The translations under genes and the position numbers were made by a program. Positions 1 through 64,000 of a stretch of DNA of 64,000 bases are shown one piece after another. Positions within the stretch are counted from its first letter, which is position 1. Each line of letters opens with the position of its first letter. The notes beneath the pieces were generated by a model that did not search any database, was not told the DNA's origin, and saw nothing but the letters and a program-made list of their open reading frames with translations. The DNA comes from an uncultured Candidatus Saccharibacteria bacterium (GTDB lineage: Bacteria; Patescibacteriota; Minisyncoccia; Phycocordibacterales; UBA9973). Location of the stretch: the NCBI GenBank assembly GCA_964446965.1, contig CAYUQD010000001.1, positions 21,586 through 85,585 on the forward strand, written 5' to 3'.

Positions 1-66
1 TCGACACAGCGAACGACACGCTCGAAGCAGCCCTCAAGCGCAAGGAAGGCGAGATATTGAGTTAAT
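1..66 (+). CDS. 3' end of an unidentified CDS (partial, runs off the window start); frame 3 ends ...DTANDTLEAALKRKEGEILS*
   Basis: Open frame from position 3 to a TAA at 64-66; product not recognisable from 21 residues. Confidence 0.3.
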
Positions 67-71
67 CGTTC

Positions 72-1121
72 ATGACTATCATTTTATTTATTCTCGTATT
101 GCTCATCTGTGTTCTCGTGCACGAATGGGGGCATTTCATTACTGCAAAAAAGAGCGGCATGTTGGTCGAAGAGTTTGGTTTCGGCATTCCTCCGCGTCTG
201 TATTCGTGGAAAAAGGGTGAGACCACCTACTCGATCAACGCACTCCCGATTGGTGGATTTGTAAAGATCGCGGGAGAGAATGGTGCAGAGCTCGACGTCC
301 CAACACATCGACAGTTCGAGAGCAAGCCGTGGTATACCAAGACCTTGGTACTACTCGCAGGAGTCATCATGAACTTCCTCCTTGCACTCGTGCTCTTTTG
401 CTTTGCGTATACGATTGGTCTCCCCGGGGTCACACCTGACGGCACACCTACGGTACTGAGTGTCATTGATGGTTCACCGACTGCAGCTTCGGGTATAGCA
501 GTAGGGGATACGATCACTCGCGTCGTCATTGATGGTACAGAGATTGGGGCGCTCGATACCAACACACTACATGATGCCATCCAAAAGGATGATGGAGATG
601 TGACTATTACCTACATTCACGACTCGGTCACAACAACTGCAACGATCCTTCCGCGCGTTGCCGACAGTAATCGCTCGATCGGTATTGCCATAGAATCCAT
701 CGGAGTGATCAAACAACCTTTTTTCCAAGCGCTCGGGTCTGCGTGGAAGCAGACTATTGGTCTCACCGCCAATATTTTCTCCGCGATAGGTACATTGGTC
801 GCTGGAATATTCACCGGCACAAGTTCAACCGAAGGTCTCGTCGGTCCAGTAGGGCTCGCAAAAGAAGTTGGGAACGCCGCATCGTTTGGAGTGACATATC
901 TGCTCGCATTTATTGCGACGATCTCGCTCAACCTTGCCGTTCTCAACGTCATGCCGTTCCCTGCGCTCGATGGAGGGCGACTCATTGTGGTCTGGGGTGA
1001 GGCGATCACTCGGCGCAAATTCTCGGCCAAAGTCGTCGGCGTCATCCATGCGATTGGATTTCTGCTTTTGATCACCTTAATGGTCGTACTGACTGTTGGG
1101 GATATTCGAAAAGCTATATAA
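72..1121 (+). CDS. rseP: Site-2 protease RseP (M50 zinc metalloprotease, PDZ-containing)
   Basis: HEWGH zinc motif in the first TM helix, central PDZ-like region, C-terminal TM with an LDGG-type motif; ~350 aa, typical of RseP. Confidence 0.85.
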   Translation: MTIILFILVLLICVLVHEWGHFITAKKSGMLVEEFGFGIPPRLYSWKKGETTYSINALPIGGFVKIAGENGAELDVPTHRQFESKPWYTKTLVLLAGVIMNFLLALVLFCFAYTIGLPGVTPDGTPTVLSVIDGSPTAASGIAVGDTITRVVIDGTEIGALDTNTLHDAIQKDDGDVTITYIHDSVTTTATILPRVADSNRSIGIAIESIGVIKQPFFQALGSAWKQTIGLTANIFSAIGTLVAGIFTGTSSTEGLVGPVGLAKEVGNAASFGVTYLLAFIATISLNLAVLNVMPFPALDGGRLIVVWGEAITRRKFSAKVVGVIHAIGFLLLITLMVVLTVGDIRKAI

Positions 1122-1216
1122 TATAAGGGTTATTTACCACCTCGCATGTGTTTGACTTTTTTTATATCCATGATAGAGTAATAGGATAGTAATCAATAAC
1201 ACCACAATCACCACAT

Positions 1217-2248
1217 ATGCCAGTTATCAGTTTCAAACCAAAACAAGTCACCAAACGTCTTCTTTCGAACCTTCAGGACCGTGCGTACGACATCATCGTC
1301 AACCGCTACGGACTCACTGATAATGCCGATACAAAGACGCTTGAAGCTATTGGGAAAAAGTACAGTATCACCCGAGAACGCGTTCGTCAGATCGAGAACG
1401 CGGCCCTTGCTGCGATTCGCAAGAGTGATGCATTCAAGACTGAACACAAGACGTTCAGCGAGATCAAGGCATTGATCGAAACTGCTGGTGCTGTGGTGCA
1501 CGAAGACGACTTCCTCTCATTTATCTCAAAGGACAAATCAGTCCAAAATCATATTCGCTTCTACCTCGTTCTCGGTGACGACTTCAAGATGATGAAAGAA
1601 GACGAACATTTCAACGCGCGATGGACTGTCGACGAGAGTCTCTCAGAAGTTGTGCACGAAGCGTTGCACAGTGTGTATCGCACACTCGATGACAAGGAAC
1701 TCCTCTCCGAAGAAGACCTCGTTACTCGCTTCCTCAAAGAAGTCAAAGAGGTAGCTGAACAATACAAGAACGAAGAAGTTGCTCGCCGATGGCTCAACAT
1801 CTCAAAAAAGATTGCAAAGAACCCGCTCGGTGAATGGGGTCCATCTGGTTCTCAGAATATCAAGACTCGTGGTATCAAGGACTTTGCATTCCTCATCATG
1901 CGCAAGCATGGTTCTCCGATGCACTTCCGTGAAGTAGCAAAGGCAATCCAAGACACCTTTGGCAAAAAGACTCATGTAGCGACAACACACAATGAGTTGA
2001 TCAAAGATGCTCGCTTTGTCCTCGTCGGACGTGGCTACTATGCACTCGCAGAATGGGGATACAAGCCAGGTATTGTCCGTGATGTCATCAAGGAGATCCT
2101 CATCAAGGAAGGTCCACTCACCAAAGAAGATGTGATCGACCGAGTCCTCAAGGAACGCTTCCTCAAAAAGAACACCATCCTCGTCAACCTTCAGAACGCA
2201 AAATATTTCAAAAAGCTCGCTGACGGAACATATACTGTCGCAAAATAA
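1217..2248 (+). CDS. DNA-binding protein: sigma-70 region-4-like HTH (N-terminal) fused to a HARE-HTH-like winged helix (C-terminal)
   Basis: N-terminal ...YSITRERVRQIENAALAAIRK resembles sigma-70 region 4.2. C-terminal ...MHFREVAKAIQDTFGKK..ARFVLVGRGYYALAEWGY resembles the HARE-HTH of the RNAP delta subunit. Own promoter TTGACT-16-TAGAGT upstream. Confidence 0.45.
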   Translation: MPVISFKPKQVTKRLLSNLQDRAYDIIVNRYGLTDNADTKTLEAIGKKYSITRERVRQIENAALAAIRKSDAFKTEHKTFSEIKALIETAGAVVHEDDFLSFISKDKSVQNHIRFYLVLGDDFKMMKEDEHFNARWTVDESLSEVVHEALHSVYRTLDDKELLSEEDLVTRFLKEVKEVAEQYKNEEVARRWLNISKKIAKNPLGEWGPSGSQNIKTRGIKDFAFLIMRKHGSPMHFREVAKAIQDTFGKKTHVATTHNELIKDARFVLVGRGYYALAEWGYKPGIVRDVIKEILIKEGPLTKEDVIDRVLKERFLKKNTILVNLQNAKYFKKLADGTYTVAK

Positions 2249-2307
2249 TATCGCAAACCACAAACCCTCTTACAAAAGAGGGTTTGTGCGTGCTAGACTA
2301 CTTCTAT

Positions 2308-2817
2308 ATGGCAGATGCACCGAGCGGTGGAGGCAAATGGGAGACATTCGAGATAGTCATCATCGTCATTTTGATTGGCGGTATCTTGGTCAGACTCACT
2401 GGTACATCGCTCTCGGGTACCCGATCCACTAACACCAAGGCCCCAACCACCACACAGACAGTTACGACTCCAGCAACACCCAACGATATTTGCGGACTCA
2501 CGACATCAGCTCCTCTCGCCAACCAAAAGGTGAAGGGGTCTGTCACAATATCGGGTACTATCAACGGATGCGATTGGATGCCAGTCAATGGTGTTGCGCT
2601 CTATGCACAAGTCATCGACAAGAATGGTAAACCAGTATCAGACTATATCCATGTCCCTGCGCAAAATGTCGTAGACAGCACTGCTTCATTTTCTATGACT
2701 ATTGCGCTCTACAACCAACCTGCAAGCGGGTCAGGGACAGTCATATTCATTCCGGTGAGACCGGTGAGTACAAAAGGAGGAGTCTCTGCACGTATTCCTA
2801 TTACATTCTCACGCTAA
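2308..2817 (+). CDS. hypothetical membrane-anchored Thr-rich protein
   Basis: ATG at 2308 within the ORF 2284..2817; hydrophobic segment followed by a TQTVTTPATP-type linker. Confidence 0.35.
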   Translation: MADAPSGGGKWETFEIVIIVILIGGILVRLTGTSLSGTRSTNTKAPTTTQTVTTPATPNDICGLTTSAPLANQKVKGSVTISGTINGCDWMPVNGVALYAQVIDKNGKPVSDYIHVPAQNVVDSTASFSMTIALYNQPASGSGTVIFIPVRPVSTKGGVSARIPITFSR

Positions 2818-2852
2818 GTATTCCCAACAATAGCCTTGTCGATGCTATACTA

Positions 2853-4121
2853 GTGGACATGGAATCTTCCATTGCGCTCCAACTCTTCATTCGCCACTTT
2901 GGCGTTTTTGTTGCATTGATCTTTGTTGCGATTGTGGCATGGAACTTGTGGGTCACCTATATCAATACGTTGTATCTGAGGACTATTGAATGGGTCATAC
3001 TCGAAATCGTTCCTCCAAAAGAAGTATTCAAATCTCCCGAAGCAATGGAGCTAGTCTTGAACGTATTTAACGGAGGTGGTCCTGGCAACTGGTACGAAAA
3101 ATATTGGAAAGGAGAACTCGCTCAGTATTATGCGCTCGAGATAGTTTCAACTGAAGGTAAAATTCATTTTTATGTACGTTTTGCCAAGAAATTCAAAAAA
3201 GCTTTTGAGTCACAACTCTATGCGCAATATCCGCAAGCAGAAGTGAGTGAGGTGGCAGATTACTCCCAAAAGATCCCGGATTTTAGTACTGGAGCTATCA
3301 ATATCTTTGCCTACAATCTCAAACTCAAAAAAGAAGATCCATATCCAATCAAGACATATATCGACTTTGGGCTCGATAGAGCGATAGGTTCACTGGATGA
3401 AGAGCAGCGAATTGATCCGATAACACCCACATTGGAAACAATGGGATCTATTGGAGTAGGAGAACACATCTGGATGCAGATCAACTTTCGCCAGGCGATC
3501 AAACGACATGAAGTAAAAAAGGGAGATGTGGTAGAAAAAGAAAAAGGTTGGACTGACAAGAGTAAAGAAGTCATCACTGGGTTGAAGGCGGCCGCAAATA
3601 CTAAAGATGCTGAGGGCAAGACCATCCCTGGCAAACTAACAAAAGGTGAACAACAAGTCATCGAGGCAATAGAACGACATCGCAACAAGGCTGGTTTTGA
3701 TTGTGGAATGCGCGTGCTATATATTGCTGAGAAGGACAAGTTTAGTGGAAACACGATCTCTGCATTCACTGCGATGTTTCGTCAGTACAATACCGAAGAC
3801 ATGAACTCATTTAGTATGACTGATCTGACCAAAACTCCTGACGCTATGCCATGGAAGGATCCCTATGACCACAAAGTAAAGAAGATGAAAAAAGACTATC
3901 TCAGTGATTACAAGTCACGTTCATATTTCTACGGAGGGTTTGATTTTCACAAGATTACAAAATATTTTACAAACCCCGAAAAGTCTGGCAGTGATGGATT
4001 TGTGCTTTCGAGTGAAGAGCTCGCTACACTCTTTCACTTGCCAGGTCGTGTGGCAGAGACGCCGACATTTACTCGTATCGAATCCAAGAAGGGCGAACCA
4101 CCAGCAAATCTCCCAATATAA
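2853..4121 (+). CDS. hypothetical membrane protein (N-terminal TM, ~420 aa)
   Basis: Long ORF starting with GTG at 2853 (alternative ATG at 2859), N-terminal hydrophobic helix, no recognisable catalytic motif. Confidence 0.4.
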   Translation: MDMESSIALQLFIRHFGVFVALIFVAIVAWNLWVTYINTLYLRTIEWVILEIVPPKEVFKSPEAMELVLNVFNGGGPGNWYEKYWKGELAQYYALEIVSTEGKIHFYVRFAKKFKKAFESQLYAQYPQAEVSEVADYSQKIPDFSTGAINIFAYNLKLKKEDPYPIKTYIDFGLDRAIGSLDEEQRIDPITPTLETMGSIGVGEHIWMQINFRQAIKRHEVKKGDVVEKEKGWTDKSKEVITGLKAAANTKDAEGKTIPGKLTKGEQQVIEAIERHRNKAGFDCGMRVLYIAEKDKFSGNTISAFTAMFRQYNTEDMNSFSMTDLTKTPDAMPWKDPYDHKVKKMKKDYLSDYKSRSYFYGGFDFHKITKYFTNPEKSGSDGFVLSSEELATLFHLPGRVAETPTFTRIESKKGEPPANLPI

Positions 4122-4123
4122 TC

Positions 4124-5083
4124 ATGACTACCCTGATCAAAACTATTCTTCGGCTCGCGCTCTTTGTGGTACTCGTAATACTCTTTGTTTCATTTATTCG
4201 CAGTAGGATAGCGGCTCCTGCAGAGTTCCCAGTACCATATCAGTTGACTATTGAGACTGGACAGACACTGTTCTCTATCTCACGCGAACTCGCCGATGCA
4301 AAAGCTATCCGCTCTCCGCGAGTGTTTGAAATATTTATGGTTGCCCTTGGCAGTGAAAAGAGGGTAAGTGATGGTGTCTACTATTTTGATCGACCAGCGT
4401 CTGCACTTGAGATCGCATTACGTATCTCGGGCAGACAGTTCGGTATTGATCGCAAACGAGTAACATTCCCCGAAGGCTTTAGTACCAAGCAAATAGGGGA
4501 TCGTCTCGGAGCGACCTTCGAAGGTTTTGATACGACATTGTTCATGACACTCGCAAAGGGGAATGAAGGGTATTTATTTCCCGATACGTACGGCTTCTTT
4601 CCTTCCGTGACGCCAGACTTTGTGGTCGCAACACTCAAGCGCAACTTTACTTCCCAGCTTGCGCCACTCCAAGAGGATATCAAATCCTCAGGTCGTACCC
4701 AGGCCGAGATCATCACGATGGCATCTATCATTGAGAAGGAAGCTCGTGGTACGAGTGACCGCGCGCTCATCTCGGGTATACTGTGGAAGCGTCTCGATCA
4801 GGGCATTGCGCTCCAAGTCGATGCACCATTTCTCTACATTCTCGGCAAAGAGAGTAAGGACCTTACCGCAAAGGACCTTGCAACCAACTCTCCATACAAT
4901 ACGTACCGCAACAAAGGTTTGCCACCCGGACCGATCAACAACCCTGGTCTTGCAGCTATTATGGCTGCGATATATCCCGAGCAGTCTCCGTATCTCTTTT
5001 ACCTACACGATGCAGATGGAGAGATTCACTACGGGCGCACGTATGCCGAACACAAGAAAAATATAGCAACATACCTCAAATAA
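4124..5083 (+). CDS. mltG: endolytic murein transglycosylase MltG (YceG family)
   Basis: N-terminal TM, YceG-like core with ...YNTYRNKGLPPGPINNPG... signature region. Confidence 0.8.
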   Translation: MTTLIKTILRLALFVVLVILFVSFIRSRIAAPAEFPVPYQLTIETGQTLFSISRELADAKAIRSPRVFEIFMVALGSEKRVSDGVYYFDRPASALEIALRISGRQFGIDRKRVTFPEGFSTKQIGDRLGATFEGFDTTLFMTLAKGNEGYLFPDTYGFFPSVTPDFVVATLKRNFTSQLAPLQEDIKSSGRTQAEIITMASIIEKEARGTSDRALISGILWKRLDQGIALQVDAPFLYILGKESKDLTAKDLATNSPYNTYRNKGLPPGPINNPGLAAIMAAIYPEQSPYLFYLHDADGEIHYGRTYAEHKKNIATYLK

Positions 5084-5086
5084 TTT

Positions 5087-5629
5087 ATGATCCTCCAACA
5101 ACCACTCGCATTCATCGACATCGAGACTACTGGCCTCGACCACAACTCTGCCGAGATCATCGAACTCGGTGTTGTCATCGCGCGCCTCAAGGATGGCGAG
5201 CTGACTGTCATCGACGAACTCGACCTCAAGATTACTCCCAAACATATTGAGACAGCAGAGCCTGCGGCGCTACGCGTCAATGGGTACAATGAAGCCGATT
5301 GGATATTTGCAGTATCTATCGAGGATGCGTTGCGGACATTTGTGCAGAAGACTCGTGGTGCAGTATTTGTCGCGCACAATGTCACCTTTGATTACGGATT
5401 TATCGACGCCAATCTCAAGCGTTACAACATCGAGCATGACATGCACTATCACAAACTTGATACGATCTCACTCGCATTTGGTGTACTTCACAACAACGAT
5501 GATATCGGCAAGCTCTCGCTTCGCGCGCTGTGTGAGAAATATGAGATAGATAATAAAAAAGCGCATAGTGCATTTGCTGATGCCTACGCGCTGTACGAAG
5601 TGTTCAAGAAGTTAATGAATTTGAAATAA
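5087..5629 (+). CDS. DnaQ-like 3'-5' exonuclease (DEDDh family, stand-alone)
   Basis: FIDIETTGLD (Exo I), VAHNVTFDYGFI (Exo II), HSAFADAYA (Exo III). Confidence 0.75.
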   Translation: MILQQPLAFIDIETTGLDHNSAEIIELGVVIARLKDGELTVIDELDLKITPKHIETAEPAALRVNGYNEADWIFAVSIEDALRTFVQKTRGAVFVAHNVTFDYGFIDANLKRYNIEHDMHYHKLDTISLAFGVLHNNDDIGKLSLRALCEKYEIDNKKAHSAFADAYALYEVFKKLMNLK

Positions 5630-5662
5630 AAAAAGAATTCAGGTTTCGTTGAATTCTTTTAC
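5630..5662. terminator. bidirectional hairpin between converging genes (aagaattcagg...ttgaattctt)
   Basis: Perfect inverted repeat around an EcoRI-like core, followed by a T-run; overlaps the last codons of the minus-strand gene. Confidence 0.5.
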
Positions 5663-6016
5663 AAGTGCATCCATTTGCTTTTTTGAAAGGTTGCAATCCC
5701 TTAAGTGAAATAATTTCATTGAGATTAACGGTAGTGCATCCCATTTTTCGACAGGTTCACCGCATGTTTTACATGTACCTTCAAACATCCATTGATGTGG
5801 TGCAAATGCAAACCTCCCCATTCTAGCAGGTCCTTTATATGCCTTGATACCTGTCCATAGCGGTTCGTGAATATGTGGGGTCGTGTGGGTGCAATCAACA
5901 CAAACTTCTTGTAGATGGTCATTTGAAACTTGGTACCTATGCTCACCAACGGTACATTTCACTGCTTTTCTATAGCGGGAATAAAATTTATTCCACCACA
6001 TAGTTAATTTTTTCAT
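5639..6016 (-). CDS. hypothetical CxxC zinc-ribbon protein
   Basis: Motifs CTVGEH, CVDCTH and CKTCGE; minus-strand promoter TTGACA-16-TAGAGT (plus-strand coordinates ~6034-6061). Confidence 0.4.
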   Translation of the reverse strand: MKKLTMWWNKFYSRYRKAVKCTVGEHRYQVSNDHLQEVCVDCTHTTPHIHEPLWTGIKAYKGPARMGRFAFAPHQWMFEGTCKTCGEPVEKWDALPLISMKLFHLRDCNLSKKQMDALVKEFNET

Positions 6017-6082
6017 ACTAAAAGTTTTTCTTCACTCTAAACTAAAAGGACGATTTGTCAAATATATGGTACTATCACGTTT

Positions 6083-7138
6083 GTGAAAGATAAAAAGCAA
6101 AAAATATTTGTCGGGATGTCGGGCGGTGTAGACTCGTCGGTGGCGGCGTATTTGTTGCTGCAGCAAGGGCATGAGGTCCACGGCATATTTGTAAAGACAT
6201 GGTCACCAGAATGGCTCCCGTGTACATGGGTCGATGAGAAGAGAGATGCGATGCGAGTGTGTGCACACCTCGGTATTCCATTTCATTTCCTCGATGCTGA
6301 GGATGCGTACAGAGAAGGTGTTGCACAATATATGATCGATGAGTACAAAGCAGGTCGTACCCCTAACCCAGATGTACTGTGCAACCGTGTGATCAAGTTT
6401 GGGGTCATGTGGGAGTATGCAAAGAGTCATGGGGCCGACGCGATCGCGACCGGGCACTATGCGCAGACGGATGGCATATCTATCCGACGAGGTCTTGATA
6501 TGAGCAAAGACCAGTCGTACTTTCTCTGGATGATATCTAGAGGCGAGCTTGGACACATACAGTTTCCGATTGGTCACTTGCCCAAAGTCGATGTCCGCGC
6601 TATCGCAGACAAAGCGAAGCTCTTTACCGCTACAAAGAAAGATAGCCAAGGCATCTGTTTTCTCGGAGACGTCGATATGCGCGCATTCCTCACACACTAT
6701 ATAGAGCAAAAAAAGGGGAGTGTGATAGATAGACAAGGTACTGTAGTCGGAGAGCACGACGGTGTCTGGTTCTACACGCTCGGCGAGCGACACGGATTTC
6801 GTATTACAACTCAGGGCACCAATGATCCTCGGTACTATATTGTCGGCAAGGATATTGAGAACAATGTGCTCATTGTTGATACTGCTCCGACCAGTACCGT
6901 TGCTCATAACGGCACTCTCATACTGACACTTCGTGATGTAAATTGGATTGGACAATACGATACAGCCACTTCATACACCGCAAATATTCGCTATCACGGC
7001 GACGCCATACCAAGTAGTGTATTGAGCGATACCCAAGTCAGTATTGAGTACAATGGCGTCGTTGCGCTCGGGCAGTCCATCGTCATATATGACAATGATC
7101 AAATAGTCGGTGGTGGCATCATTGATGTAGTAGCCTAG
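6083..7138 (+). CDS. mnmA: tRNA-specific 2-thiouridylase MnmA
   Basis: PP-loop GMSGGVDSSV, catalytic Cys region, full-length ~350 aa; GTG start directly after a TGGTACTAT extended -10-like element. Confidence 0.85.
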   Translation: MKDKKQKIFVGMSGGVDSSVAAYLLLQQGHEVHGIFVKTWSPEWLPCTWVDEKRDAMRVCAHLGIPFHFLDAEDAYREGVAQYMIDEYKAGRTPNPDVLCNRVIKFGVMWEYAKSHGADAIATGHYAQTDGISIRRGLDMSKDQSYFLWMISRGELGHIQFPIGHLPKVDVRAIADKAKLFTATKKDSQGICFLGDVDMRAFLTHYIEQKKGSVIDRQGTVVGEHDGVWFYTLGERHGFRITTQGTNDPRYYIVGKDIENNVLIVDTAPTSTVAHNGTLILTLRDVNWIGQYDTATSYTANIRYHGDAIPSSVLSDTQVSIEYNGVVALGQSIVIYDNDQIVGGGIIDVVA

Positions 7139-7157
7139 TCTGCGCTATACTGATCCT

Positions 7158-7619
7158 ATGCAATCCATCATCACTGACCCTATAGTCCTTAGTCTCCTTT
7201 GTGCAATGCTCATGGGTATGACCCTTGGTATCGAACGATTTCTCGCGCACAAGACCGCGGGTATGCGTACCTACACACTCATCAGTATGGGGTCGGCAAT
7301 GTTTGTCATTATCTCGCAACTCGTTGCGTCGCAATCGACGGGAATGTTCGATCCATTGCGTATGGCAGCACAAGTCGTTGCTGCTGCAGGATTCCTCGGA
7401 GTCGGAGTAATATTTCACAATAGTCAGCGTGTCAGTGGTATCACGACTGCATCTGGTATGTGGGTCGCGGCGGGTATCGGTATGGCGTGTGGATTTGGGT
7501 TGTACAAGCTTGCGCTCATCGTCACCGTACTCACACTCTTTACCTTCATCGTTATGTGGTTTCTCGAGCGTCTCATCCGCAAACTCCCGATCGGACATGA
7601 CGAGACACCGTCTCTCTAG
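7158..7619 (+). CDS. MgtC/SapB family membrane protein
   Basis: ~150 aa polytopic protein with an MgtC-like N-terminal pattern. Confidence 0.55.
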   Translation: MQSIITDPIVLSLLCAMLMGMTLGIERFLAHKTAGMRTYTLISMGSAMFVIISQLVASQSTGMFDPLRMAAQVVAAAGFLGVGVIFHNSQRVSGITTASGMWVAAGIGMACGFGLYKLALIVTVLTLFTFIVMWFLERLIRKLPIGHDETPSL

Positions 7620-7636
7620 TCGACACCTACAGCATT

Positions 7637-7656
7637 AGCCCCACAAGGGCTTTTTT
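7637..7656 (+). terminator. intrinsic terminator (agccc-acaa-gggct + T-run)
   Basis: Hairpin plus TTTTTT immediately after the MgtC-like gene. Confidence 0.5.
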
Positions 7657-7671
7657 GTTATGATGCGGGAT

Positions 7672-9438
7672 ATGAACTATCGTACTGAATGGAATTTGGG
7701 GTTGCTGTATAAAAGTGAAAAGGACCCACAGATAGAAAAAGATATTATAACAATAGAGAAAGTGTGCCTTGCCTTTGAAAAGAAATATAAAGGTAAGGAT
7801 TTTCTGAGTTCGCCTAAGCGTCTGGCGCAGGCATTCACCGATAAAGAAACATTGACTGAAGAGATGAACGGCAATAAATGTTGGTGGTATTTTGCACTTC
7901 GAAATCGTCTCAATAGTGATGATAGTTATGCTGGCGCTATGGCAACAAAGATGGATCAAAGAATTAATAATGCAGCGAATAAAATAAAGTTTTTCTTTCT
8001 TGAAATATCAAAAATTTCTCCAAAAAACCAATCAATGTATCTTAATGATCCAGATCTATTTCCTTACAAATATGCATTGGAGCGAATGTTTAATTCTGCA
8101 AAATACAACCTTTCTGAAAAGGAAGAACAAATTATCTCGCTACTATCACAAACGAGCTATGATATGTGGGTAGATGGTCAACAAAGAGTTCTTACACAAG
8201 AAACAATTGAACATGCCCGTAAAACTATACCCTTATCAAAGGCAATGTCGATTTTGGGAGATGAGCCAAAAAAAACTCGACAGATATTACATAACAAAAT
8301 AAACAATGCCTTAAAACGCAACGCTTCGTTTGCAAGCGCAGAAATCAACGCAGTGTTTAACTACAAGAAAATACTCGATGAACGAAGGGGATATAAAAAA
8401 TGCTACAGCGAGACAGTATTGGGATACGAGAACGATGAAAAGACAGTCGAAGATCTCGTTGATGTTGTGACGAAATATTTCAGATTAAGTCACAGGTTCT
8501 ACAGCCTCCATTCCAAGTTATTGGGTAAAAAGAACATCACTATGGCAGATCGATCTGTAAAGATCGGCGAGATTAAAAAGAAATTTGATTTTGAAAGTTC
8601 TATCGATTTAGTCAAAAATGCGTTTACAAAAGTTGATAAAAAATATGCACAGTATGTCGATACTTATTTAGAAAATGGCCAAATTGATGTATATCCCAAG
8701 AAAGGTAAAGATAGTGGTGCGTTTTGTTGGGGGATAGATTTGTTGCCGACATATGTATTGCTCAATCATACAGACAATGTACGATCTGTTGAAACATTCG
8801 CACATGAAATGGGGCATGCTATACATACTGAGTTAAGTAAAAAACAACCTCCACGGTACAGACATTATTCTACTGCCACTGCTGAAGTAGCAAGTACTTT
8901 CTTTGAATTGGTAGCGGCTGATGATCTCGAAGCAGGGCTCTCCGATAAAGAGAAAATTGTATTACTTCACAACAAAACAATGGGAGATATTAGTACAATT
9001 TTCAGGCAAATTGCTTGTTTCAACTTTGAAAAAGAATTACATGAGAAAATTCGGACAGAAGGACAATTAGATCAAGGACAGATTGCGATACTTCTTCAAA
9101 AGCATTTACAGTCCTACACAGGCAAATCAATGGAAGTAACACAAGATGATGGGTATTTCTTTGTGACATGGTCGCACATTAGACGCTTCTTTTATGTGTA
9201 CTCGTATGCCTACGGCCAAATCATTAGTCGTGCCCTGTATGAAAAATGGAAAGCAGATCCATCATATGCCAAAAAAATTGAACAATTTCTCAGTGCCGGC
9301 CGTTCAATGTCACCAAAAGATATATTCAAATCCATCGGCATCACTACAAACGCGGCATTCTTTGAAGCAGGATTGAAGGGTATTGAAGCTGATATTGATA
9401 AGTTGGAAAAGTTGGCAAAAAAGCAAAAATTGATATAA
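7672..9438 (+). CDS. pepF: oligoendopeptidase F (M3B)
   Basis: HEMGH zinc motif and M3 length. Start placed at ATG 7672 rather than 7660 because TGtTATGAT (7656-7664) reads as an extended -10 with a transcription start ~7671. Confidence 0.75.
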   Translation: MNYRTEWNLGLLYKSEKDPQIEKDIITIEKVCLAFEKKYKGKDFLSSPKRLAQAFTDKETLTEEMNGNKCWWYFALRNRLNSDDSYAGAMATKMDQRINNAANKIKFFFLEISKISPKNQSMYLNDPDLFPYKYALERMFNSAKYNLSEKEEQIISLLSQTSYDMWVDGQQRVLTQETIEHARKTIPLSKAMSILGDEPKKTRQILHNKINNALKRNASFASAEINAVFNYKKILDERRGYKKCYSETVLGYENDEKTVEDLVDVVTKYFRLSHRFYSLHSKLLGKKNITMADRSVKIGEIKKKFDFESSIDLVKNAFTKVDKKYAQYVDTYLENGQIDVYPKKGKDSGAFCWGIDLLPTYVLLNHTDNVRSVETFAHEMGHAIHTELSKKQPPRYRHYSTATAEVASTFFELVAADDLEAGLSDKEKIVLLHNKTMGDISTIFRQIACFNFEKELHEKIRTEGQLDQGQIAILLQKHLQSYTGKSMEVTQDDGYFFVTWSHIRRFFYVYSYAYGQIISRALYEKWKADPSYAKKIEQFLSAGRSMSPKDIFKSIGITTNAAFFEAGLKGIEADIDKLEKLAKKQKLI

Positions 9439-9506
9439 CAATTGCAATTGTTGGTTTCTGTTGTATAGTCATAAAAAATCTTTTACCCATGCACAAGGAT
9501 AAGATA

Positions 9507-9605
9507 ATGCTTGCCTTATTGATGCTGTCGTGTGGTTCAACAATTTTGTCCGGATTGCTATATATTGTTTTTATAATACAAGTATGTAGAAAGGATACAT
9601 GTTGA
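9507..9605 (+). CDS. small hydrophobic peptide (32 aa, MLALLMLSCGSTILSGLLYIVFIIQVCRKDTC)
   Basis: Short ORF with an AAGGA-like element upstream, followed by a hairpin and T-run; below the size cutoff of the ORF track. Confidence 0.2.
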   Translation: MLALLMLSCGSTILSGLLYIVFIIQVCRKDTC

Positions 9606-9671
9606 ACTCACTGGAGCGGGCCATGAAATGGTCTGCTTTTTTTATTACCCATTTTTTGCTACAGTATCGCA

Positions 9672-11414
9672 ATGACATCTTCCGAAATCCGCAAGCGCTT
9701 TCTCGACTTTTTTGCTGCACGTGGCCATGCCGTACTGCCGTCGGCTTCACTTGTGCCCAAGAACGACCCTTCTGTACTATTCAACACTGCCGGTATGCAG
9801 CCGCTCGTGCCGTACCTCATGGGTGAGACACATCCACTCGGTACACGTCTCGCGAGCTGCCAGAAGTGTGTACGTACGGGAGATATCGAAGAAGTGGGCA
9901 ATCACAAAAATCTCACATTCTTTGAGATGCTCGGCAACTGGTCGCTCGGAGACTATTTCAAGGAGTATGCGATCAAGTGGAGCTACGAATTCCTCACGAG
10001 CAAAGATGAGGGACTCGGTCTCGATCCATCACGACTCTATGTGACCGTATTCGAAGGCGACGCAGATGCGCCACGCGATCTCGAAGCAGTCGAGATCTGG
10101 AAGCAATACATTCCCGAGCATCGCATCTATTTCCTCCCCAAGGCCAACAACTGGTGGAGTCCTGGCGACAATGGTCCATGTGGACCCGATACTGAGATGT
10201 TCTATGATGTGACCCCACACGGTCTCGGAGATATGACGCACGAGGAGTACGTGGCAGCAGATGACAAGGGCGAAGTCGTCGAGATCTGGAACGATGTGTT
10301 CATGGAGTATGAGAAGCGCGACGGCGCAGTGATAGGGAAGTTGTCTCAAAAAAATGTGGACACCGGATCAGGTCTCGAGCGTATCTCAATGATTGTGCAA
10401 GGCAAGAATAATGTCTATGAATCTGACTTCTTCTCAGAGGTAATGGAGTACATAAAAAATCATTCAACTAAAAATTACGATGAGCGCGCAGCGCGAATTG
10501 TCGCAGACCATATCAGAAGTTCATTATTTATGATTGGTGATGGTGTTTTACCTTCCAATAAAGATAGCGGTTATGTTGTTCGTCGATTAATTCGTCGTTC
10601 AATGATTCAATCAAATAAATTGGGTTTAAATAAGGAAGATATTACTGCAATATTGGGCATTTTTATTTCTATATATAGAACATCGTATGAAGAAGTTGGT
10701 AGTATTAACGTAGTCTCTTCGGTCTTGGATGAATTTGATAAATTTCAAAAAACTCTTGAGATTGGTCTCAAAGAGCTTGATAAGGGAACAGATCCGTTCT
10801 TATTGGCTACAAGTTATGGTTTTCCAATAGAGCTTACAGAAGAACTTTTAGGGGAAAAAGGTGGTAGTATCGATATGAAATTATTTGCTGAGCAAATGAA
10901 GTCTCACCAAGACGCATCTCGTGCTGGTGCTGAGCAGAAGTTCAAAGGTGGCCTTGCCAATACTTCTGAAATCACGACCAAGCTCCACACCGCACACCAT
11001 TTGCTATTGAAGGCGTTGCAAGAAGTCGTCAGTCCCGACATTCACCAAAAAGGTTCCAACATTACCGAAGAACGCCTCCGGCTCGACTTCAACTTTGACC
11101 GCAAGCTCACTGACGAAGAAAAGAAAGCTGTCGAAGATCTCGTCAATGAAAAGATTCGCGAAGATTTGATCGTCACCAAGCGCGAAATGCCCAAAGCAGA
11201 GGCAATGCAACTCGGTGCCGAGATGGAATTTGGGACGACGTATCCTGATATTGTGTCTGTCTATATGATTCATGACGCCAACGACAAGGTATTCTCCCAA
11301 GAATTTTGCGGAGGACCACACGTGTCACACACCGGCGTACTCGGTACGTTCAAGATTCAAAAAGAAGAAGCCTCATCAGCAGGTATTCGTCGGATCAAGG
11401 CAACACTGTCATAA
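9672..11414 (+). CDS. alaS: alanine--tRNA ligase, short form lacking the C-terminal C-Ala domain
   Basis: Class II catalytic core (FNTAGMQP, GNWS, WS..NGPCGP) and editing-domain motif CGGPHV; 580 aa versus the canonical ~870. Confidence 0.85.
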   Translation: MTSSEIRKRFLDFFAARGHAVLPSASLVPKNDPSVLFNTAGMQPLVPYLMGETHPLGTRLASCQKCVRTGDIEEVGNHKNLTFFEMLGNWSLGDYFKEYAIKWSYEFLTSKDEGLGLDPSRLYVTVFEGDADAPRDLEAVEIWKQYIPEHRIYFLPKANNWWSPGDNGPCGPDTEMFYDVTPHGLGDMTHEEYVAADDKGEVVEIWNDVFMEYEKRDGAVIGKLSQKNVDTGSGLERISMIVQGKNNVYESDFFSEVMEYIKNHSTKNYDERAARIVADHIRSSLFMIGDGVLPSNKDSGYVVRRLIRRSMIQSNKLGLNKEDITAILGIFISIYRTSYEEVGSINVVSSVLDEFDKFQKTLEIGLKELDKGTDPFLLATSYGFPIELTEELLGEKGGSIDMKLFAEQMKSHQDASRAGAEQKFKGGLANTSEITTKLHTAHHLLLKALQEVVSPDIHQKGSNITEERLRLDFNFDRKLTDEEKKAVEDLVNEKIREDLIVTKREMPKAEAMQLGAEMEFGTTYPDIVSVYMIHDANDKVFSQEFCGGPHVSHTGVLGTFKIQKEEASSAGIRRIKATLS

Positions 11415-11466
11415 CATCGCATAACTTTTGCACAGTTATTGGATGCACCCATGATATACTTCACGT

Positions 11467-12636
11467 ATGTCAAACAAAGGCCACCATGGTGTGATCGCAA
11501 TTTTTGATGTGAGCTCGAGCTCTGTAGCTGGGGCGCATGTATTGATGCAGTCACGCACATGTCCTGCCACTACGATACTCACTAGTGTTCGTAGTGATAC
11601 GCTCATTCGTGACGATATTGATGTCGAGCGATTTGTCACCGATACTAATGCCTTGCTCGGTACTATTGCGACGACTGTGCGCACACAGGATCTCCATCAT
11701 CCGACCATGGTGCAGATCATACTCGCGTCTCCATGGTATACAGCACAGACTCGTTCGGTAGTGTATCGCAAAGATACTCCATTTACCTGTACAAAGAAGC
11801 TCATCGACTCTCTGATCGAAGCCGAGATCAAGCATGTCCTCGCAAAAGAAGAAGGTCCCTTTGGTGCATTCGGCAACGAGTCAGTCATTGTCGAGCAACA
11901 ACTCTCGGGTATCAAGCTCAATGGCTACCACACACACGTACCCTATGGCAAAAAGGTGACCTCCCTCGAGTTCTCACTCATCGTCACCATCGCCCCCAAG
12001 CGTATTCTCGATATGTTTTCTGAGACACTCAAGCGCGCCTACGGCCTACGTACTATCAGATATACCACCAATACCTTCTCGACCTTTGTGGTGATGCGAG
12101 ATCGTGTACGACTCGATGATGCGTGTGTCGTCATCGACGTGGGCGAAGAGATCACCGATATTGCCTTTGTAAAGAACGGCATTGTACTCCAACAACATTC
12201 ATTTCCCCTCGGGACATTTGGACTCTATCGCGCCATTGGCAAACACGACGTCGACGTCCTGCACGAGTCTCACGCACTCCTCGAGGCGTATCGTCTGGGT
12301 AAATTGACGGCACCAGAGCGTCGCAAGGTAGAGAAGGCACTCACGAGCTTTAGTGACAAGTGGCAGGAAGGTTTCCGGCAGGTCATCGAAGAGGGGCACT
12401 ACGGCTTTTGTCTCCCACACCGTCTACTCGTCACGGTCGAAGCCCAATTTGAGCTCCTCTTTGCACGCATGATCGAAGAAGATCCGTTCATCAAGTACAA
12501 ATGTGCAGCTGACGCCATCATCCTCACCTATATCAACGAAGCCCTCCTTGCGCATGATGTCTCGACACAGGACCATAGCGCTATCGATAGCCCGCTCGCC
12601 GTAGGAGCATTATTTGCTGAGCGAGTGCAGTCATAA
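11467..12636 (+). CDS. actin-like ATPase of the FtsA/PilM family
   Basis: N-terminal phosphate-1-like IAIFDVSSSSVAGA, later VVIDVGEEITDIAFVKNG...LGTFGL; ASKHA-fold pattern. Confidence 0.45.
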   Translation: MSNKGHHGVIAIFDVSSSSVAGAHVLMQSRTCPATTILTSVRSDTLIRDDIDVERFVTDTNALLGTIATTVRTQDLHHPTMVQIILASPWYTAQTRSVVYRKDTPFTCTKKLIDSLIEAEIKHVLAKEEGPFGAFGNESVIVEQQLSGIKLNGYHTHVPYGKKVTSLEFSLIVTIAPKRILDMFSETLKRAYGLRTIRYTTNTFSTFVVMRDRVRLDDACVVIDVGEEITDIAFVKNGIVLQQHSFPLGTFGLYRAIGKHDVDVLHESHALLEAYRLGKLTAPERRKVEKALTSFSDKWQEGFRQVIEEGHYGFCLPHRLLVTVEAQFELLFARMIEEDPFIKYKCAADAIILTYINEALLAHDVSTQDHSAIDSPLAVGALFAERVQS

Positions 12637-12638
12637 CT

Positions 12639-13889
12639 ATGAAGCTCTACGACGTCATCCGCAAAGAAGAAATAGAAGAAGGTCGCACCTTTCCGCCGAT
12701 CAATATGGATCGAGAGCACTCCACGCCAAAGCCTCATCGACCTCGACATAGTGTCAGATGGCGGTCAATGCTCGTCATTGCATTGGCAGTAGTCTTTGTT
12801 GCCGTACTCTATATCGTTGGTATGAAGGTTGTGCATGCACGTGTCGTTATCAACGAACGTCGTATCCCGTTCTCGCTCGAAGGGGCTGAGTTTGAGCTCT
12901 CACACGAAGGAGAGGGAAGCGTGGGCAGGTTGTCATTCCAGACAATGGTTGTCCCAACGCAAGTATCACGACAAGTCTATGGATCAGTCGTCGAGCCCAG
13001 TACGAGCTCTGCGACTGGCAAGGTTGTATTCTTTAACGAATACAGCACCAAACCTCAGACCATCAAGGCAAAGACTGTCATTACTTCAAAAGAAGGCAAA
13101 AAATATCAGACCACTACGGCTGTTACTGTCCCGGGCTATACACTCAAAAACAAGGTAAAAACAGCGGGTACATCAGCATCTGTATCAGTAAAGGCGAGTG
13201 GGGTAGGTCCGACATACAACACTACAGGGACGAGCTTTACGGTGGCTGGGTATAGCAAGACACTCTACGCCCAATCAGCGGGCGCTATTAGTGGTGGAGA
13301 GGATGGTATTGTCCACCGTGTTGCCCCGAGCGAACAGGAGAGTATCAGAGCTACACTCCAAGCCCAGCTCATCGAACGTCTCAAACGTGAGACCCGTGCG
13401 CAGATGCCGCAAGGATTTATCACATTTCCCGACCTGCAGGTCACTACACTCAAGGGCGATGCTGTGTCATTCCAGGGTGATAGTATCAAGTTCGCCGCAA
13501 GTATGGATGGTGTCATGGTGACCTACCTGATCCCCATTGATCTCCTTGAGTCTACTATTGCAAACCATTTTCTTACTGATGACCATACCTACCCTCAGGT
13601 TACCATTCCTGACCTCGGAGGACTCACTGTCGTACCAGTCACTTCGCTCCCCGCAGACCCGTCTGTAGTACCCGACAGTATTCGTGTTCGTGTGTCTGGA
13701 GAGGGGACAATCATTGCCAAGGCTCCGCTCGACACCATCCGCCAGTCGCTCGTCGGCATCCCAAAGACTGCGTTTGCGACCACCCTTGCCACTGTCCCCG
13801 AGATCGATACCGCGGAGTATCATTTCACCCCATTTTGGGCACCATTTTTCCCCAGTCGCGAATCTCGGATCAAGGTAGAGGTACGGTAG
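12639..13889 (+). CDS. hypothetical single-pass membrane protein with a large extracytoplasmic domain
   Basis: Charged N-terminus, one TM (LVIALAVVFVAVLYIVG), ~350 aa Ser/Thr/Val-rich ectodomain; start codon 2 nt after the upstream stop. Confidence 0.4.
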   Translation: MKLYDVIRKEEIEEGRTFPPINMDREHSTPKPHRPRHSVRWRSMLVIALAVVFVAVLYIVGMKVVHARVVINERRIPFSLEGAEFELSHEGEGSVGRLSFQTMVVPTQVSRQVYGSVVEPSTSSATGKVVFFNEYSTKPQTIKAKTVITSKEGKKYQTTTAVTVPGYTLKNKVKTAGTSASVSVKASGVGPTYNTTGTSFTVAGYSKTLYAQSAGAISGGEDGIVHRVAPSEQESIRATLQAQLIERLKRETRAQMPQGFITFPDLQVTTLKGDAVSFQGDSIKFAASMDGVMVTYLIPIDLLESTIANHFLTDDHTYPQVTIPDLGGLTVVPVTSLPADPSVVPDSIRVRVSGEGTIIAKAPLDTIRQSLVGIPKTAFATTLATVPEIDTAEYHFTPFWAPFFPSRESRIKVEVR

Positions 13890-13902
13890 CCTCAGAGACA
13901 AG

Positions 13903-13931
13903 TTGACCCTACCAATAAACTATAGTACTAT
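13903..13931 (+). promoter_or_regulatory. sigma-70-like promoter TTGACC-17-TACTAT for the infA-rpmJ-rpsM-rpsK-rpsD-rpoA-rplQ cluster
   Basis: -35/-10 spacing read directly from the sequence. Confidence 0.4.
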
Positions 13932-13946
13932 TAACTTCCATAACTC

Positions 13947-14156
13947 ATGGCAACTACCCCCGACGCAGTAAAAGCAACCGTATCTGAAGCCCTCCCCAAC
14001 ACAATGTTTCGGGTTACGCTTGAGAACGGAGACGTTATCGTGGCGTACTTGGCAGGCAAAATGCGCCTTCACCGTATCAAGGTGCTCATCGGAGATACGG
14101 TCGATGTCGTCATAGACCCCTACGGTGGAAAAGGTCGTATTGTCAGACGATCATAG
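13947..14156 (+). CDS. infA: translation initiation factor IF-1
   Basis: ...[25 protein letters not shown]...[21 protein letters not shown]. Confidence 0.9.
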
Positions 14157-14209
14157 ATAGTGTATACTCTCCCCGCTACAAATTTGGCACCAAATATTCG
14201 ATATTTTTT

Positions 14210-14320
14210 ATGAAAATCAGATCAACAGTCAAAAAAATGTGTGATAAATGCAAGATTGTAAAACGCAATCGTCATTTGCACGTGATCTGTGATAATCCTA
14301 AGCACAAGCAAAAACAATAA
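14210..14320 (+). CDS. rpmJ: 50S ribosomal protein L36
   Basis: 36 aa [36 protein letters not shown] (C-x2-C...C...H zinc ribbon); absent from the ORF track because it is under 60 aa. Confidence 0.85.
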
Positions 14321-14328
14321 TATTTTCT

Positions 14329-14709
14329 ATGCGTATCCTCGGTATCAACATCCCCAATGAAAAGCGTCTCGATATTGGTCTCACGACCCTCTTTGGTATC
14401 GGCACTGCTACTGCAACTCGTATCCTCCGTCAGGTAGATGTAGCTCCAGCTACCAAGCCTACTGAGATCAGCATCGACCAAGAGAACGAGATCCGCAAGC
14501 TCGTCGAAGAACGAACAATCGAAGGTAACCTCAAGCGTGAGATTGCAAGCAACATCAAGCGTCTCAAGGATATCAAGGCATACCGTGGCGTACGTCACAT
14601 GCGCCGCCTCCCGGTCAAAGGTCAGCGAACAAAGACCAACTCTCGTACCGTTCGTGGCAACGTCCGCAACACGATGGGTAGTGGTCGCCGCAAGGAGAGT
14701 AAGACATAA
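14329..14709 (+). CDS. rpsM: 30S ribosomal protein S13
   Basis: MRILGINIP...GIG...AYRGVRH. Confidence 0.9.
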   Translation: MRILGINIPNEKRLDIGLTTLFGIGTATATRILRQVDVAPATKPTEISIDQENEIRKLVEERTIEGNLKREIASNIKRLKDIKAYRGVRHMRRLPVKGQRTKTNSRTVRGNVRNTMGSGRRKESKT

Positions 14710-14723
14710 TCAATAATTAATTT

Positions 14724-15158
14724 ATGGGAAAGAAACGCATCACAAACCAAGAAGGTCAACTCGTAGACGCTGACAAGCGCGGTCGTGCTGTTGCGCGTTC
14801 CGCAAAAAAGAAGCTCACTACAGCAATGCTCGCCATCGAAGCGACATTCAACAACACAAAGGCAGTCGTCTCTGACCTCAAGGGTAACGTATTGTTTTGG
14901 TCATCATCTGGCTCTCTCGGATTTAAGGGTGCAAAGAAGGGAACCCCTTTTGCTGCATCAAAGGTAGGAGAAATCCTTGCCGAAAAGGCAGTAACTGCAG
15001 GTATCAAGGAAGTTGCAGTAGTGGTCAAGGGTGTTGGTTCTGGTCGCGAACCACTTATCCGTGCGTTTATTGGTCCTGGTATCGAGCTCTTGTCTATCAA
15101 GGATCGGACCCCAGTACCACACAACGGTCCCAAGGCAAAGAAGCCCCGAAGAGTATAA
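14724..15158 (+). CDS. rpsK: 30S ribosomal protein S11
   Basis: Conserved S11 core ...TFNNT...SSGSLGFKGAKKGTPFAA... Confidence 0.9.
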   Translation: MGKKRITNQEGQLVDADKRGRAVARSAKKKLTTAMLAIEATFNNTKAVVSDLKGNVLFWSSSGSLGFKGAKKGTPFAASKVGEILAEKAVTAGIKEVAVVVKGVGSGREPLIRAFIGPGIELLSIKDRTPVPHNGPKAKKPRRV

Positions 15159-15170
15159 ACGAGTATATAT

Positions 15171-15776
15171 ATGAAATTAGCTGCAAAATACAAAATGTGT
15201 CGTCGGTTGGGTTCAGGAGTGTTTGAAAAGTGTCAAACACAAAAGTACACGCAATCAGAAATGAAAAAGAGTAAGTCTAGTGGCAAGCGCCCAAAACAGC
15301 TCTCTGATTACGGGCGCCAGCTTATTGAGAAGCAAAAAGTTCGATTTTCGTACGGTATTTCTGAGCGTCAGCTCGGCAACTATGTAGAGAAGGCAGGCAA
15401 CGTGAAGGGCATGCCTGTTACAGACAAACTCTACGAACTCCTCGAATCTCGCCTCGACAATGTCATCTATCGTCTCGGATTTGCTCCTACTCGCCGCATG
15501 GCTCGTCAGATGGCGTCTCATGGTCACTTCACCATCAATGGTGTGAAGGTGACGATCCCATCATTGGAGGTACGCGCGGGAGATGTGATCGCAGTACGTG
15601 AAGGGTCACGCAAGAGTTCAATGTTCGCAGATATGGCAAAGAAGTCACAAACTAGTCCATGGCCAAACTGGCTCAAGTTCACCCCTGAGTCTTTGCAAGC
15701 AGAAGTCGTCGCAAAGCCAAAGAATGACGAACAGTTCTTGCAGTTCGAAACAGTGCTCGAGTTCTACAGTCGTTAA
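15171..15776 (+). CDS. rpsD: 30S ribosomal protein S4
   Basis: S4 N-terminal region plus S4 RNA-binding domain (LDNVIYRLGFA..R..ARQ...HGH). Confidence 0.9.
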   Translation: MKLAAKYKMCRRLGSGVFEKCQTQKYTQSEMKKSKSSGKRPKQLSDYGRQLIEKQKVRFSYGISERQLGNYVEKAGNVKGMPVTDKLYELLESRLDNVIYRLGFAPTRRMARQMASHGHFTINGVKVTIPSLEVRAGDVIAVREGSRKSSMFADMAKKSQTSPWPNWLKFTPESLQAEVVAKPKNDEQFLQFETVLEFYSR

Positions 15777-15839
15777 ACATAGACGAATTAGAAGACACTC
15801 TTGGAGATTTTACAAATTAATGGTACAATTATTTTCCAT

Positions 15840-16847
15840 ATGACTGAACAACACATCATCCTCCCATCAAAGCCTCGAGCAACCCTCGAAGAAGGCAACA
15901 AAGGTATCTTTGAGATTGACGGCCTCATTCCTGGATACGGGTACACACTCGGCAACTCACTTCGCCGGATCATTCTCTCATCACTCTCAGGAGCGGCTAT
16001 TACTGCGGTCAAGATCGATGGTGTTAGTCACGAATTTGCAACTATCGAAGGTGTCAAAGAAGACGTGATCACGCTCTTGCTCAATCTCAAGAACGTCCGC
16101 TTTGCAGTTGTCGGTGACGAAGCCCAAAAGATCTCTTTTTCAGTCAAGGGTCCAAAGGTTGTCACTGCAGCTGATATCGGTGCAAAGGGTGCGGTCACTG
16201 TCTCAAATCCAGATCAGTACATCTGTGAGATGACTACCAAGGGTACACTCACTGTTGAGCTCACGATCGAACGTGGCCTCGGATTTGTTCCTCGTGAGGC
16301 GCACCACAAGCAGAAGGCAGATATCGGGACTATATTCCTCGATGCAATCTTTTCTCCTATTCGTCGCGTGAGCTACGATGTGGAGGAGATGCGTGTTGGC
16401 GACAAGACCAACTTCAACCGTCTCAGACTCACTATCGAGACAGATGGTACGACTTCTCCTCGCGAAGCGTTGGAACAGTCAGTCAAGATCATGATCGAAC
16501 AGCTCGCAGCTATCGTATCAGTATCTTCTCAGGAGATGATCGACGAAGTACAGTCTCGGATGACTATCAAGGCTCCAGTGAGCTTTGAGTCTACTTCTGA
16601 CGCCACACCAGCAGGTGAGGATGCAGATAGTGATGTCGATGTCACTGATGTGCTCAAGACTCGCATTGATGCGATCGGACTCTCTACACGCACACTCAAC
16701 GCGCTCTCAGCGGCAAATATCCGCACTGTCGGAGGTATTGCGCGCAAGCACGTCGCTGATTTGCTCGAGATCGACGGCATCGGTGACAAGGGTATTACTG
16801 AGATAAAAGAAGCACTTTCAGCTTTTGACTTGTCTTTGAAGGACTAA
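15840..16847 (+). CDS. rpoA: DNA-directed RNA polymerase subunit alpha
   Basis: GYGYTLGNSLRRIILSS motif and C-terminal alpha-CTD; ATG 15840 preferred over the TTG at 15801. Confidence 0.9.
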   Translation: MTEQHIILPSKPRATLEEGNKGIFEIDGLIPGYGYTLGNSLRRIILSSLSGAAITAVKIDGVSHEFATIEGVKEDVITLLLNLKNVRFAVVGDEAQKISFSVKGPKVVTAADIGAKGAVTVSNPDQYICEMTTKGTLTVELTIERGLGFVPREAHHKQKADIGTIFLDAIFSPIRRVSYDVEEMRVGDKTNFNRLRLTIETDGTTSPREALEQSVKIMIEQLAAIVSVSSQEMIDEVQSRMTIKAPVSFESTSDATPAGEDADSDVDVTDVLKTRIDAIGLSTRTLNALSAANIRTVGGIARKHVADLLEIDGIGDKGITEIKEALSAFDLSLKD

Positions 16848-16867
16848 TAAGGTATAAAGGAGTACTT

Positions 16868-17221
16868 ATGCGACACGCAAACAATGTGAGAAAATTTGGC
16901 CGAGAAAAGAACGCACGAGTTGCGCTCCTTCGAGGACTTGCAGAATCCTTGATTACACACGGTCGTATTTTGACGACTGAGGCCAAGGCAAAGGAGATCC
17001 GCCCAAGTGTCGAAAAGATGGTCACCAAGGCAAAGAACCCAACACTCGCAAATCGCCGCCTCCTCCTCTCTGGTCTCTACAACAACGAGATCGTTGTCTC
17101 CAAGCTCATCTCAGACATCGCCCCAAAGTATGATGGTCGTCCAGGTGGATACACTCGTATCACCAAGCTCGTACAGCGCAAGAGTGACGGATCTCCAATG
17201 GCCGTAATTGAATTTGTATAA
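16868..17221 (+). CDS. rplQ: 50S ribosomal protein L17
   Basis: MRH..N.RK..R...R.AL.R.L...L..HGRI.TT. Confidence 0.9.
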   Translation: MRHANNVRKFGREKNARVALLRGLAESLITHGRILTTEAKAKEIRPSVEKMVTKAKNPTLANRRLLLSGLYNNEIVVSKLISDIAPKYDGRPGGYTRITKLVQRKSDGSPMAVIEFV

Positions 17222-17229
17222 TACTTTTT

Positions 17230-17574
17230 ATGAACTACACTATCGATGCAACAAACAAATCATTGGGACGTCTCGCTACCGAAGTAGCGGCTATTCTCAT
17301 CGGCAAAAATGAAGTAACATTCGCAAAGAACACTGTCTCAGAAAACACCGTGACGGTGACCAACGCCTCAAAGATCAAGCAAGATCCTCGCAAAATGCTC
17401 ACCAAGACATACAACAGCTTCTCTGGATATCCAGGAGGTCTCAAGCAGAGTACAATGGCGCATGTCGCAGCTACCAAGGGCTTCAGTGAGATCGTCTCAA
17501 CTGCGGTCAAGGGTATGCTTCCTGACAACCGTCTCAAAAAGGAGCTCATGAAGCACCTCACCGTTTCTGAATAA
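17230..17574 (+). CDS. rplM: 50S ribosomal protein L13
   Basis: LGRLAT.VA..L.GK. Confidence 0.9.
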   Translation: MNYTIDATNKSLGRLATEVAAILIGKNEVTFAKNTVSENTVTVTNASKIKQDPRKMLTKTYNSFSGYPGGLKQSTMAHVAATKGFSEIVSTAVKGMLPDNRLKKELMKHLTVSE

Positions 17575-17587
17575 TTTTTATACTACT

Positions 17588-18007
17588 ATGGCCACTACCA
17601 CCACCCCAAAAACTTCATCAGCAAAGAAATACATCGAGACTATCGGTCGTCGCAAGACAGCAACTGCTCGCGTGCGTATTACCCCTGCTACCAAGGCAAG
17701 CTACATGATCAACGACAAGGATCTCGCAGTATACTTCCCAACTGCAGAACTCCAAAAGATCGTTACTGACCCATTCAAGGTCGCTGACAAGGCGTACGCC
17801 GTATCAGTACATGTGAAGGGCTCTGGGATACACTCACAAGCAGAAGCAGTCCGTCACGGTATCTCTCGAGGTCTTGTGAAGGAAGACGAGGCTGACAAGA
17901 CCAAGCTCAAGCAAGAAGGATTCCTCAAGCGTGATCCTCGTTCCAAGGAACGTCGCAAGTTCGGTCTCAAAAAGGCCCGCAAGGCAGGTCAGTGGAGTAA
18001 GCGATAA
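17588..18007 (+). CDS. rpsI: 30S ribosomal protein S9
   Basis: GRRK.A.ARV...V.V.GSG...QAEA.RHGI.R.L...C-terminal ..R.KERRK.GL.KARK. Confidence 0.9.
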   Translation: MATTTTPKTSSAKKYIETIGRRKTATARVRITPATKASYMINDKDLAVYFPTAELQKIVTDPFKVADKAYAVSVHVKGSGIHSQAEAVRHGISRGLVKEDEADKTKLKQEGFLKRDPRSKERRKFGLKKARKAGQWSKR

Positions 18008-18015
18008 ATACAGAG

Positions 18016-18040
18016 AAGTCCCGACTGGGGTTTTTTTGTT
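18016..18040 (+). terminator. intrinsic terminator after rpsI (short hairpin + T7)
   Basis: cccgactgggg followed by TTTTTTT. Confidence 0.4.
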
Positions 18041-18066
18041 GCTTTTATGTATAGTTTTGATATAGT

Positions 18067-18338
18067 CGGAGAAGAATGTTCCTAGCGAACGGCTTGGGTC
18101 GTAAAGATTACCCACTCTTCCTAATTTTTTATTCGAGAGAGATTGGAATAAGCCTAAAGGGGGATAAACCCAGATTTGCAGCTAAGGCATAGTGATGTTA
18201 TGGCTTGAGCACCGCTCGCCTAACATGTAAAACACAAAGTAACGGCAACGTTCGCCGAAGCTCTTAGGGCAGCTTAAAAAAGCTTTTCCGGTAGTAAGAA
18301 CATTTTAAAAGACCTCTCTTTTGAGAGGGCTTTTTTTA
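18067..18338 (+). ncRNA. candidate ~270 nt structured RNA, or a terminator-ended leader/attenuator of grpE (identity unknown)
   Basis: No plus-strand ORF of 60 aa or more. Candidate promoter TTGCTT-16-TATAGT at 18039-18066. The 5' segment aagaatgttc (18073-18082) can pair with gaacattt (~18300-18308). Strong intrinsic terminator cctctc-tttt-gagagg + T7 at 18311-18338. Confidence 0.3.
18311..18338 (+). terminator. intrinsic terminator (cctctcttttgagagg + TTTTTTT)
   Basis: Perfect 6-bp stem, tetraloop, T7. Confidence 0.6.
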
Positions 18339-18366
18339 TTGCAAATTTTCAGTATAATAATGACCT

Positions 18367-18924
18367 ATGAACGACGATGAAGATGTAGTGTTAGACCCAG
18401 AGTTCGTCGAGTCCACTGAGGATGGGGATGAGCTCGCTGGCAGTGCACAAATCAAGAAACTCCAAGAGAAAATCAAGTCTCTCGAGAAAGAAAAGACCGA
18501 GTACCTCGACGGCTGGCAGCGCGCTCGCGCCGACTATGCCAACCTCCAGAAGTCTACTGACGAAGACAAAAAACGGTTCAAGGAACTCTTTGCAGAGCGA
18601 TTTGTTGAGGACTTGATCCCAGTTGTCGACAGTTTCTCTATGGCGATGGGCAACAAGGAGGCGTGGGAGAAAGTAGAGCCGACATGGCGTACTGGGGTAG
18701 AGTATATCTACAACCAGCTTATGGCAGCTCTGCAGGGACACGGACTTACTCTCATAGGGGAGCCGGGTGAAGTATTTGATCCCACACTACACGAAGCTAT
18801 TAGTGAGCACGAGACAGATAATCCAGCCAATGACCATACAGTCATGTCAGTCATCCAAAAGGGGGTGAAACTCGCAGATACCGTGATACGGCCTGCTCGG
18901 GTGGTGGTATACAAGGCGGTCTAA
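18367..18924 (+). CDS. grpE: nucleotide exchange factor GrpE
   Basis: Acidic N-terminus, coiled coil, GrpE C-terminal beta domain (...H.A....D...V..V.Q.GY.L.D.V.RPA.V.V). Confidence 0.85.
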   Translation: MNDDEDVVLDPEFVESTEDGDELAGSAQIKKLQEKIKSLEKEKTEYLDGWQRARADYANLQKSTDEDKKRFKELFAERFVEDLIPVVDSFSMAMGNKEAWEKVEPTWRTGVEYIYNQLMAALQGHGLTLIGEPGEVFDPTLHEAISEHETDNPANDHTVMSVIQKGVKLADTVIRPARVVVYKAV

Positions 18925-18953
18925 GGATCGCTTTTTTGCTCTCTACCCATATA

Positions 18954-18982
18954 TTGACTTTATATAGATAATATGGTATGAT
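18954..18982 (+). promoter_or_regulatory. strong promoter TTGACT-17-TGgTATGAT (extended -10)
   Basis: Near-identical copy at 22196-22224. Confidence 0.5.
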
Positions 18983-19035
18983 ACGCTTAGGTTACATTCT
19001 TTCAAAAATCATTCAAAAACGAAAAAAAGAAACAT

Positions 19036-19536
19036 ATGAAAAAGGTATTTCAGTTAATTCTGATTGTAGGGTTATTTGCCCTCACCAGCTGTGGCAAAGA
19101 TTATGTGCCAACAATTGTAGATCCAACCCTGCCTGTGGCAGATGGTATCTCGGTGGTGGCGACACTTAGTCGCCCCAGCTCATTTTTTGATGGCAATACG
19201 GCGAACTATGATATACAAATTAATGCAGGATACAATTTCGGATCATCAAATCTGTATATTGATCACATTACACGACGTCAATCAAACGGATTTGCACCTG
19301 TTCGGGAAACATACCCTTTGTATTTAACCATTTTTCCGAAGCCGGGCGGTATTACTATCCGCAATATAAAACTTGGTGAAATATACCAAATAGTATTGCA
19401 GGACGTATATGGCAACTGGCAAGTTATCTTTGCCCAAGAATGGTGTGACTGTCAGGGTAGAAAAGCTGACAAACCCACAGTCAATAAATTCATTACTGAA
19501 AGTAATGCACATCGAAAAAAGGCAATCAAGAATTGA
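19036..19536 (+). CDS. hypothetical lipoprotein
   Basis: Signal peptide with lipobox LTSC. Confidence 0.5.
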   Translation: MKKVFQLILIVGLFALTSCGKDYVPTIVDPTLPVADGISVVATLSRPSSFFDGNTANYDIQINAGYNFGSSNLYIDHITRRQSNGFAPVRETYPLYLTIFPKPGGITIRNIKLGEIYQIVLQDVYGNWQVIFAQEWCDCQGRKADKPTVNKFITESNAHRKKAIKN

Positions 19537-19551
19537 TATGCAACAAAGTAG

Positions 19552-19581
19552 AAACCCGGTATATTTTACCGGGTTTTTTTA
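19552..19581. terminator. bidirectional terminator (aaacccggtat-atttt-accgggttt + T-run)
   Basis: Inverted repeat between converging genes. Confidence 0.55.
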
Positions 19582-20118
19582 TTGAACCATGTTTACAAAT
19601 TCCTTCTCGGTCTCTATATCAAGTGCGTCAGTTACGAGTATCATAACTTCGGTTTTCAAACCGAGGTCTTTTTTTATGTTTGCAAAGAGGTGTTCAAAGG
19701 GGAGCTTTGAGATCCAGACACTATTTTTTGCGGCGACGAACCCCGCTTTTTTGAGCAGGTAGCGGAGCGCATCTCGCTCTGTCTTGCGATCCTCGGGGAA
19801 GTCGAGCATGATGATGCGCCATTTGCCATCCCAGTGCGGGTTGAATACGACGTCTTCGTGATCGAGTTTGATGCTATGCGCCTTGCGTTTACCCTCTGCT
19901 GTGAGGCGAGCATAGGCTTGCTGACCCGAATGGTGATGCTCGACGAGGCCAGTGTCCCGCAAGCCTTTGAGAGAGCGTGTGAGTGCGTACAGAGCCTTGG
20001 GCGCGTCGGTATCGCCGAGTTGTTCAGTCAGGGTCGCAACAGAGATTGCGGGCTTGTCAGCGAGGAGTTTGATGATTTTCTTTGAATAATTGGCCTTGTC
20101 GCCAGTATTTCTTGACAT
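19579..20118 (-). CDS. winged-helix transcriptional regulator, PaaX-like (N-terminal wHTH plus C-terminal PaaX_C/Cas2-like domain)
   Basis: ...LYALTRSLKGLRDTGLVEH... wHTH; C-terminal WDGKWRIIMLDFPEDRKTERDALRYLLKKAGF...NSVWI. Confidence 0.45.
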   Translation of the reverse strand: MSRNTGDKANYSKKIIKLLADKPAISVATLTEQLGDTDAPKALYALTRSLKGLRDTGLVEHHHSGQQAYARLTAEGKRKAHSIKLDHEDVVFNPHWDGKWRIIMLDFPEDRKTERDALRYLLKKAGFVAAKNSVWISKLPFEHLFANIKKDLGLKTEVMILVTDALDIETEKEFVNMVQ

Positions 20119-20140
20119 AGAAAAACGATATCATTATACT
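20112..20140 (+). promoter_or_regulatory. dnaK promoter TTGACA-17-TATACT
   Basis: The -35 box overlaps the start codon of the divergent regulator gene; the minus-strand TATAAT (20133-20138) overlaps the -10 box. Confidence 0.45.
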
Positions 20141-20145
20141 GCTAT

Positions 20146-20172
20146 TTGTACAAGTATTTTGCGGTCGCAAAA
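20146..20172. promoter_or_regulatory. palindromic operator candidates TTGTACAA (20146-20153) and TTTTGCG-gt-CGCAAAA (20157-20172) on the dnaK leader
   Basis: Perfect inverted repeats located between the dnaK transcription start and the divergent regulator. Confidence 0.35.
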
Positions 20173-20233
20173 CAGACGTTAAATCCCGAATTCACGACCA
20201 AATACTTTTAGTAATTAATTTTTTCACACACAT

Positions 20234-22138
20234 ATGGCAAAAATCATTGGAATTGACCTCGGAACGACCAACAGTGCTGTCGCCATCATCGAAGGTGGCC
20301 AGCCAAAGATTATCGAGAATATCGAAGGTGCACGCACCACTCCGTCCATTGTCGCAGTGGGCAAGAACGGCGACCGTCTCGTCGGTCTCCTTGCGAAACG
20401 TCAGGCCGTCACCAACCCAGAGAACACGATCTATGGTATCAAGCGCTTCATGGGTCACAAGGCAGATGACACTGGTCTCGACAAAGTGATCAAGACCTCA
20501 TCGTTCAAGGTCGCACATGGCACAGACGGTGGTGTACAAGTCAAACTTGGGGACAAGGACTACCGTCCTGAAGAAATCTCTGCGATGATCCTACAGAAGA
20601 TCAAGGCAGACGTCGAAGCAAAGCTCGGTGAAAAGGTCACCGAGGCGATCATCACCGTCCCTGCGTATTTTAACGATGCACAGCGCAAGGCCACCAAGGA
20701 CGCAGGAGCGATCGCCGGTCTCGATGTGAAGCGTATCATCAACGAACCAACTGCAGCTGCGCTCGCGTACGGATTTAATTCTAAGAAAAACGAAAAGATC
20801 GCCGTGTACGACCTCGGTGGAGGAACATTCGATATCTCTATCCTCGAAGTCTCTGATATCGATGACCAGCAGTCTATCGAAGTGAAGTCGACCGATGGTG
20901 ATGCCCTCATGGGAGGACGCGACATCGACCTCAAGATCATGGACTGGATCGCCGAAGAATTCAAAAAGCAGTCAGGTGTGGATGTCATGAAGGACTCCCT
21001 CGCTCGACAGCGACTCGACGAAGCTGCAGAGAAGGCAAAGATCGAACTCTCGACAGCGGTCGAGACAGAGATCAACATCCCATTCATCACAAGTACTGAT
21101 GCGGGTCCTCAGCACTTGCTCCTCAAGATGACTCGTGCACAGCTCGAGAGTATCGCGGACGAGTACATTGCGCGCTCTATCGACATCACCAAGCGTGCAG
21201 TCGAAGCATCTGGATTCTCTATGGCAGATATCAATGAAGTCATCCTCGTCGGAGGACAGACTCGCATGCCAAAGATTGTGGAGGAAGTGAAGAAACTCTT
21301 TGGTAAAGAACCAAACCGTTCTATCAACCCTGACGAAGTCGTCGCTCTCGGTGCGGCAGTGCAAGGAGGAGTATTGCAAGGTGATGTGCGCGACGTGTTG
21401 CTCCTCGATGTTATTCCGCTCTCTCTCGGTATCGAGACCATGGGAGGTGTCGCGACCAAGCTCGTCGAACGCAATACGACGATCCCGAGCTCAAAGAGTC
21501 AGATCTTCTCAACCGCGACTGACAACCAGCCGTCAGTAGAGATACATGTCACTCAAGGAGAGCGCCCAATGGCTGCTGACAACAAATCGCTCGGACGATT
21601 TGTCCTCGATGGCATTGCACCAGCACCACGTGGTATGCCACAGATCGAGGTGACATTCGATGTGGACTCCAACGGTATCCTCAGTGTGAAAGCCAAGGAC
21701 AAAGCTACTGGCAAGGAGCAGTCTATCCGCATCGAAGCGTCATCAGGTCTCACCCCCGAAGACATCGAACGCATGAAGAAAGATGCCGAGATCAATGCCG
21801 GCGAAGACGCAAAGAAAAAGGAGCTCGTCGATGCAAAGAACACTGCAGACATGATGATCTTCTCAGCCGAGAAAGCACTCACCGAACACGGTGCCAATAT
21901 CACTGATGAGATCAAGGCAGGGGTACAGGCAAAGATTGACGAAGCAAAGAAAGCAAAGGAAGGGAATGACAAGGCTGCAATGGAAGCTGCGACCAGTGCA
22001 CTCTCTACAGAGATGCAAAAGATAGGGGAACATATCCAAAAGAACTCCTCTACTACTCCAGAGCCTCAGGCCGAAGAAATCACCAAGGATGCTGAGGCGA
22101 CTGATACCACTAGTGAGCCAGAAGCTCCAAAAGCATAA
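20234..22138 (+). CDS. dnaK: molecular chaperone DnaK (Hsp70)
   Basis: [18 protein letters not shown], full-length Hsp70. Confidence 0.95.
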
Positions 22139-22165
22139 GACAAATCCCTATAAAATCACGCAAAA

Positions 22166-22188
22166 TGCCCTAGAAATAGGGTTTTTTG
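22166..22188 (+). terminator. intrinsic terminator after dnaK (ccctagaaataggg + T6)
   Basis: Hairpin plus T-run. Confidence 0.5.
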
Positions 22189-22195
22189 TTATATA

Positions 22196-22224
22196 TTGAC
22201 TTTACATATAAAATATGGTATGAT
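22196..22224 (+). promoter_or_regulatory. strong promoter TTGACT-17-TGgTATGAT (near-identical copy of 18954-18982)
   Basis: Shared 30-plus bp block ATATATTGACTTTAyATA..AATATGGTATGATA. Confidence 0.5.
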
Positions 22225-22265
22225 ATAGAAGTAAACCTGATCTTAAACAATTAAATCGAGATATT

Positions 22266-22823
22266 ATGTTAATCGAATTAGCTGCTCTCAAATATTTACT
22301 TTCTGGTGGAACCTCAGATGAGGAACTATCTTCTTCTGATTCCAAAATAGAAATACCGTCAGCAACCCGTAGATCCGATGCATTCAGTATATTTTTTCTG
22401 ACCACATCGGTACCAGCTATTATTGGTTTGATATTTTCAAACTATACTGCGCTGGAATCAATAGGATGCTTTATGAATTGGCTTATGCGCCAGACTGTCG
22501 GTGCTGTAACTGAATACAGGTCACGCACTGATTTGACAGATTTTGGCACAGTTGTCATACCTGTTCTATTTGTTATCTGGTGGGTAATGATATTCGGTAC
22601 CATAGTAGTTATCAGCAGATACTTTGCCGCACTGATAACAGAAATGGGTAAAATGATTCCTAAAGGAATTAAAAACTTTATTCTTGTCATCACTATCTCT
22701 ATTTCTATAAGTTGTATATATTATGGTTACAACCAATACCACCAAAAGAGATCAGTATTTGAAAAAGAAGAAAAGAGAGAAAAAGAAAGAGCGTCATATC
22801 GTCATTCGCGTTACTATTTTTAG
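22266..22823 (+). CDS. hypothetical polytopic membrane protein
   Basis: Three to four hydrophobic helices, KE-rich C-terminus. Confidence 0.4.
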   Translation: MLIELAALKYLLSGGTSDEELSSSDSKIEIPSATRRSDAFSIFFLTTSVPAIIGLIFSNYTALESIGCFMNWLMRQTVGAVTEYRSRTDLTDFGTVVIPVLFVIWWVMIFGTIVVISRYFAALITEMGKMIPKGIKNFILVITISISISCIYYGYNQYHQKRSVFEKEEKREKERASYRHSRYYF

Positions 22824-22842
22824 TAAAAACATTTCAGAATGA

Positions 22843-22888
22843 AGCTGTTAGTTAGAAATATTTATTATTTCCCTAACAGCTTTTTTTA
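22843..22888 (+). terminator. intrinsic terminator (agctgttag...ctaacagct + T7)
   Basis: 9-bp stem and T-run. Confidence 0.45.
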
Positions 22889-22914
22889 TTTCCAATTTGT
22901 GCTATAGTTTCGCT

Positions 22915-22992
22915 ATGAACAAGAAACGAAAAGTTGCTGCAAAAAAGAAGCGCAAGAAGGAAGGCAAGACCGTCAACCTCCGACACCGATAA
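22915..22992 (+). CDS. tiny Lys/Arg-rich peptide (25 aa, MNKKRKVAAKKKRKKEGKTVNLRHR)
   Basis: Short ORF flanked by its own terminators (22843-22888 upstream, 23008-23038 downstream); composition resembles very small ribosomal proteins. Confidence 0.25.
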   Translation: MNKKRKVAAKKKRKKEGKTVNLRHR

Positions 22993-23007
22993 TACGCGTA
23001 GAATGTT

Positions 23008-23038
23008 AACCGCCCTTATGAGGGCGGTTTGACTTTTT
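23008..23038 (+). terminator. intrinsic terminator (accgccct-tatg-agggcggt + T-run), fused to the next promoter
   Basis: 8-bp stem; TTGACT at 23028-23033 begins the promoter TTGACT-17-TATAAT for the 23073 gene. Confidence 0.55.
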
Positions 23039-23072
23039 ATATGTAGTATGTATAATTTATGAAAAATTAAGT

Positions 23073-23456
23073 ATGAAACATTTAAAGTTGTATCAATTCC
23101 TGCGGATTGCAGTGTTTGTTGTTTGTAGTACTGGCGCACTCTTCAGTATTTATTGGGGATGGTCCAATAATAACTTCGTAAGCTTTATTTGGGTATTTGC
23201 AGTGTCCGTAATTACACTTTCTTTTTCCTATGTATATATTCCTGGAAAAATATATACATATCGAGAATTTGAACGAGCAACAAACGCCGCTTCTTGGAAA
23301 TATGCAGTCCATGCAAAATGGAAATTCAAATCCGGATATCTGCATGAAATGAATACTGGACTCAATGAAAAAATGTACCTTGTGTACGATGAGAGAGATC
23401 TAGGTAAAGTCTTAAAAGAAAAAACTCCCGCAGAGCTTGAAGCGTATAATAAATAG
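23073..23456 (+). CDS. hypothetical membrane protein
   Basis: Two N-terminal TM helices. Confidence 0.4.
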   Translation: MKHLKLYQFLRIAVFVVCSTGALFSIYWGWSNNNFVSFIWVFAVSVITLSFSYVYIPGKIYTYREFERATNAASWKYAVHAKWKFKSGYLHEMNTGLNEKMYLVYDERDLGKVLKEKTPAELEAYNK

Positions 23457-23473
23457 CTGTACTGCGTAAAATG

Positions 23474-23500
23474 AAAGCCACCCTGAAGGTGGTTTTTTTA
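23474..23500 (+). terminator. intrinsic terminator (ccaccctgaaggtgg + T7)
   Basis: Hairpin plus T-run. Confidence 0.55.
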
Positions 23501-23526
23501 TGGGTAATTTGTGATAAAGTTAGGAT

Positions 23527-24588
23527 ATGAGCAAAGACTATTACGAGACATTGGGTGTCCAAAAAGGCGCCTCAAAGGATGAGATCAAAAAGGCCTTCCA
23601 TAAGATGGCGCATAAATACCATCCTGATAAATCCACTGGCGACGAAGCCAAGTTCAAGGAGGTCAATGAAGCGTACCAGACACTCTCGGACGATCAGAAG
23701 CGTGCGCAGTACGACCAGTTTGGGTCTGCGGGACCACAGATGGGTGGCGGACAAGGATTCGGAGGATTCGACTTTGGTGGATTCGGGCAGAATGCGGGCG
23801 GATTTGAATTCGATCTCGGAGATATGTTTGGCGACTTATTTGGCGGCGGCAGACAACGACGGCAGCAACGGGGAAACGATCTACAGACTACAATCAACAT
23901 CGAGTTCAAGGACGCGATATTTGGCATTGAGCGTGAACTTCGGATCAAGAAGCCGTCGGTCTGTACAACGTGCAAAGGCAACGGCGCAAAGCCTGGCACC
24001 GATCTCCATACCTGTAGTCAATGTAACGGCAAGGGGCAGGTGCGCAACATTCAGCGCACAATCCTCGGGTCTATCGCAACCAATCAGACCTGCGACAAGT
24101 GTCATGGTGCAGGCAAGATACCAACAGAGCCATGTGCCACCTGTCATGGCAAGGGTGTCGTCAACGAAGAACGCACTATCAAAATCTCGGTCCCTGCCGG
24201 TATCCAGAATGGCGAGACCCTCCGCCTCGCAGGTATGGGTGAAGCGATCACTGGTGGGAGCCCTGGGGATCTCTATGTACATGTCACGGTAGCTACACAC
24301 AAGACTATCGTCCGACACAATCACGATCTCGTGACTACACTCCCGATCAAACTCACCGACGCACTCCTCGGCGCGACCTACGCAGTCGAGACACTCGATG
24401 GTACTGAGCAAATCTCTATACCTACCGGTACGAGAGTAGGAGATACGATCACGCTCAAGCACAAAGGTGTCCCTGTCAGTACCTCAAAGCGTGGTAACTT
24501 CATTATCAAACTCGATATCAAACTCCCCGAGAAGCTTTCAAAGAAGGCAAAGGAAGTGATAGAGGAGCTCAAGAAAGAGGGAATATAG
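23527..24588 (+). CDS. dnaJ: molecular chaperone DnaJ
   Basis: J domain with HPD, G/F-rich linker, four CxxCxGxG zinc-finger repeats, C-terminal domain. Confidence 0.9.
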   Translation: MSKDYYETLGVQKGASKDEIKKAFHKMAHKYHPDKSTGDEAKFKEVNEAYQTLSDDQKRAQYDQFGSAGPQMGGGQGFGGFDFGGFGQNAGGFEFDLGDMFGDLFGGGRQRRQQRGNDLQTTINIEFKDAIFGIERELRIKKPSVCTTCKGNGAKPGTDLHTCSQCNGKGQVRNIQRTILGSIATNQTCDKCHGAGKIPTEPCATCHGKGVVNEERTIKISVPAGIQNGETLRLAGMGEAITGGSPGDLYVHVTVATHKTIVRHNHDLVTTLPIKLTDALLGATYAVETLDGTEQISIPTGTRVGDTITLKHKGVPVSTSKRGNFIIKLDIKLPEKLSKKAKEVIEELKKEGI

Positions 24589-24590
24589 AT

Positions 24591-24890
24591 ATGAAAAAAA
24601 TATTATTTTTTACATTTTTGATTTTTATACTTTCACATCACAATGCGTACGCATGTAGTGTAGTATATGAGCCCAACCATCCTGTTACTGAAGTATCTTC
24701 GGTAATTGTAAAGACAAGTTCAGCTACTATATACACAACATTTGATGAGCAGAAGTATATAAAAATTGCAGAGCACAGAGAGGATAGTTGCGGTCCATAT
24801 CGAACATATCTACGAAAAGATATAGTATTTGGAGGTATTGCGGTTGTAGTACTGGGTACCTTTCTCATTTTTAAGAAGAAGAGGGATTGA
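24591..24890 (+). CDS. hypothetical small protein with signal peptide and C-terminal TM anchor
   Basis: Hydrophobic N- and C-termini. Confidence 0.35.
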   Translation: MKKILFFTFLIFILSHHNAYACSVVYEPNHPVTEVSSVIVKTSSATIYTTFDEQKYIKIAEHREDSCGPYRTYLRKDIVFGGIAVVVLGTFLIFKKKRD

Positions 24891-24954
24891 AGAAAGAGGG
24901 GATTTAAACCAAAATTGTAGTTAAAAAGCCTTTATATCTAAAGGTTTTTTAGTA

Positions 24955-24983
24955 TTGACAAAATCTATATAATATGTTATGAT
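24955..24983 (+). promoter_or_regulatory. promoter TTGACA-17-TGtTATGAT preceded by a terminator hairpin (cctttatatctaaagg + T-run)
   Basis: Same cassette architecture as at 18954 and 22196. Confidence 0.45.
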
Positions 24984-25016
24984 GTAGTTAGTTCTTTAAA
25001 CTCTAAAATAATCAAA

Positions 25017-25376
25017 ATGAAAAAAATAATTGCACTTGTGATCGTCAGTATATCAGTATGCGCATCATTCATGACCGCAAACTACTTTGTCAATCTCACA
25101 GCTCGCGACTATCAAGGCTGGTCAGAGTTTGATCACGCTAACGGCTATCTATTTGTAAAAATGATACTAGCTACTGTAGTATGGGGCGGAATTGTTTCAC
25201 TAATCTTTTTCTTAATAAAAAAAGAGTCAAAGAAAGATGAAGATGAAACACTCATTGAAAGCATATTTGATGATATGCACCTGTGGGCGATTAGTAGCTT
25301 TGGCTTAGTAGGTGTTGTGCTTATTCCTTTATTGTTATGGGTAAATGACGACATTACGAAATGGATCATTAGTTGA
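25017..25376 (+). CDS. hypothetical membrane protein
   Basis: Three hydrophobic helices. Confidence 0.4.
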   Translation: MKKIIALVIVSISVCASFMTANYFVNLTARDYQGWSEFDHANGYLFVKMILATVVWGGIVSLIFFLIKKESKKDEDETLIESIFDDMHLWAISSFGLVGVVLIPLLLWVNDDITKWIIS

Positions 25377-25397
25377 ATTAATTAAATTGGCACTCAA

Positions 25398-25432
25398 AAG
25401 CTTCTCGATTAGAGAAGCTTTTTTTATTGCCC
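25398..25432 (+). promoter_or_regulatory. terminator hairpin + GCTTTTTTTATTGCCC element upstream of lysS
   Basis: Same 16-nt element upstream of alaS (9635-9650) and aspS (45896-45911). Confidence 0.4.
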
Positions 25433-25455
25433 AGATTTGCTAGAATACAGTCACT

Positions 25456-26919
25456 ATGGCATCCATACCCGAACTGCGAGACGAACGACTGAAAAAGAAG
25501 GCTATGCTTGAGGAGAAAGGCATTAATCCCTATCCTGCCACTACCAAGCGTACCGATGCTATCGATGTATTCAAAGATCGCTTTTCGTTGTACGAAGCAG
25601 GTAAGGACGCGATCACACTCGCAGGACGCATCATGAGCAAACGTGGACAAGGTGGGCTCGCATTCGCAGACATATTTGACGGTTCTGCAGGAGGAACGAT
25701 GCAGCTGTTCCTCAAATCTGATGAAATGGATGCAGATGCATATGCGCTCTGGAACGAAACGACTGACGTCGGCGACTTCGTCGAGGCGACAGGTATTGCG
25801 TATACGACCAAGCGTGGAGAGCAAGCACTCTTTGTGAGTGGATGGAACATGCTCGCCAAGTCTCTCCTCCCATTGCCTGAAAAGTGGCATGGTCTCACTG
25901 ATGATGACGAACGATACCGCAAGCGATATCTCGATATCCTCACCAACCCTGAACTCCGTGCAATGTTCGAACAGAAGGCAAAGTTCTGGGAAGTGACGCG
26001 CAACTTCATGAAAGACGCAGGGTTCATGGAGGTAGAGACTCCAACCCTCGAGGTGACGACAGGGGGAGCCGAAGCCAATCCGTTCAAAACCATGCACAAG
26101 GACTTTGCGATGGATGTATTCATGCGTATATCGGTCGGAGAACTCTGGCAAAAGCGCCTGATGGCTGCCGGATTTCCCAAGACATTTGAGATAGGGCGTG
26201 TGTACCGCAACGAAGGAAGTAGTCCCGATCACCTCCAAGAATTTACCAACATGGAGTTCTATTGGGCATATGCTGACTATGAAATGGGGATGAAGCTCGT
26301 CGAGCAGTTGTACAAAAAGATCGCACTCGAAGTCTTTGGGACGACAACATTCACGACACGTGGACACACCTTTGATCTCAACCAGCCATGGGGTCGTATC
26401 GACTATGTCAATGAGATCGAGAAGCAAACAGGTATCAATGTCCTCGATGCAACAGAAGGCGAGATGACGGCAAAGCTCGATGAACTCGGCGTGAAGTATG
26501 TCGGCACCAACAAAGAGCGCCTCACTGATACCCTCTGGAAATACTGCCGCAAATCTATCGCAGGTCCAGCATTTCTCATTCGCGTGCCCAAGCTCGTCTC
26601 TCCATTGGCAAAAGCTGCGTCAGACGATCCTCGAGTCACTGAGCGATTTCAAGTATTGCTCGCAGGGAGTGAGGTAGGGAACGGATTTAGTGAACTCAAT
26701 GATCCTGTGGATCAGCGTGCACGCTTTGACCTCCAGCAAGCCATGATCGAGCGCGGAGATGACGAAGCGATGATGCCTGAATGGGAGTTCGTCGACATGC
26801 TCGAGCATGGGATGCCGCCGACCTGCGGATTTGGATTTGGTGAGCGACTATTCGCATTCCTCGTCGACAAACCATTGCGCGAGACGCAATTGTTCCCGTT
26901 GTTGAAGCCGAGAGAGTAA
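25456..26919 (+). CDS. lysS: lysine--tRNA ligase (class II)
   Basis: Class II motifs FMEVETP, YRNEG, GLGIDR-like C-terminus (GFGFGERL). Confidence 0.9.
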   Translation: MASIPELRDERLKKKAMLEEKGINPYPATTKRTDAIDVFKDRFSLYEAGKDAITLAGRIMSKRGQGGLAFADIFDGSAGGTMQLFLKSDEMDADAYALWNETTDVGDFVEATGIAYTTKRGEQALFVSGWNMLAKSLLPLPEKWHGLTDDDERYRKRYLDILTNPELRAMFEQKAKFWEVTRNFMKDAGFMEVETPTLEVTTGGAEANPFKTMHKDFAMDVFMRISVGELWQKRLMAAGFPKTFEIGRVYRNEGSSPDHLQEFTNMEFYWAYADYEMGMKLVEQLYKKIALEVFGTTTFTTRGHTFDLNQPWGRIDYVNEIEKQTGINVLDATEGEMTAKLDELGVKYVGTNKERLTDTLWKYCRKSIAGPAFLIRVPKLVSPLAKAASDDPRVTERFQVLLAGSEVGNGFSELNDPVDQRARFDLQQAMIERGDDEAMMPEWEFVDMLEHGMPPTCGFGFGERLFAFLVDKPLRETQLFPLLKPRE

Positions 26920-26968
26920 TAGTTGACGAAAGTCATAATTCATGGTAATGTTTCAAAAACATTAACAC

Positions 26969-27577
26969 ATGAAAAAACAAATATTATTACTTGCTGCATT
27001 GATATATATTCATGAAGCAAGAGCACAGTCACTGTATTCAATGACTGATGTGCAAGTTCGCACCGATGGTTATCTTGCCTCGGAATATTGTTCATATACA
27101 TTCACCGAACGCATTGGCGCATTTTTATATCTCTCTCAAGAGAAGGGATATGTAAACATTGCTCCGGGCGTATTGCTTACATGCAATACCACAGCGAGCA
27201 CAAAGAGTTATTGGGAAGTCGGTATGGGAATAGGTTCTACGCTCTCAAAAAAAGAACTTGAAGAACCAACCTACTGGTATGCGCACATGTATGCATGGTA
27301 CGAAACAAAACCTGATGAACACCTTGCAAAAGGTAAGTTTAGCTTCCAATGCATTCCCGCGTATACATTCAATACCTCCGATGCGTGGTGGCTACAAAGC
27401 TTTGCAGTATACAGTCTGACGAAGCGCATAGATATAGGTGCACACTTCCAGTCACTGAGCGCCAAAGGCGTACGTCTCAATTACAACGTACCACTACGCA
27501 AAGAGTGCTATGTGCGACTGTATGGTGTGGCAGGTTGGGGTACACTTATCGGTGCAACTCTCATTGTTCAAAAGTAA
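26969..27577 (+). CDS. hypothetical secreted protein
   Basis: Signal peptide ...HEARA-QS; aromatic-rich. Confidence 0.4.
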   Translation: MKKQILLLAALIYIHEARAQSLYSMTDVQVRTDGYLASEYCSYTFTERIGAFLYLSQEKGYVNIAPGVLLTCNTTASTKSYWEVGMGIGSTLSKKELEEPTYWYAHMYAWYETKPDEHLAKGKFSFQCIPAYTFNTSDAWWLQSFAVYSLTKRIDIGAHFQSLSAKGVRLNYNVPLRKECYVRLYGVAGWGTLIGATLIVQK

Positions 27578-27583
27578 TACATT

Positions 27584-27620
27584 GCCGGCTATCTCAGGAT
27601 GGCCGGCTTTTTTATTTTTT
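27584..27620 (+). terminator. intrinsic terminator (gccggc...gccggc + T-run)
   Basis: Hairpin plus T-run. Confidence 0.45.
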
Positions 27621-27638
27621 TGTGGTATTATCCAAAGA

Positions 27639-28031
27639 ATGGATACAACTAATTTTGGCGAACACTTAATGCTCGATTGCTATGGGGCAGATAACGACCT
27701 TCTGAATTCCAAAGAGCTCGTGCTGCAGTTACTTACCGAACTTCCGGAAAAGCTCGGCATGCACAAACTTGCCGACCCGGTAGTTTATTTTGCAGCAGGG
27801 AATGGTGATAAGGATCCAGGTGGATGGAGTGGATTTGTGGTGATTATGGAAAGCCATATTGCACTGCACACCTTTGTCGGACGGGGATTCTTGAGTGCTG
27901 ATGTATACACCTGTCAAAATGGTATGGATCAAGAATTCATCATCAACTACTTCAAGGAAACATTCAAAACAACTGACATAGAAATCAATTTTGTAAAGCG
28001 GGGGACAAGATACCCAACTTTAAATAAGTAA
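27639..28031 (+). CDS. speH: S-adenosylmethionine decarboxylase proenzyme (pyruvoyl-dependent, SpeH type)
   Basis: Self-cleavage and pyruvoyl signature VIMESHIALHTF (ES-H) and ~130 aa length; ATG 27639 chosen downstream of the terminator. Confidence 0.7.
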   Translation: MDTTNFGEHLMLDCYGADNDLLNSKELVLQLLTELPEKLGMHKLADPVVYFAAGNGDKDPGGWSGFVVIMESHIALHTFVGRGFLSADVYTCQNGMDQEFIINYFKETFKTTDIEINFVKRGTRYPTLNK

Positions 28032-28033
28032 AA

Positions 28034-28061
28034 TTGACAGCATTATAAAATAATGTATAAT
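28034..28061 (+). promoter_or_regulatory. promoter TTGACA-16-TATAAT upstream of the DMT permease gene
   Basis: Consensus hexamers. Confidence 0.5.
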
Positions 28062-28078
28062 ATAACAATATAAAATAT

Positions 28079-28999
28079 ATGTGGATACTACTAACATTTA
28101 TCGCAGTTTTACTTTGGTCGCTCGTTAACATAGCGGACAACTACTTGGTTGAGAATAACAAGGCAATCGGACACCCGGTCGGTGCGCTCGTTATCTTTTC
28201 GAGCGTCTTTGCCTTCATTGTTTCCATACTTGTATACATATTTATTGGAAATGATTTGGTTTTGTCACTCACGAACAAGGGCTTATTGATTTTGGCAGGA
28301 TTTTGCAATCTGTTGTGGATCGTATTCTACCTCAATGCACTTGCAGATGATGATGTCTCATCAGTGGTACCATGGTTCCTGACCGTGCCACTCTTTGGAT
28401 ATATTCTTGGGTATTTCATACTCGGAGAAACATTGGGGACGCAGCAGCTGATCGGAGGTGCTATTGTAGTCATCGGAGGATTAGTATTGTCGATTCGTAC
28501 CGACTCAACCGAGAGTACCAACCGATACCACGTGAAGTGGAAGCCATTACTCCTCATGCTTGCATCGTCATTCATTATTGCCCTATGGGTAGTATTGTTC
28601 AAGTTCGTTGCGACTGATACTGGATTTTGGCCAGCGACGTTCTGGGAACACATCGGCTTGGGTATCGCTGGGCTTCTCGTACTAGTCTTTATCAAAAGCT
28701 ACCGCGAAGGCTTCATTGGAATGCTGCGCAAGGGTGGACGCAAAACATTGCTCATCAACGCCTCATCTGAGACTGCAACCATTATCGGGAACCTACTTGC
28801 AAACTTCGCAGTACTCGCCGTGCCGGTCACACTCGTGTTCATACTTGAAGTAGCGCAGCCAGCGATTGTATTTATCCTCGGCATTATTTGTACTGTTTTC
28901 TTCCCGAAGATTCTGACCGAAAATATTTCAAAGCGGACATTACTCCACAAGGGTATTTCCATTGCGATTATGATTGTTGGCGGACTCTTGCTGATTTAG
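28079..28999 (+). CDS. DMT superfamily (EamA-like) permease
   Basis: Ten predicted TM helices, duplicated EamA-like halves. Confidence 0.65.
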   Translation: MWILLTFIAVLLWSLVNIADNYLVENNKAIGHPVGALVIFSSVFAFIVSILVYIFIGNDLVLSLTNKGLLILAGFCNLLWIVFYLNALADDDVSSVVPWFLTVPLFGYILGYFILGETLGTQQLIGGAIVVIGGLVLSIRTDSTESTNRYHVKWKPLLLMLASSFIIALWVVLFKFVATDTGFWPATFWEHIGLGIAGLLVLVFIKSYREGFIGMLRKGGRKTLLINASSETATIIGNLLANFAVLAVPVTLVFILEVAQPAIVFILGIICTVFFPKILTENISKRTLLHKGISIAIMIVGGLLLI

Positions 29000-29010
29000 C
29001 GGCTTATGTA

Positions 29011-29040
29011 AAAAGCTTCCAATTTGGAAGCTTTTTTTAT
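29011..29040. terminator. bidirectional terminator (aagcttccaatttggaagctt + T-run)
   Basis: Perfect palindrome between converging genes. Confidence 0.55.
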
Positions 29041-30338
29041 TTCATATATCCCCAGTTTCGAAGCTTTTCATGATCCTCATTCACAAACTTATGTCCGATG
29101 TCGTCACGATAGAGCATCTTGGGAAAGTGGATTTTACTAATAATACTTTTTGACATCTTTTGTGCCTCCATTACATCTGGCGCAACTGCGGTAACATAGA
29201 GAATATATCCTCGGGTATCAGAGATATAGTATCGCCCCTCGTTACTCTTGGATACTTCTTCGAAATGCACGTGTGAAAATTCTTCGGGGGTTATATTGTC
29301 AAAATAAATAGTTGTACCTTCTGCGAGAGCATTCTCTTCGGAGTCTGCACCGTACGGGAATGGGGGAGCTGCAAGGAGGGTCACGATACCGTATCCAGGC
29401 TTCCATTTGAGGTCGTAGGACTCACCCTTGGCAATGGCATGGAGGAATTCGCCCCATGGTGAGATGTGTAGTTCATCATGCAAATGCACAATCGGAGAGC
29501 CAAATCGTGACGTTGCTTCGAGTGGATAGATACCAGTTTCGTTAACGATGCAGTTGATTTCGAAATCGCCTCTAAAGTCGATCTGTTGCAAGTATGCCTT
29601 GAATGGGGCAAGAATCTCTAAAAATAGGCGGCCGTGTTCATTATCGTCATACCATGCAAGGGTTCCCATCTCACTAGTGAGAGGGCCAATATCTCCTGGG
29701 AAGAATCGTGTATGTTCGAGGTTGTACTCGATAGGACCCACCCAATCAGTACCATTGAAATACCTTCCAACACCTATCTCCACACCTTCAATTTTTTGTT
29801 GGAGACTGACTTTTTCTTTGCGATATTTTTTGCTTTGGGAATATGTAGTAAGCATATCTATCACATCGCGACCATCGGAGAATCTGCCGATATAGTTGAG
29901 AACCTTGGAATAGTGGTGATTGTTTTGTTTGATAACCCATGCTTGTGGATTCTTCCGTGCATAGGCAATAGCATCGGTAATAGAATCAAAATCACGAAGG
30001 GGAGCAGTTTTGAGACCATGTTGCGCAAAGAGTTTCTGCCCAAAATCTCTATCCTGCTCAATCTTATCTCCAATTGCACTACCTCCAAATACTGTGTACC
30101 CCTTCGCTCGCAGTGAATCTTGTATATCTCCATATCCAACGTCATCAAAGACGATCAGTCCATCTTTGCCTACCCATTTCAATTCTCGTTTCCAGTTTGT
30201 CACGACAGTTAGAATATTTGCGAAGTTTCGACGACGTTTTTTGTCTTCGATATAGAGCTTTACATCATTTCCTTCATTTTGAAGTATGCGAGCTAGGTTG
30301 CCCGCAATAAGGTCTGTTGATATAAACAAAATTCTCAT
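29037..30338 (-). CDS. purD: phosphoribosylamine--glycine ligase-like ATP-grasp protein (PurD family)
   Basis: ATP-grasp with PurD-like segments (GPIEYN..GDIGPLTSEMG resembles D.GPNTGGMG; EATSRFGSP resembles EFNCRFGDPE); start taken at MRILFIS (ATG 30338) rather than the upstream extension. Confidence 0.6.
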   Translation of the reverse strand: MRILFISTDLIAGNLARILQNEGNDVKLYIEDKKRRRNFANILTVVTNWKRELKWVGKDGLIVFDDVGYGDIQDSLRAKGYTVFGGSAIGDKIEQDRDFGQKLFAQHGLKTAPLRDFDSITDAIAYARKNPQAWVIKQNNHHYSKVLNYIGRFSDGRDVIDMLTTYSQSKKYRKEKVSLQQKIEGVEIGVGRYFNGTDWVGPIEYNLEHTRFFPGDIGPLTSEMGTLAWYDDNEHGRLFLEILAPFKAYLQQIDFRGDFEINCIVNETGIYPLEATSRFGSPIVHLHDELHISPWGEFLHAIAKGESYDLKWKPGYGIVTLLAAPPFPYGADSEENALAEGTTIYFDNITPEEFSHVHFEEVSKSNEGRYYISDTRGYILYVTAVAPDVMEAQKMSKSIISKIHFPKMLYRDDIGHKFVNEDHEKLRNWGYMK

Positions 30339-30370
30339 GTACAATTTATTATAATGAAAATGAGTAAAAA

Positions 30371-30389
30371 TACAATACTGTATATTGTA
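30371..30389. promoter_or_regulatory. perfect palindrome TACAATA-ctgta-TATTGTA in the divergent intergenic region
   Basis: 7-bp inverted arms with a 5-nt spacer; the left half TACTGTATAT resembles an E. coli-type LexA half-site. Confidence 0.3.
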
Positions 30390-30489
30390 ATACTCCTTAC
30401 TATAGTGTGTAGTATCGCTATCACAGCAGAACAGACATTGGTGCGTCAAGATTATCATGTATTAGAACAAGAAACTGAGACCCAATAGT

Positions 30490-32178
30490 ATGCAATCTAT
30501 TCTTTCCAATATATGCGCAGATTCCGCTCCAACATTCCTTGGATTATTTGATCCGAGTATTGCCCCTACACTTCTCTATTACGCATATATACCTGCTGTT
30601 GTGGCAGCGATGTTTTTTGCATGTTTTCTACTTATCAAAGACAAGAAATCACTGCTTAGTAAACTCTTGTTCGGAATAGCTTTGTTTTTCTCATTATGGG
30701 TTATTAATATAATTGTACAGTGGATCGCAGTTCCTAATCCGGTAATTCATTTCAGTTGGCAGTTAACAGGGATTTTTGAACTTCCTATATTCTTGTTATC
30801 TGTATATTTTATTGACGTATTTATTAATCAAAAAGATATTTCGTTCCGAAAGAAGTTGGTACTAACATCACTTTATCTGGGAGCGATCGTGTTTGTGCCC
30901 ACCCAATTTAATATTGCATCATATGACAGTATTTTGTGTCAGGGGGTTGTGGGTAATTTGTGGCACTACATATATGGTGTTGAGTTCTTGTCTATTTTGT
31001 GGATAGGGTATCTGTCTATATCTGCATACAAACGATATAGTAGTGACAAATATTTGCGACAACGTGCACTGATGATGTCTATCGGAATGGTTATCTTTTT
31101 GGGAATATTTTTTGCTTCAAATTATTATGGAGAAATCCTTCAAAATTATGAATTGAACCTCATCGGACCTATCGGTATGGCGCTCTTTCTCGGATTTGTT
31201 GCGTATGTCGTTGTGAAGTACAAAACATTCAAAGCTCATATCATTTGGGCACAAGTATTGGTATGTGCGCTATGGATTACTGTATTTTCGTTGTTGTTTA
31301 TTAGTAATATCAAAATCATTCACTATATCGTGAGCATCACTTTTGTGATATTGATCGGATTTGGAATATTGCTAATTAAAAGTATTAGTAGAGAGGTACA
31401 GCAGCGCGAACGGCTCGAAGAACTACGAATCATACTTGAACAAACAAATGCAAGCTTAGAATCTGCCAACGAAAAGCTCAAGAGTGTCGACAAGCTCAAG
31501 ACCGAATTCCTCTCACTCGCATCCCATCAGTTGCGTACACCACTGACCGCTATCAAGGGGTACTCATCGATGCTCATCGAGGGATCGTTCGGCAAACTCA
31601 CCAAGAAAATTGACGAACCAATCAAGCGCATCTATACCTCGGCCCAAGGACTCGTCAGTATCGTTGAGGACCTCCTCAATGTATCCAAGATCGAGCAGGG
31701 CGGTATGAAGTACGAGATGTCTCCGACCGACCTCGCACCGATCGTCCACAACCTCTATGGTGAAATGCAGATACCTGCGCAGAGCAAGAACATCATATTC
31801 ACCATGGATGTCGATGAGGCACAGAAGTTCGTCGCAAATGTCGACCCGGTCAAGATCAAGCAAGTATTCCTCAACCTCACTGACAACAGCATCAAGTACA
31901 CGCCACAGGACGGTACGGTGACTATATCGCTGCGTCGAGTGGATGGGACGATCGAGTTTGCAGTCAAAGACAATGGTGTAGGTATCACACCTGAGACCAA
32001 GGCAAAGCTCTTTGAGAAATTTAGTCGCGGAGAAGGTGGCAAGATGAATACGGGAGGTAGCGGACTCGGACTCTATCTTGCAAGGCAGATTGCTCTCGCA
32101 CACAAGGGTGATGTCGTCATCGAGAGCGATGGTATGAACAAGGGGTCAGTATTCAAAGTGGTGTTGCCTGCGTTTTAA
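30490..32178 (+). CDS. sensor histidine kinase with polytopic membrane N-terminal domain (orphan)
   Basis: About 9 TM helices, then HisKA (SHQLRTPLTAI) and HATPase_c (N, G1 DNGVGI, G2 GGSGLGL). Confidence 0.8.
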   Translation: MQSILSNICADSAPTFLGLFDPSIAPTLLYYAYIPAVVAAMFFACFLLIKDKKSLLSKLLFGIALFFSLWVINIIVQWIAVPNPVIHFSWQLTGIFELPIFLLSVYFIDVFINQKDISFRKKLVLTSLYLGAIVFVPTQFNIASYDSILCQGVVGNLWHYIYGVEFLSILWIGYLSISAYKRYSSDKYLRQRALMMSIGMVIFLGIFFASNYYGEILQNYELNLIGPIGMALFLGFVAYVVVKYKTFKAHIIWAQVLVCALWITVFSLLFISNIKIIHYIVSITFVILIGFGILLIKSISREVQQRERLEELRIILEQTNASLESANEKLKSVDKLKTEFLSLASHQLRTPLTAIKGYSSMLIEGSFGKLTKKIDEPIKRIYTSAQGLVSIVEDLLNVSKIEQGGMKYEMSPTDLAPIVHNLYGEMQIPAQSKNIIFTMDVDEAQKFVANVDPVKIKQVFLNLTDNSIKYTPQDGTVTISLRRVDGTIEFAVKDNGVGITPETKAKLFEKFSRGEGGKMNTGGSGLGLYLARQIALAHKGDVVIESDGMNKGSVFKVVLPAF

Positions 32179-32281
32179 TTGATATTACTCGGTAGTCAAG
32201 CGACGAAGTAGTATTTCTGGAGAACTGTTTGAGCGAAGCGAGTTTTCGCAAGAAATACTACTTTGGAGCGAAGACTACAAG

Positions 32282-33661
32282 CTATTGTAAGACCGTACCA
32301 TCTGCAGTGTCGAGGACTTCGTAGCCGAGGGCTTCGAGGCTTTTGCGTAGAGTATCTGATGTCGCGAAGTCTTTGGACGCGCGAGCAGTATCGCGCTGTA
32401 CAAGGAGTTCTCTCGCCTCATCGGTAATGATAAATGAGGGGACTTGCTCGAGGTCGAGACCGAGTACGATGTCAAAATGGATGAGGGTCGCCCATTTGTC
32501 AGCGTCAGAGATCGTATTGTCACCAAAGAGTTCCCAGAGAACGGCGAGCGCGACTGAGGTATTGAGGTCGTCTTGGAGGGCGAGGATAAATCTGCCGGTA
32601 TACACAGCATTGATCTTGCCGATGGCGTGTTGGCGTGAGGCGAAGCGTTTGAGTTTCTTGAGTTGTTCGTTGGCGGTGTCGAGCGAGTCCCAGGTGAAGT
32701 TGAGCGGTTTGCGGTAGCTCGTCTGCATGAACATGAGGCGGACCGCGACAGGGTCAATATTTCGGGCAAGAATATCATCGAGCTTGTAGAAGTTTTGCAA
32801 ACTCTTGGACATTTTGACCCCATCGACGAGGAGGAAGTCGTGGTGTACCCAATACTTCACAAAGTCGTGTCCAGTCGTACACTCGCTCTGCGCGATTTCA
32901 TTTTCGTGGTGCACGGGGATGTGGTCGATACCACCAGTGTGGATGTCGATGGTCTCGCCGAGGTACTTCATACTCATCGCACTACACTCAATGTGCCACC
33001 CAGGGAAGCCGTCGCCCCATGGAGAAGGCCAGTACATGGCATGATCAGCGTATTTGCCAATGCGTTTGAACCACAGCGCAAAATCAGCAGGATTCTTTTT
33101 TGCAGGATCGATGACAACGTCATCTCGTACCGCGACTTCCTTGTCAGCGAGCTTTTGGCCTGAGAAGTGTCCGTAGTCAGGATCTTTTGCGGTGTCGAAA
33201 TAGAGCGCGTGCGCCGTCTCATACGCGAAGCCTTTCGCAATGAGTGTCTCAATCATCTGGATCATTTCTGGGATATGATCTGTTGCCTTGGGTTGGATAG
33301 TAGGACGAAGTACATGCACTGCGCGCATTGTGGTATCAAAATAGTCAGTGTAATGCTGTACAACATCCCAGACAGATCTCTGCTCTTTTTGGGCGCGCGT
33401 CTCGAGTTTGTCTTCACCAAAATCGGTGTCGTTGGCAAGGTGTCCGACATCGGTGACATTCATCACATGCTTCACTTCGTACCCGAGCAGTGTCAGTGTG
33501 CGTCGCAATATGTCATCCCCAATATATTTGCGCATGTGTCCGATGTGTGTGTAGTCGTATACGGTCGGACCGCAGGCATACATGGTGACTACAGGTGCAT
33601 GCAATGGCACAAATGCTTCGATAGAGCGAGATTTTGTATTGTAGAGATTGAGAGATTCCAT
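32282..33661 (-). CDS. cysS: cysteine--tRNA ligase
   Basis: HIGH-type CGPTVYDYTHIGH, KMSKS. Confidence 0.9.
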   Translation of the reverse strand: MESLNLYNTKSRSIEAFVPLHAPVVTMYACGPTVYDYTHIGHMRKYIGDDILRRTLTLLGYEVKHVMNVTDVGHLANDTDFGEDKLETRAQKEQRSVWDVVQHYTDYFDTTMRAVHVLRPTIQPKATDHIPEMIQMIETLIAKGFAYETAHALYFDTAKDPDYGHFSGQKLADKEVAVRDDVVIDPAKKNPADFALWFKRIGKYADHAMYWPSPWGDGFPGWHIECSAMSMKYLGETIDIHTGGIDHIPVHHENEIAQSECTTGHDFVKYWVHHDFLLVDGVKMSKSLQNFYKLDDILARNIDPVAVRLMFMQTSYRKPLNFTWDSLDTANEQLKKLKRFASRQHAIGKINAVYTGRFILALQDDLNTSVALAVLWELFGDNTISDADKWATLIHFDIVLGLDLEQVPSFIITDEARELLVQRDTARASKDFATSDTLRKSLEALGYEVLDTADGTVLQ

Positions 33662-33670
33662 GGGAGAGGG

Positions 33671-34594
33671 TTAGAGCCAGCGACGTATTTTGAAAAAGAA
33701 AAAGAGCACAATCCCTGTCACGATCATCGCACCAATGACAAAGAAGAAGTCATCGAGTGATTTGATAAAAATGAGGTCGGAATCCGTATTCATCCCAAAG
33801 ATACCTGTAATGAGTGTGAGTGGGAGCATGACGAAGGTCATGATAGTGAAGTTCTTCATGATCTCATTACTCTTGGTCGAGAGCAGGGTATCGTTGGTGC
33901 GCTGGAGCTCGCCGAGAACTTCACGATGACTCTCGAGTATGGAGTTAACTTTCTTGTACTCACTTGTTGCAACCTCTGCATAGTATGCGTACTCATCGCC
34001 AAAGAGTCTGCGACTCGCGCTCTCGTATGAGTCGAGGACTTCTGCATGAAAGCGGACGGACTGTTTGAAGTCGAGGAGTGTCCGTGATACATGCGATATA
34101 TCTCGAACGATAGAGGATTGGTTGTTGGTAAAGATGCGAGACTCTATCTCCTTGAGGGTGAGGGTGAGGGATTCGAGTTGGTGGAGCGATGAGCGATAGA
34201 GGAGTTTGGTCAGCTGCATAAAGAGGAATGCTCCATGGGGAGTCATTGCGACCTGACTGGTGAGTGTGTGCTTCTCGAAGAGTTTGGCAAAAGAATCCAC
34301 TGCGTGGATCTGCTCGTACCGTACCGTGATGAGGAACTTGTCGCCGACGATGAAGTCGACCTCTTGCTCGTCATTGCCATTGTCGGCTGTATCGACGACG
34401 GGGAAATGGAGGACGAGATAGAGGAAGTTGGCGTATAGATCTACCTTGGAACGCATCGTATGATCGACGAGTTCTTGGCCGACGAGGTGGGGGATATTGA
34501 ATTCCTCAGTGATGAGCGCGGTTTCTTCAGATGTTGGATTTTCGAGGTCGATCCAAGTCAATCCATGCGCGCTGTAGCGTGAAATCATACGCAT
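33671..34594 (-). CDS. corA: magnesium/cobalt transporter CorA
   Basis: C-terminal two TM helices with GMN motif (GIFGMNTD). Confidence 0.8.
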   Translation of the reverse strand: MRMISRYSAHGLTWIDLENPTSEETALITEEFNIPHLVGQELVDHTMRSKVDLYANFLYLVLHFPVVDTADNGNDEQEVDFIVGDKFLITVRYEQIHAVDSFAKLFEKHTLTSQVAMTPHGAFLFMQLTKLLYRSSLHQLESLTLTLKEIESRIFTNNQSSIVRDISHVSRTLLDFKQSVRFHAEVLDSYESASRRLFGDEYAYYAEVATSEYKKVNSILESHREVLGELQRTNDTLLSTKSNEIMKNFTIMTFVMLPLTLITGIFGMNTDSDLIFIKSLDDFFFVIGAMIVTGIVLFFFFKIRRWL

Positions 34595-34660
34595 ATTGTA
34601 GCATTATGTCGCAAGGCCAGAAAGGGAAAACTCGCCCAAAAATGTCAGGGCTCCATAGGG

Positions 34661-34688
34661 TTGCAAAGAAACGGGAAATAAGTATAAT
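34661..34688 (+). promoter_or_regulatory. promoter TTGCAA-16-TATAAT for rplU
   Basis: Consensus -10, GAGG Shine-Dalgarno 7 nt before the ATG. Confidence 0.45.
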
Positions 34689-34699
34689 GAGGTCCTATT

Positions 34700-35110
34700 A
34701 TGGCAGTCGCAAAAACAACCAAAAAGACAGTAGCCAAGAAAGCCCCTGCAAAGAAGGCTGCTCCAAAGGCCTCAAAATCCGAAGAATTTGCAGTGATTGC
34801 GACCGGTGGCAAGCAGTACCAAGTATCTGTTGGTGACACGATCACTATCGAGAAACTCGCCAATCCGAGCGGCGAAGCCTTCAAAAAGGGTGATAGTGTG
34901 ACATTTGACCATGTCCTCCTCGTCGACAATGGTGCAGATACTACCATCGGTATGCCCTACATTGCTGGTGCATCAGTAACTGGTGAAGTTGCAGTGGTCG
35001 GCCGCGCTGCAAAGGTCATCGTCCTTCGCTACAAGCAAAAGAGTCGTTACCAAAAGAAGAACGGCCACCGACAGCCATACCTCAAAGTGAAGATCACTGC
35101 TATCAAATAA
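34700..35110 (+). CDS. rplU: 50S ribosomal protein L21 with ~30 aa Lys/Ala-rich N-terminal extension
   Basis: Core AVIATGGKQYQVSVGD...GHRQPYLKVKI matches L21; N-terminal MAVAKTTKKTVAKKAPAKKAAPKASK is extra. Confidence 0.85.
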   Translation: MAVAKTTKKTVAKKAPAKKAAPKASKSEEFAVIATGGKQYQVSVGDTITIEKLANPSGEAFKKGDSVTFDHVLLVDNGADTTIGMPYIAGASVTGEVAVVGRAAKVIVLRYKQKSRYQKKNGHRQPYLKVKITAIK

Positions 35111-35111
35111 A

Positions 35112-35138
35112 AAACCCTCCATATCGGAGGTTTTTTTG
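35112..35138 (+). terminator. intrinsic terminator (cctcc-atat-cggagg + T7)
   Basis: Hairpin plus T-run. Confidence 0.55.
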
Positions 35139-35218
35139 TACTGAACATACCAACTTGATATATTACAAAAGTATGTTATAATGCAAAAAATCGTTATTTA
35201 CAACTAAATCAACTCTTT

Positions 35219-36952
35219 ATGGTCAAAAATTTGCGAAAAGTGTATTCGATATATCGGAAACACACTAAGCCTCATCAACAATGGGCACTCGGAACTATAT
35301 CTTCCTACTCACTTGCGACATGCACCCTTAATGTAATTGCTCCTATGTTTGCGGCTTCACTTTTTGCATTAATGGTAAAAAAGGACCCTAACATCTTCGA
35401 CACATTTTGGTTGCTCGTTGCTTCTGTTGTCGTAGCGCAAGTATTCTTTCGTTTAGGTGACTATTGTTTAAGTGTATTTGAAAATAAATCAATTTTTTCA
35501 TTACACCAAAAATCACTTGAAACTGTTATCAGTCAACCACATTATTTTTTTGCGAACAATCACTCCGGTGCTCTTATTGCTCGGATGAATCGTTTCATAA
35601 AAAGTTTTGAAGGAATGTTTGATAGTATCGCCTACACGTTTTTATTTTCCGCAGTACAAGTTATTGGTATCTGCATCGTTCTCTTTTTCAAATCTCCTAT
35701 TCTAGGAGGATTGGTATTAGGTTGGGCGATTGTGTATATGCTAACGAGTGTGAAAATGGCAAAGATCCGAAATCCAGTTGACTCTAAAGAAGCACAATTA
35801 AGTTCCGATCTTACTGCAGTAACTGCAGATATCATCGGCAACGCAATTACAGTACTTATTTTCGGTCAACGGAAAAAGGAAATTGCTCATTTTCAGCAAC
35901 AGAATGCGTTGTATGCAAAAGCACAGAAAAGGTCATGGGTGTTTAGTAATTTACAAAATGCCATTCAAGCAGTTCTTACGGGATCACTCGAGCTCGGAAG
36001 TTTGGGTATTGCTATCTTGCTCTGGAGCAAAGGGAAAATGAGCGCGGCAGACGTTGCACTTGTATACCTCTATATGAAGATTATTTCCGACACGATGTGG
36101 GAGGTTGGTAGAACATTTGTGAGATTCACAAAATACAATACCGATGCCTACGAAATGGTTGAAATTTTTGAAAAAACTCCAGAAGTAAACATGGCGGATC
36201 TTTCAGAAGATCAGCTCATAGCTGATGGATCAGTTATCATTAAGAATCTCACCTTTAGTTATTCTATTGGAAAAAATGTCTTTAGCGACTTACATCTCAC
36301 TATCGAACATGGTCAACATGTTGGCGTAGTTGGTAGTACGGGCGCAGGCAAATCAACATTGATTGCGATGCTTATGAAGCTTCGTGATCCAAACAACGGC
36401 GTTATTGAGATCGGCGGTGCCGACATTGCCAATATGGCACATGACGCATTACGCCGACAAATTGCTATCGTACCGCAAGACGTGTCACTACTCCATAGAA
36501 CAATATTTGAAAATATTGCATACGGAAAAGATAATCCAAGTATGGAAGAAGTGGTACAGGCTGCTAAAAAAGCAAAGATCCATGAAGAAATCATGAGCTT
36601 TAGCAAAGGCTATGAGACAGTAGTTGGCGAACGAGGGATCAAACTTTCGGGCGGCCAACGGCAACGTATCGCCATTGCCCGAGCATTACTGATTGATGCA
36701 AAAATCATCATATTAGATGAAGCAACAAGTTCACTTGATGCAATCACTGAAACACATATTCAAGATATTTTACAAAATCATCTTGAGGGAAGAACAGTGA
36801 TTATCATTGCACATCGCTTGGCAACTATTCGACATTGCGACCGTATTATCGTCTTAAATGACGGAAAAATTACGCAGGATGGTGCACATGCATCACTCAT
36901 GCAAGAAGATGGAATTTACTCAGAATTAGTTCGGCATCAATTTGCCAGTTAA
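35219..36952 (+). CDS. ABC transporter, fused permease/ATPase (exporter type)
   Basis: 6-TM domain, Walker A GSTGAGKST, signature LSGGQRQR, Walker B ILDEATS. Confidence 0.8.
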   Translation: MVKNLRKVYSIYRKHTKPHQQWALGTISSYSLATCTLNVIAPMFAASLFALMVKKDPNIFDTFWLLVASVVVAQVFFRLGDYCLSVFENKSIFSLHQKSLETVISQPHYFFANNHSGALIARMNRFIKSFEGMFDSIAYTFLFSAVQVIGICIVLFFKSPILGGLVLGWAIVYMLTSVKMAKIRNPVDSKEAQLSSDLTAVTADIIGNAITVLIFGQRKKEIAHFQQQNALYAKAQKRSWVFSNLQNAIQAVLTGSLELGSLGIAILLWSKGKMSAADVALVYLYMKIISDTMWEVGRTFVRFTKYNTDAYEMVEIFEKTPEVNMADLSEDQLIADGSVIIKNLTFSYSIGKNVFSDLHLTIEHGQHVGVVGSTGAGKSTLIAMLMKLRDPNNGVIEIGGADIANMAHDALRRQIAIVPQDVSLLHRTIFENIAYGKDNPSMEEVVQAAKKAKIHEEIMSFSKGYETVVGERGIKLSGGQRQRIAIARALLIDAKIIILDEATSSLDAITETHIQDILQNHLEGRTVIIIAHRLATIRHCDRIIVLNDGKITQDGAHASLMQEDGIYSELVRHQFAS

Positions 36953-36957
36953 TTCAA

Positions 36958-36990
36958 ACGGCTAACCTTACGAGGTTAGCCGTTTTTTTA
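36958..36990. terminator. bidirectional terminator (cggctaacc-ttacg-aggttagccg + T7)
   Basis: Perfect palindrome between converging genes. Confidence 0.55.
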
Positions 36991-37581
36991 TTCCCTTTTC
37001 TTCAACGATGCATTCAGTGACTGCGCATCGGCGTATTCGAGTTCGGCGCCGGTAGAGAGGCCACGGCCGAGGCTTGAGAGCTCGACGGGGTATGATGCGA
37101 GTTGTTCGCGGACGACACTGTCGGTGTGCTCGCCGTTGGGAGTGATCGGGAAGGCGAGGATGACTTCGTAGGCGTTGAGACTCTCTTTTTCTATACGACT
37201 TTTGAGTTGGGCAATATTAGTCCCTGCGAGAATATTCTTTTGCACAATAGGGATGAGCCCGCCGAGTACAAAAAAGAGGCCGTTGTAGTCGGTCTTTGCA
37301 AAGCTATCAATATCCTGACTCTTCTCTACGACGATGAGTTGGGACTGATCACGCGATGTATCCCCACAGATATCGCAGTAGTCACCTGTGCCTTCGTAGA
37401 TGCGTAGACAGCGAGTACAGGTGTGCGCTTGGTTGCGAGCGTCGAGGAGTGAGCGCGCGAGGGTTGCGACGTAGTGCTCGGGTTGGGTGAGTATGAAGTA
37501 TGCAAAACGCGCGGCTTGGCGTTGACCAATACCAGGAAATTTGAGAAATAGTTGTGTGAGGCGCTCGAGTTCGTGGTGCAT
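36988..37581 (-). CDS. recR: recombination protein RecR
   Basis: HhH N-terminus, C4 zinc finger CTRC..CDIC, Toprim. Confidence 0.85.
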   Translation of the reverse strand: MHHELERLTQLFLKFPGIGQRQAARFAYFILTQPEHYVATLARSLLDARNQAHTCTRCLRIYEGTGDYCDICGDTSRDQSQLIVVEKSQDIDSFAKTDYNGLFFVLGGLIPIVQKNILAGTNIAQLKSRIEKESLNAYEVILAFPITPNGEHTDSVVREQLASYPVELSSLGRGLSTGAELEYADAQSLNASLKKRE

Positions 37582-37593
37582 AGAGAGTACTCG

Positions 37594-38982
37594 TTAGAAG
37601 TCGTCAAAGGTAACGGCTGACTTTTGCGCGCTTGCGAAGTTGGCATGGTCTTTGTCGAGCGAGAGGAATGACGTGGTCTTGCCATCAAAGAGTAACTGGA
37701 TAGAGCCGACTGCACCATTACGGTGCTTCTCGATCATGATATCGGTGATGTTGTCCTTCTCATCCTTGTAGCGGTCCTCGCGGTGGAGGAACATCACGAC
37801 GTCAGCATCCTGCTCGATACTACCGGAGTCTCGGAGGTCAGAGAGACGAGGTTTGCCACCACGAGTTTCGACCGCACGAGAGAGCTGGGCGAGTGCGAGG
37901 ACAGGGACTTCGAGTTCGCGCGCGAGTTGTTTGAGTGAGCGAGAGATCTCGGTGACTTGGTTGACCATGTTGTCATAGTTCTTGGATGTTGTCATGAGTT
38001 GCAAGTAGTCGATGACGATCAGTCCGAGACCGTGCTCACTCTTGAGGCGGCGAGCAACCGAACGCATCTTTACAATAGAGTTGCCGGCTTGGTCGTCGAT
38101 ATAGATCGGAGCTTTTTGCAATCGACTCGCTGCTTCTTGGAGGGTGGTGAAGTGTTGCGCGGTGATACCGTGACCAGTACGGATCGCCCATGCGTCCACG
38201 CGACTCTCTGCAGAGAGCATACGCTGGACGAGTTGTTGTGCTGACATTTCGAGCGAGAATATACCAACAGGGGTTCCCGCGAGCGCGACATTGCGTGCGA
38301 TGTCGAGCGCAAACGTCGTCTTACCCATACTTGGACGAGCGGCGAGGATGATGAGGTCACTCTTTTGCAATCCAGCGAGGATGTTGTCGAGGTCGACATA
38401 GCCAGTCGGTACACCGCGCACTTCGTCCTTGTGGTCACGCAGGTACTCGATCTGCTCGACGGTCTCGAGCAAGGACTGCTTGATAGAGACGAATGCATTC
38501 TTGGTCTGCATTGCGGATGAGACTTTGAATATTGCCTTCTCGGCAGTATCGAGGATCTCGGAAGTCTCCATATCATTCTCCTCATACGCGAGTGTTGCAA
38601 TGGACTCGGATGAGTCAATGAGAGAGCGCAAGATGAACTTTTTGTAGACGATGTCGCCGTAGTGACGGATGTTCACGGTGGAGGGGACATTGCTCATGAG
38701 CTCATTGAGATAGACGTTGCCACCGATCTCGGCGAGAGATTTCTTTTCTTTCAACACATTGGCAATGGAGAGCACATCGATCGGCTCGTTCTTGAGCGAG
38801 AGGTCCATGATATTGCGAAAGATGATCGCGTGCTTTTTTGCGTAGAACATATCAGGTGTGAGGAGGTCCACGATCTCGTGGATTGCAGCAGGACGGAGCA
38901 TGAGTGCACCGAGGACGGCCTGCTCGCTCTCAATAGAATGAGGTGGTACGCGGAGGTTGGAGAGACTTGAAGCCTTTTGCAT
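37594..38982 (-). CDS. dnaB: replicative DNA helicase DnaB
   Basis: Walker A GARPSMGKT, Walker B, DnaB N-terminal domain. Confidence 0.9.
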   Translation of the reverse strand: MQKASSLSNLRVPPHSIESEQAVLGALMLRPAAIHEIVDLLTPDMFYAKKHAIIFRNIMDLSLKNEPIDVLSIANVLKEKKSLAEIGGNVYLNELMSNVPSTVNIRHYGDIVYKKFILRSLIDSSESIATLAYEENDMETSEILDTAEKAIFKVSSAMQTKNAFVSIKQSLLETVEQIEYLRDHKDEVRGVPTGYVDLDNILAGLQKSDLIILAARPSMGKTTFALDIARNVALAGTPVGIFSLEMSAQQLVQRMLSAESRVDAWAIRTGHGITAQHFTTLQEAASRLQKAPIYIDDQAGNSIVKMRSVARRLKSEHGLGLIVIDYLQLMTTSKNYDNMVNQVTEISRSLKQLARELEVPVLALAQLSRAVETRGGKPRLSDLRDSGSIEQDADVVMFLHREDRYKDEKDNITDIMIEKHRNGAVGSIQLLFDGKTTSFLSLDKDHANFASAQKSAVTFDDF

Positions 38983-39043
38983 AGGATGATTGTACCACCT
39001 CGCTCTACTATTAAAAATCCACCATTTTTGATACTATATACCC

Positions 39044-40024
39044 ATGATATCCCCACAATCGGGTCAAAAAAAGCGCCTTATCTCCGGTGTGAAGCCAACT
39101 GGTCGACCACATATCGGCAACTACTTTGGGGCAATGAAGCAGTTTGTCGATCTGCAAGATCAATACGAAACATTCGTTTTTATCGCAGATTTGCACGCAC
39201 TCAACTCCATTCAGAACAAAGAGGAGATGTTGCAACTCTCGCACAATCTCGTTCTCGACTACCTCGGCATAGGACTTGATCCCAAACATATCACCTTGTT
39301 CAAACAGTCATCAGTACCTGCACATACACAACTCACCTGGATATTTGATACGCTCATCACTGTCCCGTTCATGATGCGTGCACATGCGTACAAAGACGCC
39401 GTTGCAAAGGATATTGAACCGAGTATGGGACTCTTTAACTATCCAGTCCTCATGGCGGCAGATATCCTCATGTACGACGCCGAAGTTGTCCCAGTCGGCA
39501 AGGACCAAAAGCAACACATAGAATACGCGCGTGATATCGCTGGAAAGTTCAACAACCAATACGACGAGCTGTTCAAGCTCCCAAAAGAACTCATCCTCGA
39601 AGATGTCGAGACAGTACCAGGTACTGATGGACAAAAAATGTCAAAAAGTTATGGCAATACTATCCCACTCTTTGGGACTGACAAGGAGATTGAGAAAGCG
39701 GTGATGAGTATTGCAACTGATTCGAGAGGCAAGGATGAGGTGAAAAATCCCGACGACATGGTGCTCTACCAGATCCACAAACTCTTTGATGATTCTGCAG
39801 AACTAAAAAGCCAATATACGCAAGGGTTGGGATATGGCGATGCAAAGAAACGCTTGATCAAAGATATTATCGACTTTGTCACGCCGATGCGTGAACGTCG
39901 CAAGGTATACGAAGACGATCCCAAGCTCGTCCAACAGATACTCCTCGAAGGTGCAATGAAGGCAAATGAGATTGCAATGAAGAAATTGGGGAAGGTGTAT
40001 GAAAGTGTGGGGTTGATGGAATAA
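39044..40024 (+). CDS. trpS: tryptophan--tRNA ligase
   Basis: HIGH-type PTGRPHIGNY, KMSKS. Confidence 0.9.
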   Translation: MISPQSGQKKRLISGVKPTGRPHIGNYFGAMKQFVDLQDQYETFVFIADLHALNSIQNKEEMLQLSHNLVLDYLGIGLDPKHITLFKQSSVPAHTQLTWIFDTLITVPFMMRAHAYKDAVAKDIEPSMGLFNYPVLMAADILMYDAEVVPVGKDQKQHIEYARDIAGKFNNQYDELFKLPKELILEDVETVPGTDGQKMSKSYGNTIPLFGTDKEIEKAVMSIATDSRGKDEVKNPDDMVLYQIHKLFDDSAELKSQYTQGLGYGDAKKRLIKDIIDFVTPMRERRKVYEDDPKLVQQILLEGAMKANEIAMKKLGKVYESVGLME

Positions 40025-40026
40025 CT

Positions 40027-41826
40027 ATGGGAAAGAAAAAAACATTTTATGGAAAAATAATTACCCTTTTCAGACCATTCTGGAAGTATTTTATTATTAC
40101 TGTCATTCTTTTATTCATCATGCTAGCTATGGGCTCATTTACCCCATATTTATTTGGTAAAGGAGTAGATGCTATTAGTAAGGGAAATGTGCGATTAACA
40201 TTTTTGTTTTTAGGAATTTCATTTTTTATTACATTAATTCAGCAACAATTTCTCTATTATATAAAGGAATATATTGATATTAAAAAACTGGACGTAAATG
40301 TCACACAAGCTTTCTCGGTACTTTCCTTGAAAAGAATGCTCAATTTTTCAATTGGACAGCATATCAACGAACACTCTGGTGTAAAGCAGACAGTAGTGAA
40401 CAAAGGTCAAAATGCACTAGTAAACTTGGTTGATCAATTTATGTACAATATTTTGCAGAGTGTATTGCAAATAGTTGTGACACTTATAATACTTGCCGTA
40501 TTTGATTGGCGTGTTGCAGGAGTTGCACTAGCATTTGTATTGCTACACATTTTGGTTTCCAATCGAAGAAATAAAAACTATTTTCCACTACTTGATGACG
40601 TACGCAAAAAAAATCAAGCACAATCAAAACTCCAATCTGAATTATTCAGAAATTCAACACTAGTGATCGCTGAAGCTCAGGAAGATAGAACCGTAAAGGA
40701 TTTTAATGATTCGTATACTGGAGTAACTACTTTTACCATTGATCTCTGGCTCAGATATATACGTGCGTTTTATTCCCAAAAAGTAGTGATTACTATCGGT
40801 AGGTATGCGACACTGGGTCTAGGAGTATATTTCATCTTTGCCGGATACCATTCTGCAGGTATGTTTGTCACATTTTTCGCATGGACCAGTACTATTTTTG
40901 ATAATGTTAACCAATTGATGAATTCGCAAAGACAAGTAATGAATTTTGTTATTGAAATTAAAAAGTATTTTGATCTCATGGATATCGTTCCTGATATAGA
41001 TCCCAATATTGGTGGTAAAACTGTCCCAAATCTACAAGGTAGTATTGAGTTCAAAAATGTCTCATTCGCATACCCATACCGCAAAAGTGCAAAAGAAGAG
41101 GAAGAAGAGCTCGATGTCGACAAAGAGCAAGAACACACGATTGAAAACGTGAACCTCATGATCCCTGCCGGAGCAAAAGTCGGATTTGTCGGAGTATCTG
41201 GGTCGGGCAAGTCGACGATCGTGAACCTCATGCGTCGCTACTATGAGGCAACCAAGGGTGATATTTTGATCGATGGTGTCAGTATCAAGGAGCTCGACCT
41301 TCATTGGCTCCGTAGTCAGATCGGGAATGTCGAACAAAAGATAGATCTCTTTGATCGTAGTATCCGAGACAATATATTGTTTGGACTTGCATCGAGTACT
41401 GACGTCGACGAGACCAAGCTTGCTCGCGCAGTGACCGACGCGTCGCTCGATGACTTCATCGCAAAACTCAAGGACCACGGACTCGATACGATGATCGGCG
41501 AGAGCGGTATCAAGGTCTCGGGTGGAGAACGCCAGCGTATCGGTATTGCGCGTGCTCTCATCAAGGATCCAAAGATTCTGATATTTGACGAAGCGACATC
41601 GGCGCTCGACTCTATCAATGAGAAGCTCATTCACGACGCCATCAACCGCTCTGCTGCGGGCCGCACGACGATCATCATTGCGCACAGACTCTCTACGGTG
41701 ATGGATGCAGATATCATATTTGTCGTGGCAGAAGGCAAGATCGTGGGGCAGGGAACACACGCTGAGCTTGAGAAGAAGAATAAGGAATACCAGAAGTTGA
41801 TCAAAAATCAGATATTGATGGGGTAG
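40027..41826 (+). CDS. ABC transporter, fused permease/ATPase (exporter type)
   Basis: Walker A GVSGSGKST, signature VSGGERQR, Walker B IFDEATS. Confidence 0.8.
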   Translation: MGKKKTFYGKIITLFRPFWKYFIITVILLFIMLAMGSFTPYLFGKGVDAISKGNVRLTFLFLGISFFITLIQQQFLYYIKEYIDIKKLDVNVTQAFSVLSLKRMLNFSIGQHINEHSGVKQTVVNKGQNALVNLVDQFMYNILQSVLQIVVTLIILAVFDWRVAGVALAFVLLHILVSNRRNKNYFPLLDDVRKKNQAQSKLQSELFRNSTLVIAEAQEDRTVKDFNDSYTGVTTFTIDLWLRYIRAFYSQKVVITIGRYATLGLGVYFIFAGYHSAGMFVTFFAWTSTIFDNVNQLMNSQRQVMNFVIEIKKYFDLMDIVPDIDPNIGGKTVPNLQGSIEFKNVSFAYPYRKSAKEEEEELDVDKEQEHTIENVNLMIPAGAKVGFVGVSGSGKSTIVNLMRRYYEATKGDILIDGVSIKELDLHWLRSQIGNVEQKIDLFDRSIRDNILFGLASSTDVDETKLARAVTDASLDDFIAKLKDHGLDTMIGESGIKVSGGERQRIGIARALIKDPKILIFDEATSALDSINEKLIHDAINRSAAGRTTIIIAHRLSTVMDADIIFVVAEGKIVGQGTHAELEKKNKEYQKLIKNQILMG

Positions 41827-41871
41827 GTTGACAAATTTGTATTAGATAGTATTGTTAAGAAAAACTTAACA

Positions 41872-42501
41872 ATGAAAAAAACTACTGTTATTAAAAGAAA
41901 ACTCACTCTTATACAGAGTCTGAACTTTACTCAGCTTAAATCAAAGCTTCGTAAACCTGAAGAAGGAAAAGGTTTGACCGTAAAACAAGCAAATCAAGCA
42001 GAAAAATTGTACAAGCAATTCTTGTGCCTTCTTCTGTTGCACCCAGAAAAACAAATTGTACCCAATAGGATCATCGATCATTTTTGGCATGCGCATATCT
42101 TGGATACTAGGAGATATCATGCTGATTGTGAAAAGATTTTTGGATACTATATTCACCATTACCCATATTTCGGATTACGTGGTAAGAAAGATGCAAAAAA
42201 TCTCCAGGATTCTTTCAAAGAAACCAACGAACTGTGGGTAGCTGAATTTGGTAAACCTTTAAATGTATTGAAAGCAGTTGGTTGTACTTCTGCTTGCACG
42301 ATTAATGATGAAAAAAAATCTTCACTCTGCGGAGTAACATGTGCAGGTAGATGCCATCCAGAAAAACTACAGTCATCTTTGTGTGGAGGAGGCGGGGGTA
42401 ATTGTATAAGTTCTTGTAAACCTGAAAAACCCGCAAAATGCAATACCGGAGGTAATTGTGTAAGTAGTAAAAATCAAAAAAACCTAAAAAAACGAGCGTA
42501 A
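41872..42501 (+). CDS. hypothetical protein: GRDP/DUF1399-like core (DHFWHAHILDTRRYHADC...HHYPYFG) with Cys-rich C-terminal tail (11 Cys, repeated C-x3-C)
   Basis: Domain resemblance recalled from memory only; no signal peptide; tail CTSAC...CGVTCAGRC...CGGGGGNCISSC...CNTGGNC. Confidence 0.4.
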   Translation: MKKTTVIKRKLTLIQSLNFTQLKSKLRKPEEGKGLTVKQANQAEKLYKQFLCLLLLHPEKQIVPNRIIDHFWHAHILDTRRYHADCEKIFGYYIHHYPYFGLRGKKDAKNLQDSFKETNELWVAEFGKPLNVLKAVGCTSACTINDEKKSSLCGVTCAGRCHPEKLQSSLCGGGGGNCISSCKPEKPAKCNTGGNCVSSKNQKNLKKRA

Positions 42502-42521
42502 GACTCTGAAGGTTTTAACTA

Positions 42522-42579
42522 AAGCCCTGGAAATTTCCAGGGCTTTTTATATTGACATTTATTTATAATTATGTATATT
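42522..42579 (+). promoter_or_regulatory. terminator-promoter cassette (gccctggaaatttccagggc + TTTTTATATTGACATTTAT...TATATT)
   Basis: Repeated at 43946-44004 and 45343-45390. Confidence 0.45.
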
Positions 42580-42629
42580 GTTTTGAAACAAAAACGATAT
42601 ATTTCACCTTTAAAACCAAATAAAACGAT

Positions 42630-43721
42630 ATGAAAAAAATGCTAAAGGCCTTTAACAAGCTTGTATTTTTGCACCATAAAACTGCCACTCAAGTGTATGA
42701 TATCGCGACTTTGGCTCAAGCTATTGAACAAAGCGCTCTAGATGCATTTGCGACATATGCAAAAGGTGTAAAACCATCCGGTAATTTTGTTAGGATTGAC
42801 CGTAAAGATAAAATGCAAGACGTGCTTGGTATAATCTATTCTGTAGATTATTTCGTGAGAAAAGGTGTAGGCTTTACCCCCAAATTAATGCTCCTTCAAA
42901 ACAGAGTTATGGGAGCAAATTGTTTCGGACATGCAATCATTCTTGGATCATTGTTACGACACGAACGCAATGGATACAAAGTATACCTTGGGATTACTCC
43001 AGATCATGCATCCGTCATACTAGAGTCCAATAATGAACTCTACGTATGTTTGAGTAATGATTTTGCTCGCCTAAAAAAGATGCACGGTACTCTTGTAGAG
43101 CATGAGGGGTACAGATGGTACACATGTTCAGAAAAAGATGATTTTAATTTTACACATATTGCTATCCAGGACTTTGAAAAGGGAGTCATAAACGCAATGG
43201 TTGAGAGCTTCATCTTTTTACAGGAGAATTCAAAGAAGCGTATGCAGGATGAATATATAGATGAGCATGCATTTAATGACCCTGGTTTTAAGATACGAAC
43301 AAGGGTGCATACTACCAATTGGAAGTATTTTCAAAAAAAGTATTTAGCTGAACTTAATGGGTACAGGACAAGATATGAAAAAGAATACCTCCTTGATTGC
43401 CTCAGAACAGAGCATCGCCGTGCTTATCAAAGGATGCGTAATAAGTTTGATAAGATTATTGCCGGAGCATTCCAAAATGCACTACCGATGCGGTATACAC
43501 CTGATTTAAACAAAAAGTTTATACAGGCATATGTTCCACTACTTCAAACAGTACGAGCAAAACTTAATGTATTCTTGGAAAACGGCGAATACATGATATC
43601 CTTACCAAAACGTCTCGAACGCTATCTCAAATCCATTAAATATGGGATTGAAAAAGATCCTAGTATTAAGGAATTTGTTATAGAAAGATTTGATCAATTG
43701 CTTTCATCACAAAGAGCGTAG
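42630..43721 (+). CDS. hypothetical protein with transglutaminase-like Cys-His-Asp core (putative cysteine protease fold)
   Basis: ANCFGHAIILGSLLRHERNGYKVYLG...PDHASVILESNNELYVCLSND spacing fits a TGase-like C...H...D triad. Confidence 0.35.
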   Translation: MKKMLKAFNKLVFLHHKTATQVYDIATLAQAIEQSALDAFATYAKGVKPSGNFVRIDRKDKMQDVLGIIYSVDYFVRKGVGFTPKLMLLQNRVMGANCFGHAIILGSLLRHERNGYKVYLGITPDHASVILESNNELYVCLSNDFARLKKMHGTLVEHEGYRWYTCSEKDDFNFTHIAIQDFEKGVINAMVESFIFLQENSKKRMQDEYIDEHAFNDPGFKIRTRVHTTNWKYFQKKYLAELNGYRTRYEKEYLLDCLRTEHRRAYQRMRNKFDKIIAGAFQNALPMRYTPDLNKKFIQAYVPLLQTVRAKLNVFLENGEYMISLPKRLERYLKSIKYGIEKDPSIKEFVIERFDQLLSSQRA

Positions 43722-43750
43722 CTCATTTTCTTCATTAAAAAACAAAAAAC

Positions 43751-43924
43751 ATGAACACAGCAGAGAATTTCTTAAAGAACAACATGTCTGAAGGAAAGCC
43801 ACTCGAAGAAGGTTTTGATAGCCTTCCCCACAAAGAACAGCAAAAGGTGCTTAAGACTTTGCAGGAAAGGCAAAAAAAGCCGCCAACATCAAGTCTCAAT
43901 GATGGTGATGATAATGGTGTCTAG
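43751..43924 (+). CDS. small acidic peptide (57 aa)
   Basis: ORF between the TGase-like gene and terminator 43946-43974; Cys-free, K/E/Q-rich with a DGDDNGV tail. Confidence 0.25.
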   Translation: MNTAENFLKNNMSEGKPLEEGFDSLPHKEQQKVLKTLQERQKKPPTSSLNDGDDNGV

Positions 43925-43945
43925 GTTTTACACTTCGACTTTGAA

Positions 43946-44004
43946 GGCCCCGCGATAATTTCCGGGGCTTTTTATATTGACATTTATATAAAACTAAGTA
44001 TAAT
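43946..44004 (+). promoter_or_regulatory. terminator-promoter cassette (gccccg...cggggc + TTTTTATATTGACA-16-TATAAT)
   Basis: Copy of the 42522 cassette; downstream leader ...TTTAAAAACAAAATAAATG also parallels the 42630 leader. Confidence 0.45.
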
Positions 44005-44052
44005 GATTAAAAAATTAAACAATATTTAACTCAACCTTTAAAAACAAAATAA

Positions 44053-45336
44053 ATGAAAAGAAACTACTTACTCAATGAATTTGGTGTAACGCGTCACGAT
44101 CTCACACTCGATAATGGTTTAAAAGTCATCTTTATAGAAAAGCAATTTGCTCCGATCTATGCAAAATTGATGATCCGAGCTGGATCGATCTATAACGGTT
44201 CTGATAATGGCCTTGCTCATTTATCAGAGCACTTACTTGTTGGTGCTTCAAAAGACTACCCAACAAAGGCAAATATTGCCAGAATTCTTTCAAATGTTGG
44301 TGGGTTTTCAAACGCCTACACATCACTGGAAGATATGACCATTGACTCAAAGGTTGCTTCATCTGAATATTTACCCGATATGATTAAGCATTTTCGGGCA
44401 ACTATCGAAGATATGTACCTCACGCCTGAGCTTTTTCAAAAAGAACAAAGTGTAGTCATTACTGAATTAGCAGAAACACTATCTGAAAATAATGATTATC
44501 TCCCTGGGAGGATCTTAAGGAAAATTCTGACCGGTGATACGCAATGGTATAATTCAAACTTGGGTGTAGAAGAATCAATACGCACACTTACTATTGAAGA
44601 CGTGATGAGATTCTATACACAGCATTTTGTGAAAGAGAACATGCTTTTAGTTGTTACTGGAGGTTGTACCAAAGAAGAAATCAGTACACATTTCTCAACA
44701 CTTCGATTGCGTGAAGGAAAAACAATAGAGCTTCCTTTGGAGCCCTCACTATTAGAACCCTCTTATAGATATTTCTATGAGAAAGACAACACTACGAGTG
44801 AAATACTCCTACTCTTCAATGGCCCAAAGATTGGATCTGCTGCGTCAGAAGTATTACGTTTTATATGTCGATATGCACATAGTGGACTAGGCTCCATCTT
44901 TCTCGATGAGGTTCGTAATAAGCGTGGCTTGGCATACGGTATATCATCTGTAAACTTTGGCTTTTCGACAAACAAATACTTTGGAACAACCACTGAAGTA
45001 TTGCCGGATCGACTCACGGAAACAATCGACGTACTACTTGAATGTTATAAAAAACTTCTGAATGACGGAATGACTAAAACAGAAATCGATATGTGGAATA
45101 AAAGGATGTACCTTTCGGATAAAAGAGATCTGGAAACCTCAAAAGGCTGGGTACAAATGTTTGATGATGAGCTATATCCTCTAAAAGACGAAGCATACGG
45201 CGCCTATCCTGATGTTTTTAATTTCTATCAAACAATTACGCCAGAAATTGTTAAGTCTGTAGTAGAAAAATATATACGACTTGATCAATTCCATTTATTT
45301 GTAAAAGGTAAAACTAAAAGTAGTAACTACTTTTAA
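44053..45336 (+). CDS. M16 family zinc peptidase (pitrilysin/insulinase-like, single ~427 aa unit)
   Basis: Inverted zinc motif HxxEH (GLAHLSEHLLVG) near the N-terminus. Confidence 0.75.
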   Translation: MKRNYLLNEFGVTRHDLTLDNGLKVIFIEKQFAPIYAKLMIRAGSIYNGSDNGLAHLSEHLLVGASKDYPTKANIARILSNVGGFSNAYTSLEDMTIDSKVASSEYLPDMIKHFRATIEDMYLTPELFQKEQSVVITELAETLSENNDYLPGRILRKILTGDTQWYNSNLGVEESIRTLTIEDVMRFYTQHFVKENMLLVVTGGCTKEEISTHFSTLRLREGKTIELPLEPSLLEPSYRYFYEKDNTTSEILLLFNGPKIGSAASEVLRFICRYAHSGLGSIFLDEVRNKRGLAYGISSVNFGFSTNKYFGTTTEVLPDRLTETIDVLLECYKKLLNDGMTKTEIDMWNKRMYLSDKRDLETSKGWVQMFDDELYPLKDEAYGAYPDVFNFYQTITPEIVKSVVEKYIRLDQFHLFVKGKTKSSNYF

Positions 45337-45342
45337 CAATAG

Positions 45343-45390
45343 AGCCCGGAACCATTCCGGGCTTTTTTATATTGACTTTTTATATCAATG
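45343..45390 (+). promoter_or_regulatory. terminator-promoter cassette (gcccggaaccattccgggc + TTTTTTATATTGACT...)
   Basis: Third copy of the cassette. Confidence 0.4.
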
Positions 45391-45446
45391 GAGTAGATTT
45401 GATTTAAAGTAAATCCATTTATTTCAGCACATTAAACCTAATATGT

Positions 45447-45857
45447 ATGAAAAAGAACTATTTTCATGATCAATCAGATCATTGTGGTGTAGATGTGATT
45501 GTTACCAATAACACCAACATCACTACAACAGCGAACTCTCACAATGAGCCTTATTCACCTATTAATGCTCAACTACCTTCTGACTGTGGTAGTTATGGTC
45601 ATGCAGGTAATACTGCCACCCAGTCAATAACAATCTCTGCTGGGGATAATGCTACTAAAACTCCTACAACAAGTTCTGTAGCTACATTTCAGACGTTAAC
45701 CTATGGAGCACCTCAGAACGATGATGCCCCTTCTGGTAAGGAGCAGAAACTGGAGCGAGATTGGCCATTTATTTTGAGAGAAGTGTGGGGATTTCCGGTT
45801 ACCAAAGCAATCTTGCTTATAGCAGTGATAATCATAGCTCTGCGGTTATTCTTTTAA
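45447..45857 (+). CDS. hypothetical tail-anchored protein (C-terminal TM)
   Basis: Ser/Thr/Asn-rich N-terminus, C-terminal AILLIAVIIIALRLFF. Confidence 0.35.
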   Translation: MKKNYFHDQSDHCGVDVIVTNNTNITTTANSHNEPYSPINAQLPSDCGSYGHAGNTATQSITISAGDNATKTPTTSSVATFQTLTYGAPQNDDAPSGKEQKLERDWPFILREVWGFPVTKAILLIAVIIIALRLFF

Positions 45858-45934
45858 ACAAATGGGTTCGTATAAAGCACGGGATCAACTCCTGGGCTTT
45901 TTTTATTGCCCGATATATGGCACAATGCAAACCT

Positions 45935-47284
45935 ATGAGCAGCACTATGGAACGAACCTATATTGGAGACTTGGGGGGCAAGGCAGGCGAGACAGTACTC
46001 ATCAAGGGGTGGATAGACGTCCGTCGCGACCAGGGCAAAATGGTCTTTTTTGACTTCAGAGATATGACGGGCACGATCCAAGGTGTCGTCCTTCCAATGC
46101 GTCCAGACGTCATTGAGATCGCAAAGACATGTCGCCCAGAGACCGTTGTCGCAATCCAAGGTATCGTGAACAAGCGCCCAGAACGTAACATCCAAGCCGA
46201 CAAGCAAAATGGTGATATCGAACTTGAAGTGACAAATATCGATATACTTAGTCCGGCCCAAGATCTACCGTTTGACTTTAACGCTGAACCAAACCTTGAT
46301 ACATTACTTGATTACCGACCATACACACTACGCATGCCACGCGAGCGGGCAATATTTAAAGTCCAGCATAATATCCTCAAAGCCTTTCGAGAGTACCTCA
46401 CGAGTGAGAAGTTTACTGAATTCAGAGCACCTGCTATTACAGGAGGAGATGCAGAGGGCGGTACTGAAGTATTTAAGTTCGATTATTTCTATGGAAAAAT
46501 GGGGTATCTTGCAACAAGTCCGCAACTATACAAGCAAATGATGGTTGGTGTATTCGAGCGTGTATTTACGATTGCAAACGTCTTTCGTGCCGAAAAGCAT
46601 GCAACTGCTCGCCACTTGAACGAATATACGTCTCTCGACCTAGAAATGGGGTTTATCGACGGACCAGAAGATGTTATGAAGCTTGAAACAAGACTTTTGC
46701 GCTATATTTCTGAACACCTTCAAAAAACATGCGCGAAGGAATTTGAAGTTCTTGGTGCAACATTCCCACTTATCCCAGATAGCGATATGTTCCCAAGTAT
46801 GAAGCTCGCAGACGCGCAAGCGCTCATCACCAAAGAAACTGGCGTGGACTGCACACAGGAACCAGATCTTGATCCAGAACATGAACGCTGGCTCTGTGAG
46901 TATGCAAAGAAGGAACTGGGGTCTGATTTCATTTTCATTACGAACTACCCTCGGACAAAGCGGCCATTCTATGCAATGGATGATGAAAATAATGAGGGAC
47001 GAACTAAGTGTTACGATCTTTTATTCCGCGGTCTTGAACTCATATCAGGTAACCAGCGAGAACATCGTTACGAAAAACTCGTCGAAAAGATGAAATGGAA
47101 AGGTCTTGATCCTGAAAAGTTTTCATTCTATCTTCAAGCGTTCAAATATGGTCTTCCGCCACATGGTGGACTCGGTATGGGGCTCGAACGTCTTACTGCA
47201 CGATTTTTGGGTCTCTCAAACATTAAAGAGGCTACACTTTTCCCGCGCGATATCAACCGTATTGATAAATTACTCTCTGAGTAA
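45935..47284 (+). CDS. aspS: aspartate--tRNA ligase, archaeal/eukaryotic type (type 2); AsnRS not excluded
   Basis: OB-fold N-terminus, motif 2 FRAEKHATARHLNEYTSLDLEMGF, motif 3 PPHGGLGMGLERL; ~450 aa; start chosen downstream of the GCTTTTTTTATTGCCC element. Confidence 0.65.
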   Translation: MSSTMERTYIGDLGGKAGETVLIKGWIDVRRDQGKMVFFDFRDMTGTIQGVVLPMRPDVIEIAKTCRPETVVAIQGIVNKRPERNIQADKQNGDIELEVTNIDILSPAQDLPFDFNAEPNLDTLLDYRPYTLRMPRERAIFKVQHNILKAFREYLTSEKFTEFRAPAITGGDAEGGTEVFKFDYFYGKMGYLATSPQLYKQMMVGVFERVFTIANVFRAEKHATARHLNEYTSLDLEMGFIDGPEDVMKLETRLLRYISEHLQKTCAKEFEVLGATFPLIPDSDMFPSMKLADAQALITKETGVDCTQEPDLDPEHERWLCEYAKKELGSDFIFITNYPRTKRPFYAMDDENNEGRTKCYDLLFRGLELISGNQREHRYEKLVEKMKWKGLDPEKFSFYLQAFKYGLPPHGGLGMGLERLTARFLGLSNIKEATLFPRDINRIDKLLSE

Positions 47285-47309
47285 TTGAGTTGACACAAAA
47301 GAAATAACT

Positions 47310-47873
47310 ATGAAAAAATCAATCTTAATCGCCGTTGTCGGTATAATGATCGGACTCATTATTGGAAAAATATGGTTTGTTGATCATCGTTCATCTCAAC
47401 TAGTGCAATCAACACAAATATCGGGTACTGTCACAGACCTCTTTCCAAAAAATATTAGAAAAGATAACGACACGTACTACATTACATTTGCGAGACAAAT
47501 GCAAGATAAGAAATTGGCACCGAGCTGTTATTTAGAGGACGGATCAGTTATTGATTCAAGCGAGTGTATCCTTGAAGGTAGACCCCTTGAACAAAAAAAG
47601 GTACCGGACATTGATCTGTCGCAAGAATATACATTTGATATGGGCGCGCATGTCTTGCTGTTGAGCTATGATGAACGTATGACTTCAATACTGGGAAGGT
47701 TACCAATAAAAGACGCCGTACCAATTGAGGAGTTTTATGGATACTTACGCAATCCAGATTTGGCAAAAATTGAATATTACGGAGGTGTAACAGAGCAGAT
47801 TCAAAACTGGGGATTTGATGTCGTCATGGTTAATGGCAAAATCAAACAGATGGAGCAGGTGTACCAAGAATAA
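47310..47873 (+). CDS. hypothetical membrane-anchored protein
   Basis: N-terminal TM. Confidence 0.4.
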   Translation: MKKSILIAVVGIMIGLIIGKIWFVDHRSSQLVQSTQISGTVTDLFPKNIRKDNDTYYITFARQMQDKKLAPSCYLEDGSVIDSSECILEGRPLEQKKVPDIDLSQEYTFDMGAHVLLLSYDERMTSILGRLPIKDAVPIEEFYGYLRNPDLAKIEYYGGVTEQIQNWGFDVVMVNGKIKQMEQVYQE

Positions 47874-47893
47874 CTACTACATTGAAGAAATAA

Positions 47894-47925
47894 AAAAAGC
47901 CCTTACATATGTGTAAGGGCTTTAA
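47894..47925. terminator. bidirectional terminator (aaagcccttaca-tatg-tgtaagggcttt)
   Basis: Perfect palindrome between converging genes. Confidence 0.55.
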
Positions 47926-47933
47926 TTGTGTTG

Positions 47934-48284
47934 TCAGTCAATTTTCAAAGGAACAATCCGAATAACATTGTGGTCATTCTGTTGGGCTTCGTTCATACAT
48001 TGATCATAATCTTCACTGGCTTTTATTACCTTATGATAATAAAAGGTTTTAGACCCTTCTCCCTCTATGTATTTGGGACAACTTGTCACCACAACGGTTA
48101 CAATTTTTTCCGTAACGGCCAATTGTTTATTGAGCAGATCTGTTTGCTCAATGTACGTGTCCCATTTGGGAGAGCGCAGGGGATTGTGCTTTGTTGGGCC
48201 CGTTTTTGTAGCATCAAAGAATAGTTCTTGGGCTAGTGTGTTGATGTTCTGAAAAAGATCATTTTTTGTCATCGTTTCTGCCAT
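47934..48284 (-). CDS. hypothetical protein (116 aa)
   Basis: Near-consensus minus-strand promoter TTGACA-16-TATAAT (plus-strand coordinates 48312-48339), ~20 nt leader with no Shine-Dalgarno. Confidence 0.4.
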   Translation of the reverse strand: MAETMTKNDLFQNINTLAQELFFDATKTGPTKHNPLRSPKWDTYIEQTDLLNKQLAVTEKIVTVVVTSCPKYIEGEGSKTFYYHKVIKASEDYDQCMNEAQQNDHNVIRIVPLKID

Positions 48285-48594
48285 GAGTATACGTTTTTTA
48301 TGGTTTTGATTATTATACGTACTCCTTTGATATTGTCAAATTATGGGATGTAATATGTACGTGTTTAGCTCGTCTATACAGTGTAGATAGATAGTTTCTC
48401 TATTTACACTTCATTCTTTCCCAAGGGCATTGAACACAACACATTGAGGGTGACGTATCAGATACTTCGTATCCATACTCACAACAGGACTATATCCTCT
48501 CAAACCGGTGTGCTCAATAATATGTAATCTTACCCAGAGTATCTTTATACATCTGGCACCAGCGAGCTTTTCTTCTTTCCGGTATATCTTCTTT

Positions 48595-48745
48595 ACATTC
48601 TCTTCTGATATACCATTTCTACCCCCGATTGCACGCGTACTATTACCCTTGCCCTTATTATTTCCGTTTCTCTTTGTTCTTCTTTTGTTCTTTCCATTTC
48701 TTACACCCTGTTCCTTACCTCACAACCCAATACCCCAATCGCCAA
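48595..48745 (+). other. G-depleted polypyrimidine tract (non-coding)
   Basis: Only about 6 G in ~127 nt (48637-48763), C/T-rich; ends in the terminator ccccc...ggggg + T-run at 48745-48782. Confidence 0.5.
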
Positions 48746-48782
48746 ACCCCCTCACTCACAAAGTAGGGGGCTTTTTCTTTTT
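48745..48782 (+). terminator. intrinsic terminator (ccccc-tcactcacaaagta-ggggg + T-run)
   Basis: 5-bp G/C stem and T-run, followed immediately by a TATAAT at 48787-48792. Confidence 0.45.
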
Positions 48783-48801
48783 GGGGTATAATTGCATCAG
48801 T

Positions 48802-49275
48802 ATGGAACAATTATCCGGTGCAACCAAAAAGGCAGACGAGTACGCACTGCGTATACTTAATGGAGAAAACATCGACCAAGTACTTGATGGCGCAGATGCA
48901 TTTCGAGCTGAAGTAGAGAAGCGCATCGCTCAATATAATGAGAAAAAAAATGTACAACGAATAGCTGAAGAAAATGAAGGATTACCACAAACTGACCTAC
49001 ACGTCGAGCAGCGAATCGCATCAGACGCAGAAAAAATAAAAGAATTGGAAAATCAGCTATCCAAAGAATCTGAAGAAACAACATATGTACTGGGACAGCA
49101 AGTAGAATATATGGGTTCGAAGCATAAAATAATAGATATTATTGACCATCCATTCCAGAAACAGCAGACAGGTGAGATAGTAAAGGTGTATCATCTAGAA
49201 AATGAAGTGGGTACACCCATTCAAACAGGTCAAGTACGCAAATATGTTTTAGCCAACGAGCTCAAACCTTTGTAA
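48802..49275 (+). CDS. hypothetical coiled-coil protein (157 aa)
   Basis: ATG 9 nt after a TATAAT; the N-terminal 98 residues of ORF 48508..49275 are a translation of the polypyrimidine tract and are rejected. Confidence 0.45.
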   Translation: MEQLSGATKKADEYALRILNGENIDQVLDGADAFRAEVEKRIAQYNEKKNVQRIAEENEGLPQTDLHVEQRIASDAEKIKELENQLSKESEETTYVLGQQVEYMGSKHKIIDIIDHPFQKQQTGEIVKVYHLENEVGTPIQTGQVRKYVLANELKPL

Positions 49276-49279
49276 TACT

Positions 49280-50026
49280 ATGGAGACAGATGTTCAGCAT
49301 TTCCAAGTCAAACACGAATCCTTTGAAGGGCCGATCGAGGTCTTGCTCGAGCTCATTGAGAAACGCAAACTCTTTGTCAACGATGTATCGCTAGCATCAG
49401 TTACTGACGACTTCATCTCATTCATTCAGTCCAAGGGTATGCATCCAGATATGGTTGCCAACTTCCTTGCAGTTGCGGCGACGCTGATCCTCATCAAGGC
49501 GCGATCCCTCCTCCCAAATCTCGAGCTCACCAGTGAGGAAAGTGAGTCTATCACCGACCTCGAACGACGCGTCGCGCTGTATCAAATCATCGCGCACATA
49601 TCGGGGGATCTCATTCGTCAGTATGGCAAGAGGATTTCATTCCAAGGAGTAGCACAGAAATCTGGGCCAGTATTTGCCCCCGACCCGAGCCTCCCTGTGG
49701 AGCAACTCCCGCTCCTCATTGCAGATATCATCAAGCGGGTCCCACCTCCTGCACCTACCAAGCCTGAGGCACGCGTCACGGCGACAATATCTATCACTGA
49801 AGTCATCGACACACTCATTGATCGTATCTCACAGATGACATCAGGGTCGTTCAATAGTATCCGCATCAGTGCGCCTGATGGGGATATGAAAGCTGAGAAA
49901 GTCTATACGATTGTGTCGTTTCTTGGTATGCTAGAGCTCGTACGACGCGGTCTCGTGAATGCCGACCAGAACGATCAGTATGGTGACATTCAGCTCGCGC
50001 GATCTAGTGAAGAATCCCACACCTAA
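49280..50026 (+). CDS. scpA: segregation and condensation protein A
   Basis: ScpA N-terminal ...FEGPIEVLLELI... Confidence 0.85.
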   Translation: METDVQHFQVKHESFEGPIEVLLELIEKRKLFVNDVSLASVTDDFISFIQSKGMHPDMVANFLAVAATLILIKARSLLPNLELTSEESESITDLERRVALYQIIAHISGDLIRQYGKRISFQGVAQKSGPVFAPDPSLPVEQLPLLIADIIKRVPPPAPTKPEARVTATISITEVIDTLIDRISQMTSGSFNSIRISAPDGDMKAEKVYTIVSFLGMLELVRRGLVNADQNDQYGDIQLARSSEESHT

Positions 50027-50029
50027 TAT

Positions 50030-50560
50030 ATGTCACAGAGTCTCTCCCACAACCTCCCGCAGTCCATCCAAGCCATCCTGTTTGCAACAGGAGAGTCTCA
50101 TAGCTATGCGTCCCTTGCCAAACTACTCGAGACCGACACTGATGCTATTGCGAGCGCAGTACAAGAGCTCAAGGCGCTGATGCAGGGGCATAGTATTGTC
50201 GTATCAGAGCTCAACCAAGAGGTTGCGCTCGTTACACACAGTGAATACTCGAGTCTCATTGAGCGTATTCGCAAAGAAGAATTGAGCAAAGAGCTCTCAA
50301 AGGCGTCCGCTGAGACACTTGCCGTTATCGCGTACAGTACAGGTATTTCAAAGAGTCAGATCGAATTCATCCGAGGGGTCAATGTCTCGTATAGTCTCCG
50401 CGCACTGATGATGCGTGGCCTCATCGAGACGCGAGGTGAGAGCAGGGGAGCGATGTATTATCCTACATTAGAACTCCTCCAACATTTTGGTGTGGCAAGT
50501 ATCGAAGATCTCCCAGACTACGCTCCTACCAAAACAAAGCTCGAAGAGTTGATGAAATAA
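50030..50560 (+). CDS. scpB: segregation and condensation protein B
   Basis: Tandem winged helices, ..IQAILFA.., start 4 nt after the scpA stop. Confidence 0.85.
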   Translation: MSQSLSHNLPQSIQAILFATGESHSYASLAKLLETDTDAIASAVQELKALMQGHSIVVSELNQEVALVTHSEYSSLIERIRKEELSKELSKASAETLAVIAYSTGISKSQIEFIRGVNVSYSLRALMMRGLIETRGESRGAMYYPTLELLQHFGVASIEDLPDYAPTKTKLEELMK

Positions 50561-50561
50561 T

Positions 50562-51632
50562 ATGATTATCAACGTTATCAAAATTTTCTTGCCAACAACG
50601 CTTGCCTTCCTCATCGGTATCGGTCTCACGCCGACACTGACCAATTTTATGTATCGGCACAAGCTCTGGCGCAAGTCGCACCGCATCAACGAGACGATCA
50701 CAAACGAGGATTTCAAAAAGCTCAACAACTCTGCCGAAGAAACCTCTACTCCTCGCGTCGGAGGCATTCTCATCTGGCTATCAGTACTCGTCACTATTGG
50801 GCTGATGTGGCTGGTGTCGTATCTGTACCCATCAGATCTCACCGGCAAACTCGACTTCTATAGTCGTAGTCAGACACTCGTCCCACTCGCCAGTCTCATC
50901 TTTGCGAGTATGCTCGGACTCTTTGATGACTATCTCGAGATCAAGGGGAGAGTAGTTGTCGAGAACAAGCGTGATCGCGAGATACGATTTCGCTATATCA
51001 AGATATTCCTGATCTGTGTCGTTGGAGCATTGATTGCGAGCTGGTTCTATACCAAGCTTGGCGTTAGTAGTATTGCGATCCCATTTACGAGTACTGAACT
51101 ACAACTCGGAGTACTGTTTATCCCATTTTTCATACTAGTACTTGTTGCTGTATTTTCTGGAGGTGTTATCGATGGTATGGATGGACTCGCCGGAGGAGTA
51201 CTCGCGATCATCTTTGCATCGTATGCGGCGATCGCCTTTGGCAAGGAGATGATCGATATTGCGGCGTTGTGTGGAGTGATCTCAGGCGCGATACTTGCAT
51301 TTTTGTGGTTCAACATTCCTCCTGCCAGATTTTATATGGGAGAGACGGGGATGATGGGACTCCTCGTCGTACTCACTGTAGTCGCATTTCTCACCGATAC
51401 TGTACTACTCCTCCCGCTCATTGCCTTCCCACTCATGATATCGAGTGCATCGTCTCTCATACAGATATTCACCTACAAATACTGTGGCAAGCGTCGAGTG
51501 TTTAGGGTTGCTCCACTTCATCATCATTTCCATGCACTGGGTTGGTCGAGAGAAAAGATAGTTATGCGATACTGGGTGTTCAGTACCGTCACTGCACTCC
51601 TCGGCGTCGTCATTGCACTCGTCAGCAAATAA
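50562..51632 (+). CDS. mraY: phospho-N-acetylmuramoyl-pentapeptide transferase
   Basis: Ten TM helices, DDYLEIKG, HHH motif region. Confidence 0.9.
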   Translation: MIINVIKIFLPTTLAFLIGIGLTPTLTNFMYRHKLWRKSHRINETITNEDFKKLNNSAEETSTPRVGGILIWLSVLVTIGLMWLVSYLYPSDLTGKLDFYSRSQTLVPLASLIFASMLGLFDDYLEIKGRVVVENKRDREIRFRYIKIFLICVVGALIASWFYTKLGVSSIAIPFTSTELQLGVLFIPFFILVLVAVFSGGVIDGMDGLAGGVLAIIFASYAAIAFGKEMIDIAALCGVISGAILAFLWFNIPPARFYMGETGMMGLLVVLTVVAFLTDTVLLLPLIAFPLMISSASSLIQIFTYKYCGKRRVFRVAPLHHHFHALGWSREKIVMRYWVFSTVTALLGVVIALVSK

Positions 51633-51647
51633 TCCCTATATCTAATA

Positions 51648-52772
51648 ATGGTCCAACGCCTCACAAAAAAAGTAGATCCAAAGCCATTTGATCGATACTT
51701 CCTCGGTATCGTCGTGCTCATTACTGTTGTTGGGCTTTTTTCTTTTGTGTCGGCGAGTCTCGGTATCCTCGTAAAGAGTGAGAGCAAGTTCTATGGTGTG
51801 TTGTTCAACCAGATCGTACTCGGTCTCGTCGGAGGGTTCGCGGGGCTATGGTTGACGATGAAGGTACCGTACCTCTTTTGGCGCAAGAATGCATTCTATA
51901 TATTCATTGCGACCCTCATCATTACGGTTCTCGTCTTTGTACCAGGACTTGGGTTTGCTCATGGAGGAGCATTGCGGTGGATTTCTATAGGACCGGTATC
52001 GTTCCAGCCGGCAGAGATCCTCAAGATTGGATTTGTCATCTATTTTGCGACATGGCTCGCGTGGACTCAAAAGAAAGCACAAGACGTGAAGTTTCGCATT
52101 ATCCCACTCGTCTGCATGCTCGGTGTTGTCGCAGTGATCCTGCTCAGACAACCCGATACAAAGAGTCTCATTCTCATCACGACAGCAGCTTGTGGCATGC
52201 TCTTTGTCTCTGGTGTATCGTGGAAAAAGATCGTTATGATCGTATCTATCGGCATCGTCGGCATCATCGGACTCGCCTTTGTACGGCCATATGTGATGCA
52301 GCGTATCAAGACTTTCATCAACCCGGCGTCTGACCCTCGAGGCGCGTCCTATCAGCTCCAGCAGTCACTCATTGCCATTGGTTCGGGCGGCGTATTTGGT
52401 CGCGGACTCGGACAGAGTGTGCAGAAGTTTAGCTATCTCCCAGAACCACAAGGTGACTCCGTATTTGCCGTCATTGGGGAAGAGTTCGGATTTTTTGGAT
52501 CTTCAATACTCGTCGTCCTCTATGTATTCCTCGCAGTGAGAGGGTTCAAGATCGCCATGCTCGCTCCCGACAGCTTTGGGAGGTATCTCGTCGTCGGTAT
52601 CACCACACTCCTTGTCGCGCAGTCATTCCTCAACATCGCATCCCTCGTCGGACTCTTTCCACTCACTGGCGTGCCACTCGTATTCATCAGTCATGGCGGA
52701 ACGTCATTATTCATTGCGCTCTGTGCAGTAGGAATGGTGCTCAACGTGTCAAGATATCAAAAGAAGGTATAA
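51648..52772 (+). CDS. ftsW: SEDS family peptidoglycan glycosyltransferase FtsW/RodA
   Basis: Ten TM helices, GG..R..IGP..FQP.E motifs. Confidence 0.8.
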   Translation: MVQRLTKKVDPKPFDRYFLGIVVLITVVGLFSFVSASLGILVKSESKFYGVLFNQIVLGLVGGFAGLWLTMKVPYLFWRKNAFYIFIATLIITVLVFVPGLGFAHGGALRWISIGPVSFQPAEILKIGFVIYFATWLAWTQKKAQDVKFRIIPLVCMLGVVAVILLRQPDTKSLILITTAACGMLFVSGVSWKKIVMIVSIGIVGIIGLAFVRPYVMQRIKTFINPASDPRGASYQLQQSLIAIGSGGVFGRGLGQSVQKFSYLPEPQGDSVFAVIGEEFGFFGSSILVVLYVFLAVRGFKIAMLAPDSFGRYLVVGITTLLVAQSFLNIASLVGLFPLTGVPLVFISHGGTSLFIALCAVGMVLNVSRYQKKV

Positions 52773-52784
52773 TAGAGTGGTCAT

Positions 52785-53927
52785 ATGAAAATTCTACTTA
52801 CAGGCGGGGGGACGGGCGGACATTTCTACCCATTGATGGCAATAGCCGAAGAACTCAACCACATGGCTGATGAGGAGCGCATCATCAACCTCAAACTCTA
52901 CTACATGAGCGACACACCCTATGACGCAGGTCTCCTCGAAGAGCAGTTCATCCGCTATATCCCGATCACTGCGGGCAAACTTCGCACACACCTCTCAATG
53001 AAAAATGTCATCCTCAACATCCAGAGTATGATCAAGACATTCTTTGGGATCATCAGTGCAGTATTCAAAGTATTCAGCCTCTATCCTGACGTCGTCATCT
53101 CCAAGGGTGGGTATGCATCATTTCCAGTACTTGTCGCTGCAAAACTCTTGCGCATCCCGACGATCATTCACGAGAGTGATACAGTCCCTGGACGCGTGAG
53201 TCGATGGTCAGGCAAGTTTGCAAAGAAGATCGCACTGTCATACCCAGAAGCCGCACAATACTTCGATCCGCAAAAGGTATCGATCACTGGTCAACCAGTT
53301 CGCAAGACGCTTACTCGTCCGGTACGCGAGGGCGCACGCGAGTTTTTTGAGCTCCCCGGAGATCTCCCGACAGTAGGTATATATGCAGGTTCACTCGGCT
53401 CAAAGGCGATCAATGATGTGATCGTCAGTATCGTGCCCGATCTGATCAAAAAGTATCAGGTCATTCACCAGACCGGTGCATCAGACTATGATGACGTGAC
53501 GACAGAGCTACGCATTGCGCTCGGAGACGACACTCGTCGTAGCCGGTACAAAGCATTCAAATTCCTCAACAACGTCCAGGCAAAGGTCTTCGCAGGTGCA
53601 GTCGATATCGTCATTGCACGTGCAGGTTCGACACTGTTTGAGATTGCAGCATGGGGCAAGCCATCTATCATCATTCCATATGTATATGCGCATGGTGATC
53701 ATCAACGCAAGAATGCGTATCACTATGCACGTACGGGAGCTGCGGTCGTGATCGAAGAATCAAACCTCACCTCATCCGTACTCCTTGGTCAGATCGAGTC
53801 TATACTTGAGAACCGAGACCTTTATAGTGCAATGGGAGCACATGCCAAGGCGTTCTACGCACCTGATGCGGCGCGCAAGATCTCAACCGAAGCACTTGCT
53901 ATCTCCCTTAGTCACGAGAAGCAATAA
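52785..53927 (+). CDS. murG: UDP-N-acetylglucosamine--N-acetylmuramyl-(pentapeptide) pyrophosphoryl-undecaprenol GlcNAc transferase
   Basis: GGGTGGHFYP N-terminus, GT-B fold. Confidence 0.85.
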   Translation: MKILLTGGGTGGHFYPLMAIAEELNHMADEERIINLKLYYMSDTPYDAGLLEEQFIRYIPITAGKLRTHLSMKNVILNIQSMIKTFFGIISAVFKVFSLYPDVVISKGGYASFPVLVAAKLLRIPTIIHESDTVPGRVSRWSGKFAKKIALSYPEAAQYFDPQKVSITGQPVRKTLTRPVREGAREFFELPGDLPTVGIYAGSLGSKAINDVIVSIVPDLIKKYQVIHQTGASDYDDVTTELRIALGDDTRRSRYKAFKFLNNVQAKVFAGAVDIVIARAGSTLFEIAAWGKPSIIIPYVYAHGDHQRKNAYHYARTGAAVVIEESNLTSSVLLGQIESILENRDLYSAMGAHAKAFYAPDAARKISTEALAISLSHEKQ

Positions 53928-54762
53928 GACCTTTCTTTTTTGCATACACATAGGTAAATGATGCTCCGAGAAAGAATACTTGTGCAGAGTAATATACCCA
54001 CACGAGAAGTCCGACAAGAGAAGCCGCGCTACCGAACACATCAGTATGTACAAGGAAGCGAATATATTGAAGGATAAGGAAGTTACCGATAATGAATAGC
54101 AGTGCAGTGATGAACGCTCCAAAAAAGATAATACGCCACGGCAACTTTCTATTGGGCAGGATGCGATAGATAACGGCAAAAAGGATAGTGCCGAGTCCGA
54201 GAGGAGCGAGAAGTTGCAACAAATTGATAAGGGACACAAACGCAGGTGCAACTCGCACCACATCCTGCAATGCCCCAAAGAATACCGTCACCCCAATCGA
54301 GACAAGCAGAATGAGTGCGAGAAGCGGTACGAGAGAAAAAGCAACTATTTTTGACTGTATGACTCTTGCAACCTTTTTCCAGAAGGTTGTTTTTGTGCTG
54401 GGTTGAGTTGGGGTATCCCAGAGTATGTCGAAGTCTTGGTCGAGTTCTCCAAACACACCAATCGCACCGATGATCGTGATGCCTGCACCGATGAGCGCTG
54501 TTGTGATACTGATGGTCTCAGATGTCTGACTACGCAAAAGCTCGTCAATGTACTGTGCAGCACTTCGTCCGATAGTATTACCGAGCTCCGTGATGAGTGT
54601 GCCTTGGACAATATCGCGACTAAAGAGATAGCTTGCCAGCGTGATGAGTAAGAGTGTTAGTGGTACAAACGAGAGCATTGCGTAGTAGGAGAGTGCGGCG
54701 CCCATCCGTGGCGCATTGTGTGATCTCCAGTGAGTAATAGTGTCGCGAATAAGTTTTTTCAT
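53908..54762 (-). CDS. YihY/BrkB family membrane protein
   Basis: ...LSYYAMLSFVPL... plus six TM helices; start at MKKLIRD; 3' end overlaps murG by 20 nt (converging). Confidence 0.65.
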   Translation of the reverse strand: MKKLIRDTITHWRSHNAPRMGAALSYYAMLSFVPLTLLLITLASYLFSRDIVQGTLITELGNTIGRSAAQYIDELLRSQTSETISITTALIGAGITIIGAIGVFGELDQDFDILWDTPTQPSTKTTFWKKVARVIQSKIVAFSLVPLLALILLVSIGVTVFFGALQDVVRVAPAFVSLINLLQLLAPLGLGTILFAVIYRILPNRKLPWRIIFFGAFITALLFIIGNFLILQYIRFLVHTDVFGSAASLVGLLVWVYYSAQVFFLGASFTYVYAKKKGLIASRD

Positions 54763-54899
54763 ACTGATAGTATATATGTTTTTTGAAATAAATGAGTTAT
54801 CCACAACATATTGTATGCACTATACTTGCATGTGAACGATCGTTCACATATACTACATACAGGTCGCGATTATCAAGAATAACCTGTCTCACAAAACCT

Positions 54900-55085
54900 A
54901 TGACACGACATCAATACACCAAAAATATATACACAGAACTTCGTACCCTCAACGAACGCATTGATTACAAGATTTTGCGAGGACAGCGGTATTCGGATGA
55001 ATCCCTTCGCCACAAGGCACTCCTCAAACAGATTGCTCGCCAATCAAAGCGTGGACTCATTAGCAGACTATTCTCATTTGCCTAA
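54900..55085 (+). CDS. small hypothetical protein (61 aa), possibly DUF465/YdcH-like
   Basis: Internal ATG of ORF 54792..55085; helical, K/R/L-rich. Confidence 0.25.
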   Translation: MTRHQYTKNIYTELRTLNERIDYKILRGQRYSDESLRHKALLKQIARQSKRGLISRLFSFA

Positions 55086-55240
55086 CATGAATACAACCTT
55101 CAAAGACATCCTCAAAAGTGAACTCGTACGACTCGAACACCTCGTCGACCACACTCACACACCAAGTACATATCCTATACCGATGCACCGGTACATTCGT
55201 CGTCCACAAAAGTCTAGTATGTACTCAGGATTGTTCTCCT

Positions 55241-55257
55241 TTGTACGAGTAGTACAA
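55241..55257. promoter_or_regulatory. perfect palindrome TTGTAC-gagta-GTACAA upstream of lexA (candidate SOS box)
   Basis: 6-bp arms, 28 nt before the lexA ATG; second partial palindrome AGTAtgTACT at 55216-55225. Confidence 0.4.
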
Positions 55258-55284
55258 TTTCTCCTATAACCGTATACTATTTGT

Positions 55285-55848
55285 ATGAATCCTGATTACA
55301 AGCAAAAGCTCATCGCATTCCATCAGTCACGCAAGCGCATGCCGTCATATACGGAGATGATGGATCTCTTTGGGTTCAAGTCAAAGAATGCAGTTGCACG
55401 TCTCGTCGACAAACTCCTTGCTGCGGGTATTGTGACCAAGGATAGACTGGGCAAACTCTTGCCAACTGACATGTTCGATAGCGTACCGCTCCTTGGTTCG
55501 GTCAAGGCGGGATTCCCATCGAGTGTGGACGAGATCACTGACTCACTCAACCTCGAAGACTATCTCATCAAGAAAAAGGATCAGACATACATGCTCGAAG
55601 TCGATGGTAACTCTATGATCAATGCGCATATCGCAGATGGAGACATCGTCATCGCAGAGCGTACCAACACTGCAAAAGTGGGCGATATTGTGATCGCACA
55701 GATCGATGGAGAATTCACCATGAAGTATCTACGCTCTACCAACGGCAAGATGTGGCTCGAACCAGCCAACAAAGACTTCAAACCGATGCATCCCAAGCAC
55801 TCTCTCGTGATCGCCGCAGTTATCAAAGGTGTTGTGCGCAAATACTAA
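55285..55848 (+). CDS. lexA: SOS repressor LexA
   Basis: N-terminal wHTH; S24 peptidase domain with Ser (GNSM) and Lys (MKYL) catalytic dyad. Confidence 0.85.
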   Translation: MNPDYKQKLIAFHQSRKRMPSYTEMMDLFGFKSKNAVARLVDKLLAAGIVTKDRLGKLLPTDMFDSVPLLGSVKAGFPSSVDEITDSLNLEDYLIKKKDQTYMLEVDGNSMINAHIADGDIVIAERTNTAKVGDIVIAQIDGEFTMKYLRSTNGKMWLEPANKDFKPMHPKHSLVIAAVIKGVVRKY

Positions 55849-56799
55849 TTATTGATTCTCAATCGCAGCGCGTGTTGTAGCAGCAGATTGTATCTGTTCA
55901 CTATATGCAGTAATGACTTCAGTGAGCTCATCTACGGTGAGTGTTGTTGCATTTGGATCTGTTGCAAGCTTCTTCCACGGAGCAGTCTTGCCATATGCGT
56001 ACTCTCCAAAGACGATCACTGGCGTACCTGATGCGAGCTCGTTCTGCCCGCTAGCATCGAGTATCCACTGCTTTGCCCAGTCGTAGATCCACATGGCATC
56101 TGCTTCGAGAAGTCTGATACACGCATGACTCGCAGGGTAGCCTGGCAAGTCGAATTGATGAAGGGCGATACCTTCCATACTATCGAGGTTGAATGCCCAC
56201 GGGAGGATATATCCGCCTTCGAGCGTGCTGACGACGAGCTTGCCCTTCCAGTTGGTGAAGTAGAGGCGACTTGGTGTCGGAGTATTTTTTTTGCCAGTAC
56301 TGGTCGGCATCCATCGCACGAGTGTGCCATTCTCATATGCGGCCACTGCTTGGATACGTTGTGACACGAGCAATAGCTGTGGAATATCGGTTGCAACTGG
56401 CAATTGTGTCGGGAACGGAGAGAGTGCATTCCAGTCGCTGAGCTCTGAAGGGATAGTGATGGTGACACCTTTTTGGATATGCTTTGCATCGAGGCGGTTG
56501 AGGGTGAGTACGTATGGCACATTACTCAGCCCGACCACTGCAGCGATCTCAGCGCCCGGTTTGTCGGTCTGGATCGTGATGGATGTGTACGAGAGCTCCT
56601 TTTTGGGAGGCGTGATCGGGGCTTCTATCGGAGTCACGACAACGGGCGTAGGAATGATCGTCGAGTCAGCTTTGCTCGTAAATGTAGCGAGTCCATAGAC
56701 TACACCTGCAACCACAAGCACTACTATCCCTGAGACGATATGTTTTTGCTCGACCTTTTTTGTGCGCTTCATAATACCTATTGTAACGCATGAGGCCAC
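55849..56799 (-). CDS. L,D-transpeptidase (YkuD domain) with N-terminal TM
   Basis: Catalytic region ...SHACIRLL... (H..C motif). Confidence 0.7.
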   Translation of the reverse strand: MASCVTIGIMKRTKKVEQKHIVSGIVVLVVAGVVYGLATFTSKADSTIIPTPVVVTPIEAPITPPKKELSYTSITIQTDKPGAEIAAVVGLSNVPYVLTLNRLDAKHIQKGVTITIPSELSDWNALSPFPTQLPVATDIPQLLLVSQRIQAVAAYENGTLVRWMPTSTGKKNTPTPSRLYFTNWKGKLVVSTLEGGYILPWAFNLDSMEGIALHQFDLPGYPASHACIRLLEADAMWIYDWAKQWILDASGQNELASGTPVIVFGEYAYGKTAPWKKLATDPNATTLTVDELTEVITAYSEQIQSAATTRAAIENQ

Positions 56800-56805
56800 A
56801 TTTCC

Positions 56806-57414
56806 TTACATTCGAGTGTGCACCATCAGCTTGCCAGCAGTGCGTTCGATCTTGTCAGCGGTGCGCGTCGGTTTGAATCCTTTGGGGAGTATCGATGTAT
56901 GGGGACTATCATCGAGGTCTGCACCTATGTCCCAGAGATCTTCGGCACTAGTGATCCAGTCAGTACCATACTTTTTTAATGAAAAAGGTTTTGAATAGTC
57001 TCGCATCGTCTTGTCTCCCGAGTCGAGGAAGTATTCGTGTGCGTACGAGAGTGCGAGTTCTCGAATCGTTTTGTAAATAGGTTCTCGATATCGCAATACT
57101 GCATGATTGGTCTTGGAGATCGCACCCCAATAGTCATTGTGTTTGAACAATGCAACGACATGATCGAGATCGTCTACCGTACTGCGCAAGTCGAGCAGTA
57201 GTGGATGTGCGCCGTGATACCAGAGTATGGCAGCTGCGAGGTACGCACCTTCGAGGCAATGAGCCTTGTTGTGCAGCAATACTTCGCGCGGACTCCGGCA
57301 TGTCTCGCCACCTTTTTCAAAATTGTACGGAATGGTGTTCAGATAATCCTGAATGAGGGCAGGAGAGCGGAGCTTTTTGAAAAGCCTTTGTTCCGAAGGG
57401 GATAAGTTGAACAT
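56806..57414 (-). CDS. hypothetical protein with transglutaminase-like Cys-His-Asp core
   Basis: KAHCLEGAYLAAAIL...DLDHVVALFKHNDYWGAI pattern. Confidence 0.35.
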   Translation of the reverse strand: MFNLSPSEQRLFKKLRSPALIQDYLNTIPYNFEKGGETCRSPREVLLHNKAHCLEGAYLAAAILWYHGAHPLLLDLRSTVDDLDHVVALFKHNDYWGAISKTNHAVLRYREPIYKTIRELALSYAHEYFLDSGDKTMRDYSKPFSLKKYGTDWITSAEDLWDIGADLDDSPHTSILPKGFKPTRTADKIERTAGKLMVHTRM

Positions 57415-57450
57415 ATCCTAGTATAGCAAAGCGGGTGTATACTATATGGT

Positions 57451-58032
57451 ATGAAAAAACTAATTATATTTGTCGTTCTCGTCGTCCTTGCAGCGGTATT
57501 GATCAAGTACTCTGGTACAAAAGTCGCGCCTGCACCATCTACTACTGCATATACTGGAACTACATTTAGTTTTGAGCCAGCATCAGGATACCCTGTTACT
57601 ACTACAGACGAGAACACCTTGTGGCGCACCAACACCCAGACTGCCGGACAACTCCTCGCAAAAGTGCATATTCCTCGTGAATTCCAACCCCAGACCAACT
57701 TTAGCGAAGCAACATTTACGATAGGGATGAGTACTGACTATGATGCAGTACGTGAATGTATAGTCCCATCCAATGGTGAGCGAGCAAAGGGGAGTGTCGA
57801 GATCAATGGCACCACGTTTTATATTATTACTCTCAGCGATGCTGGTATGAGCAACTATTATGATACGACGAGCTATCGCACGTTGCACAACGACTCTTGT
57901 TACGCTGTAGAATATACTATTCACTCCACAAGCTTTGCGGCGTATGATCCGAGTCTCGGTATCAAAGAATTCGATACTCCTGCAGTCGTCAAAGTACTCG
58001 AAGACATGGTGCAGAGCTTCAAGTTTATATAA
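57451..58032 (+). CDS. hypothetical secreted protein
   Basis: Signal peptide. Confidence 0.4.
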   Translation: MKKLIIFVVLVVLAAVLIKYSGTKVAPAPSTTAYTGTTFSFEPASGYPVTTTDENTLWRTNTQTAGQLLAKVHIPREFQPQTNFSEATFTIGMSTDYDAVRECIVPSNGERAKGSVEINGTTFYIITLSDAGMSNYYDTTSYRTLHNDSCYAVEYTIHSTSFAAYDPSLGIKEFDTPAVVKVLEDMVQSFKFI

Positions 58033-58034
58033 GT

Positions 58035-58538
58035 ATGAAAACTGTCGTCGTTAACGACAAGATGCAGAAGGGATACAGGTACGTATTGACCGAACCAGTT
58101 GGCAAGAACTTTGATCCAGACTTCCGTCCCATGCTTACCCCAAAAGAAATGCTCCATCTCGGAGTATTCGGCGGCAAGTACATGACTGATTGTCAGAACG
58201 AATTTCCAAAGAGTTGGTTCAAACAGTCGCTCCTGTGTCCGGAGCGTCATGACCCTACGCTCAATTATTTTGGGGTCAATGCGAGCCAACCACTCTCTGT
58301 GTGGCAACAAAAAGGTTGGATATATCACGAGGATCCACGAGGTTGGTTCCAGTGGTATTGTCGCTACTATATGGGCCGCAGGATACCTGATGAGGACACA
58401 CGCCAGATCAAGCGCTGGCGGGCAATACGGCGCCATGTAGGGCAGGTACAAGCACACTGTAGAGCAGGAGATACGCATTGTCGCCCCAAGCAACGCCAAG
58501 CATTGCTCCACTGGGCATATGATAGTCGTGCTATCTAA
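58035..58538 (+). CDS. hypothetical Trp/Arg-rich conserved-domain protein (DUF; identity uncertain)
   Basis: RPMLTPKEMLHLGVFGGKY...GWFQWYCRYYMGRR...QIKRW; start 3 nt after the upstream stop. Confidence 0.4.
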   Translation: MKTVVVNDKMQKGYRYVLTEPVGKNFDPDFRPMLTPKEMLHLGVFGGKYMTDCQNEFPKSWFKQSLLCPERHDPTLNYFGVNASQPLSVWQQKGWIYHEDPRGWFQWYCRYYMGRRIPDEDTRQIKRWRAIRRHVGQVQAHCRAGDTHCRPKQRQALLHWAYDSRAI

Positions 58539-58546
58539 GTCCGGGA

Positions 58547-59257
58547 TTATGATTGCTTGAGGAGTGCAATATCTGCAGGAGAGAGCTTTTTTGCATTGCC
58601 TGGCTTCATACCAGCGCTCGTGAGATGTCCGATCTTTGTACGGACGAGTCCTTCTATCGTCAATTTGCACGCGTCAGCCATACGACGAATCTGATGTTTG
58701 CGCCCTTCGTGAAGGGTGATCTCAAATGAGGTCCGCGATTTGCGAACAACTGCCGCAGGTCTCGTCATCTGATCATCGAGCATGATGCCGCGCGACATGC
58801 GTTCGAGTGCACTGTCAGCGACGTTCTCTCGAACAGTGACGCGGTATGTCTTGCCGACGAGGGAGCCTTCTTGGGTGAGGGCCTTGGTCAAAGTACCATC
58901 ATTGGTGAGGATGATGAGGCCCTCAGTCTCCTTGTCGAGACGGCCAATGGGTGAGAGGTGTGCAAGTTTGGGATAGGCGCGATGAATGTCCTTTGCCTTG
59001 GGACTCGTTGCTGTTGTCTCGATACCGACGGGTTTAAAGAGGAGATATGTCTCCTTTTTGCCTTGCTCTCCTGCGAGCTCTATGGTGTCGCGATCAAGCA
59101 CCACCCCAAAGCCTGGTTCGGTGACGACCTTGCCGTTGACACGAACGTTACCACTGGCAATGAGCGCCTTGGCCTCACGGCGAGATGCCAGGCCTTGGTG
59201 GGCGAGCGCGCGCTCGAGTCGTTCGTGGCCTTTGGGGAGGGTGGAAGGGGATTTCAT
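58547..59257 (-). CDS. rRNA pseudouridine synthase (RsuA/RluB family) with S4 domain
   Basis: S4 N-terminus, catalytic GRLDKETEGLIILTNDG. Confidence 0.8.
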   Translation of the reverse strand: MKSPSTLPKGHERLERALAHQGLASRREAKALIASGNVRVNGKVVTEPGFGVVLDRDTIELAGEQGKKETYLLFKPVGIETTATSPKAKDIHRAYPKLAHLSPIGRLDKETEGLIILTNDGTLTKALTQEGSLVGKTYRVTVRENVADSALERMSRGIMLDDQMTRPAAVVRKSRTSFEITLHEGRKHQIRRMADACKLTIEGLVRTKIGHLTSAGMKPGNAKKLSPADIALLKQS

Positions 59258-59311
59258 GCAGGGAGTATAGCAAAAAAGGCGCTTTTGGCGCCTTTTAAAA
59301 AACTGTACATG

Positions 59312-59512
59312 TTAATATAGTTTCTTTGGCTTAGAAATTTTAGCCAACAACAGAGATAGTATGCCAAAGATAGGTATGAATGCTGCAGCGACTGTGAAGT
59401 ATGAAGGCCAGTAACCCCACTGCATTTCACGCATTAGGAGCGCACCAAATCCGGGAATTACAAAAAATATCAACATAAACACGATAATGCAAAAGAAAAT
59501 AGTATTATTCAT
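59312..59512 (-). CDS. small 2-TM membrane protein
   Basis: 66 aa, two hydrophobic helices. Confidence 0.3.
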   Translation of the reverse strand: MNNTIFFCIIVFMLIFFVIPGFGALLMREMQWGYWPSYFTVAAAFIPIFGILSLLLAKISKPKKLY

Positions 59513-59591
59513 GATCTAGATTTTAAGAATGAATAAAAAGAATTTCTTTAGTTATACCTCATATCGCAAACAAAAAACAACCTTTTAAAAT

Positions 59592-60059
59592 TCAGGTTGT
59601 TGGGGGAGGTTGCCATATGCCATTGTGTGTTTTCACGACTGAGCCCTTTTTCAAAAAATTCTTACCATGACATTGATACGTTGCAGTTTTGAGATTTTTT
59701 GCAGAATTTTTGTCATCAGGATTATCAGGTGTGATCAATACCGTTATTGTGCAATGTTTGGGTACACGATCCTGCAAGTATGCTGTAATGATTTGCTTTG
59801 GCGATAGATCATCAGTACGAGCATTGAGTGTGCTACAAATCTCAATTACATCAATGTGATTGCTGATAACTTTCTTTGGATCAGAAGTGGTTTTTGATAA
59901 TCCTTTTAGCCATGAAAGCTTGAATTTTGGAATACCTAACACTGTATTAACCCATTTCCATTTGGAGATACTTGCAACCAACACCAATGCTATTGATAAG
60001 AAAACAATAATGAAACATAGGGCATGCCATACAATTGAGAATGAACTGGGGAGTGTCAT
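59592..60059 (-). CDS. hypothetical membrane-anchored protein
   Basis: N-terminal TM. Confidence 0.4.
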   Translation of the reverse strand: MTLPSSFSIVWHALCFIIVFLSIALVLVASISKWKWVNTVLGIPKFKLSWLKGLSKTTSDPKKVISNHIDVIEICSTLNARTDDLSPKQIITAYLQDRVPKHCTITVLITPDNPDDKNSAKNLKTATYQCHGKNFLKKGSVVKTHNGIWQPPPTT

Positions 60060-60179
60060 AGGCTATAGATTTTTGTCTACTGTAGCACACTTTTCAGTTG
60101 ATTTTGGGAGATTTTATATTGCAATATATCATTTCTTTGTCAATACCATTTTTCTCCACATATGCTATAGTCGCCGTAT

Positions 60180-60530
60180 ATGCACGACAACAACAGACCC
60201 CTCTTGGTCACCCTCATCATTATCGGTATCCTTATCCTCATCGCCCTCGTCGGGCCTCGTATGCGCACGTACAGCTATCGTGGGTATGGCCTCACCGCAA
60301 GCGCTGTTCCGATGACCGTCGTCAATCGCGCGCCGGACAGTGTCTATTACACATTCTATCGATACATTCCATCTAGTCGTCCGACATACACACAGCAACA
60401 GAGCACCTACACGAGCTATAGCTACCCATCGACAACCCAATACTACCCAACATCAGGAGATGTAGTGTTTCCCGACGGATGCACACTCACCAGTCCAGTC
60501 AGTACAACAACTGGATTGCCGTGTAGTTAG
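60180..60530 (+). CDS. hypothetical membrane-anchored Ser/Thr/Tyr-rich protein
   Basis: N-terminal TM, YTQQQSTYTSYSYPSTTQYYPTSG low-complexity segment. Confidence 0.4.
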   Translation: MHDNNRPLLVTLIIIGILILIALVGPRMRTYSYRGYGLTASAVPMTVVNRAPDSVYYTFYRYIPSSRPTYTQQQSTYTSYSYPSTTQYYPTSGDVVFPDGCTLTSPVSTTTGLPCS

Positions 60531-60540
60531 GATGTAATAA

Positions 60541-60570
60541 AAAACCACTCTCATTGCGAGAGTGGTTTTT
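60541..60570. terminator. bidirectional terminator (aaaaccactctc-attgc-gagagtggtttt)
   Basis: Palindrome between converging genes. Confidence 0.55.
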
Positions 60571-60580
60571 TATAAAAGAT

Positions 60581-60958
60581 TTATGGTTGATTTGGAGTTC
60601 CGTAGAGGAAGTTATTACATATTGCTTGAGCTTGACCTGGAGATGATGTCTCTACTGAGATACCAGGAAGATTTTGCCAACTACCGAAAATCAAAAATCT
60701 TGGCTTCCAGTACTGATACCCATAGGTTGCAGTATTTCCATTTACTGTACAATATGGACGATCATCTTTTCTACGACCACTTTCAACTGCTGTACTCGTA
60801 GATACTTGTACTCCAGTACTCTTTGTGACAGGAGTAACATTAGTTGTAGGAGCAACTTTTGTTACTGCAGCAGGTTGCGTATCAAGAGTACCGTTAAATC
60901 CGAGACCAATCACAACAATAGCAACTATGACAACGATACCGATCAGTGCTTTTTTCAT
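60581..60958 (-). CDS. hypothetical secreted protein
   Basis: Signal peptide/TM. Confidence 0.4.
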   Translation of the reverse strand: MKKALIGIVVIVAIVVIGLGFNGTLDTQPAAVTKVAPTTNVTPVTKSTGVQVSTSTAVESGRRKDDRPYCTVNGNTATYGYQYWKPRFLIFGSWQNLPGISVETSSPGQAQAICNNFLYGTPNQP

Positions 60959-61033
60959 TTTTATGTATAACTAATAATAATACCAGTAGTATACCCCAAA
61001 AAAATAACCCCGCATAAGATGCGAGGTATTACT

Positions 61034-61456
61034 TTAAGCTTGTGGAACGTAGATAACTACTCTCCCTTGTTTTTCGAGTCGCTTTAGGCGCTGTGTTGAG
61101 ACAGGGTATAGGCACCAGGCCTTGGGCCCAAATACCCCCAACCGCTTGTACCGCACAACTGCATTTGATCCGTCATACGATAAGAGAACGTGGTATTTGT
61201 TCACTACGAATAATTGCCCGAAACCATCCTTCCATACAAGTCTCCAGAGCGACAAGCCCTGAACCTTGCTCATTGACGGATAATCGGTTGGTCTGGCATC
61301 GATAGTGGTGTGCACTGGGTGTGGGACACCAACAGGAAGCGCCGGCTGGATCGAAATGTTTTCTATTTCTCGTGAGACGGAAGTGGTAGTGTGCAACAAT
61401 TGTGCTGAAGCAACAGTCCAAAAACACGTGCTGAAAATGATCATTATTTTTTTCAT
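61034..61456 (-). CDS. hypothetical secreted protein
   Basis: Signal peptide ...VASAQ. Confidence 0.4.
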   Translation of the reverse strand: MKKIMIIFSTCFWTVASAQLLHTTTSVSREIENISIQPALPVGVPHPVHTTIDARPTDYPSMSKVQGLSLWRLVWKDGFGQLFVVNKYHVLLSYDGSNAVVRYKRLGVFGPKAWCLYPVSTQRLKRLEKQGRVVIYVPQA

Positions 61457-61540
61457 TGTGAAGAAGTTTAGATGTTTATAACAAAGTACCTTATATAAGC
61501 AGTATTGTCAAATATATGACGCATGTTACACTTTCTCAAT

Positions 61541-62206
61541 ATGAACCTCTTGATCGTTGAGGATGATGACGCGGTGCGCGCGTTTCTCATTCGCGCATTA
61601 TCACAAGAAGGATATATCGTTGACGATGCGATCGATGGCAAGATCGCGCTACAAAAGGCCACACTCAACACATACGACCTCATCATCCTTGACTACAACC
61701 TTCCGTACAAAAATGGCAAAGAATTTTGCGAAGAGGTGCGATCATCTGGTATTGCGACACCTATCCTGATGCTCTCGGTCAAGGCCGATACGCTGACCAA
61801 GGTTGATATGCTCAATATCGGAGCCGATGACTACGTCACAAAGCCATTCGTATTTGGCGAGTTGCTGGCCCGCGTTCGCGCACTCTTGCGGCGACCGCTC
61901 CCGATCAAGGATACTGTCATACAAGTTGGTGATGTGATACTCGATACTGACAAACATCTCGTCACGACCAATGGTACAGAAGTACTACTCACTCCCAAGG
62001 AATTTTCATTACTCGAATATCTCATGTCTAACCACGGTCGTATCCTCTCGCGCATGTCCATACTCGAACACGTCTGGGGAGTGAATGCTGACCCATTCAC
62101 CAACACCATCGAGACACATGTATTCAACCTTCGCAAAAAGCTCGGTGACAAGGCGACCAAGGAACTTATCCACACGATCTCGGGAGTCGGATACAAGATG
62201 CAGTAA
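61541..62206 (+). CDS. OmpR-family response regulator
   Basis: REC domain (LIVEDD, D in ILDYNLP, K in SVKAD) plus winged-helix trans_reg_C. ATG 61541 lies ~9 nt after the -10 of TTGTCA-16-TACACT, so the mRNA is probably leaderless. Confidence 0.8.
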   Translation: MNLLIVEDDDAVRAFLIRALSQEGYIVDDAIDGKIALQKATLNTYDLIILDYNLPYKNGKEFCEEVRSSGIATPILMLSVKADTLTKVDMLNIGADDYVTKPFVFGELLARVRALLRRPLPIKDTVIQVGDVILDTDKHLVTTNGTEVLLTPKEFSLLEYLMSNHGRILSRMSILEHVWGVNADPFTNTIETHVFNLRKKLGDKATKELIHTISGVGYKMQ

Positions 62207-62318
62207 TAATTTTGCGATATACTGATACATGAGATCCTCTGTGGTCGATGGGTCTTGGATCTAACAACAAATAACAGAGGAAGCCAGACTCCCATATACC
62301 TTCGGGTATTGCATACGC

Positions 62319-62426
62319 ATGAATACTGTCATGAAAGAACTTCTGACGAATGTCGCATCTCGTACCAACGTTGCTGCAACAACCGCAAAAGTACTCAACG
62401 CAGGACAGCCTTGGGCTGGCGAATAG
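62319..62426 (+). CDS. small ORF (35 aa) between response regulator and kinase
   Basis: MNTVMKELLTNVASRTNVAATTAKVLNAGQPWAGE; no Shine-Dalgarno, no recognisable leader motif. Confidence 0.15.
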   Translation: MNTVMKELLTNVASRTNVAATTAKVLNAGQPWAGE

Positions 62427-62478
62427 TACTCCACAATAATCACGCACAATCCGTTCTCAATTGTGTGTGATTTTGTCT

Positions 62479-63876
62479 ATGATATATACCTTTCTCAGTC
62501 GGATCGTCCGATCCGACGCTCCACATCCAGATACCGCACGCAGAGCATTCATTCTCAATGTATTGTTGCTGAGTTCGATGACACTCTTTGCGATCGCAAG
62601 TGTCCTCAGTATTGTGCTGTGGATATACAATCCTGGATCGGGACACAATTTCATTCATCCGGGTACGATCATCGCGATCACGTTGTGTATATTTCTCCTG
62701 TACTGGTTCTCGATACATGGATATTCCAAACTATCGGCTTATATACTCATCGCGATATTTTTTGGATTTGCATTCCTGATGGGGTACACGTGGGGACTCG
62801 AAGTCACTGCATCGCTCCTCATCTACACCCTCGTCATTGTGATGTCGGGTATCCTCATCAATACGCGATTTGCATTTGCTATCACCATAGTCATTGCAAT
62901 AGTACTCATTGGTCTCGGTCATATCCAAGACGTCGGCATCGTCATACCCGACTACCAATGGCGCCTCGATAGTTGGCAATTATCTGATACGATCATGACC
63001 GTCATTATATTCATGATCATCGCCACTGTGTCGTGGCTATCCAATAGAGAAATAGAGCGCACACTCATTCGCGCACAACACTCTGAGGAAGCACTTCGCA
63101 TCGAACGAGACAGCCTCGAAGTCACCGTCGAAGAACGAACCCGCGAACTCAAAGAAGCCCAACTCGAAAAGATACGGCAACTCTATAGCTTCGCAGAGTT
63201 TGGCAGACTGTCATCAGGATTATTCCATGACCTCATGAATCCGCTCACCGCTGTCTCACTCAATGTCGAGCGTGCAAAGAGTGAAGGTGAGGCGAGTGGT
63301 GGACTCTCAAAGGCGCAAGACTATCTCGATCAAGCCTTTGTAGCGGCACAACGTATGGAGCGATTTATTAGTGCAGTACACAAACAGATCGTAAAGAAAG
63401 GGGAGTGTACGACATTTTGCGCAGTCGACGAGGCGCGACAAGTCATCGACATCCTCTCATACAAGGCCTTGATCGCACGAGTAGAGCTCATACTCGACCC
63501 CTGCACTACGTGTGAGATCGCCGGAGATACTGTGCAATGGAACCAAGTCATGCTCAACCTCATCTCCAACGGCATCGATGCGTATGATGACATCACCCAC
63601 GATGATGGTATCGACCGCATTGTACGTATCACCTTCACCCCATGTGCAGATACACTGATCTGTACGATTAGAGACAATGGTGTTGGTATCGACCCTTGTA
63701 TTATTGACCAGATTTTTGATCCATTCTTTACGACCAAACGTGACCAATCAACCAAAGGTACTGGTATCGGCCTCTCGATCGTCAAGCAACTCGTCGAGAA
63801 GGAATTCAACGGCACCATCTCCGTACAGAGTACGCCCTACGTCGGCACTACCTTTACTATCGTCTTACCAATCTAA
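62479..63876 (+). CDS. sensor histidine kinase with 6-TM N-terminal domain
   Basis: HisKA (FHDLMNPLTAV), HATPase_c (N, DNGVGI, GTGIGLS); ATG 62479 (ORF-track TTG at 62461). Confidence 0.8.
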   Translation: MIYTFLSRIVRSDAPHPDTARRAFILNVLLLSSMTLFAIASVLSIVLWIYNPGSGHNFIHPGTIIAITLCIFLLYWFSIHGYSKLSAYILIAIFFGFAFLMGYTWGLEVTASLLIYTLVIVMSGILINTRFAFAITIVIAIVLIGLGHIQDVGIVIPDYQWRLDSWQLSDTIMTVIIFMIIATVSWLSNREIERTLIRAQHSEEALRIERDSLEVTVEERTRELKEAQLEKIRQLYSFAEFGRLSSGLFHDLMNPLTAVSLNVERAKSEGEASGGLSKAQDYLDQAFVAAQRMERFISAVHKQIVKKGECTTFCAVDEARQVIDILSYKALIARVELILDPCTTCEIAGDTVQWNQVMLNLISNGIDAYDDITHDDGIDRIVRITFTPCADTLICTIRDNGVGIDPCIIDQIFDPFFTTKRDQSTKGTGIGLSIVKQLVEKEFNGTISVQSTPYVGTTFTIVLPI

Positions 63877-64000
63877 TTCTCACCAATATGAATACTACTA
63901 TTGCTAAACTTCTCGCAACACGAGATGTCAATTGGCGTTTTCCCAGCACGGTCTACGACACATTCTCGGCACTACATACTATTGCTCGGCACGATCCACA

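Follow-up and report, generated by a model that had tools for sequence, protein, structure and literature searches.

An identical 16-mer upstream of alaS, lysS, and aspS in a CPR genome is very probably a terminator tail overlapping an apparently leaderless promoter

The 16-mer GCTTTTTTTATTRCCC, which precedes alaS, lysS, and aspS in the 64,000-nucleotide stretch of DNA analyzed here (the window), is very probably the T-rich tail of an upstream terminator overlapping the extended -10, apparently leaderless promoter of the next gene: an ordinary arrangement rather than a synthetase-specific switch. Two ordinary signals would overlap because the genome is compact. GC would close the stem of the upstream unit's Rho-independent terminator on its 3′ side, with T7 and ATT as the U-tract tail; the same T-run sits at the place expected for the next promoter's -35 hexamer, 15 to 16 nt before the -10 box. 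In ATT-RCCC, which would form the upstream half of the spacer, an AT-tract gives way to a GC-leaning patch; after RCCC come a further AT-tract, TGn, and the -10 box (TAnnnT). With the ATG 6 to 9 nt past the box, the mRNA would be leaderless or would have a leader of about 3 nt at most. This layout, the way it is conserved, and its presence before other genes are observed results; the terminator and leaderless promoter calls are consensus-based predictions, and so are termination at these hairpins and the start sites. The case illustrates how superimposed generic signals, here two, can produce a 16-mer that stands out statistically, so annotating the motif as a regulator of synthetases would be unwarranted. 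The motif had been correctly seen but over-interpreted in the original prediction, which was made from the letters of the window: it exemplifies familiar types of signal in a lineage that has received little study.

We tabulated the 16-mer in the 64-kb window and in related loci. In the window, exact copies, all on the plus strand, lie upstream of three of the five synthetase genes and of nothing else, and copies with two mismatches are present at 18329 (before grpE) and at 22879 (before a 25-codon ORF). These five matches compare with 0.05 expected from shuffles, a null that takes no account of terminator or promoter structure. The genes downstream were identified by Pfam as those for AlaRS (9672-11414), LysRS (25456-26919), AspRS, and GrpE. 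From the end of the 16-mer to the ATG there are 21 nt in alaS, 23 nt in lysS, and 23 nt in aspS (counted from ATG 45935). The descriptive claims of the original prediction were thus borne out: the 16-mer precedes these three genes at a distance of about 20 to 25 nt, a hairpin with a stable fold precedes each copy, and a similar motif precedes grpE. The start of aspS is ambiguous, with in-frame ATGs at 45917, 45935 (MSSTMERT...), and 45947 (window 45917-45949); 45947 fits the 445-aa homologues, and 45935 fits the -10 spacing of a leaderless start.

The same order of elements was found at six sites, those of alaS, lysS, aspS, grpE, the 25-codon ORF, and dnaJ (see the table): hairpin, T7, ATT, N4, T-rich tract, TGn, -10 hexamer, 6 to 9 nt, and ATG. 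The exceptions are dnaJ, which has ATG for ATT, and grpE, which has CAG for TGn. N4 reads ACCC, GCCC, GCCC, GCAA, TCCA, and GGTA, respectively. The hairpins at the five motif sites and at dnaJ have a dG of -13 to -19 kcal/mol (z -2.6 to -7.3) and are followed by at least six T. Among the -10 boxes, that of grpE is a perfect TATAAT without TG, those of lysS, dnaJ, and the small ORF have TGn, and that of aspS is TGG-CACAAT. The T-run ends 15 to 16 nt before the hexamer, which places it at the position of the -35 hexamer. Judging only by this register, RNA polymerase may use the T-run as a surrogate for that hexamer, although it matches TTGACA poorly: no TTGACA-like -35 was found at 16 to 18 nt at the motif sites, where TTTTTT or CTTTTT is present instead, and only TT agrees with the clade profile at this position (T.76/.53). 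TTGCCC was also considered as a -35 hexamer and rejected: there is no -10 at 16 to 19 nt from it that is compatible with the conserved protein N-termini.

Putative features at the six sites and in the slot before alaS
Feature	Positions	Strand	Details
Sigma-70-type promoter TTGCAA-16-TATAGT	9442..9469	+	Promoter scan 9/12; directly after the peptidase M3 stop
Micro-ORF, MLALLMLSCGSTILSGLLYIVFIIQVCRK	9489..9605	+	38 aa (ATG 9489) or 32 aa (ATG 9507); one hydrophobic helix
Intrinsic terminator of the slot transcript	9613..9643	+	12-bp hairpin + T7; terminator scan; fold -15.4 kcal/mol, z -2.8
alaS 16-mer	9635..9650	+	Final GC of the stem, T7 where a -35 hexamer is expected, ATT, ACCC mid-spacer
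alaS extended -10 TGC-TACAGT	9657..9665	+	6 nt before ATG 9672; implies leaderless mRNA
grpE site: hairpin, T7 (18331-18337), ATTGCAA, ATTTTCAG, TATAAT (18353-18358)	18307..18358	+	ATG 18367
Site of the 25-codon basic ORF (22915-22992): hairpin, T7, ATTTCCA, TGC-TATAGT	22841..22908	+	
dnaJ site: hairpin, T7 (23493-23499), ATGGGTA, TGA-TAAAGT (23512-23520)	23478..23520	+	ATG 23527
Intrinsic terminator of the 119-aa ORF 25017-25376	25396..25425	+	11-bp hairpin + T7; -19.4 kcal/mol, z -6
lysS 16-mer (25417-25432), AT-tract, extended -10 TGC-TAGAAT (25438-25446)	25417..25446	+	ATG 25456
Intrinsic terminator of the 136-aa ORF 45447-45857	45874..45904	+	Hairpin + T7; fold, T-run listing
aspS 16-mer (45896-45911) and extended -10 TGG-CACAAT (45918-45926)	45896..45926	+	ATG 45935, 8 nt past the box

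The first 12 bases of the 16-mer (GC-T7-ATT) are the generic intrinsic-terminator tail of this genome. ATT follows 14 of the 37 hairpin and T-run sites in the window, and half of the ten T7ATT terminators (19574, 29032, 36983, and, on the minus strand, 47898 and 5634) stand between convergent genes, where no gene follows on the same strand and there is no promoter. C is the second base after ATT (T7-ATT-N-C) in nine of these ten terminators (9637, 18331, 22881, 25419, 29032, 36983, 45898, and, on the minus strand, 47898 and 5634), four of which are at convergent junctions without a promoter; this extends the consensus of the terminator tail. Since the tail is generic and C is usual after ATT, only the last two to three bases of the 16-mer are particular to the synthetases. 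The sites share with Rho-independent terminators a GC-closed hairpin, T7, and more T-rich bases, positioned after co-directional stop codons; their stems vary among relatives while the hairpin is kept, and the hairpin and T-run decay where there is no co-directional gene upstream (L082). The terminators lie 3′ of co-directional units, and their stem sequence is replaced, with the hairpin kept, in L081, L084, L086, L089, L159, and L161. They differ from free-standing terminators in that the U-tract overlaps the next promoter in a fixed register, 15 to 16 nt ahead of its -10. Terminator and promoter overlap in another register upstream of the peptidase M3 gene (probable start ATG 7672; window 7637-7680), where the T-run directly abuts TGT-TATGAT; the T-run also abuts the -10 before aspS in L156.

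Gene neighborhood accounts for which synthetase genes carry the module. alaS, lysS, and aspS would have it because they stand alone, each with a co-directional upstream neighbor that needs a terminator. cysS is without it because it is operon-internal, 9 nt behind corA, and trpS has no T-run because its upstream neighbor is divergent, hence no terminator; the predicted promoter of trpS is a leaderless TGA-TACTAT. Thus, cysS and trpS do lack the motif, as originally stated, but for reasons of neighborhood. The claim of a distinctive synthetase module did not hold up, given that the same architecture precedes grpE, dnaJ, and the small basic ORF and that T7ATT is also found at convergent gene ends; the motif is largely the generic terminator/-35 fusion that the original prediction had named as its own refutation. 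That prediction offered a promoter class or a common regulatory site as explanations: the former comes close to the truth, whereas a module specific to synthetases is unsupported. All three synthetase genes lack a Shine-Dalgarno sequence, as it had said, but this holds genome-wide and is not special to them: Shine-Dalgarno-like 4-mers precede about 4 of 63 genes in the window, compared with an 11% background.

An extended -10 (TGnTAnnnT) is located 4 to 10 nt before the ATG in 198 of 1,218 genes called in CPR loci, and before many window genes as well; a box this near to the ATG implies leaderless mRNAs. The arrangement matches the leaderless pattern termed "group C" by GeneMarkS-2, described in Actinobacteria and Deinococcus-Thermus (PMC6028130). 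Those genomes share with the window a Pribnow-type box 6 to 9 nt ahead of the first gene's start codon and no Shine-Dalgarno sequence; the window lineage, however, is CPR/Paceibacteria, as its AlaRS relatives carry the names Paceibacterota, Pacebacteria, or Nomurabacteria in their sources. Our literature search found no work treating leaderless mRNAs together with Parcubacteria, and none of the passages it returned on Patescibacteria or CPR takes up leaderless mRNAs in these groups. What the present analysis adds is an in silico record of a CPR lineage without Shine-Dalgarno sequences, with extended -10 boxes directly before start codons and with terminator U-tracts that appear to serve a second time, at a fixed distance, as the upstream portion of the promoter that follows. 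Such a gene-start grammar helps to place start codons and to delimit transcription units when CPR genomes are annotated.

The spacer of these promoters is structured. In a profile of 133 non-redundant extended -10 promoters from CPR loci, with coordinates counted from the T of TGn, positions -20 to -18 (the -35 position) are T-rich, -14 to -11 are AT-rich, -9/-8 are GC-enriched, and -5 to -2 are T-rich; T-runs end preferentially 12 to 13 nt before TG. The CC of the synthetase RCCC sits on -9/-8, that is, on a generic, mildly GC-rich mid-spacer feature. The profile matches the four-region spacer described across bacteria, which consists of an AT-tract, slight GC enrichment, an AT-tract, and an Ex element, and it also matches the C with which the UP region ends on its 3′ side (PMC12641261). 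The window sites share with these extended -10 sigma-70 promoters TGnTAnnnT, the AT-tract, the GC-leaning patch, the second AT-tract, and the Ex element, as well as C just 5′ of the -35 position; they differ in having a plain T-run (TTTTTT) at -35, not a TTGACA-like hexamer. Most housekeeping genes in the window have predicted leaderless extended -10 promoters. A second promoter type, the canonical TTGACN-16/17-TATGAT/TATAAT/TATACT, is seen at 18954, 20112, 22196, 23029, and 24955, where it precedes dnaK and small hypothetical, often hydrophobic genes; where visible, the leaders there are long and free of Shine-Dalgarno sequences.

We compared the surroundings of alaS, lysS, aspS, and grpE in relatives (designated by L-numbers); the contig search with AlaRS retrieved relatives at up to 72% identity among the matches listed. 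Before alaS, T7-[A/C]TT-N4-ATTTTTTGCTA.AGT is kept in seven genomes, down to 51% AlaRS identity, and TGC-TA.AGT is present in all seven, whereas the stems are unrelated: in L081, L089, L159, and L161, the stem is wholly different and the hairpin is kept. N4 at this position reads ACCC, ACCT, ACCC, AGCC, GCCC, AGTG, and GTTC, with ACTC in L161. The exact 16-mer is found before alaS of L131 (52% AlaRS identity); in L001 (72% identity), alaS lies 9 nt behind a peptidase gene and has no module. For lysS, the module is identical in L084 behind a different terminator stem. In L082, the gene upstream of lysS is divergent and the hairpin is gone (z -0.5), leaving TTTTGTT-ATTGCTC with the promoter kept; L089 and L157 have different lysS promoters. 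The aspS site of L086 reads T7-CTTACCT-...-TAGAAT-9 nt-ATG, and the module of aspS is replaced in L154, L156, and L162. The grpE architecture is common to ten genomes (the window, L081, L084, L089, L090, L091, L157, L149, L092, and L001), and its N4 is variable (GCAA, CCTG, CCCA, GCGG, CGCA, and others). The block from T-run to ATG is thus kept across relatives while the hairpin stems change, and its retention at alaS, lysS, aspS, and grpE argues that the module is a terminator-promoter junction conserved at several housekeeping genes. Only RCCC sets the three synthetases apart, and because it changes among their orthologues it is not a stable synthetase signature.

Even so, the purely generic reading does not fully explain why RCCC is shared exactly by three synthetase genes or why synthetase promoters are rich in C. 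An alternative is that synthetase promoters share in RCCC (about -24 to -21 relative to the start site) a functional element, either an operator for a common regulator or a spacer signature that would coordinate growth-linked expression; in leaderless mRNAs it would stand in for 5′-UTR devices. We consider this unlikely. Under a position-specific promoter null, [R]CCC common to 3 of 6 to 10 sites has a P of ~0.002 to 0.01, and across genomes RCYY is present in 9 of 12 synthetase modules versus none of 14 modules of grpE, dnaJ, and other genes. Among 157 non-redundant leaderless promoters, the C-rich element occurs in 16 of 34 that belong to synthetases (alaS, trpS, lysS/aspS, and gltX) and in 11 of 123 others (Fisher 2e-6), but the motif definition was post hoc, derived from the window, and orthologous promoters are not independent observations. 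The C fraction at -12 to -6 from the T of TGn is 0.31 in synthetase promoters versus 0.15 in other leaderless promoters, with no G enrichment (family-level P 0.005), and the excess persists without alaS and without the window promoters (0.33 versus 0.15, P 3e-4); this contrast is confounded because the promoters of the large non-synthetase families lie within upstream coding sequence and lack a -35/spacer structure, and stand-alone grpE promoters likewise have S at -9 and C at -8. The exact 16-mer before the distant alaS of L131 speaks for the element. Against it, RCCC drifts or vanishes in close orthologues (ACCT, AGCC, ACTC, AGTG, and GTTC before alaS and GCTC before lysS), and the whole module is replaced before lysS in two relatives and before aspS in three. 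Moreover, RCCC amounts to three or four low-information bases in variable register, with no conserved palindrome or repeat.

A wider form of the same idea, in which the synthetase genes of Paceibacteria (alaS, trpS, lysS, aspS, and gltX) share a strand-specific C-rich spacer patch at about -27 to -21 as a common control point, is in our view a slim prospect. If true, the patch would control leaderless synthetase mRNAs that cannot use 5′-UTR devices such as T-boxes, and RCCC of the window would be its local form. Pairing of RCCC with bases 5′ of the hairpin was predicted for lysS and aspS and dropped, as it was predicted neither for alaS nor for the relatives. A palindromic operator at the start of alaS was likewise rejected: TTGC-N9-GCAA is present in the window only and is missing from L081. 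Putney and Schimmel reportedly found in 1981 that E. coli AlaRS binds a palindrome at its own promoter and thereby regulates its own transcription. The window alaS resembles that case in the unusually good conservation of its promoter block; however, no conserved palindrome was found there, and the window AlaRS (9672-11414) is a 580-aa short form. This protein has tRNA_SAD at its end (the Pfam domain ends at residue 575), and its length and this domain end suggest that it has no C-terminal extension. The 580-aa length is general among the CPR matches, and some loci titled DPANN archaea, Clostridia, or Spirochaetes match AlaRS at ~50% identity over residues 1-579/580.

The region between the peptidase M3 gene and alaS is a slot that starts with a conserved promoter and ends in a terminator, with contents that vary among the window, L081, L159, and L161. 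The promoter TTGCAA-16-TATAGT occupies the same place in the three relatives and is predicted to drive a short slot transcript that holds a micro-ORF. The original prediction described the latter as a 32-codon ORF (9507-9605) with AAGGA upstream. The ORF exists, and AAGGA is present at 9495-9499; however, the ORF can be extended to ATG 9489, and AAGGA carries no weight because Shine-Dalgarno sequences are not used genome-wide. A phmmer search against 1.84 billion proteins returned one match, to repeated stretches of a 522-aa protein, which we read as compositional. The slot ORFs are 32/38 aa long in the window, 59 in L081, 37 in L159, and 155 in L161, each with a hydrophobic segment (N-terminal in L161). 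Pairwise comparison found no similarity among the micro-ORF, the 59-aa L081 peptide, and the 37-aa L159 peptide. Hydrophobic ORFs arise easily from T-rich DNA. At best, the micro-ORF encodes an orphan, fast-evolving small membrane peptide or is a decaying remnant of a longer slot gene.

A promoter, a transcript of ~170 nt with a short ORF, a terminator, and a synthetase gene in succession resemble the layout of a leader peptide or T-box system, and the micro-ORF, hairpin, and T-run might accordingly be taken as an attenuator or riboswitch-like leader, with transcription from 9442 entering alaS only when the terminator is overridden. This reading is largely refuted, and we regard it as highly improbable. 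The micro-ORF is not a leader peptide because it contains 1 Ala in 32 residues, is not conserved, and precedes a gene with its own promoter: alaS has a conserved promoter 3′ of the terminator. Neither the transcript sequence nor the peptides are conserved among the window, L081, L159, and L161. L089 and L001 both lack the slot, and whether the alaS promoter is retained there does not depend on it; with unrelated peptides elsewhere, this removes the micro-ORF from alaS control.

The statement that the upstream region is not a T-box was confirmed. In the whole window and in selected regions, no Rfam family, T-box (RF00230) included, matched at the gathering score or even at E≤1, and no T-box core sequence was found near any of the synthetase genes. 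The window sites share with T-box leaders a hairpin and T-run ~25 nt before a synthetase ATG; they differ in having no Stem I, specifier, T-box sequence, or antiterminator, and in that their hairpins would terminate separate upstream genes. The one observation among relatives that could favor an attenuator is a reduced T-box-like leader before aspS in L162 (2787-2937) and L154 (9776-9940), both with ~80% AspRS identity. These leaders score 32.8 and 25.9 bits, respectively, far below the 93 bits that Rfam sets as its gathering score, and are shortened in the Stem I region; they have a perfect UAGGGUGGCACCGCG, a short specifier-like hairpin, and a terminator, and the specifier-like loop keeps GAC-A (an Asp codon) across compensatory stem changes. 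A literature search linking T-boxes (T-box riboswitches) with CPR or Patescibacteria returned nothing, and the two leaders may merit a separate look.

Finally, it is scarcely credible that a dispersed repeat (REP/MITE-like) ends in the 16-mer or that recent duplication or gene conversion among the three upstream regions produced it: three exact copies in 64 kb do exceed the shuffled expectation, but similarity ends at the 16-mer, with different stems upstream and a different spacer and -10 downstream at each site, and in other genomes each gene keeps its own orthologous block, which argues against a recent spread.

Upstream of grpE, ~290 nt (18040-18337) between rpsI and grpE contain no ORF of at least 100 aa and have their own promoter-like TTGCTT-16-TATAGT and terminator. 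In relatives, the same slot holds unrelated ORFs of 153 aa (L081) and 155 aa (L157); a decayed copy of either protein was considered, and no remnant of them and no Rfam match was found in this segment of the window, which may encode a small RNA or be what is left of a gene. The 25-codon ORF at 22915-22992 encodes a very basic peptide, MNKKRKVAAKKKRKKEGKTVNLRHR, from its own predicted terminator-coupled leaderless promoter, and a similar C-terminus (...KDGKTVSLRHR) is encoded ahead of dnaJ in L084.

Follow-up and report, generated by a model that had tools for sequence, protein, structure and literature searches.

In the 64,000-nt stretch of DNA analysed here (the window), the gene order rpoA–rplQ–rplM–rpsI is followed by a 359-nt spacer and then by grpE, which raises the question of what the spacer encodes. 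An earlier note, made from the letters of this DNA, had described an ORF-free element in the spacer, bounded by two intrinsic terminators, and offered two readings of it: an independent small RNA of the 6S or SRP size class, or a heat-shock leader of grpE whose terminator is conditionally read through. Comparison with related genomes, structure modelling and family searches lead us to conclude that positions 18073–18338 probably hold a free-standing structured non-coding RNA gene of ~265 nt, which forms its own cassette and exerts no control in cis over grpE.

The rpsI–grpE spacer and the promoter of grpE

The features of the locus to which the argument refers are as follows (+ and − denote the strand).

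ending at 18007: rpsI
18010–18039, +: intrinsic terminator of rpsI, with a weak GC core (CCC-GACT-GGGG) and T7, found by the terminator scanner
18027–18042 (left) and 18327–18342 (right): 16-nt direct repeat (family D1; left copy GGGGTTTTTTTGTTGC), 14 of 16 positions identical, flanking a 300-nt insert
18039–18066, +: putative RNA promoter TTGCTT-16-TATAGT, 8 of 12 consensus positions, with a predicted start at ~18073
18073–18338, +: putative non-coding RNA, ~265 nt, running from the predicted start through the terminator T-run
18311–18338, +: RNA terminator, hairpin CCTCTC-TTTT-GAGAGG (18313–18328), then GC and T7 (18331–18337)
18330–18358, +: conserved grpE promoter block CTTTTTTTATTGCAAATTTTCAGTATAAT, −10 at 18353–18358, marking the downstream boundary of the RNA
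18367–18924, +: grpE, start codon 8 nt past the −10, mRNA probably leaderless
within 18925–19578: lipoprotein-like ORF of 166 residues downstream of grpE, no Pfam match
19579–20118, −: PaaX_M-family regulator gene, 179 residues
from 20234: dnaK

The two terminators that the earlier note placed at the ends of the element were both detected by the scanner, each as a GC-rich hairpin with a T-run (18010–18039, and 18313–18328 with its T7). Equivalents of the former are present after rpsI in all relatives, and the grpE ATG lies ~29 nt past the T-run of the latter. The promoter proposed for the RNA is present in the sequence, and the one homologue of the element (see below) has a better promoter at the equivalent place, although TTGCTT-16-TATAGT itself, with its 8 of 12 consensus positions, scores below the threshold of the promoter scanner. 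Loci of relatives were gathered by a GrpE-anchored scan of genome contigs, which yielded 74 loci; the GrpE relatives from species-representative genomes all belong to CPR MAGs of the Paceibacteria/Parcubacteria type.

The TATAAT reported 8 nt before the grpE ATG is indeed found, at 18353–18358 with the ATG at 18367, and a TATAAT or TATACT box stands 7–10 nt before the ATG in nearly all relatives with 50–100% identical GrpE. It is part of a block, TTTTTTATTSCNAATTTTCAGTATAAT, which is conserved across the clade, the −10 ending 7–10 nt before the ATG and the −35 region being occupied by the T-run of the upstream terminator. In the shortest spacers (61–66 nt; L002, L006, L011 and L013) the rpsI terminator abuts this block, and in longer spacers the block always lies downstream of the last terminator, whichever that is. 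Because the −10 box ends 7–10 nt before the ATG, the grpE mRNA should be leaderless, and because the promoter block follows the last terminator, the terminator at 18311–18338 lies upstream of the grpE promoter and not within a leader; on these two grounds we reject the attenuator and thermosensor readings. A conserved promoter of its own appears to drive grpE in this clade, giving a leaderless mRNA.

A transcript that starts at 18073 and reads through 18338 under heat or with a ligand would nevertheless make the element a cis-acting grpE leader (attenuator, riboswitch or thermometer), and several features recall one: the element stands directly upstream of grpE in both species that carry it; its layout is that of an aptamer followed by a terminator, as in attenuating leaders and riboswitches, where a folded domain directly precedes an intrinsic terminator upstream of a gene; and GAGAGAG (18134–18140) could, judged by eye in the window, pair with the 5′ arm of the terminator, CUCUCUU. 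Unlike such leaders, however, the element has the conserved grpE promoter between its terminator and the ATG and apparently no conserved anti-terminator, the GAGAGAG/CUCUCUU pairing having no counterpart in the homologue on inspection of the sequence. The same promoter follows directly after the rpsI terminator in relatives with ~62-nt spacers, ~22 of 24 close relatives are without the element, and matches to riboswitch, leader and thermometer families are terminator-driven only. An attenuator or riboswitch in the grpE 5′ UTR is discarded because the −10 box comes after the terminator and only 8 nt before the ATG, and an RNA thermometer (ROSE or FourU) because grpE lacks an SD and would have next to no 5′ UTR, and no thermometer family matched. 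With that promoter downstream of the terminator and most relatives devoid of the element, the conditionally read-through heat-shock leader of the earlier note falls, and we consider cis control of grpE very unlikely.

Homologue and predicted fold of the RNA

Among the relatives whose GrpE is ~60% or more identical, ~24 at species level, only one carries a related element, in the same spacer: locus L007 (CAYYSI010000001.1), with identical copies in L079 and L080. Contigs of the L007 type also occur in sequencing runs SRR13208889 and SRR26856460, and one almost identical to the window in run ERR2985262. GrpE of that species is only 72% identical to GrpE of the window. The L007 element is ~365 nt long, ~100 nt longer than that of the window through an expanded 5′ domain. 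It has a promoter, TTGACC-17-TAGTAT with a TG, at a relative place equivalent to that in the window, a closing helix, AAGUGU(UUU)/(AAA)ACACUU, in the place of the end-joining helix P1, and a terminator hairpin with T7, and its folding energy gives z = −2.9 against shuffles. The parts of the predicted RNA are listed below in the order in which they occur in the window.

18073–18081, +: P1, 5′ strand AGAATGTTC (RNA AGAAUGUUC), pairing with 18298–18306
18082–18155, +: variable 5′ domain, 2 hairpins here; 4–5 hairpins and ~130 nt longer in L007
18095–18099 / 18110–18114, +: 5′-domain hairpin UGGGU/ACCCA
18160–18174, +: hairpin Ha (GGG/CCC), then conserved CCCAGA, invariant between the window and L007
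18175–18188, +: helix Hb, 5′ strand UUUGCAGC-UAA-GGC, pairing with 18254–18267
18195–18226, +: hairpin Hc, long, 13 bp; in L007 its place is taken by a 12-bp hairpin unrelated in sequence
18241–18252, +: hairpin Hd, AACG-GCAA-CGUU with a GNRA loop; GGC-AAAU-GCC in L007
18254–18267, +: helix Hb, 3′ strand GCC-GAA-GCUCUUAG, pairing with 18175–18188
18271–18284, +: hairpin He, AGCUU-AAAA-AAGCU; UGAAUU/AAUUCG at the equivalent place in L007
18289–18297, +: conserved junction CGGUAGUAA, directly before the 3′ strand of P1, identical in L007
18298–18306, +: P1, 3′ strand GAACATTTT (RNA GAACAUUUU), pairing with 18073–18081

The pairing of the two ends that the earlier note had pointed out holds, with coordinates corrected by 1–2 nt: P1, a 9-bp helix, is predicted in the MFE as well as the centroid fold and was also picked up as inverted repeat I1, and an end-to-end helix of at least its length arose in 119 of 20000 shuffles (0.6%). 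The folding energy of the window element is modest (z = −2.0 against shuffles). The G-U pairs in P1 and Hb, together with the orientation of the promoter and the T-run, point to the + strand for the RNA. Homology to L007 in the 5′ domain is partial and alignment-dependent, and two folds compete there, an MFE helix GGCUU/AAGCC and a homology-based pairing of CUAGCGAA with UUCGAGAG that contains two mismatches.

The 3′ halves of the two elements have their helices in identical order (Ha, Hb enclosing Hc and Hd, He, CGGUAGUAA and the 3′ strand of P1) and share exact blocks of 6–9 nt, namely CCCAGA, UAAGGC, CGCCGA and the CGGUAGUAA junction, the last of which is found in the rpsI–grpE spacer of no locus other than these two. 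Helix Hb reads UU.G.AGC-UAA-GGC / GCC-GAA-GCU.U.AG in the window and CC.A.GGU-UAA-GGC / GCC-GAU-ACU.U.GG in L007; of its 9 pairs, two are changed on both sides, three on one side and none is broken. Three of the four pairs of Hd are likewise changed on both sides. RNAalifold, applied to a plain MAFFT alignment, recovered Hb independently. A covariance model that had only the window sequence and its structure as input retrieved L007 at 34.1 bits (E 1.6e-5, 70.5 kb), whereas a sequence-only model from the same input gave no match at E ≤ 10. When the two elements are aligned by fitting to the model, each of the 54 cells is paired and two-sided changes are seen in 8 pairs; only 3 of 500 shuffles did as well, and slid controls gave at most 3 two-sided pairs, figures that come from two distinct sequences and hence carry weak statistics, with a fitted alignment that leans towards the model. 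At a comparable divergence, alignments of other intergenic DNA extend no further than the promoter block. Taken with a promoter and terminator of its own, the conserved architecture and compensatory changes of the L007 homologue support the independent small RNA that the earlier note had put forward.

Searches for further members covered several collections. Models R1 and R2 found none in the gathered loci, and twelve look-ups by exact protein among the GrpE clusters closest to that of the window returned only ORF cassettes or empty spacers. A 22-base two-block pattern gave a single match in metagenome contigs (L075), which lies in a coding region and was set aside as chance, and 0 matches in viral contigs. 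A looser three-block pattern gave 19 matches in viral contigs, by estimate about the number expected by chance, all of which the model rejected; blastn against phages gave no match.

The internal loop of Hb places UAA (18183–18185) opposite GAA (18257–18259). The UAA/GAN motif, found in rRNAs, ribozymes and riboswitches, has the signature ccUAAg/uGAagg (PMC2615604), and in both species the Hb loop is a 3×3 loop flanked by Watson–Crick pairs (GC-UAA-GGC/GCC-GAA-GC in the window, GU-UAA-GGC/GCC-GAU-AC in L007). As far as sequence goes, it fits this signature, which is typical of compactly folded RNAs; the likeness is one of sequence and would indicate a compact fold, not a function.

From these features we propose that the RNA is made from its own sigma-70-type promoter at 18039–18066, ends at the terminator at 18311–18338 and has its ends closed by the 9-bp P1. 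Its conserved core, in the 3′ half, would comprise the GGG/CCC hairpin with CCCAGA, a UAA/GAN-type long-range helix, a further hairpin and the CGGUAGUAA junction, with Hb closing a three-way junction that bears one long and one short hairpin, and the 5′ half would be a variable expansion domain. Conservation is concentrated in junctions and internal loops, which argues for a stably folded RNA that acts in trans and whose conserved junctions probably bind a protein or ligand. A base-pairing antisense role seems less apt, and a search for antisense targets in the other 64 kb found no complementarity above chance. Because ~22 of 24 close relatives lack it, the element is dispensable and could be drifting.

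Known RNA families, coding potential and decay

The Rfam covariance scan that the earlier note had suggested gave no 6S, SRP, tmRNA, RNase P or thermometer match. At the gathering threshold, the 4227 families returned nothing for the element in the whole window and 20 loci. At E ≤ 10, a 601-nt region (17900–18500) yielded no 6S, SRP, RNase P, tmRNA, thermometer or riboswitch, and the 458-nt L007 spacer no 6S, SRP, RNase P or similar RNA; in E-value mode, the window, L007 and L001 spacers gave only weak, terminator-driven matches to unrelated sRNAs and leaders. Nor did ARAGORN find a tRNA or tmRNA anywhere in the window. Direct reading of the element agrees. The SRP domain IV motif (a GNAR tetraloop with conserved loops, symmetric and asymmetric) is absent. 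The P4 consensus of RNase P RNA has a 5′ strand of the GAAAGUCC type and a 3′ strand of the ACAGAA...GGCUUA type, and these motifs are also absent. A multi-branched fold emerges from the MFE and centroid predictions and from the helices shared with L007, in place of the largely double-stranded 6S rod with its large central bubble. As far as Rfam, ARAGORN and direct reading go, we therefore rejected 6S, SRP and RNase P RNA, each of which also lacks a covariance match, and tmRNA, a combination of a tRNA-like domain and a tag reading frame that ARAGORN did not detect.

It might still be argued that a housekeeping RNA of this kind (6S, SRP, RNase P or similar) is so divergent in CPR that the Rfam models miss it. 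The element does resemble 6S and SRP RNA in size class, in its helix-closed ends and in being a stand-alone gene with its own promoter and terminator, and RNAs of CPR bacteria tend to be divergent, with 6S seldom annotated in this group. Against this stand the failure of any family to match at E ≤ 10 in either species, the lack of tmRNA and of P4 or domain IV motifs, a supported fold that is branched and not a 6S-type rod, a length difference of ~100 nt between two close species and a location in a cassette site that is dispensable and, in sister species, occupied by different cargo. We regard a missed housekeeping RNA as highly improbable. A parallel is offered by the orphan large ncRNAs in Rfam, such as raiA, which are likewise non-coding, a few hundred nucleotides long, equipped with their own promoter and intrinsic terminator, and built as multi-helix junctions with conserved unpaired blocks; the element differs from these in having no Rfam match, in being found in two species only and in occupying a cassette hotspot.

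The earlier description of the element as ORF-free needs qualification, as a 38-codon ATG ORF exists at 18076–18192; gene prediction on a Logan assembly includes it, and GGAG stands 4 nt upstream. Although the gene call and the SD-like GGAG speak for a functional small protein, the ORF has no homologue among 5.8 billion proteins and no Pfam match, and it is not conserved: L007 has no equivalent, its first ATG opening a frame of 3 codons, and the conservation between the two elements lies mainly downstream of the ORF. That the locus is a small-protein gene is hardly credible on this evidence. When 217 spacer ORFs of relatives were compared with both elements by tblastn, the lowest E was 0.006, as the number of queries predicts, and DNA alignment of the element with rpsI, grpE and rplM, with shuffles as controls, showed no similarity.

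One further resemblance concerns the frame of the 38-codon ORF (18064–18170, including 5 codons before the ATG), which is similar to residues 79–112 of the lipoprotein-like ORF (19270–19371), with 12 of 37 positions identical and a BLASTP E of 8e-5 for the single comparison. A profile of the five-member lipoprotein family, run against six-frame translations, did not reproduce it; the resemblance is missing in L007 and is at about chance expectation for ~224 queries. It is probably a chance similarity, though not fully explained.

This resemblance would be welcome to the remaining alternative, in which the 300-nt insert is a decaying, functionless cassette remnant whose helices are partly chance and whose similarity to L007 is residual ancestry. 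The spacer is indeed a hotspot with rapid turnover, relics accumulate there (as the degenerate copy of the rpsI 3′ end in L001, L005 and L034 indicates), most relatives lack the element, and the folding z-scores are modest. What speaks against decay is that the homologue is detectable through structure and not through sequence, that Hb, Hd and P1 show compensatory changes, that promoter, closing helix and terminator are intact in both species, and that comparable intergenic DNA cannot be aligned beyond the promoter block; the lipoprotein resemblance vanishes with the family profile and stays at chance level for its ~224 queries. We judge a relic unlikely, while giving it appreciable weight, and retain a free-standing RNA gene as the preferred reading.

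Cassette exchange beside rpsI, and the leader of dnaK

Synteny of rpsI and grpE is preserved in nearly all 74 loci, with spacers that range from 22 to 2232 nt. The small ORFs that they contain fall into 15 or more unrelated families without a Pfam match; these families recur in combinations that differ from species to species and, in the examples read (L003, L008, L009 and L012), have an apparent promoter and terminator of their own. The range of spacer lengths, the variety of modules and the 16-nt repeats flanking the window insert, which are made up of a terminator tail and RTTGC, indicate that the spacer is a cassette hotspot. Like integron-like arrays and hypervariable islets, it holds varied promoter-to-terminator modules between two core genes, and these recur in different combinations with similar boundary sequences; unlike those systems, it shows neither an integrase nor attC-like sites nor mobility genes in the flanks examined, and its boundaries are simply a terminator T-run and a promoter. 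The RNA gene would be one such promoter-to-terminator cassette, inserted between the rpsI terminator and the conserved grpE promoter, and its position beside heat-shock genes would be incidental to the hotspot.

A bolder suggestion, which we offer tentatively and think more likely wrong than right, is that we see in the element the first member of a new class of CPR RNA, one that folds compactly, has a five-way junction and a UAA/GAN loop, and travels as accessory cargo in a promoter-to-terminator cassette. Were this so, an RNA cassette would be competing with many small-protein cassettes for one recombination hotspot, and strain-specific cargo functions (for example, in host interaction or defence) would be carried out by RNA and not protein. 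A literature search found nothing relevant on non-coding RNAs of CPR/Patescibacteria; an RNA gene of promoter-to-terminator layout whose branched core is conserved and which has no relative in Rfam would be a candidate for a largely blank list. In these small genomes, the spacer represents a defined slot beside core ribosomal and chaperone genes in which accessory protein or RNA modules are swapped.

A second sRNA-like cassette, of ~110 nt, was seen in other loci (L001 at ~2340–2470, L099 at 2340–2470 and L009 at ~2360–2495), upstream of different ORFs in different species. Its core reads GGAGUAG...CGAACAACGAGGCG-loop-CGCCUACAAU; GUAGG pairs with CCUAC and GGCG with CGCC, and the module ends in a terminator of its own. 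Rfam gave no match for L001 in E-value mode or for L001 and L009 at E ≤ 1. In some spacers, the intact rpsI is followed by a second, partial and degenerate copy of its own 3′ end and terminator (L001 2200–2335, L005 2167–2295 and L034 2311–2412), probably a recombination footprint at a cassette boundary. A GC-rich module in L001 and L005 that had looked SRP-like proved to be this duplicate. The spacer between grpE and the regulator gene (18925–19578) is variable as well, relatives carrying small ORFs of 84–165 residues there and some carrying nothing.

The absence of CIRCE and HAIR elements stated in the earlier note was borne out: CIRCE (TTAGCACTC-N9-GAGTGCTAA) had 0 matches with up to 3 mismatches allowed, and HAIR (CTTGAGT-N7-ACTCAAG) matched at chance level only, never near grpE or dnaK. 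The leader of dnaK (20141–20233 in the window), by comparison, is strongly conserved across the clade (L003–L017 and L082–L103). It consists, in order, of the −10 TATACT, GTACAAGTATTT, a palindrome TTTYRCG-NN-CGYRAAA, (C)GGTAGAAAT and AAAATACTT. The palindrome is near-perfect (20160–20175 in the window, TTTTGCGGTCGCAAAA), and AAAATACTT and AAGTATTT, whose spacing varies, make up an outer inverted repeat. Judged from its sequence, this region is a candidate for a clade-specific heat-shock operator or structured leader that replaces CIRCE/HAIR; for the inner palindrome a DNA operator is favoured, because its half-sites vary without compensation in L004, L008 and L010. An apparent likeness of the RNA element to the dnaK leader (CGGTAG..., AAGTRTTTT) was dropped when a 14-leader nhmmer profile gave no match to the window or L007 element at E ≤ 100.

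The PaaX_M-family regulator combines a winged-helix and a Cas2-like domain; in most close relatives (~50% GrpE identity or more) its gene is kept between grpE and dnaK, divergent from dnaK, and it is missing in more distant loci. This protein is a candidate regulator of the dnaK operator. The place to look for a conserved heat-shock control element is the dnaK leader beside the PaaX_M-family gene, not the region upstream of grpE. A motif, CAGTATAAT, occurs at the grpE promoter and again on the minus strand overlapping the dnaK −10 (20133–20147).

Follow-up and report, generated by a model that had tools for sequence, protein, structure and literature searches.

A minimal PaaX-like protein and a 30-bp palindrome as a probable repressor-operator pair of dnaK in Patescibacteria

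In the 64-kb window analysed here (the whole stretch of DNA under study), a 179-amino-acid protein encoded head-to-head with dnaK is likely to be an autoregulated repressor dedicated to that gene, a minimal form of PaaX that would bind a 30-bp operator in the spacer between the two genes. Judged from sequence comparison, it very probably represents a dnaK repressor of a new type. A large part of bacterial diversity belongs to the Patescibacteria (the Candidate Phyla Radiation), in which, to our knowledge, gene regulation is almost entirely unexplored. The predicted trio of protein, 30-bp site and target gene is conserved in about 80 species of these ultra-small bacteria, and synthetic DNA and recombinant protein would suffice for a test, with no need for cultures. 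If the prediction is true, the chaperone-gene repressors, so far few in kind, would gain a new protein family.

A PaaX-like protein without the ligand domain

The regulator gene (19579-20118, minus strand, ATG start) lies opposite dnaK (Hsp70; 20234-22138, plus strand), the proposed controlled gene, whose product is 67-91% identical to DnaK of the related loci; the divergent arrangement is as the original prediction described it. The open reading frame is unannotated and combines a winged helix with a Cas2-like PaaX_M domain. The latter is recognised at residues 94-174 (Pfam PF20803, E = 4.1e-20, 72 bits against a 24-bit cut-off), and the Pfam matches to helix-turn-helix families are weak. The C-terminal domain had earlier been named PaaX_C; it is actually PaaX_M, the central domain of PaaX, and PaaX_C gave no Pfam match even at E <= 1, the protein stopping at residue 179, straight after PaaX_M. 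HrcA domains (Pfam, NCBIfam) and MerR domains (Pfam) were likewise not matched in the regulator.

A sequence search of the PDB returned only marginal winged-helix matches, for example to eS10 and HxlR, and a fold comparison was therefore needed to link the regulator to PaaX. The AlphaFold model is of moderate confidence (pLDDT 79) and consists of three helices and two beta strands followed by a beta-alpha-beta-beta-alpha-beta-alpha arrangement. Its top fold matches were the PaaX entries 8a39 and 3l09 and the entry 3kfw (Rv0674), with E. coli PaaX (8a39) the best and with low full-length TM-scores of 0.36-0.40.

Homologues carry the JGI label 'PaaX / phenylacetic acid degradation operon negative regulatory protein', and this label, like the best fold match, would fit an ordinary PaaX, that is, an acyl-CoA-responsive metabolic regulator placed near dnaK by chance. 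Such a reading is exceedingly improbable. The regulator scores 37.1 bits against the PaaX equivalog TIGR02277 (NCBIfam), well below the cut-off of 264.55 bits, and no family of the paa pathway was matched among the window ORFs scanned against Pfam. The protein shares with PaaX the homologous winged helix and Cas2-like middle domain but lacks the C-terminal helical domain of about 100 residues, which in PaaX binds the inducer phenylacetyl-CoA (PMC9493321). PaaX also has other targets; it is an autoregulated repressor with a long inverted-repeat operator, TGATTC-N27-GAATCA, unlike the different, 30-bp palindrome described below (PMC9493321).

Altogether 904 homologues were found, the best 120 of which are 58-100% identical to the regulator and 168-203 amino acids long. 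Such proteins are at present labelled 'hypothetical', 'MarR family' or, misleadingly, 'phenylacetic acid degradation repressor PaaX', and no description of a PaaX-like dnaK regulator was found in the literature searched. The family profile matched 3,692 clusters (50% identity) at E <= 0.001, and the present assignment, if true, would give this widespread architecture a function, with a ligand-gated repressor scaffold pared down to the parts for DNA binding and dimerisation and re-employed in stress control.

Overlapping promoters and a 30-bp palindrome

The dnaK promoter P1 (TTGACA-17 nt-TATACT; 20112-20140, plus strand) matches the consensus at 11 of 12 positions and is the sole promoter-like match within 19400-20400. 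Its -35 box TTGACA lies at 20112-20117 and its -10 box TATACT at 20135-20140, both on the plus strand. As had been proposed, the start codon of the regulator (CAT on the plus strand, 20116-20118) overlaps the -35 box, and a putative -10 box of the regulator, TATAAT on the minus strand (plus-strand ATTATA, 20133-20138), is interleaved with the -10 box of P1 on the opposite strand. Loci of the window type have TATAGT or TATAAT in the same place. A promoter assigned in this way would give the regulator a leader of about 7 nt without a Shine-Dalgarno sequence, and its predicted -35 region would fall inside the left operator arm; no recognisable -35 box was found for the regulator's own promoter in the window, though its -10 box is good.

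The candidate operator, ACAAGTATTTTGCG-GT-CGCAAAACAGACGT (20150-20179, assigned to neither strand), is supported by a position weight matrix and by conservation. It starts about 10 nt past the P1 -10 box and hence spans roughly +1 to +30 of the predicted dnaK transcript. Its core is the perfect palindrome TTTTGCG-GT-CGCAAAA (20157-20172, likewise without strand), an inverted repeat already singled out in the original prediction and unique in the window. The matrix, built from 64 sites, gives the window operator 30.2 bits, and nothing else in the 64 kb reaches the scan cut-off of 12 bits. The neighbouring TTGTACAA had been listed as an element of its own; it is present at 20146-20153, but conservation is limited to its ACAA, with which the left arm of the 30-bp operator begins, while its TTGT differs from species to species; this rules it out as a second operator.

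The family consensus of the operator is ACAAGTATTTCGCG-RY-CGCGAAATACTTGT. Invariant or nearly invariant positions are ACA (-15 to -13), TT (-8, -7) and G (-2) on the left side, and C (+2), AA (+7, +8) and G (+14) on the right. At the centre stands a purine-pyrimidine step, which occurs in both orientations (GT in 42, AC in 34 and AT in 5 of 86). The right outer arm of the window operator is degenerate and is replaced by a displaced half-site, AAATACTT (20200-20207, plus strand), 20 nt after the operator. Half-sites of this kind occur in 29 of the 49 loci whose right arm is degenerate; shuffled sequences would give about 9, and a reverse-complement control gave 9. Their offsets cluster at 1-4, 11-13, 20-22 and 31 nt, i.e. 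about 10 bp apart.

Conservation of the gene, the site and the target

The surrounding synteny and the operator were surveyed in 80 species-level genomes of Patescibacteria, covering 604 kb of loci. The gene order grpE, regulator (on the opposite strand), dnaK is kept in 76 of the 80 genomes. A dnaK gene lies upstream of the regulator on the opposite strand in 76 (at most 450 bp away in 65 of those), and grpE lies downstream of it, again in 76. Exactly one operator, scoring 25-44 bits and placed just after the dnaK -10 box, is present in 78 of the loci, the other two being both cut off by a contig end, and no second operator of at least 16 bits was found in the 604 kb. P1 stands at the same distance in most of the related loci, with 9-10 nt between the end of its -10 box and the operator, and in many loci the right operator arm doubles as the -35 box of an additional promoter, TTGTCA-16/17-TATAAT. 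The distance from the operator centre to the regulator ATG is usually 46 nt. This comparison establishes, at the level of sequence, both the linkage of regulator gene, operator and dnaK and the geometry of the operator relative to the predicted promoters. A single 7+2+7 palindrome in a 115-bp spacer would be only mildly unlikely by chance; the operator is judged real because there is one site per locus, in the same place, in 78 of 80 related loci.

The palindrome might nevertheless be bound by another factor, with the PaaX-like protein regulating something else and the adjacency being accidental. No clean covariation was seen between residues of the recognition helix and the inner bases at which the operator varies, which would fit such a reading; mutual information between these operator positions and the columns of the protein alignment peaks in a poorly conserved loop (residues 33-38) and at residues 54 and 68, and yields no clean rule. 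However, the site follows the regulator when dnaK does not. In four loci (L057, L061, L068 and L073) extra genes put dnaK about 0.9-1.4 kb away, and the site still lies about 30-90 nt upstream of the regulator. Four relatives from other lineages, at 31-37% identity (P0148, P0140, P0143 and P0153), are divergent from grpE instead of dnaK, facing grpE, grpE-dnaK-dnaJ or grpE-dnaK, and their shared spacers again hold related palindromes, with outer arms resembling ACAAGT...ACTTGT. With a single site per locus and none elsewhere in the 604 kb, binding by an unrelated factor is highly improbable.

The association has limits within the superfamily. Five of the nine distant members sampled are not beside chaperone genes, so that the link to chaperones holds for a sub-branch and not for the superfamily as a whole.

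A DNA element rather than an RNA hairpin

A palindrome at this position could also act in RNA. With P1 as the promoter it is transcribed at the extreme 5' end of the dnaK mRNA, where it might form a terminal hairpin serving as a stability element or RNA thermometer, the regulator being incidental or RNA-binding. CIRCE acts at the mRNA level as well; some inner-arm changes are symmetric (for example G-C to A-T at +/-4 in five loci), and the predicted fold of the window leader allows pairing of the outer left arm with the displaced half-site. The substitutions nevertheless speak for DNA. Arm mismatches of the G.T and A.C types occur on both strands without consistent bias, so that neither strand is kept pairable: G.T-type mismatches on the dnaK strand and on the other strand number 6 vs 25 at position 3, 12 vs 5 at position 5, 9 vs 10 at position 6 and 22 vs 6 at position 11. 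The central two bases, which would be a 2-nt loop in a hairpin, are yet conserved as a purine-pyrimidine step in either orientation, and the spacing of the displaced half-sites at multiples of about 10 bp is relevant to the faces of DNA and not to RNA pairing.

The position of the element argues in the same direction. In many species a promoter -35 box lies inside the right arm, and transcripts from that promoter would therefore lack the hairpin. A hairpin 50-200 nt from the start codon could not mask the ribosome-binding site. The 5' untranslated region in the window folds no better than shuffled sequences (z = 0.17), and it matched no Rfam family. An RNA function is thus very unlikely, and the pattern of substitution and spacing across the loci establishes that the element behaves as double-stranded DNA.

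Proposed mode of action

The palindrome lies in the shared spacer, where it overlaps the two promoters, and its conservation goes along with that of the regulator gene, the configuration of a divergent repressor and its operator. The 179-residue protein would be a dimeric DNA-binding repressor with a winged helix and a Cas2-like dimerisation domain but no ligand domain; by analogy with PaaX, dimerisation presumably takes place through PaaX_M. Sitting on the 30-bp operator, which starts about 10 nt past the dnaK -10 box, the bound repressor would block RNA polymerase at the dnaK promoter and, in many relatives, also at the second dnaK promoter with its -35 box inside the right arm. It would also shut the divergent promoter of its own gene, where the left arm and the -35 region overlap, and this overlap of operator and promoter suggests autoregulation. 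The outcome would be an autoregulated switch dedicated to the dnaK operon.

Repression as the sign of regulation is indicated by the operator position. Activators of the LysR and MerR types occur in divergent regulator-target pairs, and the protein could in principle bind the operator and activate dnaK, or act as a dual regulator. Against this, the site follows the -10 box of a promoter close to consensus (11/12) and covers the -35 box of the second one, positions typical of steric repression, and an activator is not needed at promoters this strong. PaaX, too, is a repressor (PMC9493321). Activation is accordingly quite unlikely, and repression of dnaK is the preferred reading.

As to the signal, the preferred guess, somewhat less likely than not, is that DNA binding is lost either on unfolding of the protein or once misfolded proteins titrate free DnaK away. 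Sensing by chaperone titration or unfolding has precedents in HspR-DnaK, HrcA-GroEL and RheA, and the guess fits the regulator because it has no ligand domain and is unusually conserved. A broader proposal can be considered as well, in which the truncated PaaX is the principal dnaK regulator of an entire class within the Patescibacteria and of related lineages, takes the place of HrcA or HspR and senses proteotoxic stress directly, through thermolability or with DnaK as co-repressor; in this full form it is conceivable, with the balance tilted somewhat against it. If it holds, the regulator would represent a fifth, structurally unrelated class of chaperone-gene repressors in bacteria, after HrcA, HspR, CtsR and RheA, and no regulator-operator pair would have been assigned before it in these uncultured organisms with their reduced genomes.

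A regulator confined to the dnaK operon

The original prediction expected the palindrome to recur at other chaperone or protease promoters, and in the sequences searched this was not the case. The operator is absent at grpE and dnaJ, from the rest of the 64-kb window and from the other genes in the 604 kb of related loci. When metagenome sequence was scanned for the left-arm pattern, 120 stretches came back, of which only nine were true, strong sites, all nine adjoining dnaK. The best match away from dnaK (L109, 25 bits) lies inside a coding region for a peptidase S41 and was dismissed as chance. Since the operator does not recur beyond dnaK, the regulator looks like a local one, dedicated to the dnaK operon, and not like a global heat-shock regulator; with no operator at grpE, dnaJ or other sampled genes, a general heat-shock role is unsupported. 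The earlier idea of a substitute heat-shock repressor stands in part: comparative genomics strongly supports its core, a divergent regulator that would bind a palindrome on the dnaK promoter or leader and repress both dnaK and its own gene, but the operator does not extend to grpE or dnaJ.

Comparison with known chaperone-gene repressors

No established dnaK regulator was evident in the material searched, in agreement with the earlier observation that hrcA, CIRCE and HAIR are not visible near dnaK. A HrcA domain (PF01628) was not matched by Pfam among the window ORFs scanned, which included every non-overlapped ORF of at least 250 amino acids. A tblastn search with B. subtilis HrcA (an approximate query) gave nothing in the window or the 80 grpE-dnaK neighbourhoods, and CIRCE (TTAGCACTC-N9-GAGTGCTAA) had no match at up to three mismatches in the 668 kb formed by the window and these loci. 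In the same sequences, HAIR-like matches with two mismatches were limited to isolated single ones in two loci (L030 and L031), and the CtsR box (a tandem heptad) gave two weak one-mismatch matches, neither of them at a dnaK promoter.

HrcA with CIRCE is the class I heat-shock repressor system of Firmicutes and many other bacteria. The proposed system resembles it in a predicted repressor tied to the grpE-dnaK-dnaJ cluster, in an inverted-repeat operator that follows the -10 box of the chaperone operon and precedes its start codon, in autoregulation and in the lack of a small-molecule ligand. However, the protein families are unrelated (HrcA is PF01628), CIRCE has a 9-N9-9 structure whereas the operator here is a continuous 30-bp palindrome, and hrcA is co-transcribed as the first gene of its operon whereas the present regulator gene is divergent. 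HrcA also controls groESL, while here dnaK alone is seen as a target.

HspR, a MerR-type repressor of the dnaK operon in Streptomyces, Mycobacterium and Helicobacter, is likewise mainly dedicated to that operon, autoregulated and bound to an inverted repeat (HAIR) at the dnaK promoter, and its feedback through DnaK is the signal model that would be favoured, by analogy, for the present regulator. It differs in its MerR fold, in being encoded by the last gene of dnaK-grpE-dnaJ-hspR, and in its operator, CTTGAGT-N7-ACTCAAG, which is unlike the one found here. RheA, the repressor of hsp18 in Streptomyces albus, senses temperature intrinsically, without a ligand. It is a small repressor divergent from a single heat-shock gene, binding inverted repeats in the shared spacer and repressing both genes, much as is proposed here; it belongs to another protein family, its target is a small Hsp and not dnaK, and its distribution is narrow.

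Neighbouring genes in the window

The grpE gene (18367-18924, plus strand; Pfam GrpE, E = 8e-41) is convergent with the regulator, and no operator was found upstream of it. A hairpin at 19552-19576, between the convergent upstream ORF (ending at 19536) and the end of the regulator gene at 19579, is likely to be a bidirectional terminator. Directly 3' of dnaK, a terminator-like hairpin followed by a T-run (22167-22182, plus strand) suggests that dnaK in the window would be transcribed alone. The dnaJ gene (23527-24588, plus strand) is without an operator, and the gap between dnaK and dnaJ holds two small membrane-protein ORFs with promoter-like and terminator-like sites of their own.

Gene order around the regulator

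The 179-aa regulator ORF (window 19579-20118, minus strand, ATG start) is flanked by grpE (18367-18924, plus strand; Pfam GrpE, E = 8e-41) and by dnaK (20234-22138, plus strand), from which it is separated by a spacer of 115 bp. A small lipoprotein-like ORF (19036-19536) lies between grpE and the regulator, and dnaJ (23527-24588) follows dnaK, past two small membrane-protein ORFs. Scanning a single genome for each species gave 80 loci, in which the regulator is 52-74% and DnaK 67-91% identical to the window proteins, an unusual degree of conservation for a transcription factor. The gene order grpE, regulator (opposite strand), dnaK and usually dnaJ can, on this comparison, be regarded as a fixed feature of the lineage, because 76 of the 80 loci have dnaK upstream on the opposite strand, and 76 have grpE downstream in convergent orientation to the regulator; where dnaK is missing (four loci), a contig end or an insertion accounts for its absence. 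The distance between regulator and dnaK is below 450 bp in 65 loci and 0.5-2.3 kb, with small inserted ORFs, in 10. Many of these closest genomes (L001-L080) carry the title 'uncultured Candidatus Saccharibacteria bacterium', while their regulator and DnaK group with Paceibacterota/Nomurabacteria records; the labels look like automated misassignments.

A single predicted operator at the divergent promoters

Alignment of the spacers on the core palindrome gave a 30-bp operator consensus, ACAAGTATTTCGCG-RY-CGCGAAATACTTGT, in which ACA at -15 to -13 is kept in 64, 63 and 64 of 64 sites, T(-8) and T(-7) in 63-64, and G(-2), C(+2), A(+7), A(+8) and G(+14) in all 64, with positions +/-3 to +/-5 variable. 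The window operator (20150-20179) has a perfect left arm and core and a degenerate right outer arm. The perfect repeat TTTTGCG-GT-CGCAAAA, which the original prediction of a heat-shock repressor had pointed out, was confirmed at 20157-20172 as the sole copy in the 64-kb window. The second element proposed beside it, TTGTACAA, is present at 20146-20153, but was rejected as a conserved unit, only ACAA, the start of the operator left arm, being kept between species. With a symmetrised position weight matrix (PWM), under which true sites score 28-44 bits, the window holds one site (30.2 bits) and no other position at or above a 12-bit cut-off. Exactly one operator was found in 78 of the 80 loci (604 kb), with no second site of at least 16 bits in any; the other two loci end either at the regulator gene or a little upstream of it.

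The sole sigma-70-like promoter in 19400-20400 comprises TTGACA (20112-20117), 17 nt and TATACT (20135-20140), with 11 of 12 consensus matches. As predicted, the regulator start codon (plus-strand CAT, 20116-20118) overlaps the dnaK -35 box, an overlap that gives the motif TTGACAT in window-type loci, and an opposite-strand TATAAT (plus-strand ATTATA, 20133-20138) is interleaved with TATACT. A TTGACA-16/17/18-TATAMT promoter precedes the operator in most loci, ending 9-10 nt 5' of it (5-6 nt in one sub-group), and the operator therefore spans roughly +1 to +30 of the transcript. The regulator ATG and the operator centre are usually 46 nt apart, so that any promoter of the regulator would necessarily have its -35 region over the left arm. 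In many loci, including L024, L034-L038, L041, L050, L052, L053 and L062, the right operator arm is the -35 box of a second promoter, TTGTCA-16/17-TATAAT. The operator thus appears to be placed as for a repressor occluding both divergent promoters. Of the autoregulated divergent repressor originally proposed, the geometry stands, and from this position repression and autoregulation would be expected.

In the window, the operator probably controls no structural gene other than dnaK, since a terminator-like hairpin (22167-22182) lies directly 3' of dnaK and separate promoter-like sites precede the ORFs beyond. The two ORFs between dnaK and dnaJ (22266-22823, 185 aa; 23073-23456, 127 aa) are membrane-like by eye and gave no significant Pfam match; both have promoter-like and terminator-like sites (e.g. 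hairpin 23008-23029, promoter 23029-23056). In this genome dnaK and dnaJ thus do not form an unbroken pair.

Several species carry small hypothetical ORFs on the dnaK strand between operator and dnaK, where they would be co-regulated with dnaK. An 88-89-aa protein (MxDPxKxDFxQLPKKF...) recurs in unrelated loci (L053 3605-3871, L075 3623-3892), as does a 113-119-aa protein (...AKxLARLTxLKxNIP...; L009 3587-3928, L063 888-1247). A 116-aa protein (L005 3582-3932) and a 183-aa ORF, isochorismatase-like by eye (within L046 1934-3377), each occur once.

Protein-bound duplex or RNA hairpin

The palindrome could alternatively be an RNA hairpin, and the evidence favours a protein-bound duplex on several grounds. 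Arm mismatches in 86 operators are transitions, with G.U-type mismatches about equal on the dnaK and opposite strands (6 and 25 at arm position 3, 12 and 5 at position 5, 9 and 10 at position 6, 22 and 6 at position 11, 3 and 14 at position 12). The centre is a purine-pyrimidine step in 81 of the 86 (GT 42, AC 34, AT 5), GT and AC being opposite-strand readings of one step, as expected of a symmetric protein reading DNA shape and not of a hairpin loop. Among the 49 loci with a degenerate right outer arm, 29 hold a displaced AAATACTT (at most one mismatch, within 100 nt downstream; window copy 20200-20207), against about 9 expected from shuffles and 9 in a reverse-complement control, and its offsets cluster at 1-4, 11-13, 20-22 and 31 nt, that is, at whole helical turns. 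Finally, the 5' UTR of the window gave no better fold than shuffled sequences did (z = 0.17), and no Rfam match exceeded threshold.

Regulon breadth and known heat-shock systems

The palindrome had been expected at other heat-shock promoters. However, the PWM scan, which covered the window and 604 kb of related loci, gave grpE and dnaJ no operator of their own, an absence which the original prediction itself had named as counting against a global role. A metagenome scan by left-arm pattern returned 120 stretches, which were rescored with the full PWM; nine reached at least 31 bits, all adjoining dnaK. The sole other match of at least 25 bits (L109, 25 bits) was discarded, lying inside a peptidase coding region. 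On one metagenome contig (L156 1330-2010) the operator (31 bits) is followed on one strand by grpE and then dnaK, which in this organism would place grpE, too, under operator control.

No CIRCE (up to three mismatches), HAIR or CtsR box was found at the dnaK region of the window or the 80 loci, no HrcA domain in the window ORFs searched with Pfam, and no tblastn match to B. subtilis HrcA (approximate query) in the window and loci. The earlier remark that hrcA, CIRCE and HAIR are not visible therefore holds for these ORFs and the 80 dnaK regions. We hypothesise, from the window and the 80 loci, that the regulator may substitute for HrcA.

A reduced PaaX-like protein

The PaaX-like winged-helix assignment is upheld by a Pfam match to PaaX_M (PF20803, the central Cas2-like domain of PaaX; E = 4e-20, residues 94-174) and by the predicted fold, but the PaaX_C domain also proposed has no Pfam match. 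N-terminal winged-helix matches in Pfam are weak, and the regulator scores 37 bits for the NCBIfam PaaX equivalog (cut-off 264.55 bits). An AlphaFold model from 24 homologues (pLDDT 79, pTM 0.65) has three helices and a beta-hairpin wing at residues 11-72, then a linker helix, and a beta-alpha-beta-beta-alpha-beta-alpha domain at residues 100-178. The modelled regulator is best described as a PaaX reduced to its DNA-binding and middle domains, because the top Foldseek PDB match is E. coli PaaX (8a39), followed by PaaX-like 3l09 and Rv0674 (3kfw), and the halves separately match Cas2 chains (C-terminal) and MarR/ArsR proteins (N-terminal). In PaaX the middle region is a dimerisation motif and the C-terminus binds phenylacetyl-CoA (review, PMC9493321); the regulator, in contrast, is without this C-terminal part.

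A homology search returned 904 proteins, the best 120 of which are 168-203 aa long, 58-100% identical, annotated as hypothetical, MarR or 'PaaX', and come, where sources are named, from Paceibacterota, Nomurabacteria and 'Patescibacteria group'. The 24-sequence alignment has 52 invariant columns; among them are R48, S49, G52 and L53, in what is presumably the recognition helix, and W96, D97, W100, R101, L105, D106 and E109, where the Cas2-like domain begins. In an exhaustive profile search of 1.84 billion cluster representatives the number of matching clusters rose from 20 at E <= 1e-30 to 1,097 at E <= 1e-10 and to 3,692 at E <= 1e-3; most of the 150 best matches listed are about 180-200 aa long. 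The family is thus a tight orthologous group within a broad superfamily of short winged-helix plus PaaX_M proteins.

Distant relatives

Nine distant superfamily members were sampled (27-31% identity to the window protein in full-length alignment, 31-37% over the tblastn-aligned part). Four diverge from chaperone genes, facing grpE (P0148), grpE-PBP-dnaK-dnaJ (P0140) or grpE-dnaK (P0143, P0153), and five are in other or uninformative contexts (P0135, P0157, P0163, P0200, P0250). On this sample, the link to the DnaK system outlives gene rearrangement in a sizeable sub-branch but is not a property of the whole superfamily. The spacers of the chaperone-facing members hold palindromes related to the operator: ACAAGTTTTAAGCG-GT-CGCGTAAAGTTTGT (L203), ACAAGTATTTCA-CTATAT-TGAAATTGTTGT (L208) and ACAAGTTTTCTGTG-GA-TACAAAATACTTGT (L211). 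P0157, away from chaperone genes, has TTCCGTG-GT-CGCGGTAAAATAGG, similar to the dnaK operator, just 5' of its own gene (locus L209, 680-720), which suggests that autoregulation via a similar core may predate the dnaK link.

Proposed mechanism

Sequence comparison shows a single regulator gene paired with one operator and one target, at set positions relative to strong promoters. The regulator would dimerise via its Cas2-like domain and sterically repress both dnaK and its own gene. As a tentative guess, the signal may be intrinsic thermolability or DnaK-dependent activity, by analogy with RheA, HrcA-GroEL and HspR-DnaK; these are favoured because the regulator has no ligand domain and is unusually conserved. 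Autoregulated repressors acting on a palindromic operator at chaperone operons are already well known as a kind of system; what is new is the protein family, the operator and the lineage. The literature searches turned up neither a PaaX-like dnaK regulator nor an account of heat-shock regulation in these lineages.

Other genes in the window

The 343-aa protein at 1217-2248 combines an N-terminal sigma-70 region 4 domain with HARE-HTH, a non-standard layout for a sigma factor. For ORFs 2853-4121, 11467-12636, 12639-13889 and 42630-43721, all of 363-422 aa, Pfam gave no match at E <= 1e-5. The alanyl-tRNA synthetase at 9672-11414, with the catalytic domain and the second additional domain, has 580 aa, much shorter than the usual bacterial enzyme of about 870 aa. 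Two class II (Asp/Lys/Asn-type) aminoacyl-tRNA synthetases with OB anticodon-binding domains, at most 20 kb apart (25456-26919, 45761-47284), are probably, between them, AspRS/AsnRS and LysRS.

Follow-up and report, generated by a model that had tools for sequence, protein, structure and literature searches.

An intergenic interval of an uncultured Candidatus Saccharibacteria bacterium very probably contains, to judge from its sequence and that of its relatives, the gene for a structured RNA of ~400-420 nt that belongs to one subclade of the Saccharibacteria (TM7). In the 64,000-nt stretch of DNA that was analysed (the window), the conserved unit occupies ~48361/48381-48782 on the + strand, the two alternative starts corresponding to two readings of a 5′ signature described below, and a conspicuous pyrimidine tract forms its 3′ tail. 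A preliminary description of the window had proposed a + strand RNA of ~400 nt ending at a terminator. Its outline was essentially right, from near 48350-48360 to an intrinsic terminator, but the tract makes up no more than the 3′ tail of the unit, and both the conservation and a covarying, pseudoknotted 5′ fold of 235 nt had been missed.

The stretch from 48285 to 48801 (517 nt) is gene-free, as had been claimed, and of all the gaps in the window that separate ORFs of 100 aa or more it is the widest. The ORFs that cross the pyrimidine tract are low-complexity read-throughs only, and a Pfam search of these ORFs gave zero matches. Between 48637 and 48763 the + strand holds 8 G, 46 C, 48 T and 25 A. 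Both the G depletion and the pyrimidine excess noticed earlier are real, although the count of G is 8 and not about 6. When the 64-kb window was scanned for compositional skew in segments of 127 nt, the lowest G count was 7 (at 48638; next lowest, 10) and the highest pyrimidine count was 100/127 (48590-48716; next highest, 84), with binomial odds of P(G≤7) = 1e-7 and P(Y≥100) = 2e-12. Across 200 block shuffles, the pyrimidine maximum was 89 and the G minimum was 8. The pyrimidine excess at 48590 is thus unique within the window, but the G depletion is not unique in size, as a comparable depletion lies at 24867. That tract, which is depleted of C (7 C per 127 nt), consists of a 99-aa coding ORF, a terminator and the promoter of the next gene, and was set aside as unrelated.

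Related loci were gathered via ScpA homologues of 65-86% identity and by one pattern scan of metagenomes, in which 1 of 5 matches was real; a pattern scan of viral contigs gave 29 chance matches and no real one. Four Candidatus Saccharibacteria MAGs encode proteins with 76-82% identity to the ScpA of the window, whose gene lies 480 nt downstream. With a profile made from the initial homologues, exactly one full-length copy per locus was found in 12 distinct loci (the window, L003, L004, L005, L006, L011, L012, L014, L016, L018, L020 and L021; nhmmer E-values 1e-42 to 1e-113), and homologues scored 101-128 bits with a covariance model. L006 is cut at its 5′ end, so counts for the 5′ signature refer to 11 sequences. 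Logan assemblies contain two near-identical copies of the locus. The check for conservation in related genomes, suggested in the preliminary description, thus found the whole unit kept in 12 Saccharibacteria loci, and in 12/12 its position is constant, between aspS and scpA-scpB-mraY-ftsW-murG, whatever its immediate neighbours.

Identity between the window and its relatives was 37-48% at third-codon positions of scpA, 68-83% in the 5′ core of the unit and 57-83% in the tail, the last figure being inflated by low complexity. Since the third-codon identity is far lower than that of core or tail, both parts are constrained. In three more distant loci (L022, L023 and L024; 65-70% ScpA identity), no copy was found within 10 kb by nhmmer or by the covariance model with filters off, and the element is for this reason regarded as clade-restricted. 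At 4950-5000 of L022, before scpA, lies a short stretch (GTCAAC..AACGGCC..CTCTTTTTATACGGTATACT) that resembles the 3′ end of the element minus the terminator hairpin, which suggests, from sequence likeness, a secondary loss or a replacement by a minus-strand gene of 91 aa. One further contig, P0070 (JGI 3300071358), encodes a ScpA of 65% identity and has a gene-free gap of 451 nt between aspS and scpA; the range of the element may accordingly exceed the 12 loci.

The 5′ part of the unit is a folded core of ~235 nt with eight helices and a pseudoknot, obtained with RNAalifold on the 12 sequences followed by inspection (Table 1). On the MAFFT alignment A3, 91.6% of cells were paired and 28 of 55 pairs showed double changes; 0/500 shuffles reached any of the measures used, and sliding the pairing register by 1-3 columns left no more than 45% of cells paired and no covariation score above 0.085, as against 0.294. 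On a second alignment made via covariance model R1 (A5), 95.3% of cells were paired and 19/33 pairs had double changes, and the three-way junction was also borne out. Compensatory pairs in the core exceeded both shuffled and register-shifted controls, as expected of a structured RNA. Folded as a single sequence, the core of the window reached -64.3 kcal/mol (z = -5.65).

Table 1. Features of the conserved unit and of its immediate flanks, in window coordinates
Feature	Position	Strand	Sequence and support
Promoter of the divergent 116-aa gene (47934-48284, -)	48312-48339	-	perfect TTGACA-16-TATAAT; outside the RNA
Bipartite promoter-like signature	48349-48375	+	TGTAAT (48349-48354), 16 nt, CGTCT (48371-48375); both blocks invariant
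P1 hairpin	48381-48409 (48381-48391 / 48399-48409)	+	conserved loop UAGUUUC; 6/11 pairs compensatory; 87.5% of cells paired
P2 hairpin	48412-48436	+	consensus GUUCAU / AUGAAC; 87% paired across homologues; 0 compensatory changes
Three-way junction, closing helix	48445-48502 (48445-48448 / 48499-48502)	+	UGAG/CUCA; 1/4 pairs compensatory
P3 (three-way junction)	48450-48457 / 48475-48482	+	7/8 pairs compensatory
P3b (three-way junction)	48461-48465 / 48469-48473	+	3/5 pairs compensatory
P4 (three-way junction)	48486-48489 / 48495-48498	+	3/4 pairs compensatory
P5, encloses P5b/c	48507-48510 / 48557-48560	+	GGUG/CACC; U-A to C-G in 3 sequences
P5b/c hairpin, stacked with P5	48534-48542 / 48547-48556	+	6/9 pairs compensatory; 100% paired
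Pseudoknot (H-type)	48512-48515 / 48564-48567	+	GCUC/GAGC; 3/4 pairs compensatory
P7 hairpin	48581-48614 (48581-48588 / 48607-48614)	+	GGUAUAUC / GAUAUACC; in 12/12 homologues, loops 7-21 nt
Pyrimidine tail	48615-48743	+	G-depleted, unstructured; GUUCUU at 48677, 48688 and 48711, plus ACAACCCAAUAC and CCAAUCGCCAA
Intrinsic terminator	48744-48782	+	hairpin (stem 48744-48752 / 48765-48773) and U-run (48772-48782)
-10-like element and start codon of the next gene	48787-48804	+	TATAAT (48787-48792), ATG (48802); outside the RNA

The pseudoknot occurs in the variants GUUC/GAAC, GUCC/GGAC and GUUG/CAAC, and as GCUUC/GAAGC in L016 and L021, where a one-base insertion in one strand is matched by one in the other. 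In P7, the base pair at the foot changes from G-C to U-A in L018 and the top pair from C-G to A-U in L021, with a wobble in L005. P2 is weaker in the window copy, which carries A48413; the near-identical Logan contig L001 has G at the corresponding position 2612, by which the G-C pair is restored. Of the five differences between the window and L001, none falls in the tail; all are confined to the core and the promoter spacer.

Several other pairings were considered. The single-sequence MFE structure pairs GAGC with the 5′ end (GCGAGC), but this pairing showed no covariation, in contrast to that with the internal pseudoknot strand. A helix P6 (ACCGG/CCGGU) had no covariation and several breaks and was superseded by P7, which uses the same GGUAUA. 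The closing of the tail by CGAUUG/CAAUCG is invariant where found, is missing from the L003/L004/L005/L021 subgroup and is regarded as unproven. A long-range pair between P2 and the tail (GAACA/UUGUUC), proposed by RNAalifold, has one compensatory change and is broken in two sequences; it is a possible alternative conformation of the modelled fold.

On its 3′ side the conserved unit is closed by an intrinsic terminator, whose hairpin has a CCCCC / GGGGG core and a 12-nt loop and is followed by TTTTTCTTTTT to 48782; the ending of five C, five G and a T-run given in the preliminary description is this hairpin. It was missed by a simple terminator scan because its loop is longer than 8 nt. All 12 homologues close with a G+C-rich hairpin and a U-run; across the lineages the hairpins have three unrelated sequences, each with its U-run, so that termination and not a particular sequence looks selected. 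The fold itself barely tells the strands apart, with 26 G-U pairs against 19 A-C mismatches, and the minus strand of the core folds well too (z = -4.9). As the G-U excess is slight, the assignment of the + strand rests on the terminators and on the promoter-like signature.

Between P7 and the terminator hairpin, the homologues carry a tail of 110-160 nt in which, in 12/12, G makes up 4-8%, C 28-35% and pyrimidines 68-76% (G is 23% window-wide). Past P7 the sequence drifts and the composition stays. The tail of the window is predicted to be unfolded (MFE -2.7 kcal/mol over 131 nt, z = 0.11), and it is because they are kept free of G that the last 110-160 nt are unable to fold. Short motifs recur in the 12 tails more often than in dinucleotide shuffles, in counts drawn from related and hence non-independent sequences: GUUCUUU was seen 13 times, in 11/12 tails (shuffle mean 0.4), UUCUUU 28 times (4.8), CCAAU 15 times (3.8) and UUCUUUU 10 times, again in excess of shuffles. 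The few G residues of the tail recur in the same contexts, and two conserved single-copy blocks, ACAAUCCAAUA and CCAAUCGCCAA, stand directly 5′ of the terminator. Indels between closely related pairs of tails are mostly not multiples of three and stops fall in various frames; the tail is therefore non-coding.

At the 5′ end, TGTAAT and CGTCT are invariant and their spacer is exactly 16 nt in 11/11 full-length homologues, whereas the sequence of spacer and flanks varies. A second exact TGTAAT-N16-CGTCT was found neither in the window nor in any fetched locus. A spacer of fixed length without sequence conservation is a hallmark of promoters, and transcription probably starts from this signature, as predicted from its sequence. 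TGTAAT could possibly be an unusual -10 element, with a predicted start near 48361; as a sigma-70 -10 element it is poor. Alternatively, the two blocks could form an ECF-like -35/-10 pair with CGTC as the -10 element, and the predicted start would then lie near 48381, at the base of P1. Promoters of ECF sigma factors typically combine AAC in the -35 element with CGT(C/A) as the -10 element, the two being 14-17 bp apart (PMC5758882). Both the -10 element and the spacer of such promoters are present in 11/11 homologues, with CGTCT 16 nt past TGTAAT, but the AAC of the -35 element is replaced by AAT in 11/11. The gene of an ECF sigma factor usually has the promoter type that the factor recognises in front of it; no sigma-factor gene was found among the 20 window ORFs scanned for sigma domains. 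The weak promoter TTGATA-18-TAATAT suggested earlier for this region does exist as a match, but the conserved element there is TGTAAT, and the proposed -35 element is not conserved. A second, internal promoter at GGTATAT was set aside in favour of hairpin P7.

Both flanks of the RNA are hypervariable (47934-48284 on the minus strand and 48802-49275 on the + strand in the window, and their equivalents in L003-L005 and L011-L021). On the upstream side there are either no ORFs or small, unrelated ones of 87-134 aa on the minus strand; downstream lies scpA directly, a 157-aa ORF (window), a Fic-domain gene of Fic/RhuM type (L016, with a near-identical start in L011) or a convergent gene (L005, L014 and L018). 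A Pfam search of the window ORFs in these slots gave no match. The site of the RNA gene may be a hot spot for insertions, as those of tRNA and tmRNA genes are. In most loci the -35 element of the divergent gene (GTCAA on the + strand) is found immediately 5′ of TGTAAT; L020 and L021, which have no divergent gene, lack it. A GGTATAMT element stands 9-10 nt before the ATG of scpA and of the 157-aa gene of the window, with no Shine-Dalgarno sequence and no recognisable -35 element (window, 48783-48804; L003, 3950-3976; upstream of scpA in L004, L005, L006, L021 and L022); so short a distance to the ATG, with no Shine-Dalgarno sequence, implies that mRNAs of this clade are nearly leaderless. The Fic-type gene of L011 and L016 has TAAAAT 6 nt before its start codon. 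Further upstream in the window, between the convergent genes of 187 aa and 116 aa, lies a perfect palindromic hairpin of 12 bp (47896-47923) that has an A-run on one side and a T-run on the other and resembles a bidirectional terminator.

Comparison with known RNAs was made by searching the window and 11 related loci against Rfam 15. No match was obtained at gathering score (tmRNA, RNase P, SRP, 6S, OLE, GOLLD, ROOL, raiA and riboswitches included), and at E ≤ 10 with permissive filters the searches returned noise of 10-28 bits, inconsistent across homologues. A match to MicA was dismissed as such noise: it lies outside the element and scored 16.6 bits, where the gathering score is 41. An ARAGORN scan of the window for tRNA and tmRNA found 0 genes. 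The idea of a tRNA split by a group I intron (taken from PMC13011429) was likewise dropped, there being no tRNA-like 5′ or 3′ half and no T-loop in the terminal hairpin. No prior description of this RNA was found in the literature. With OLE, GOLLD, ROOL and the raiA motif it shares length, restriction to a clade, a covarying multi-helix fold and highly conserved unpaired nucleotides, but it matches none of them in Rfam 15 under either setting. These RNAs had no known function when they were discovered by comparative genomics; we know of no G-depleted tail of 110-160 nt in any of them.

On balance, we lean towards a stand-alone non-coding RNA in which the folded core is joined to a single-stranded pyrimidine platform for protein or, alternatively, for base pairing. 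An independent + strand gene would be transcribed from the TGTAAT-N16-CGTCT signature to the hairpin and U-run, and the core (P1, P2, the three-way junction, P5/P5b with the pseudoknot, and P7) would provide a stable scaffold or a module for recognition. The tail, with its repeats of GUUCUUU/UUCUUU and CCAAU, would offer a multivalent single-stranded platform to a trans-acting RNA-binding protein specific for single strands, which it would bind and perhaps titrate. That the tail in particular works as a protein platform is put forward more tentatively. The main general argument in favour of a ribonucleoprotein is that a long, naked pyrimidine tail is expected to be sensitive to nucleases unless covered by protein. 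OB-fold proteins (Csp, S1 and the N-terminal domain of Rho) widely prefer pyrimidine-rich single strands, and the candidate partners would be members of this group that favour pyrimidine-rich RNA, namely a cold-shock-domain protein (Csp), ribosomal protein S1 or Rho. The tail motifs resemble the preferences of CspB and offer a lead by analogy, the motifs being defined for the B. subtilis protein on DNA: GTCTTTG/T and TTCTTTT are preferred, and the Y-box (CCAAT/ATTGG) is bound too, as ATTGG (PMC1904285). No Csp gene was seen among the window ORFs examined, the 64 kb being a small part of the genome.

Precedents for such an arrangement exist in CrcZ, an RNA of ~400 nt whose A-rich motifs sequester Hfq/Crc, and in CsrB/RsmZ, whose GGA motifs sequester CsrA. 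Like these, the present RNA is predicted to stand alone, to be several hundred nt long, to have its own promoter and intrinsic terminator, and to expose multiple short single-stranded motifs. Unlike them, it has pyrimidine-rich motifs (GUUCUUU and CCAAU) in place of GGA or A-rich ones, gathered in one long unfolded tail and not in hairpin loops, and an additional pseudoknotted core of 235 nt; neither CrcZ nor CsrB/RsmZ matches it in Rfam by sequence or structure. It is a candidate new RNA family, of a known kind (a stand-alone bacterial non-coding RNA, possibly protein-titrating), whose architecture and sequence are not known ones.

The main rival to the platform reading is a trans-acting, base-pairing RNA, which we consider unlikely. 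Seeds in the tail (UUGUUCUUU, ACAAUCCAAUA and CCAAUCGCCAA) would pair with purine-rich sites in mRNAs, and the RNA might belong to an ECF-like regulon as its non-coding arm, the role that MicA, RybB and MicL have in the sigma-E regulon. Its tail is predicted to be single-stranded, the short, highly conserved single-copy blocks just 5′ of the terminator would suit seeds as well as protein sites, and, as with these sRNAs, a conserved signature of alternative-sigma type (CGTC as -10 element, 16-nt spacer) precedes a terminator-ended RNA. Unlike their promoters, however, the signature has TGTAAT as its -35 element, without an AAC core. MicA, RybB and MicL are 80-300 nt long, depend on Hfq and act by base pairing, and a pseudoknotted core of 235 nt far exceeds what a base-pairing sRNA needs. 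Complements of the three tail motifs occurred at shuffle frequency in the 64-kb window (~6% of a genome), and repeated motifs with a composition kept over 110-160 nt fit multivalent binding better than a seed.

Less probable still, and in our estimate improbable, is a cis-acting leader, attenuator or insulator of scpAB-mraY-ftsW-murG, with the core as sensor and the tail and hairpin providing Rho loading and intrinsic termination. In 9/12 loci a gene on the same strand begins ~30 nt past the terminator, and the tail has the composition that defines a rut site, being C-rich (28-35%), G-poor (4-8%) and unstructured over more than the required 70-80 nt. Rut sites, however, are not conserved in sequence and have no strong intrinsic terminator behind them, whereas the tail has conserved, enriched motifs that would be superfluous for Rho loading. 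L005, L014 and L018 have a convergent gene next to the element, unrelated genes intervene in the window, L011 and L016, and scpA retains its own GGTATAMT -10 element where no RNA is adjacent (L005, L022 and L023). For a riboswitch or attenuator, moreover, the downstream gene family is not constant and no anti-terminator pairing is available; an anti-terminator is impossible because a tail with 4-8% G offers no G-rich segment for the C-rich 5′ arm of the hairpin.

The preliminary description had also raised a GA-rich RNA from the minus strand, with GGA triplets in the pattern of a protein sponge; such a GGA sponge, of CsrA type, we now hold to be very improbable. The minus strand does fold well, as noted above, and carries 5-9 GGA triplets per ~400 nt in each homologue (1-5 on the + strand), but these are few for an RNA of CsrB/RsmZ type and lie outside hairpin loops. 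No conserved promoter or terminator was found on the minus strand; in every homologue it is the + strand that carries the U-runs and the signature with its fixed spacer, and that strand also has a slight excess of G-U pairs over A-C mismatches. A decayed gene remnant, or a neutral spacer of chance composition, fits the lack of annotation and the low-complexity translation but is scarcely credible given base-pair covariation that includes the pseudoknot, identity far above that of scpA third-codon positions, a G-poor and pyrimidine-rich tail in 12/12, indels mostly not in multiples of three, and no protein similarity as judged by Pfam.

Saccharibacteria are ultra-small episymbionts whose genomes do not exceed ~1 megabase and have intergenic regions that are very short. 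The genome of TM7x is 94% coding (PMC10768705). For so compact a genome, it is a notable investment to maintain, by purifying selection, a conserved non-coding gene of 400 nt. There are few large bacterial RNAs that combine a complex, covarying fold with the lack of an assigned function, and such RNAs have repeatedly opened up new biochemistry; we know of no described class in which a pseudoknotted core is fused to a composition-constrained, G-free tail of repeated motifs. It is conceivable, if rather doubtful, that this RNA represents a hitherto unrecognised, Saccharibacteria-specific class of large ribonucleoprotein RNA, in which a core for catalysis, ligand binding or assembly would be combined with a G-free pyrimidine arm recruiting or sequestering a central single-strand RNA-binding factor (Csp, S1 or Rho), under the control of an ECF-like sigma factor; if so, it would act as a post-transcriptional switch of global reach in ultra-small episymbionts that have very few protein regulators. 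To our knowledge, almost nothing is known of RNA-based regulation in the Candidate Phyla Radiation, and the element described here offers a testable entry point to it, with a covariance model and a promoter motif ready for genome searches.
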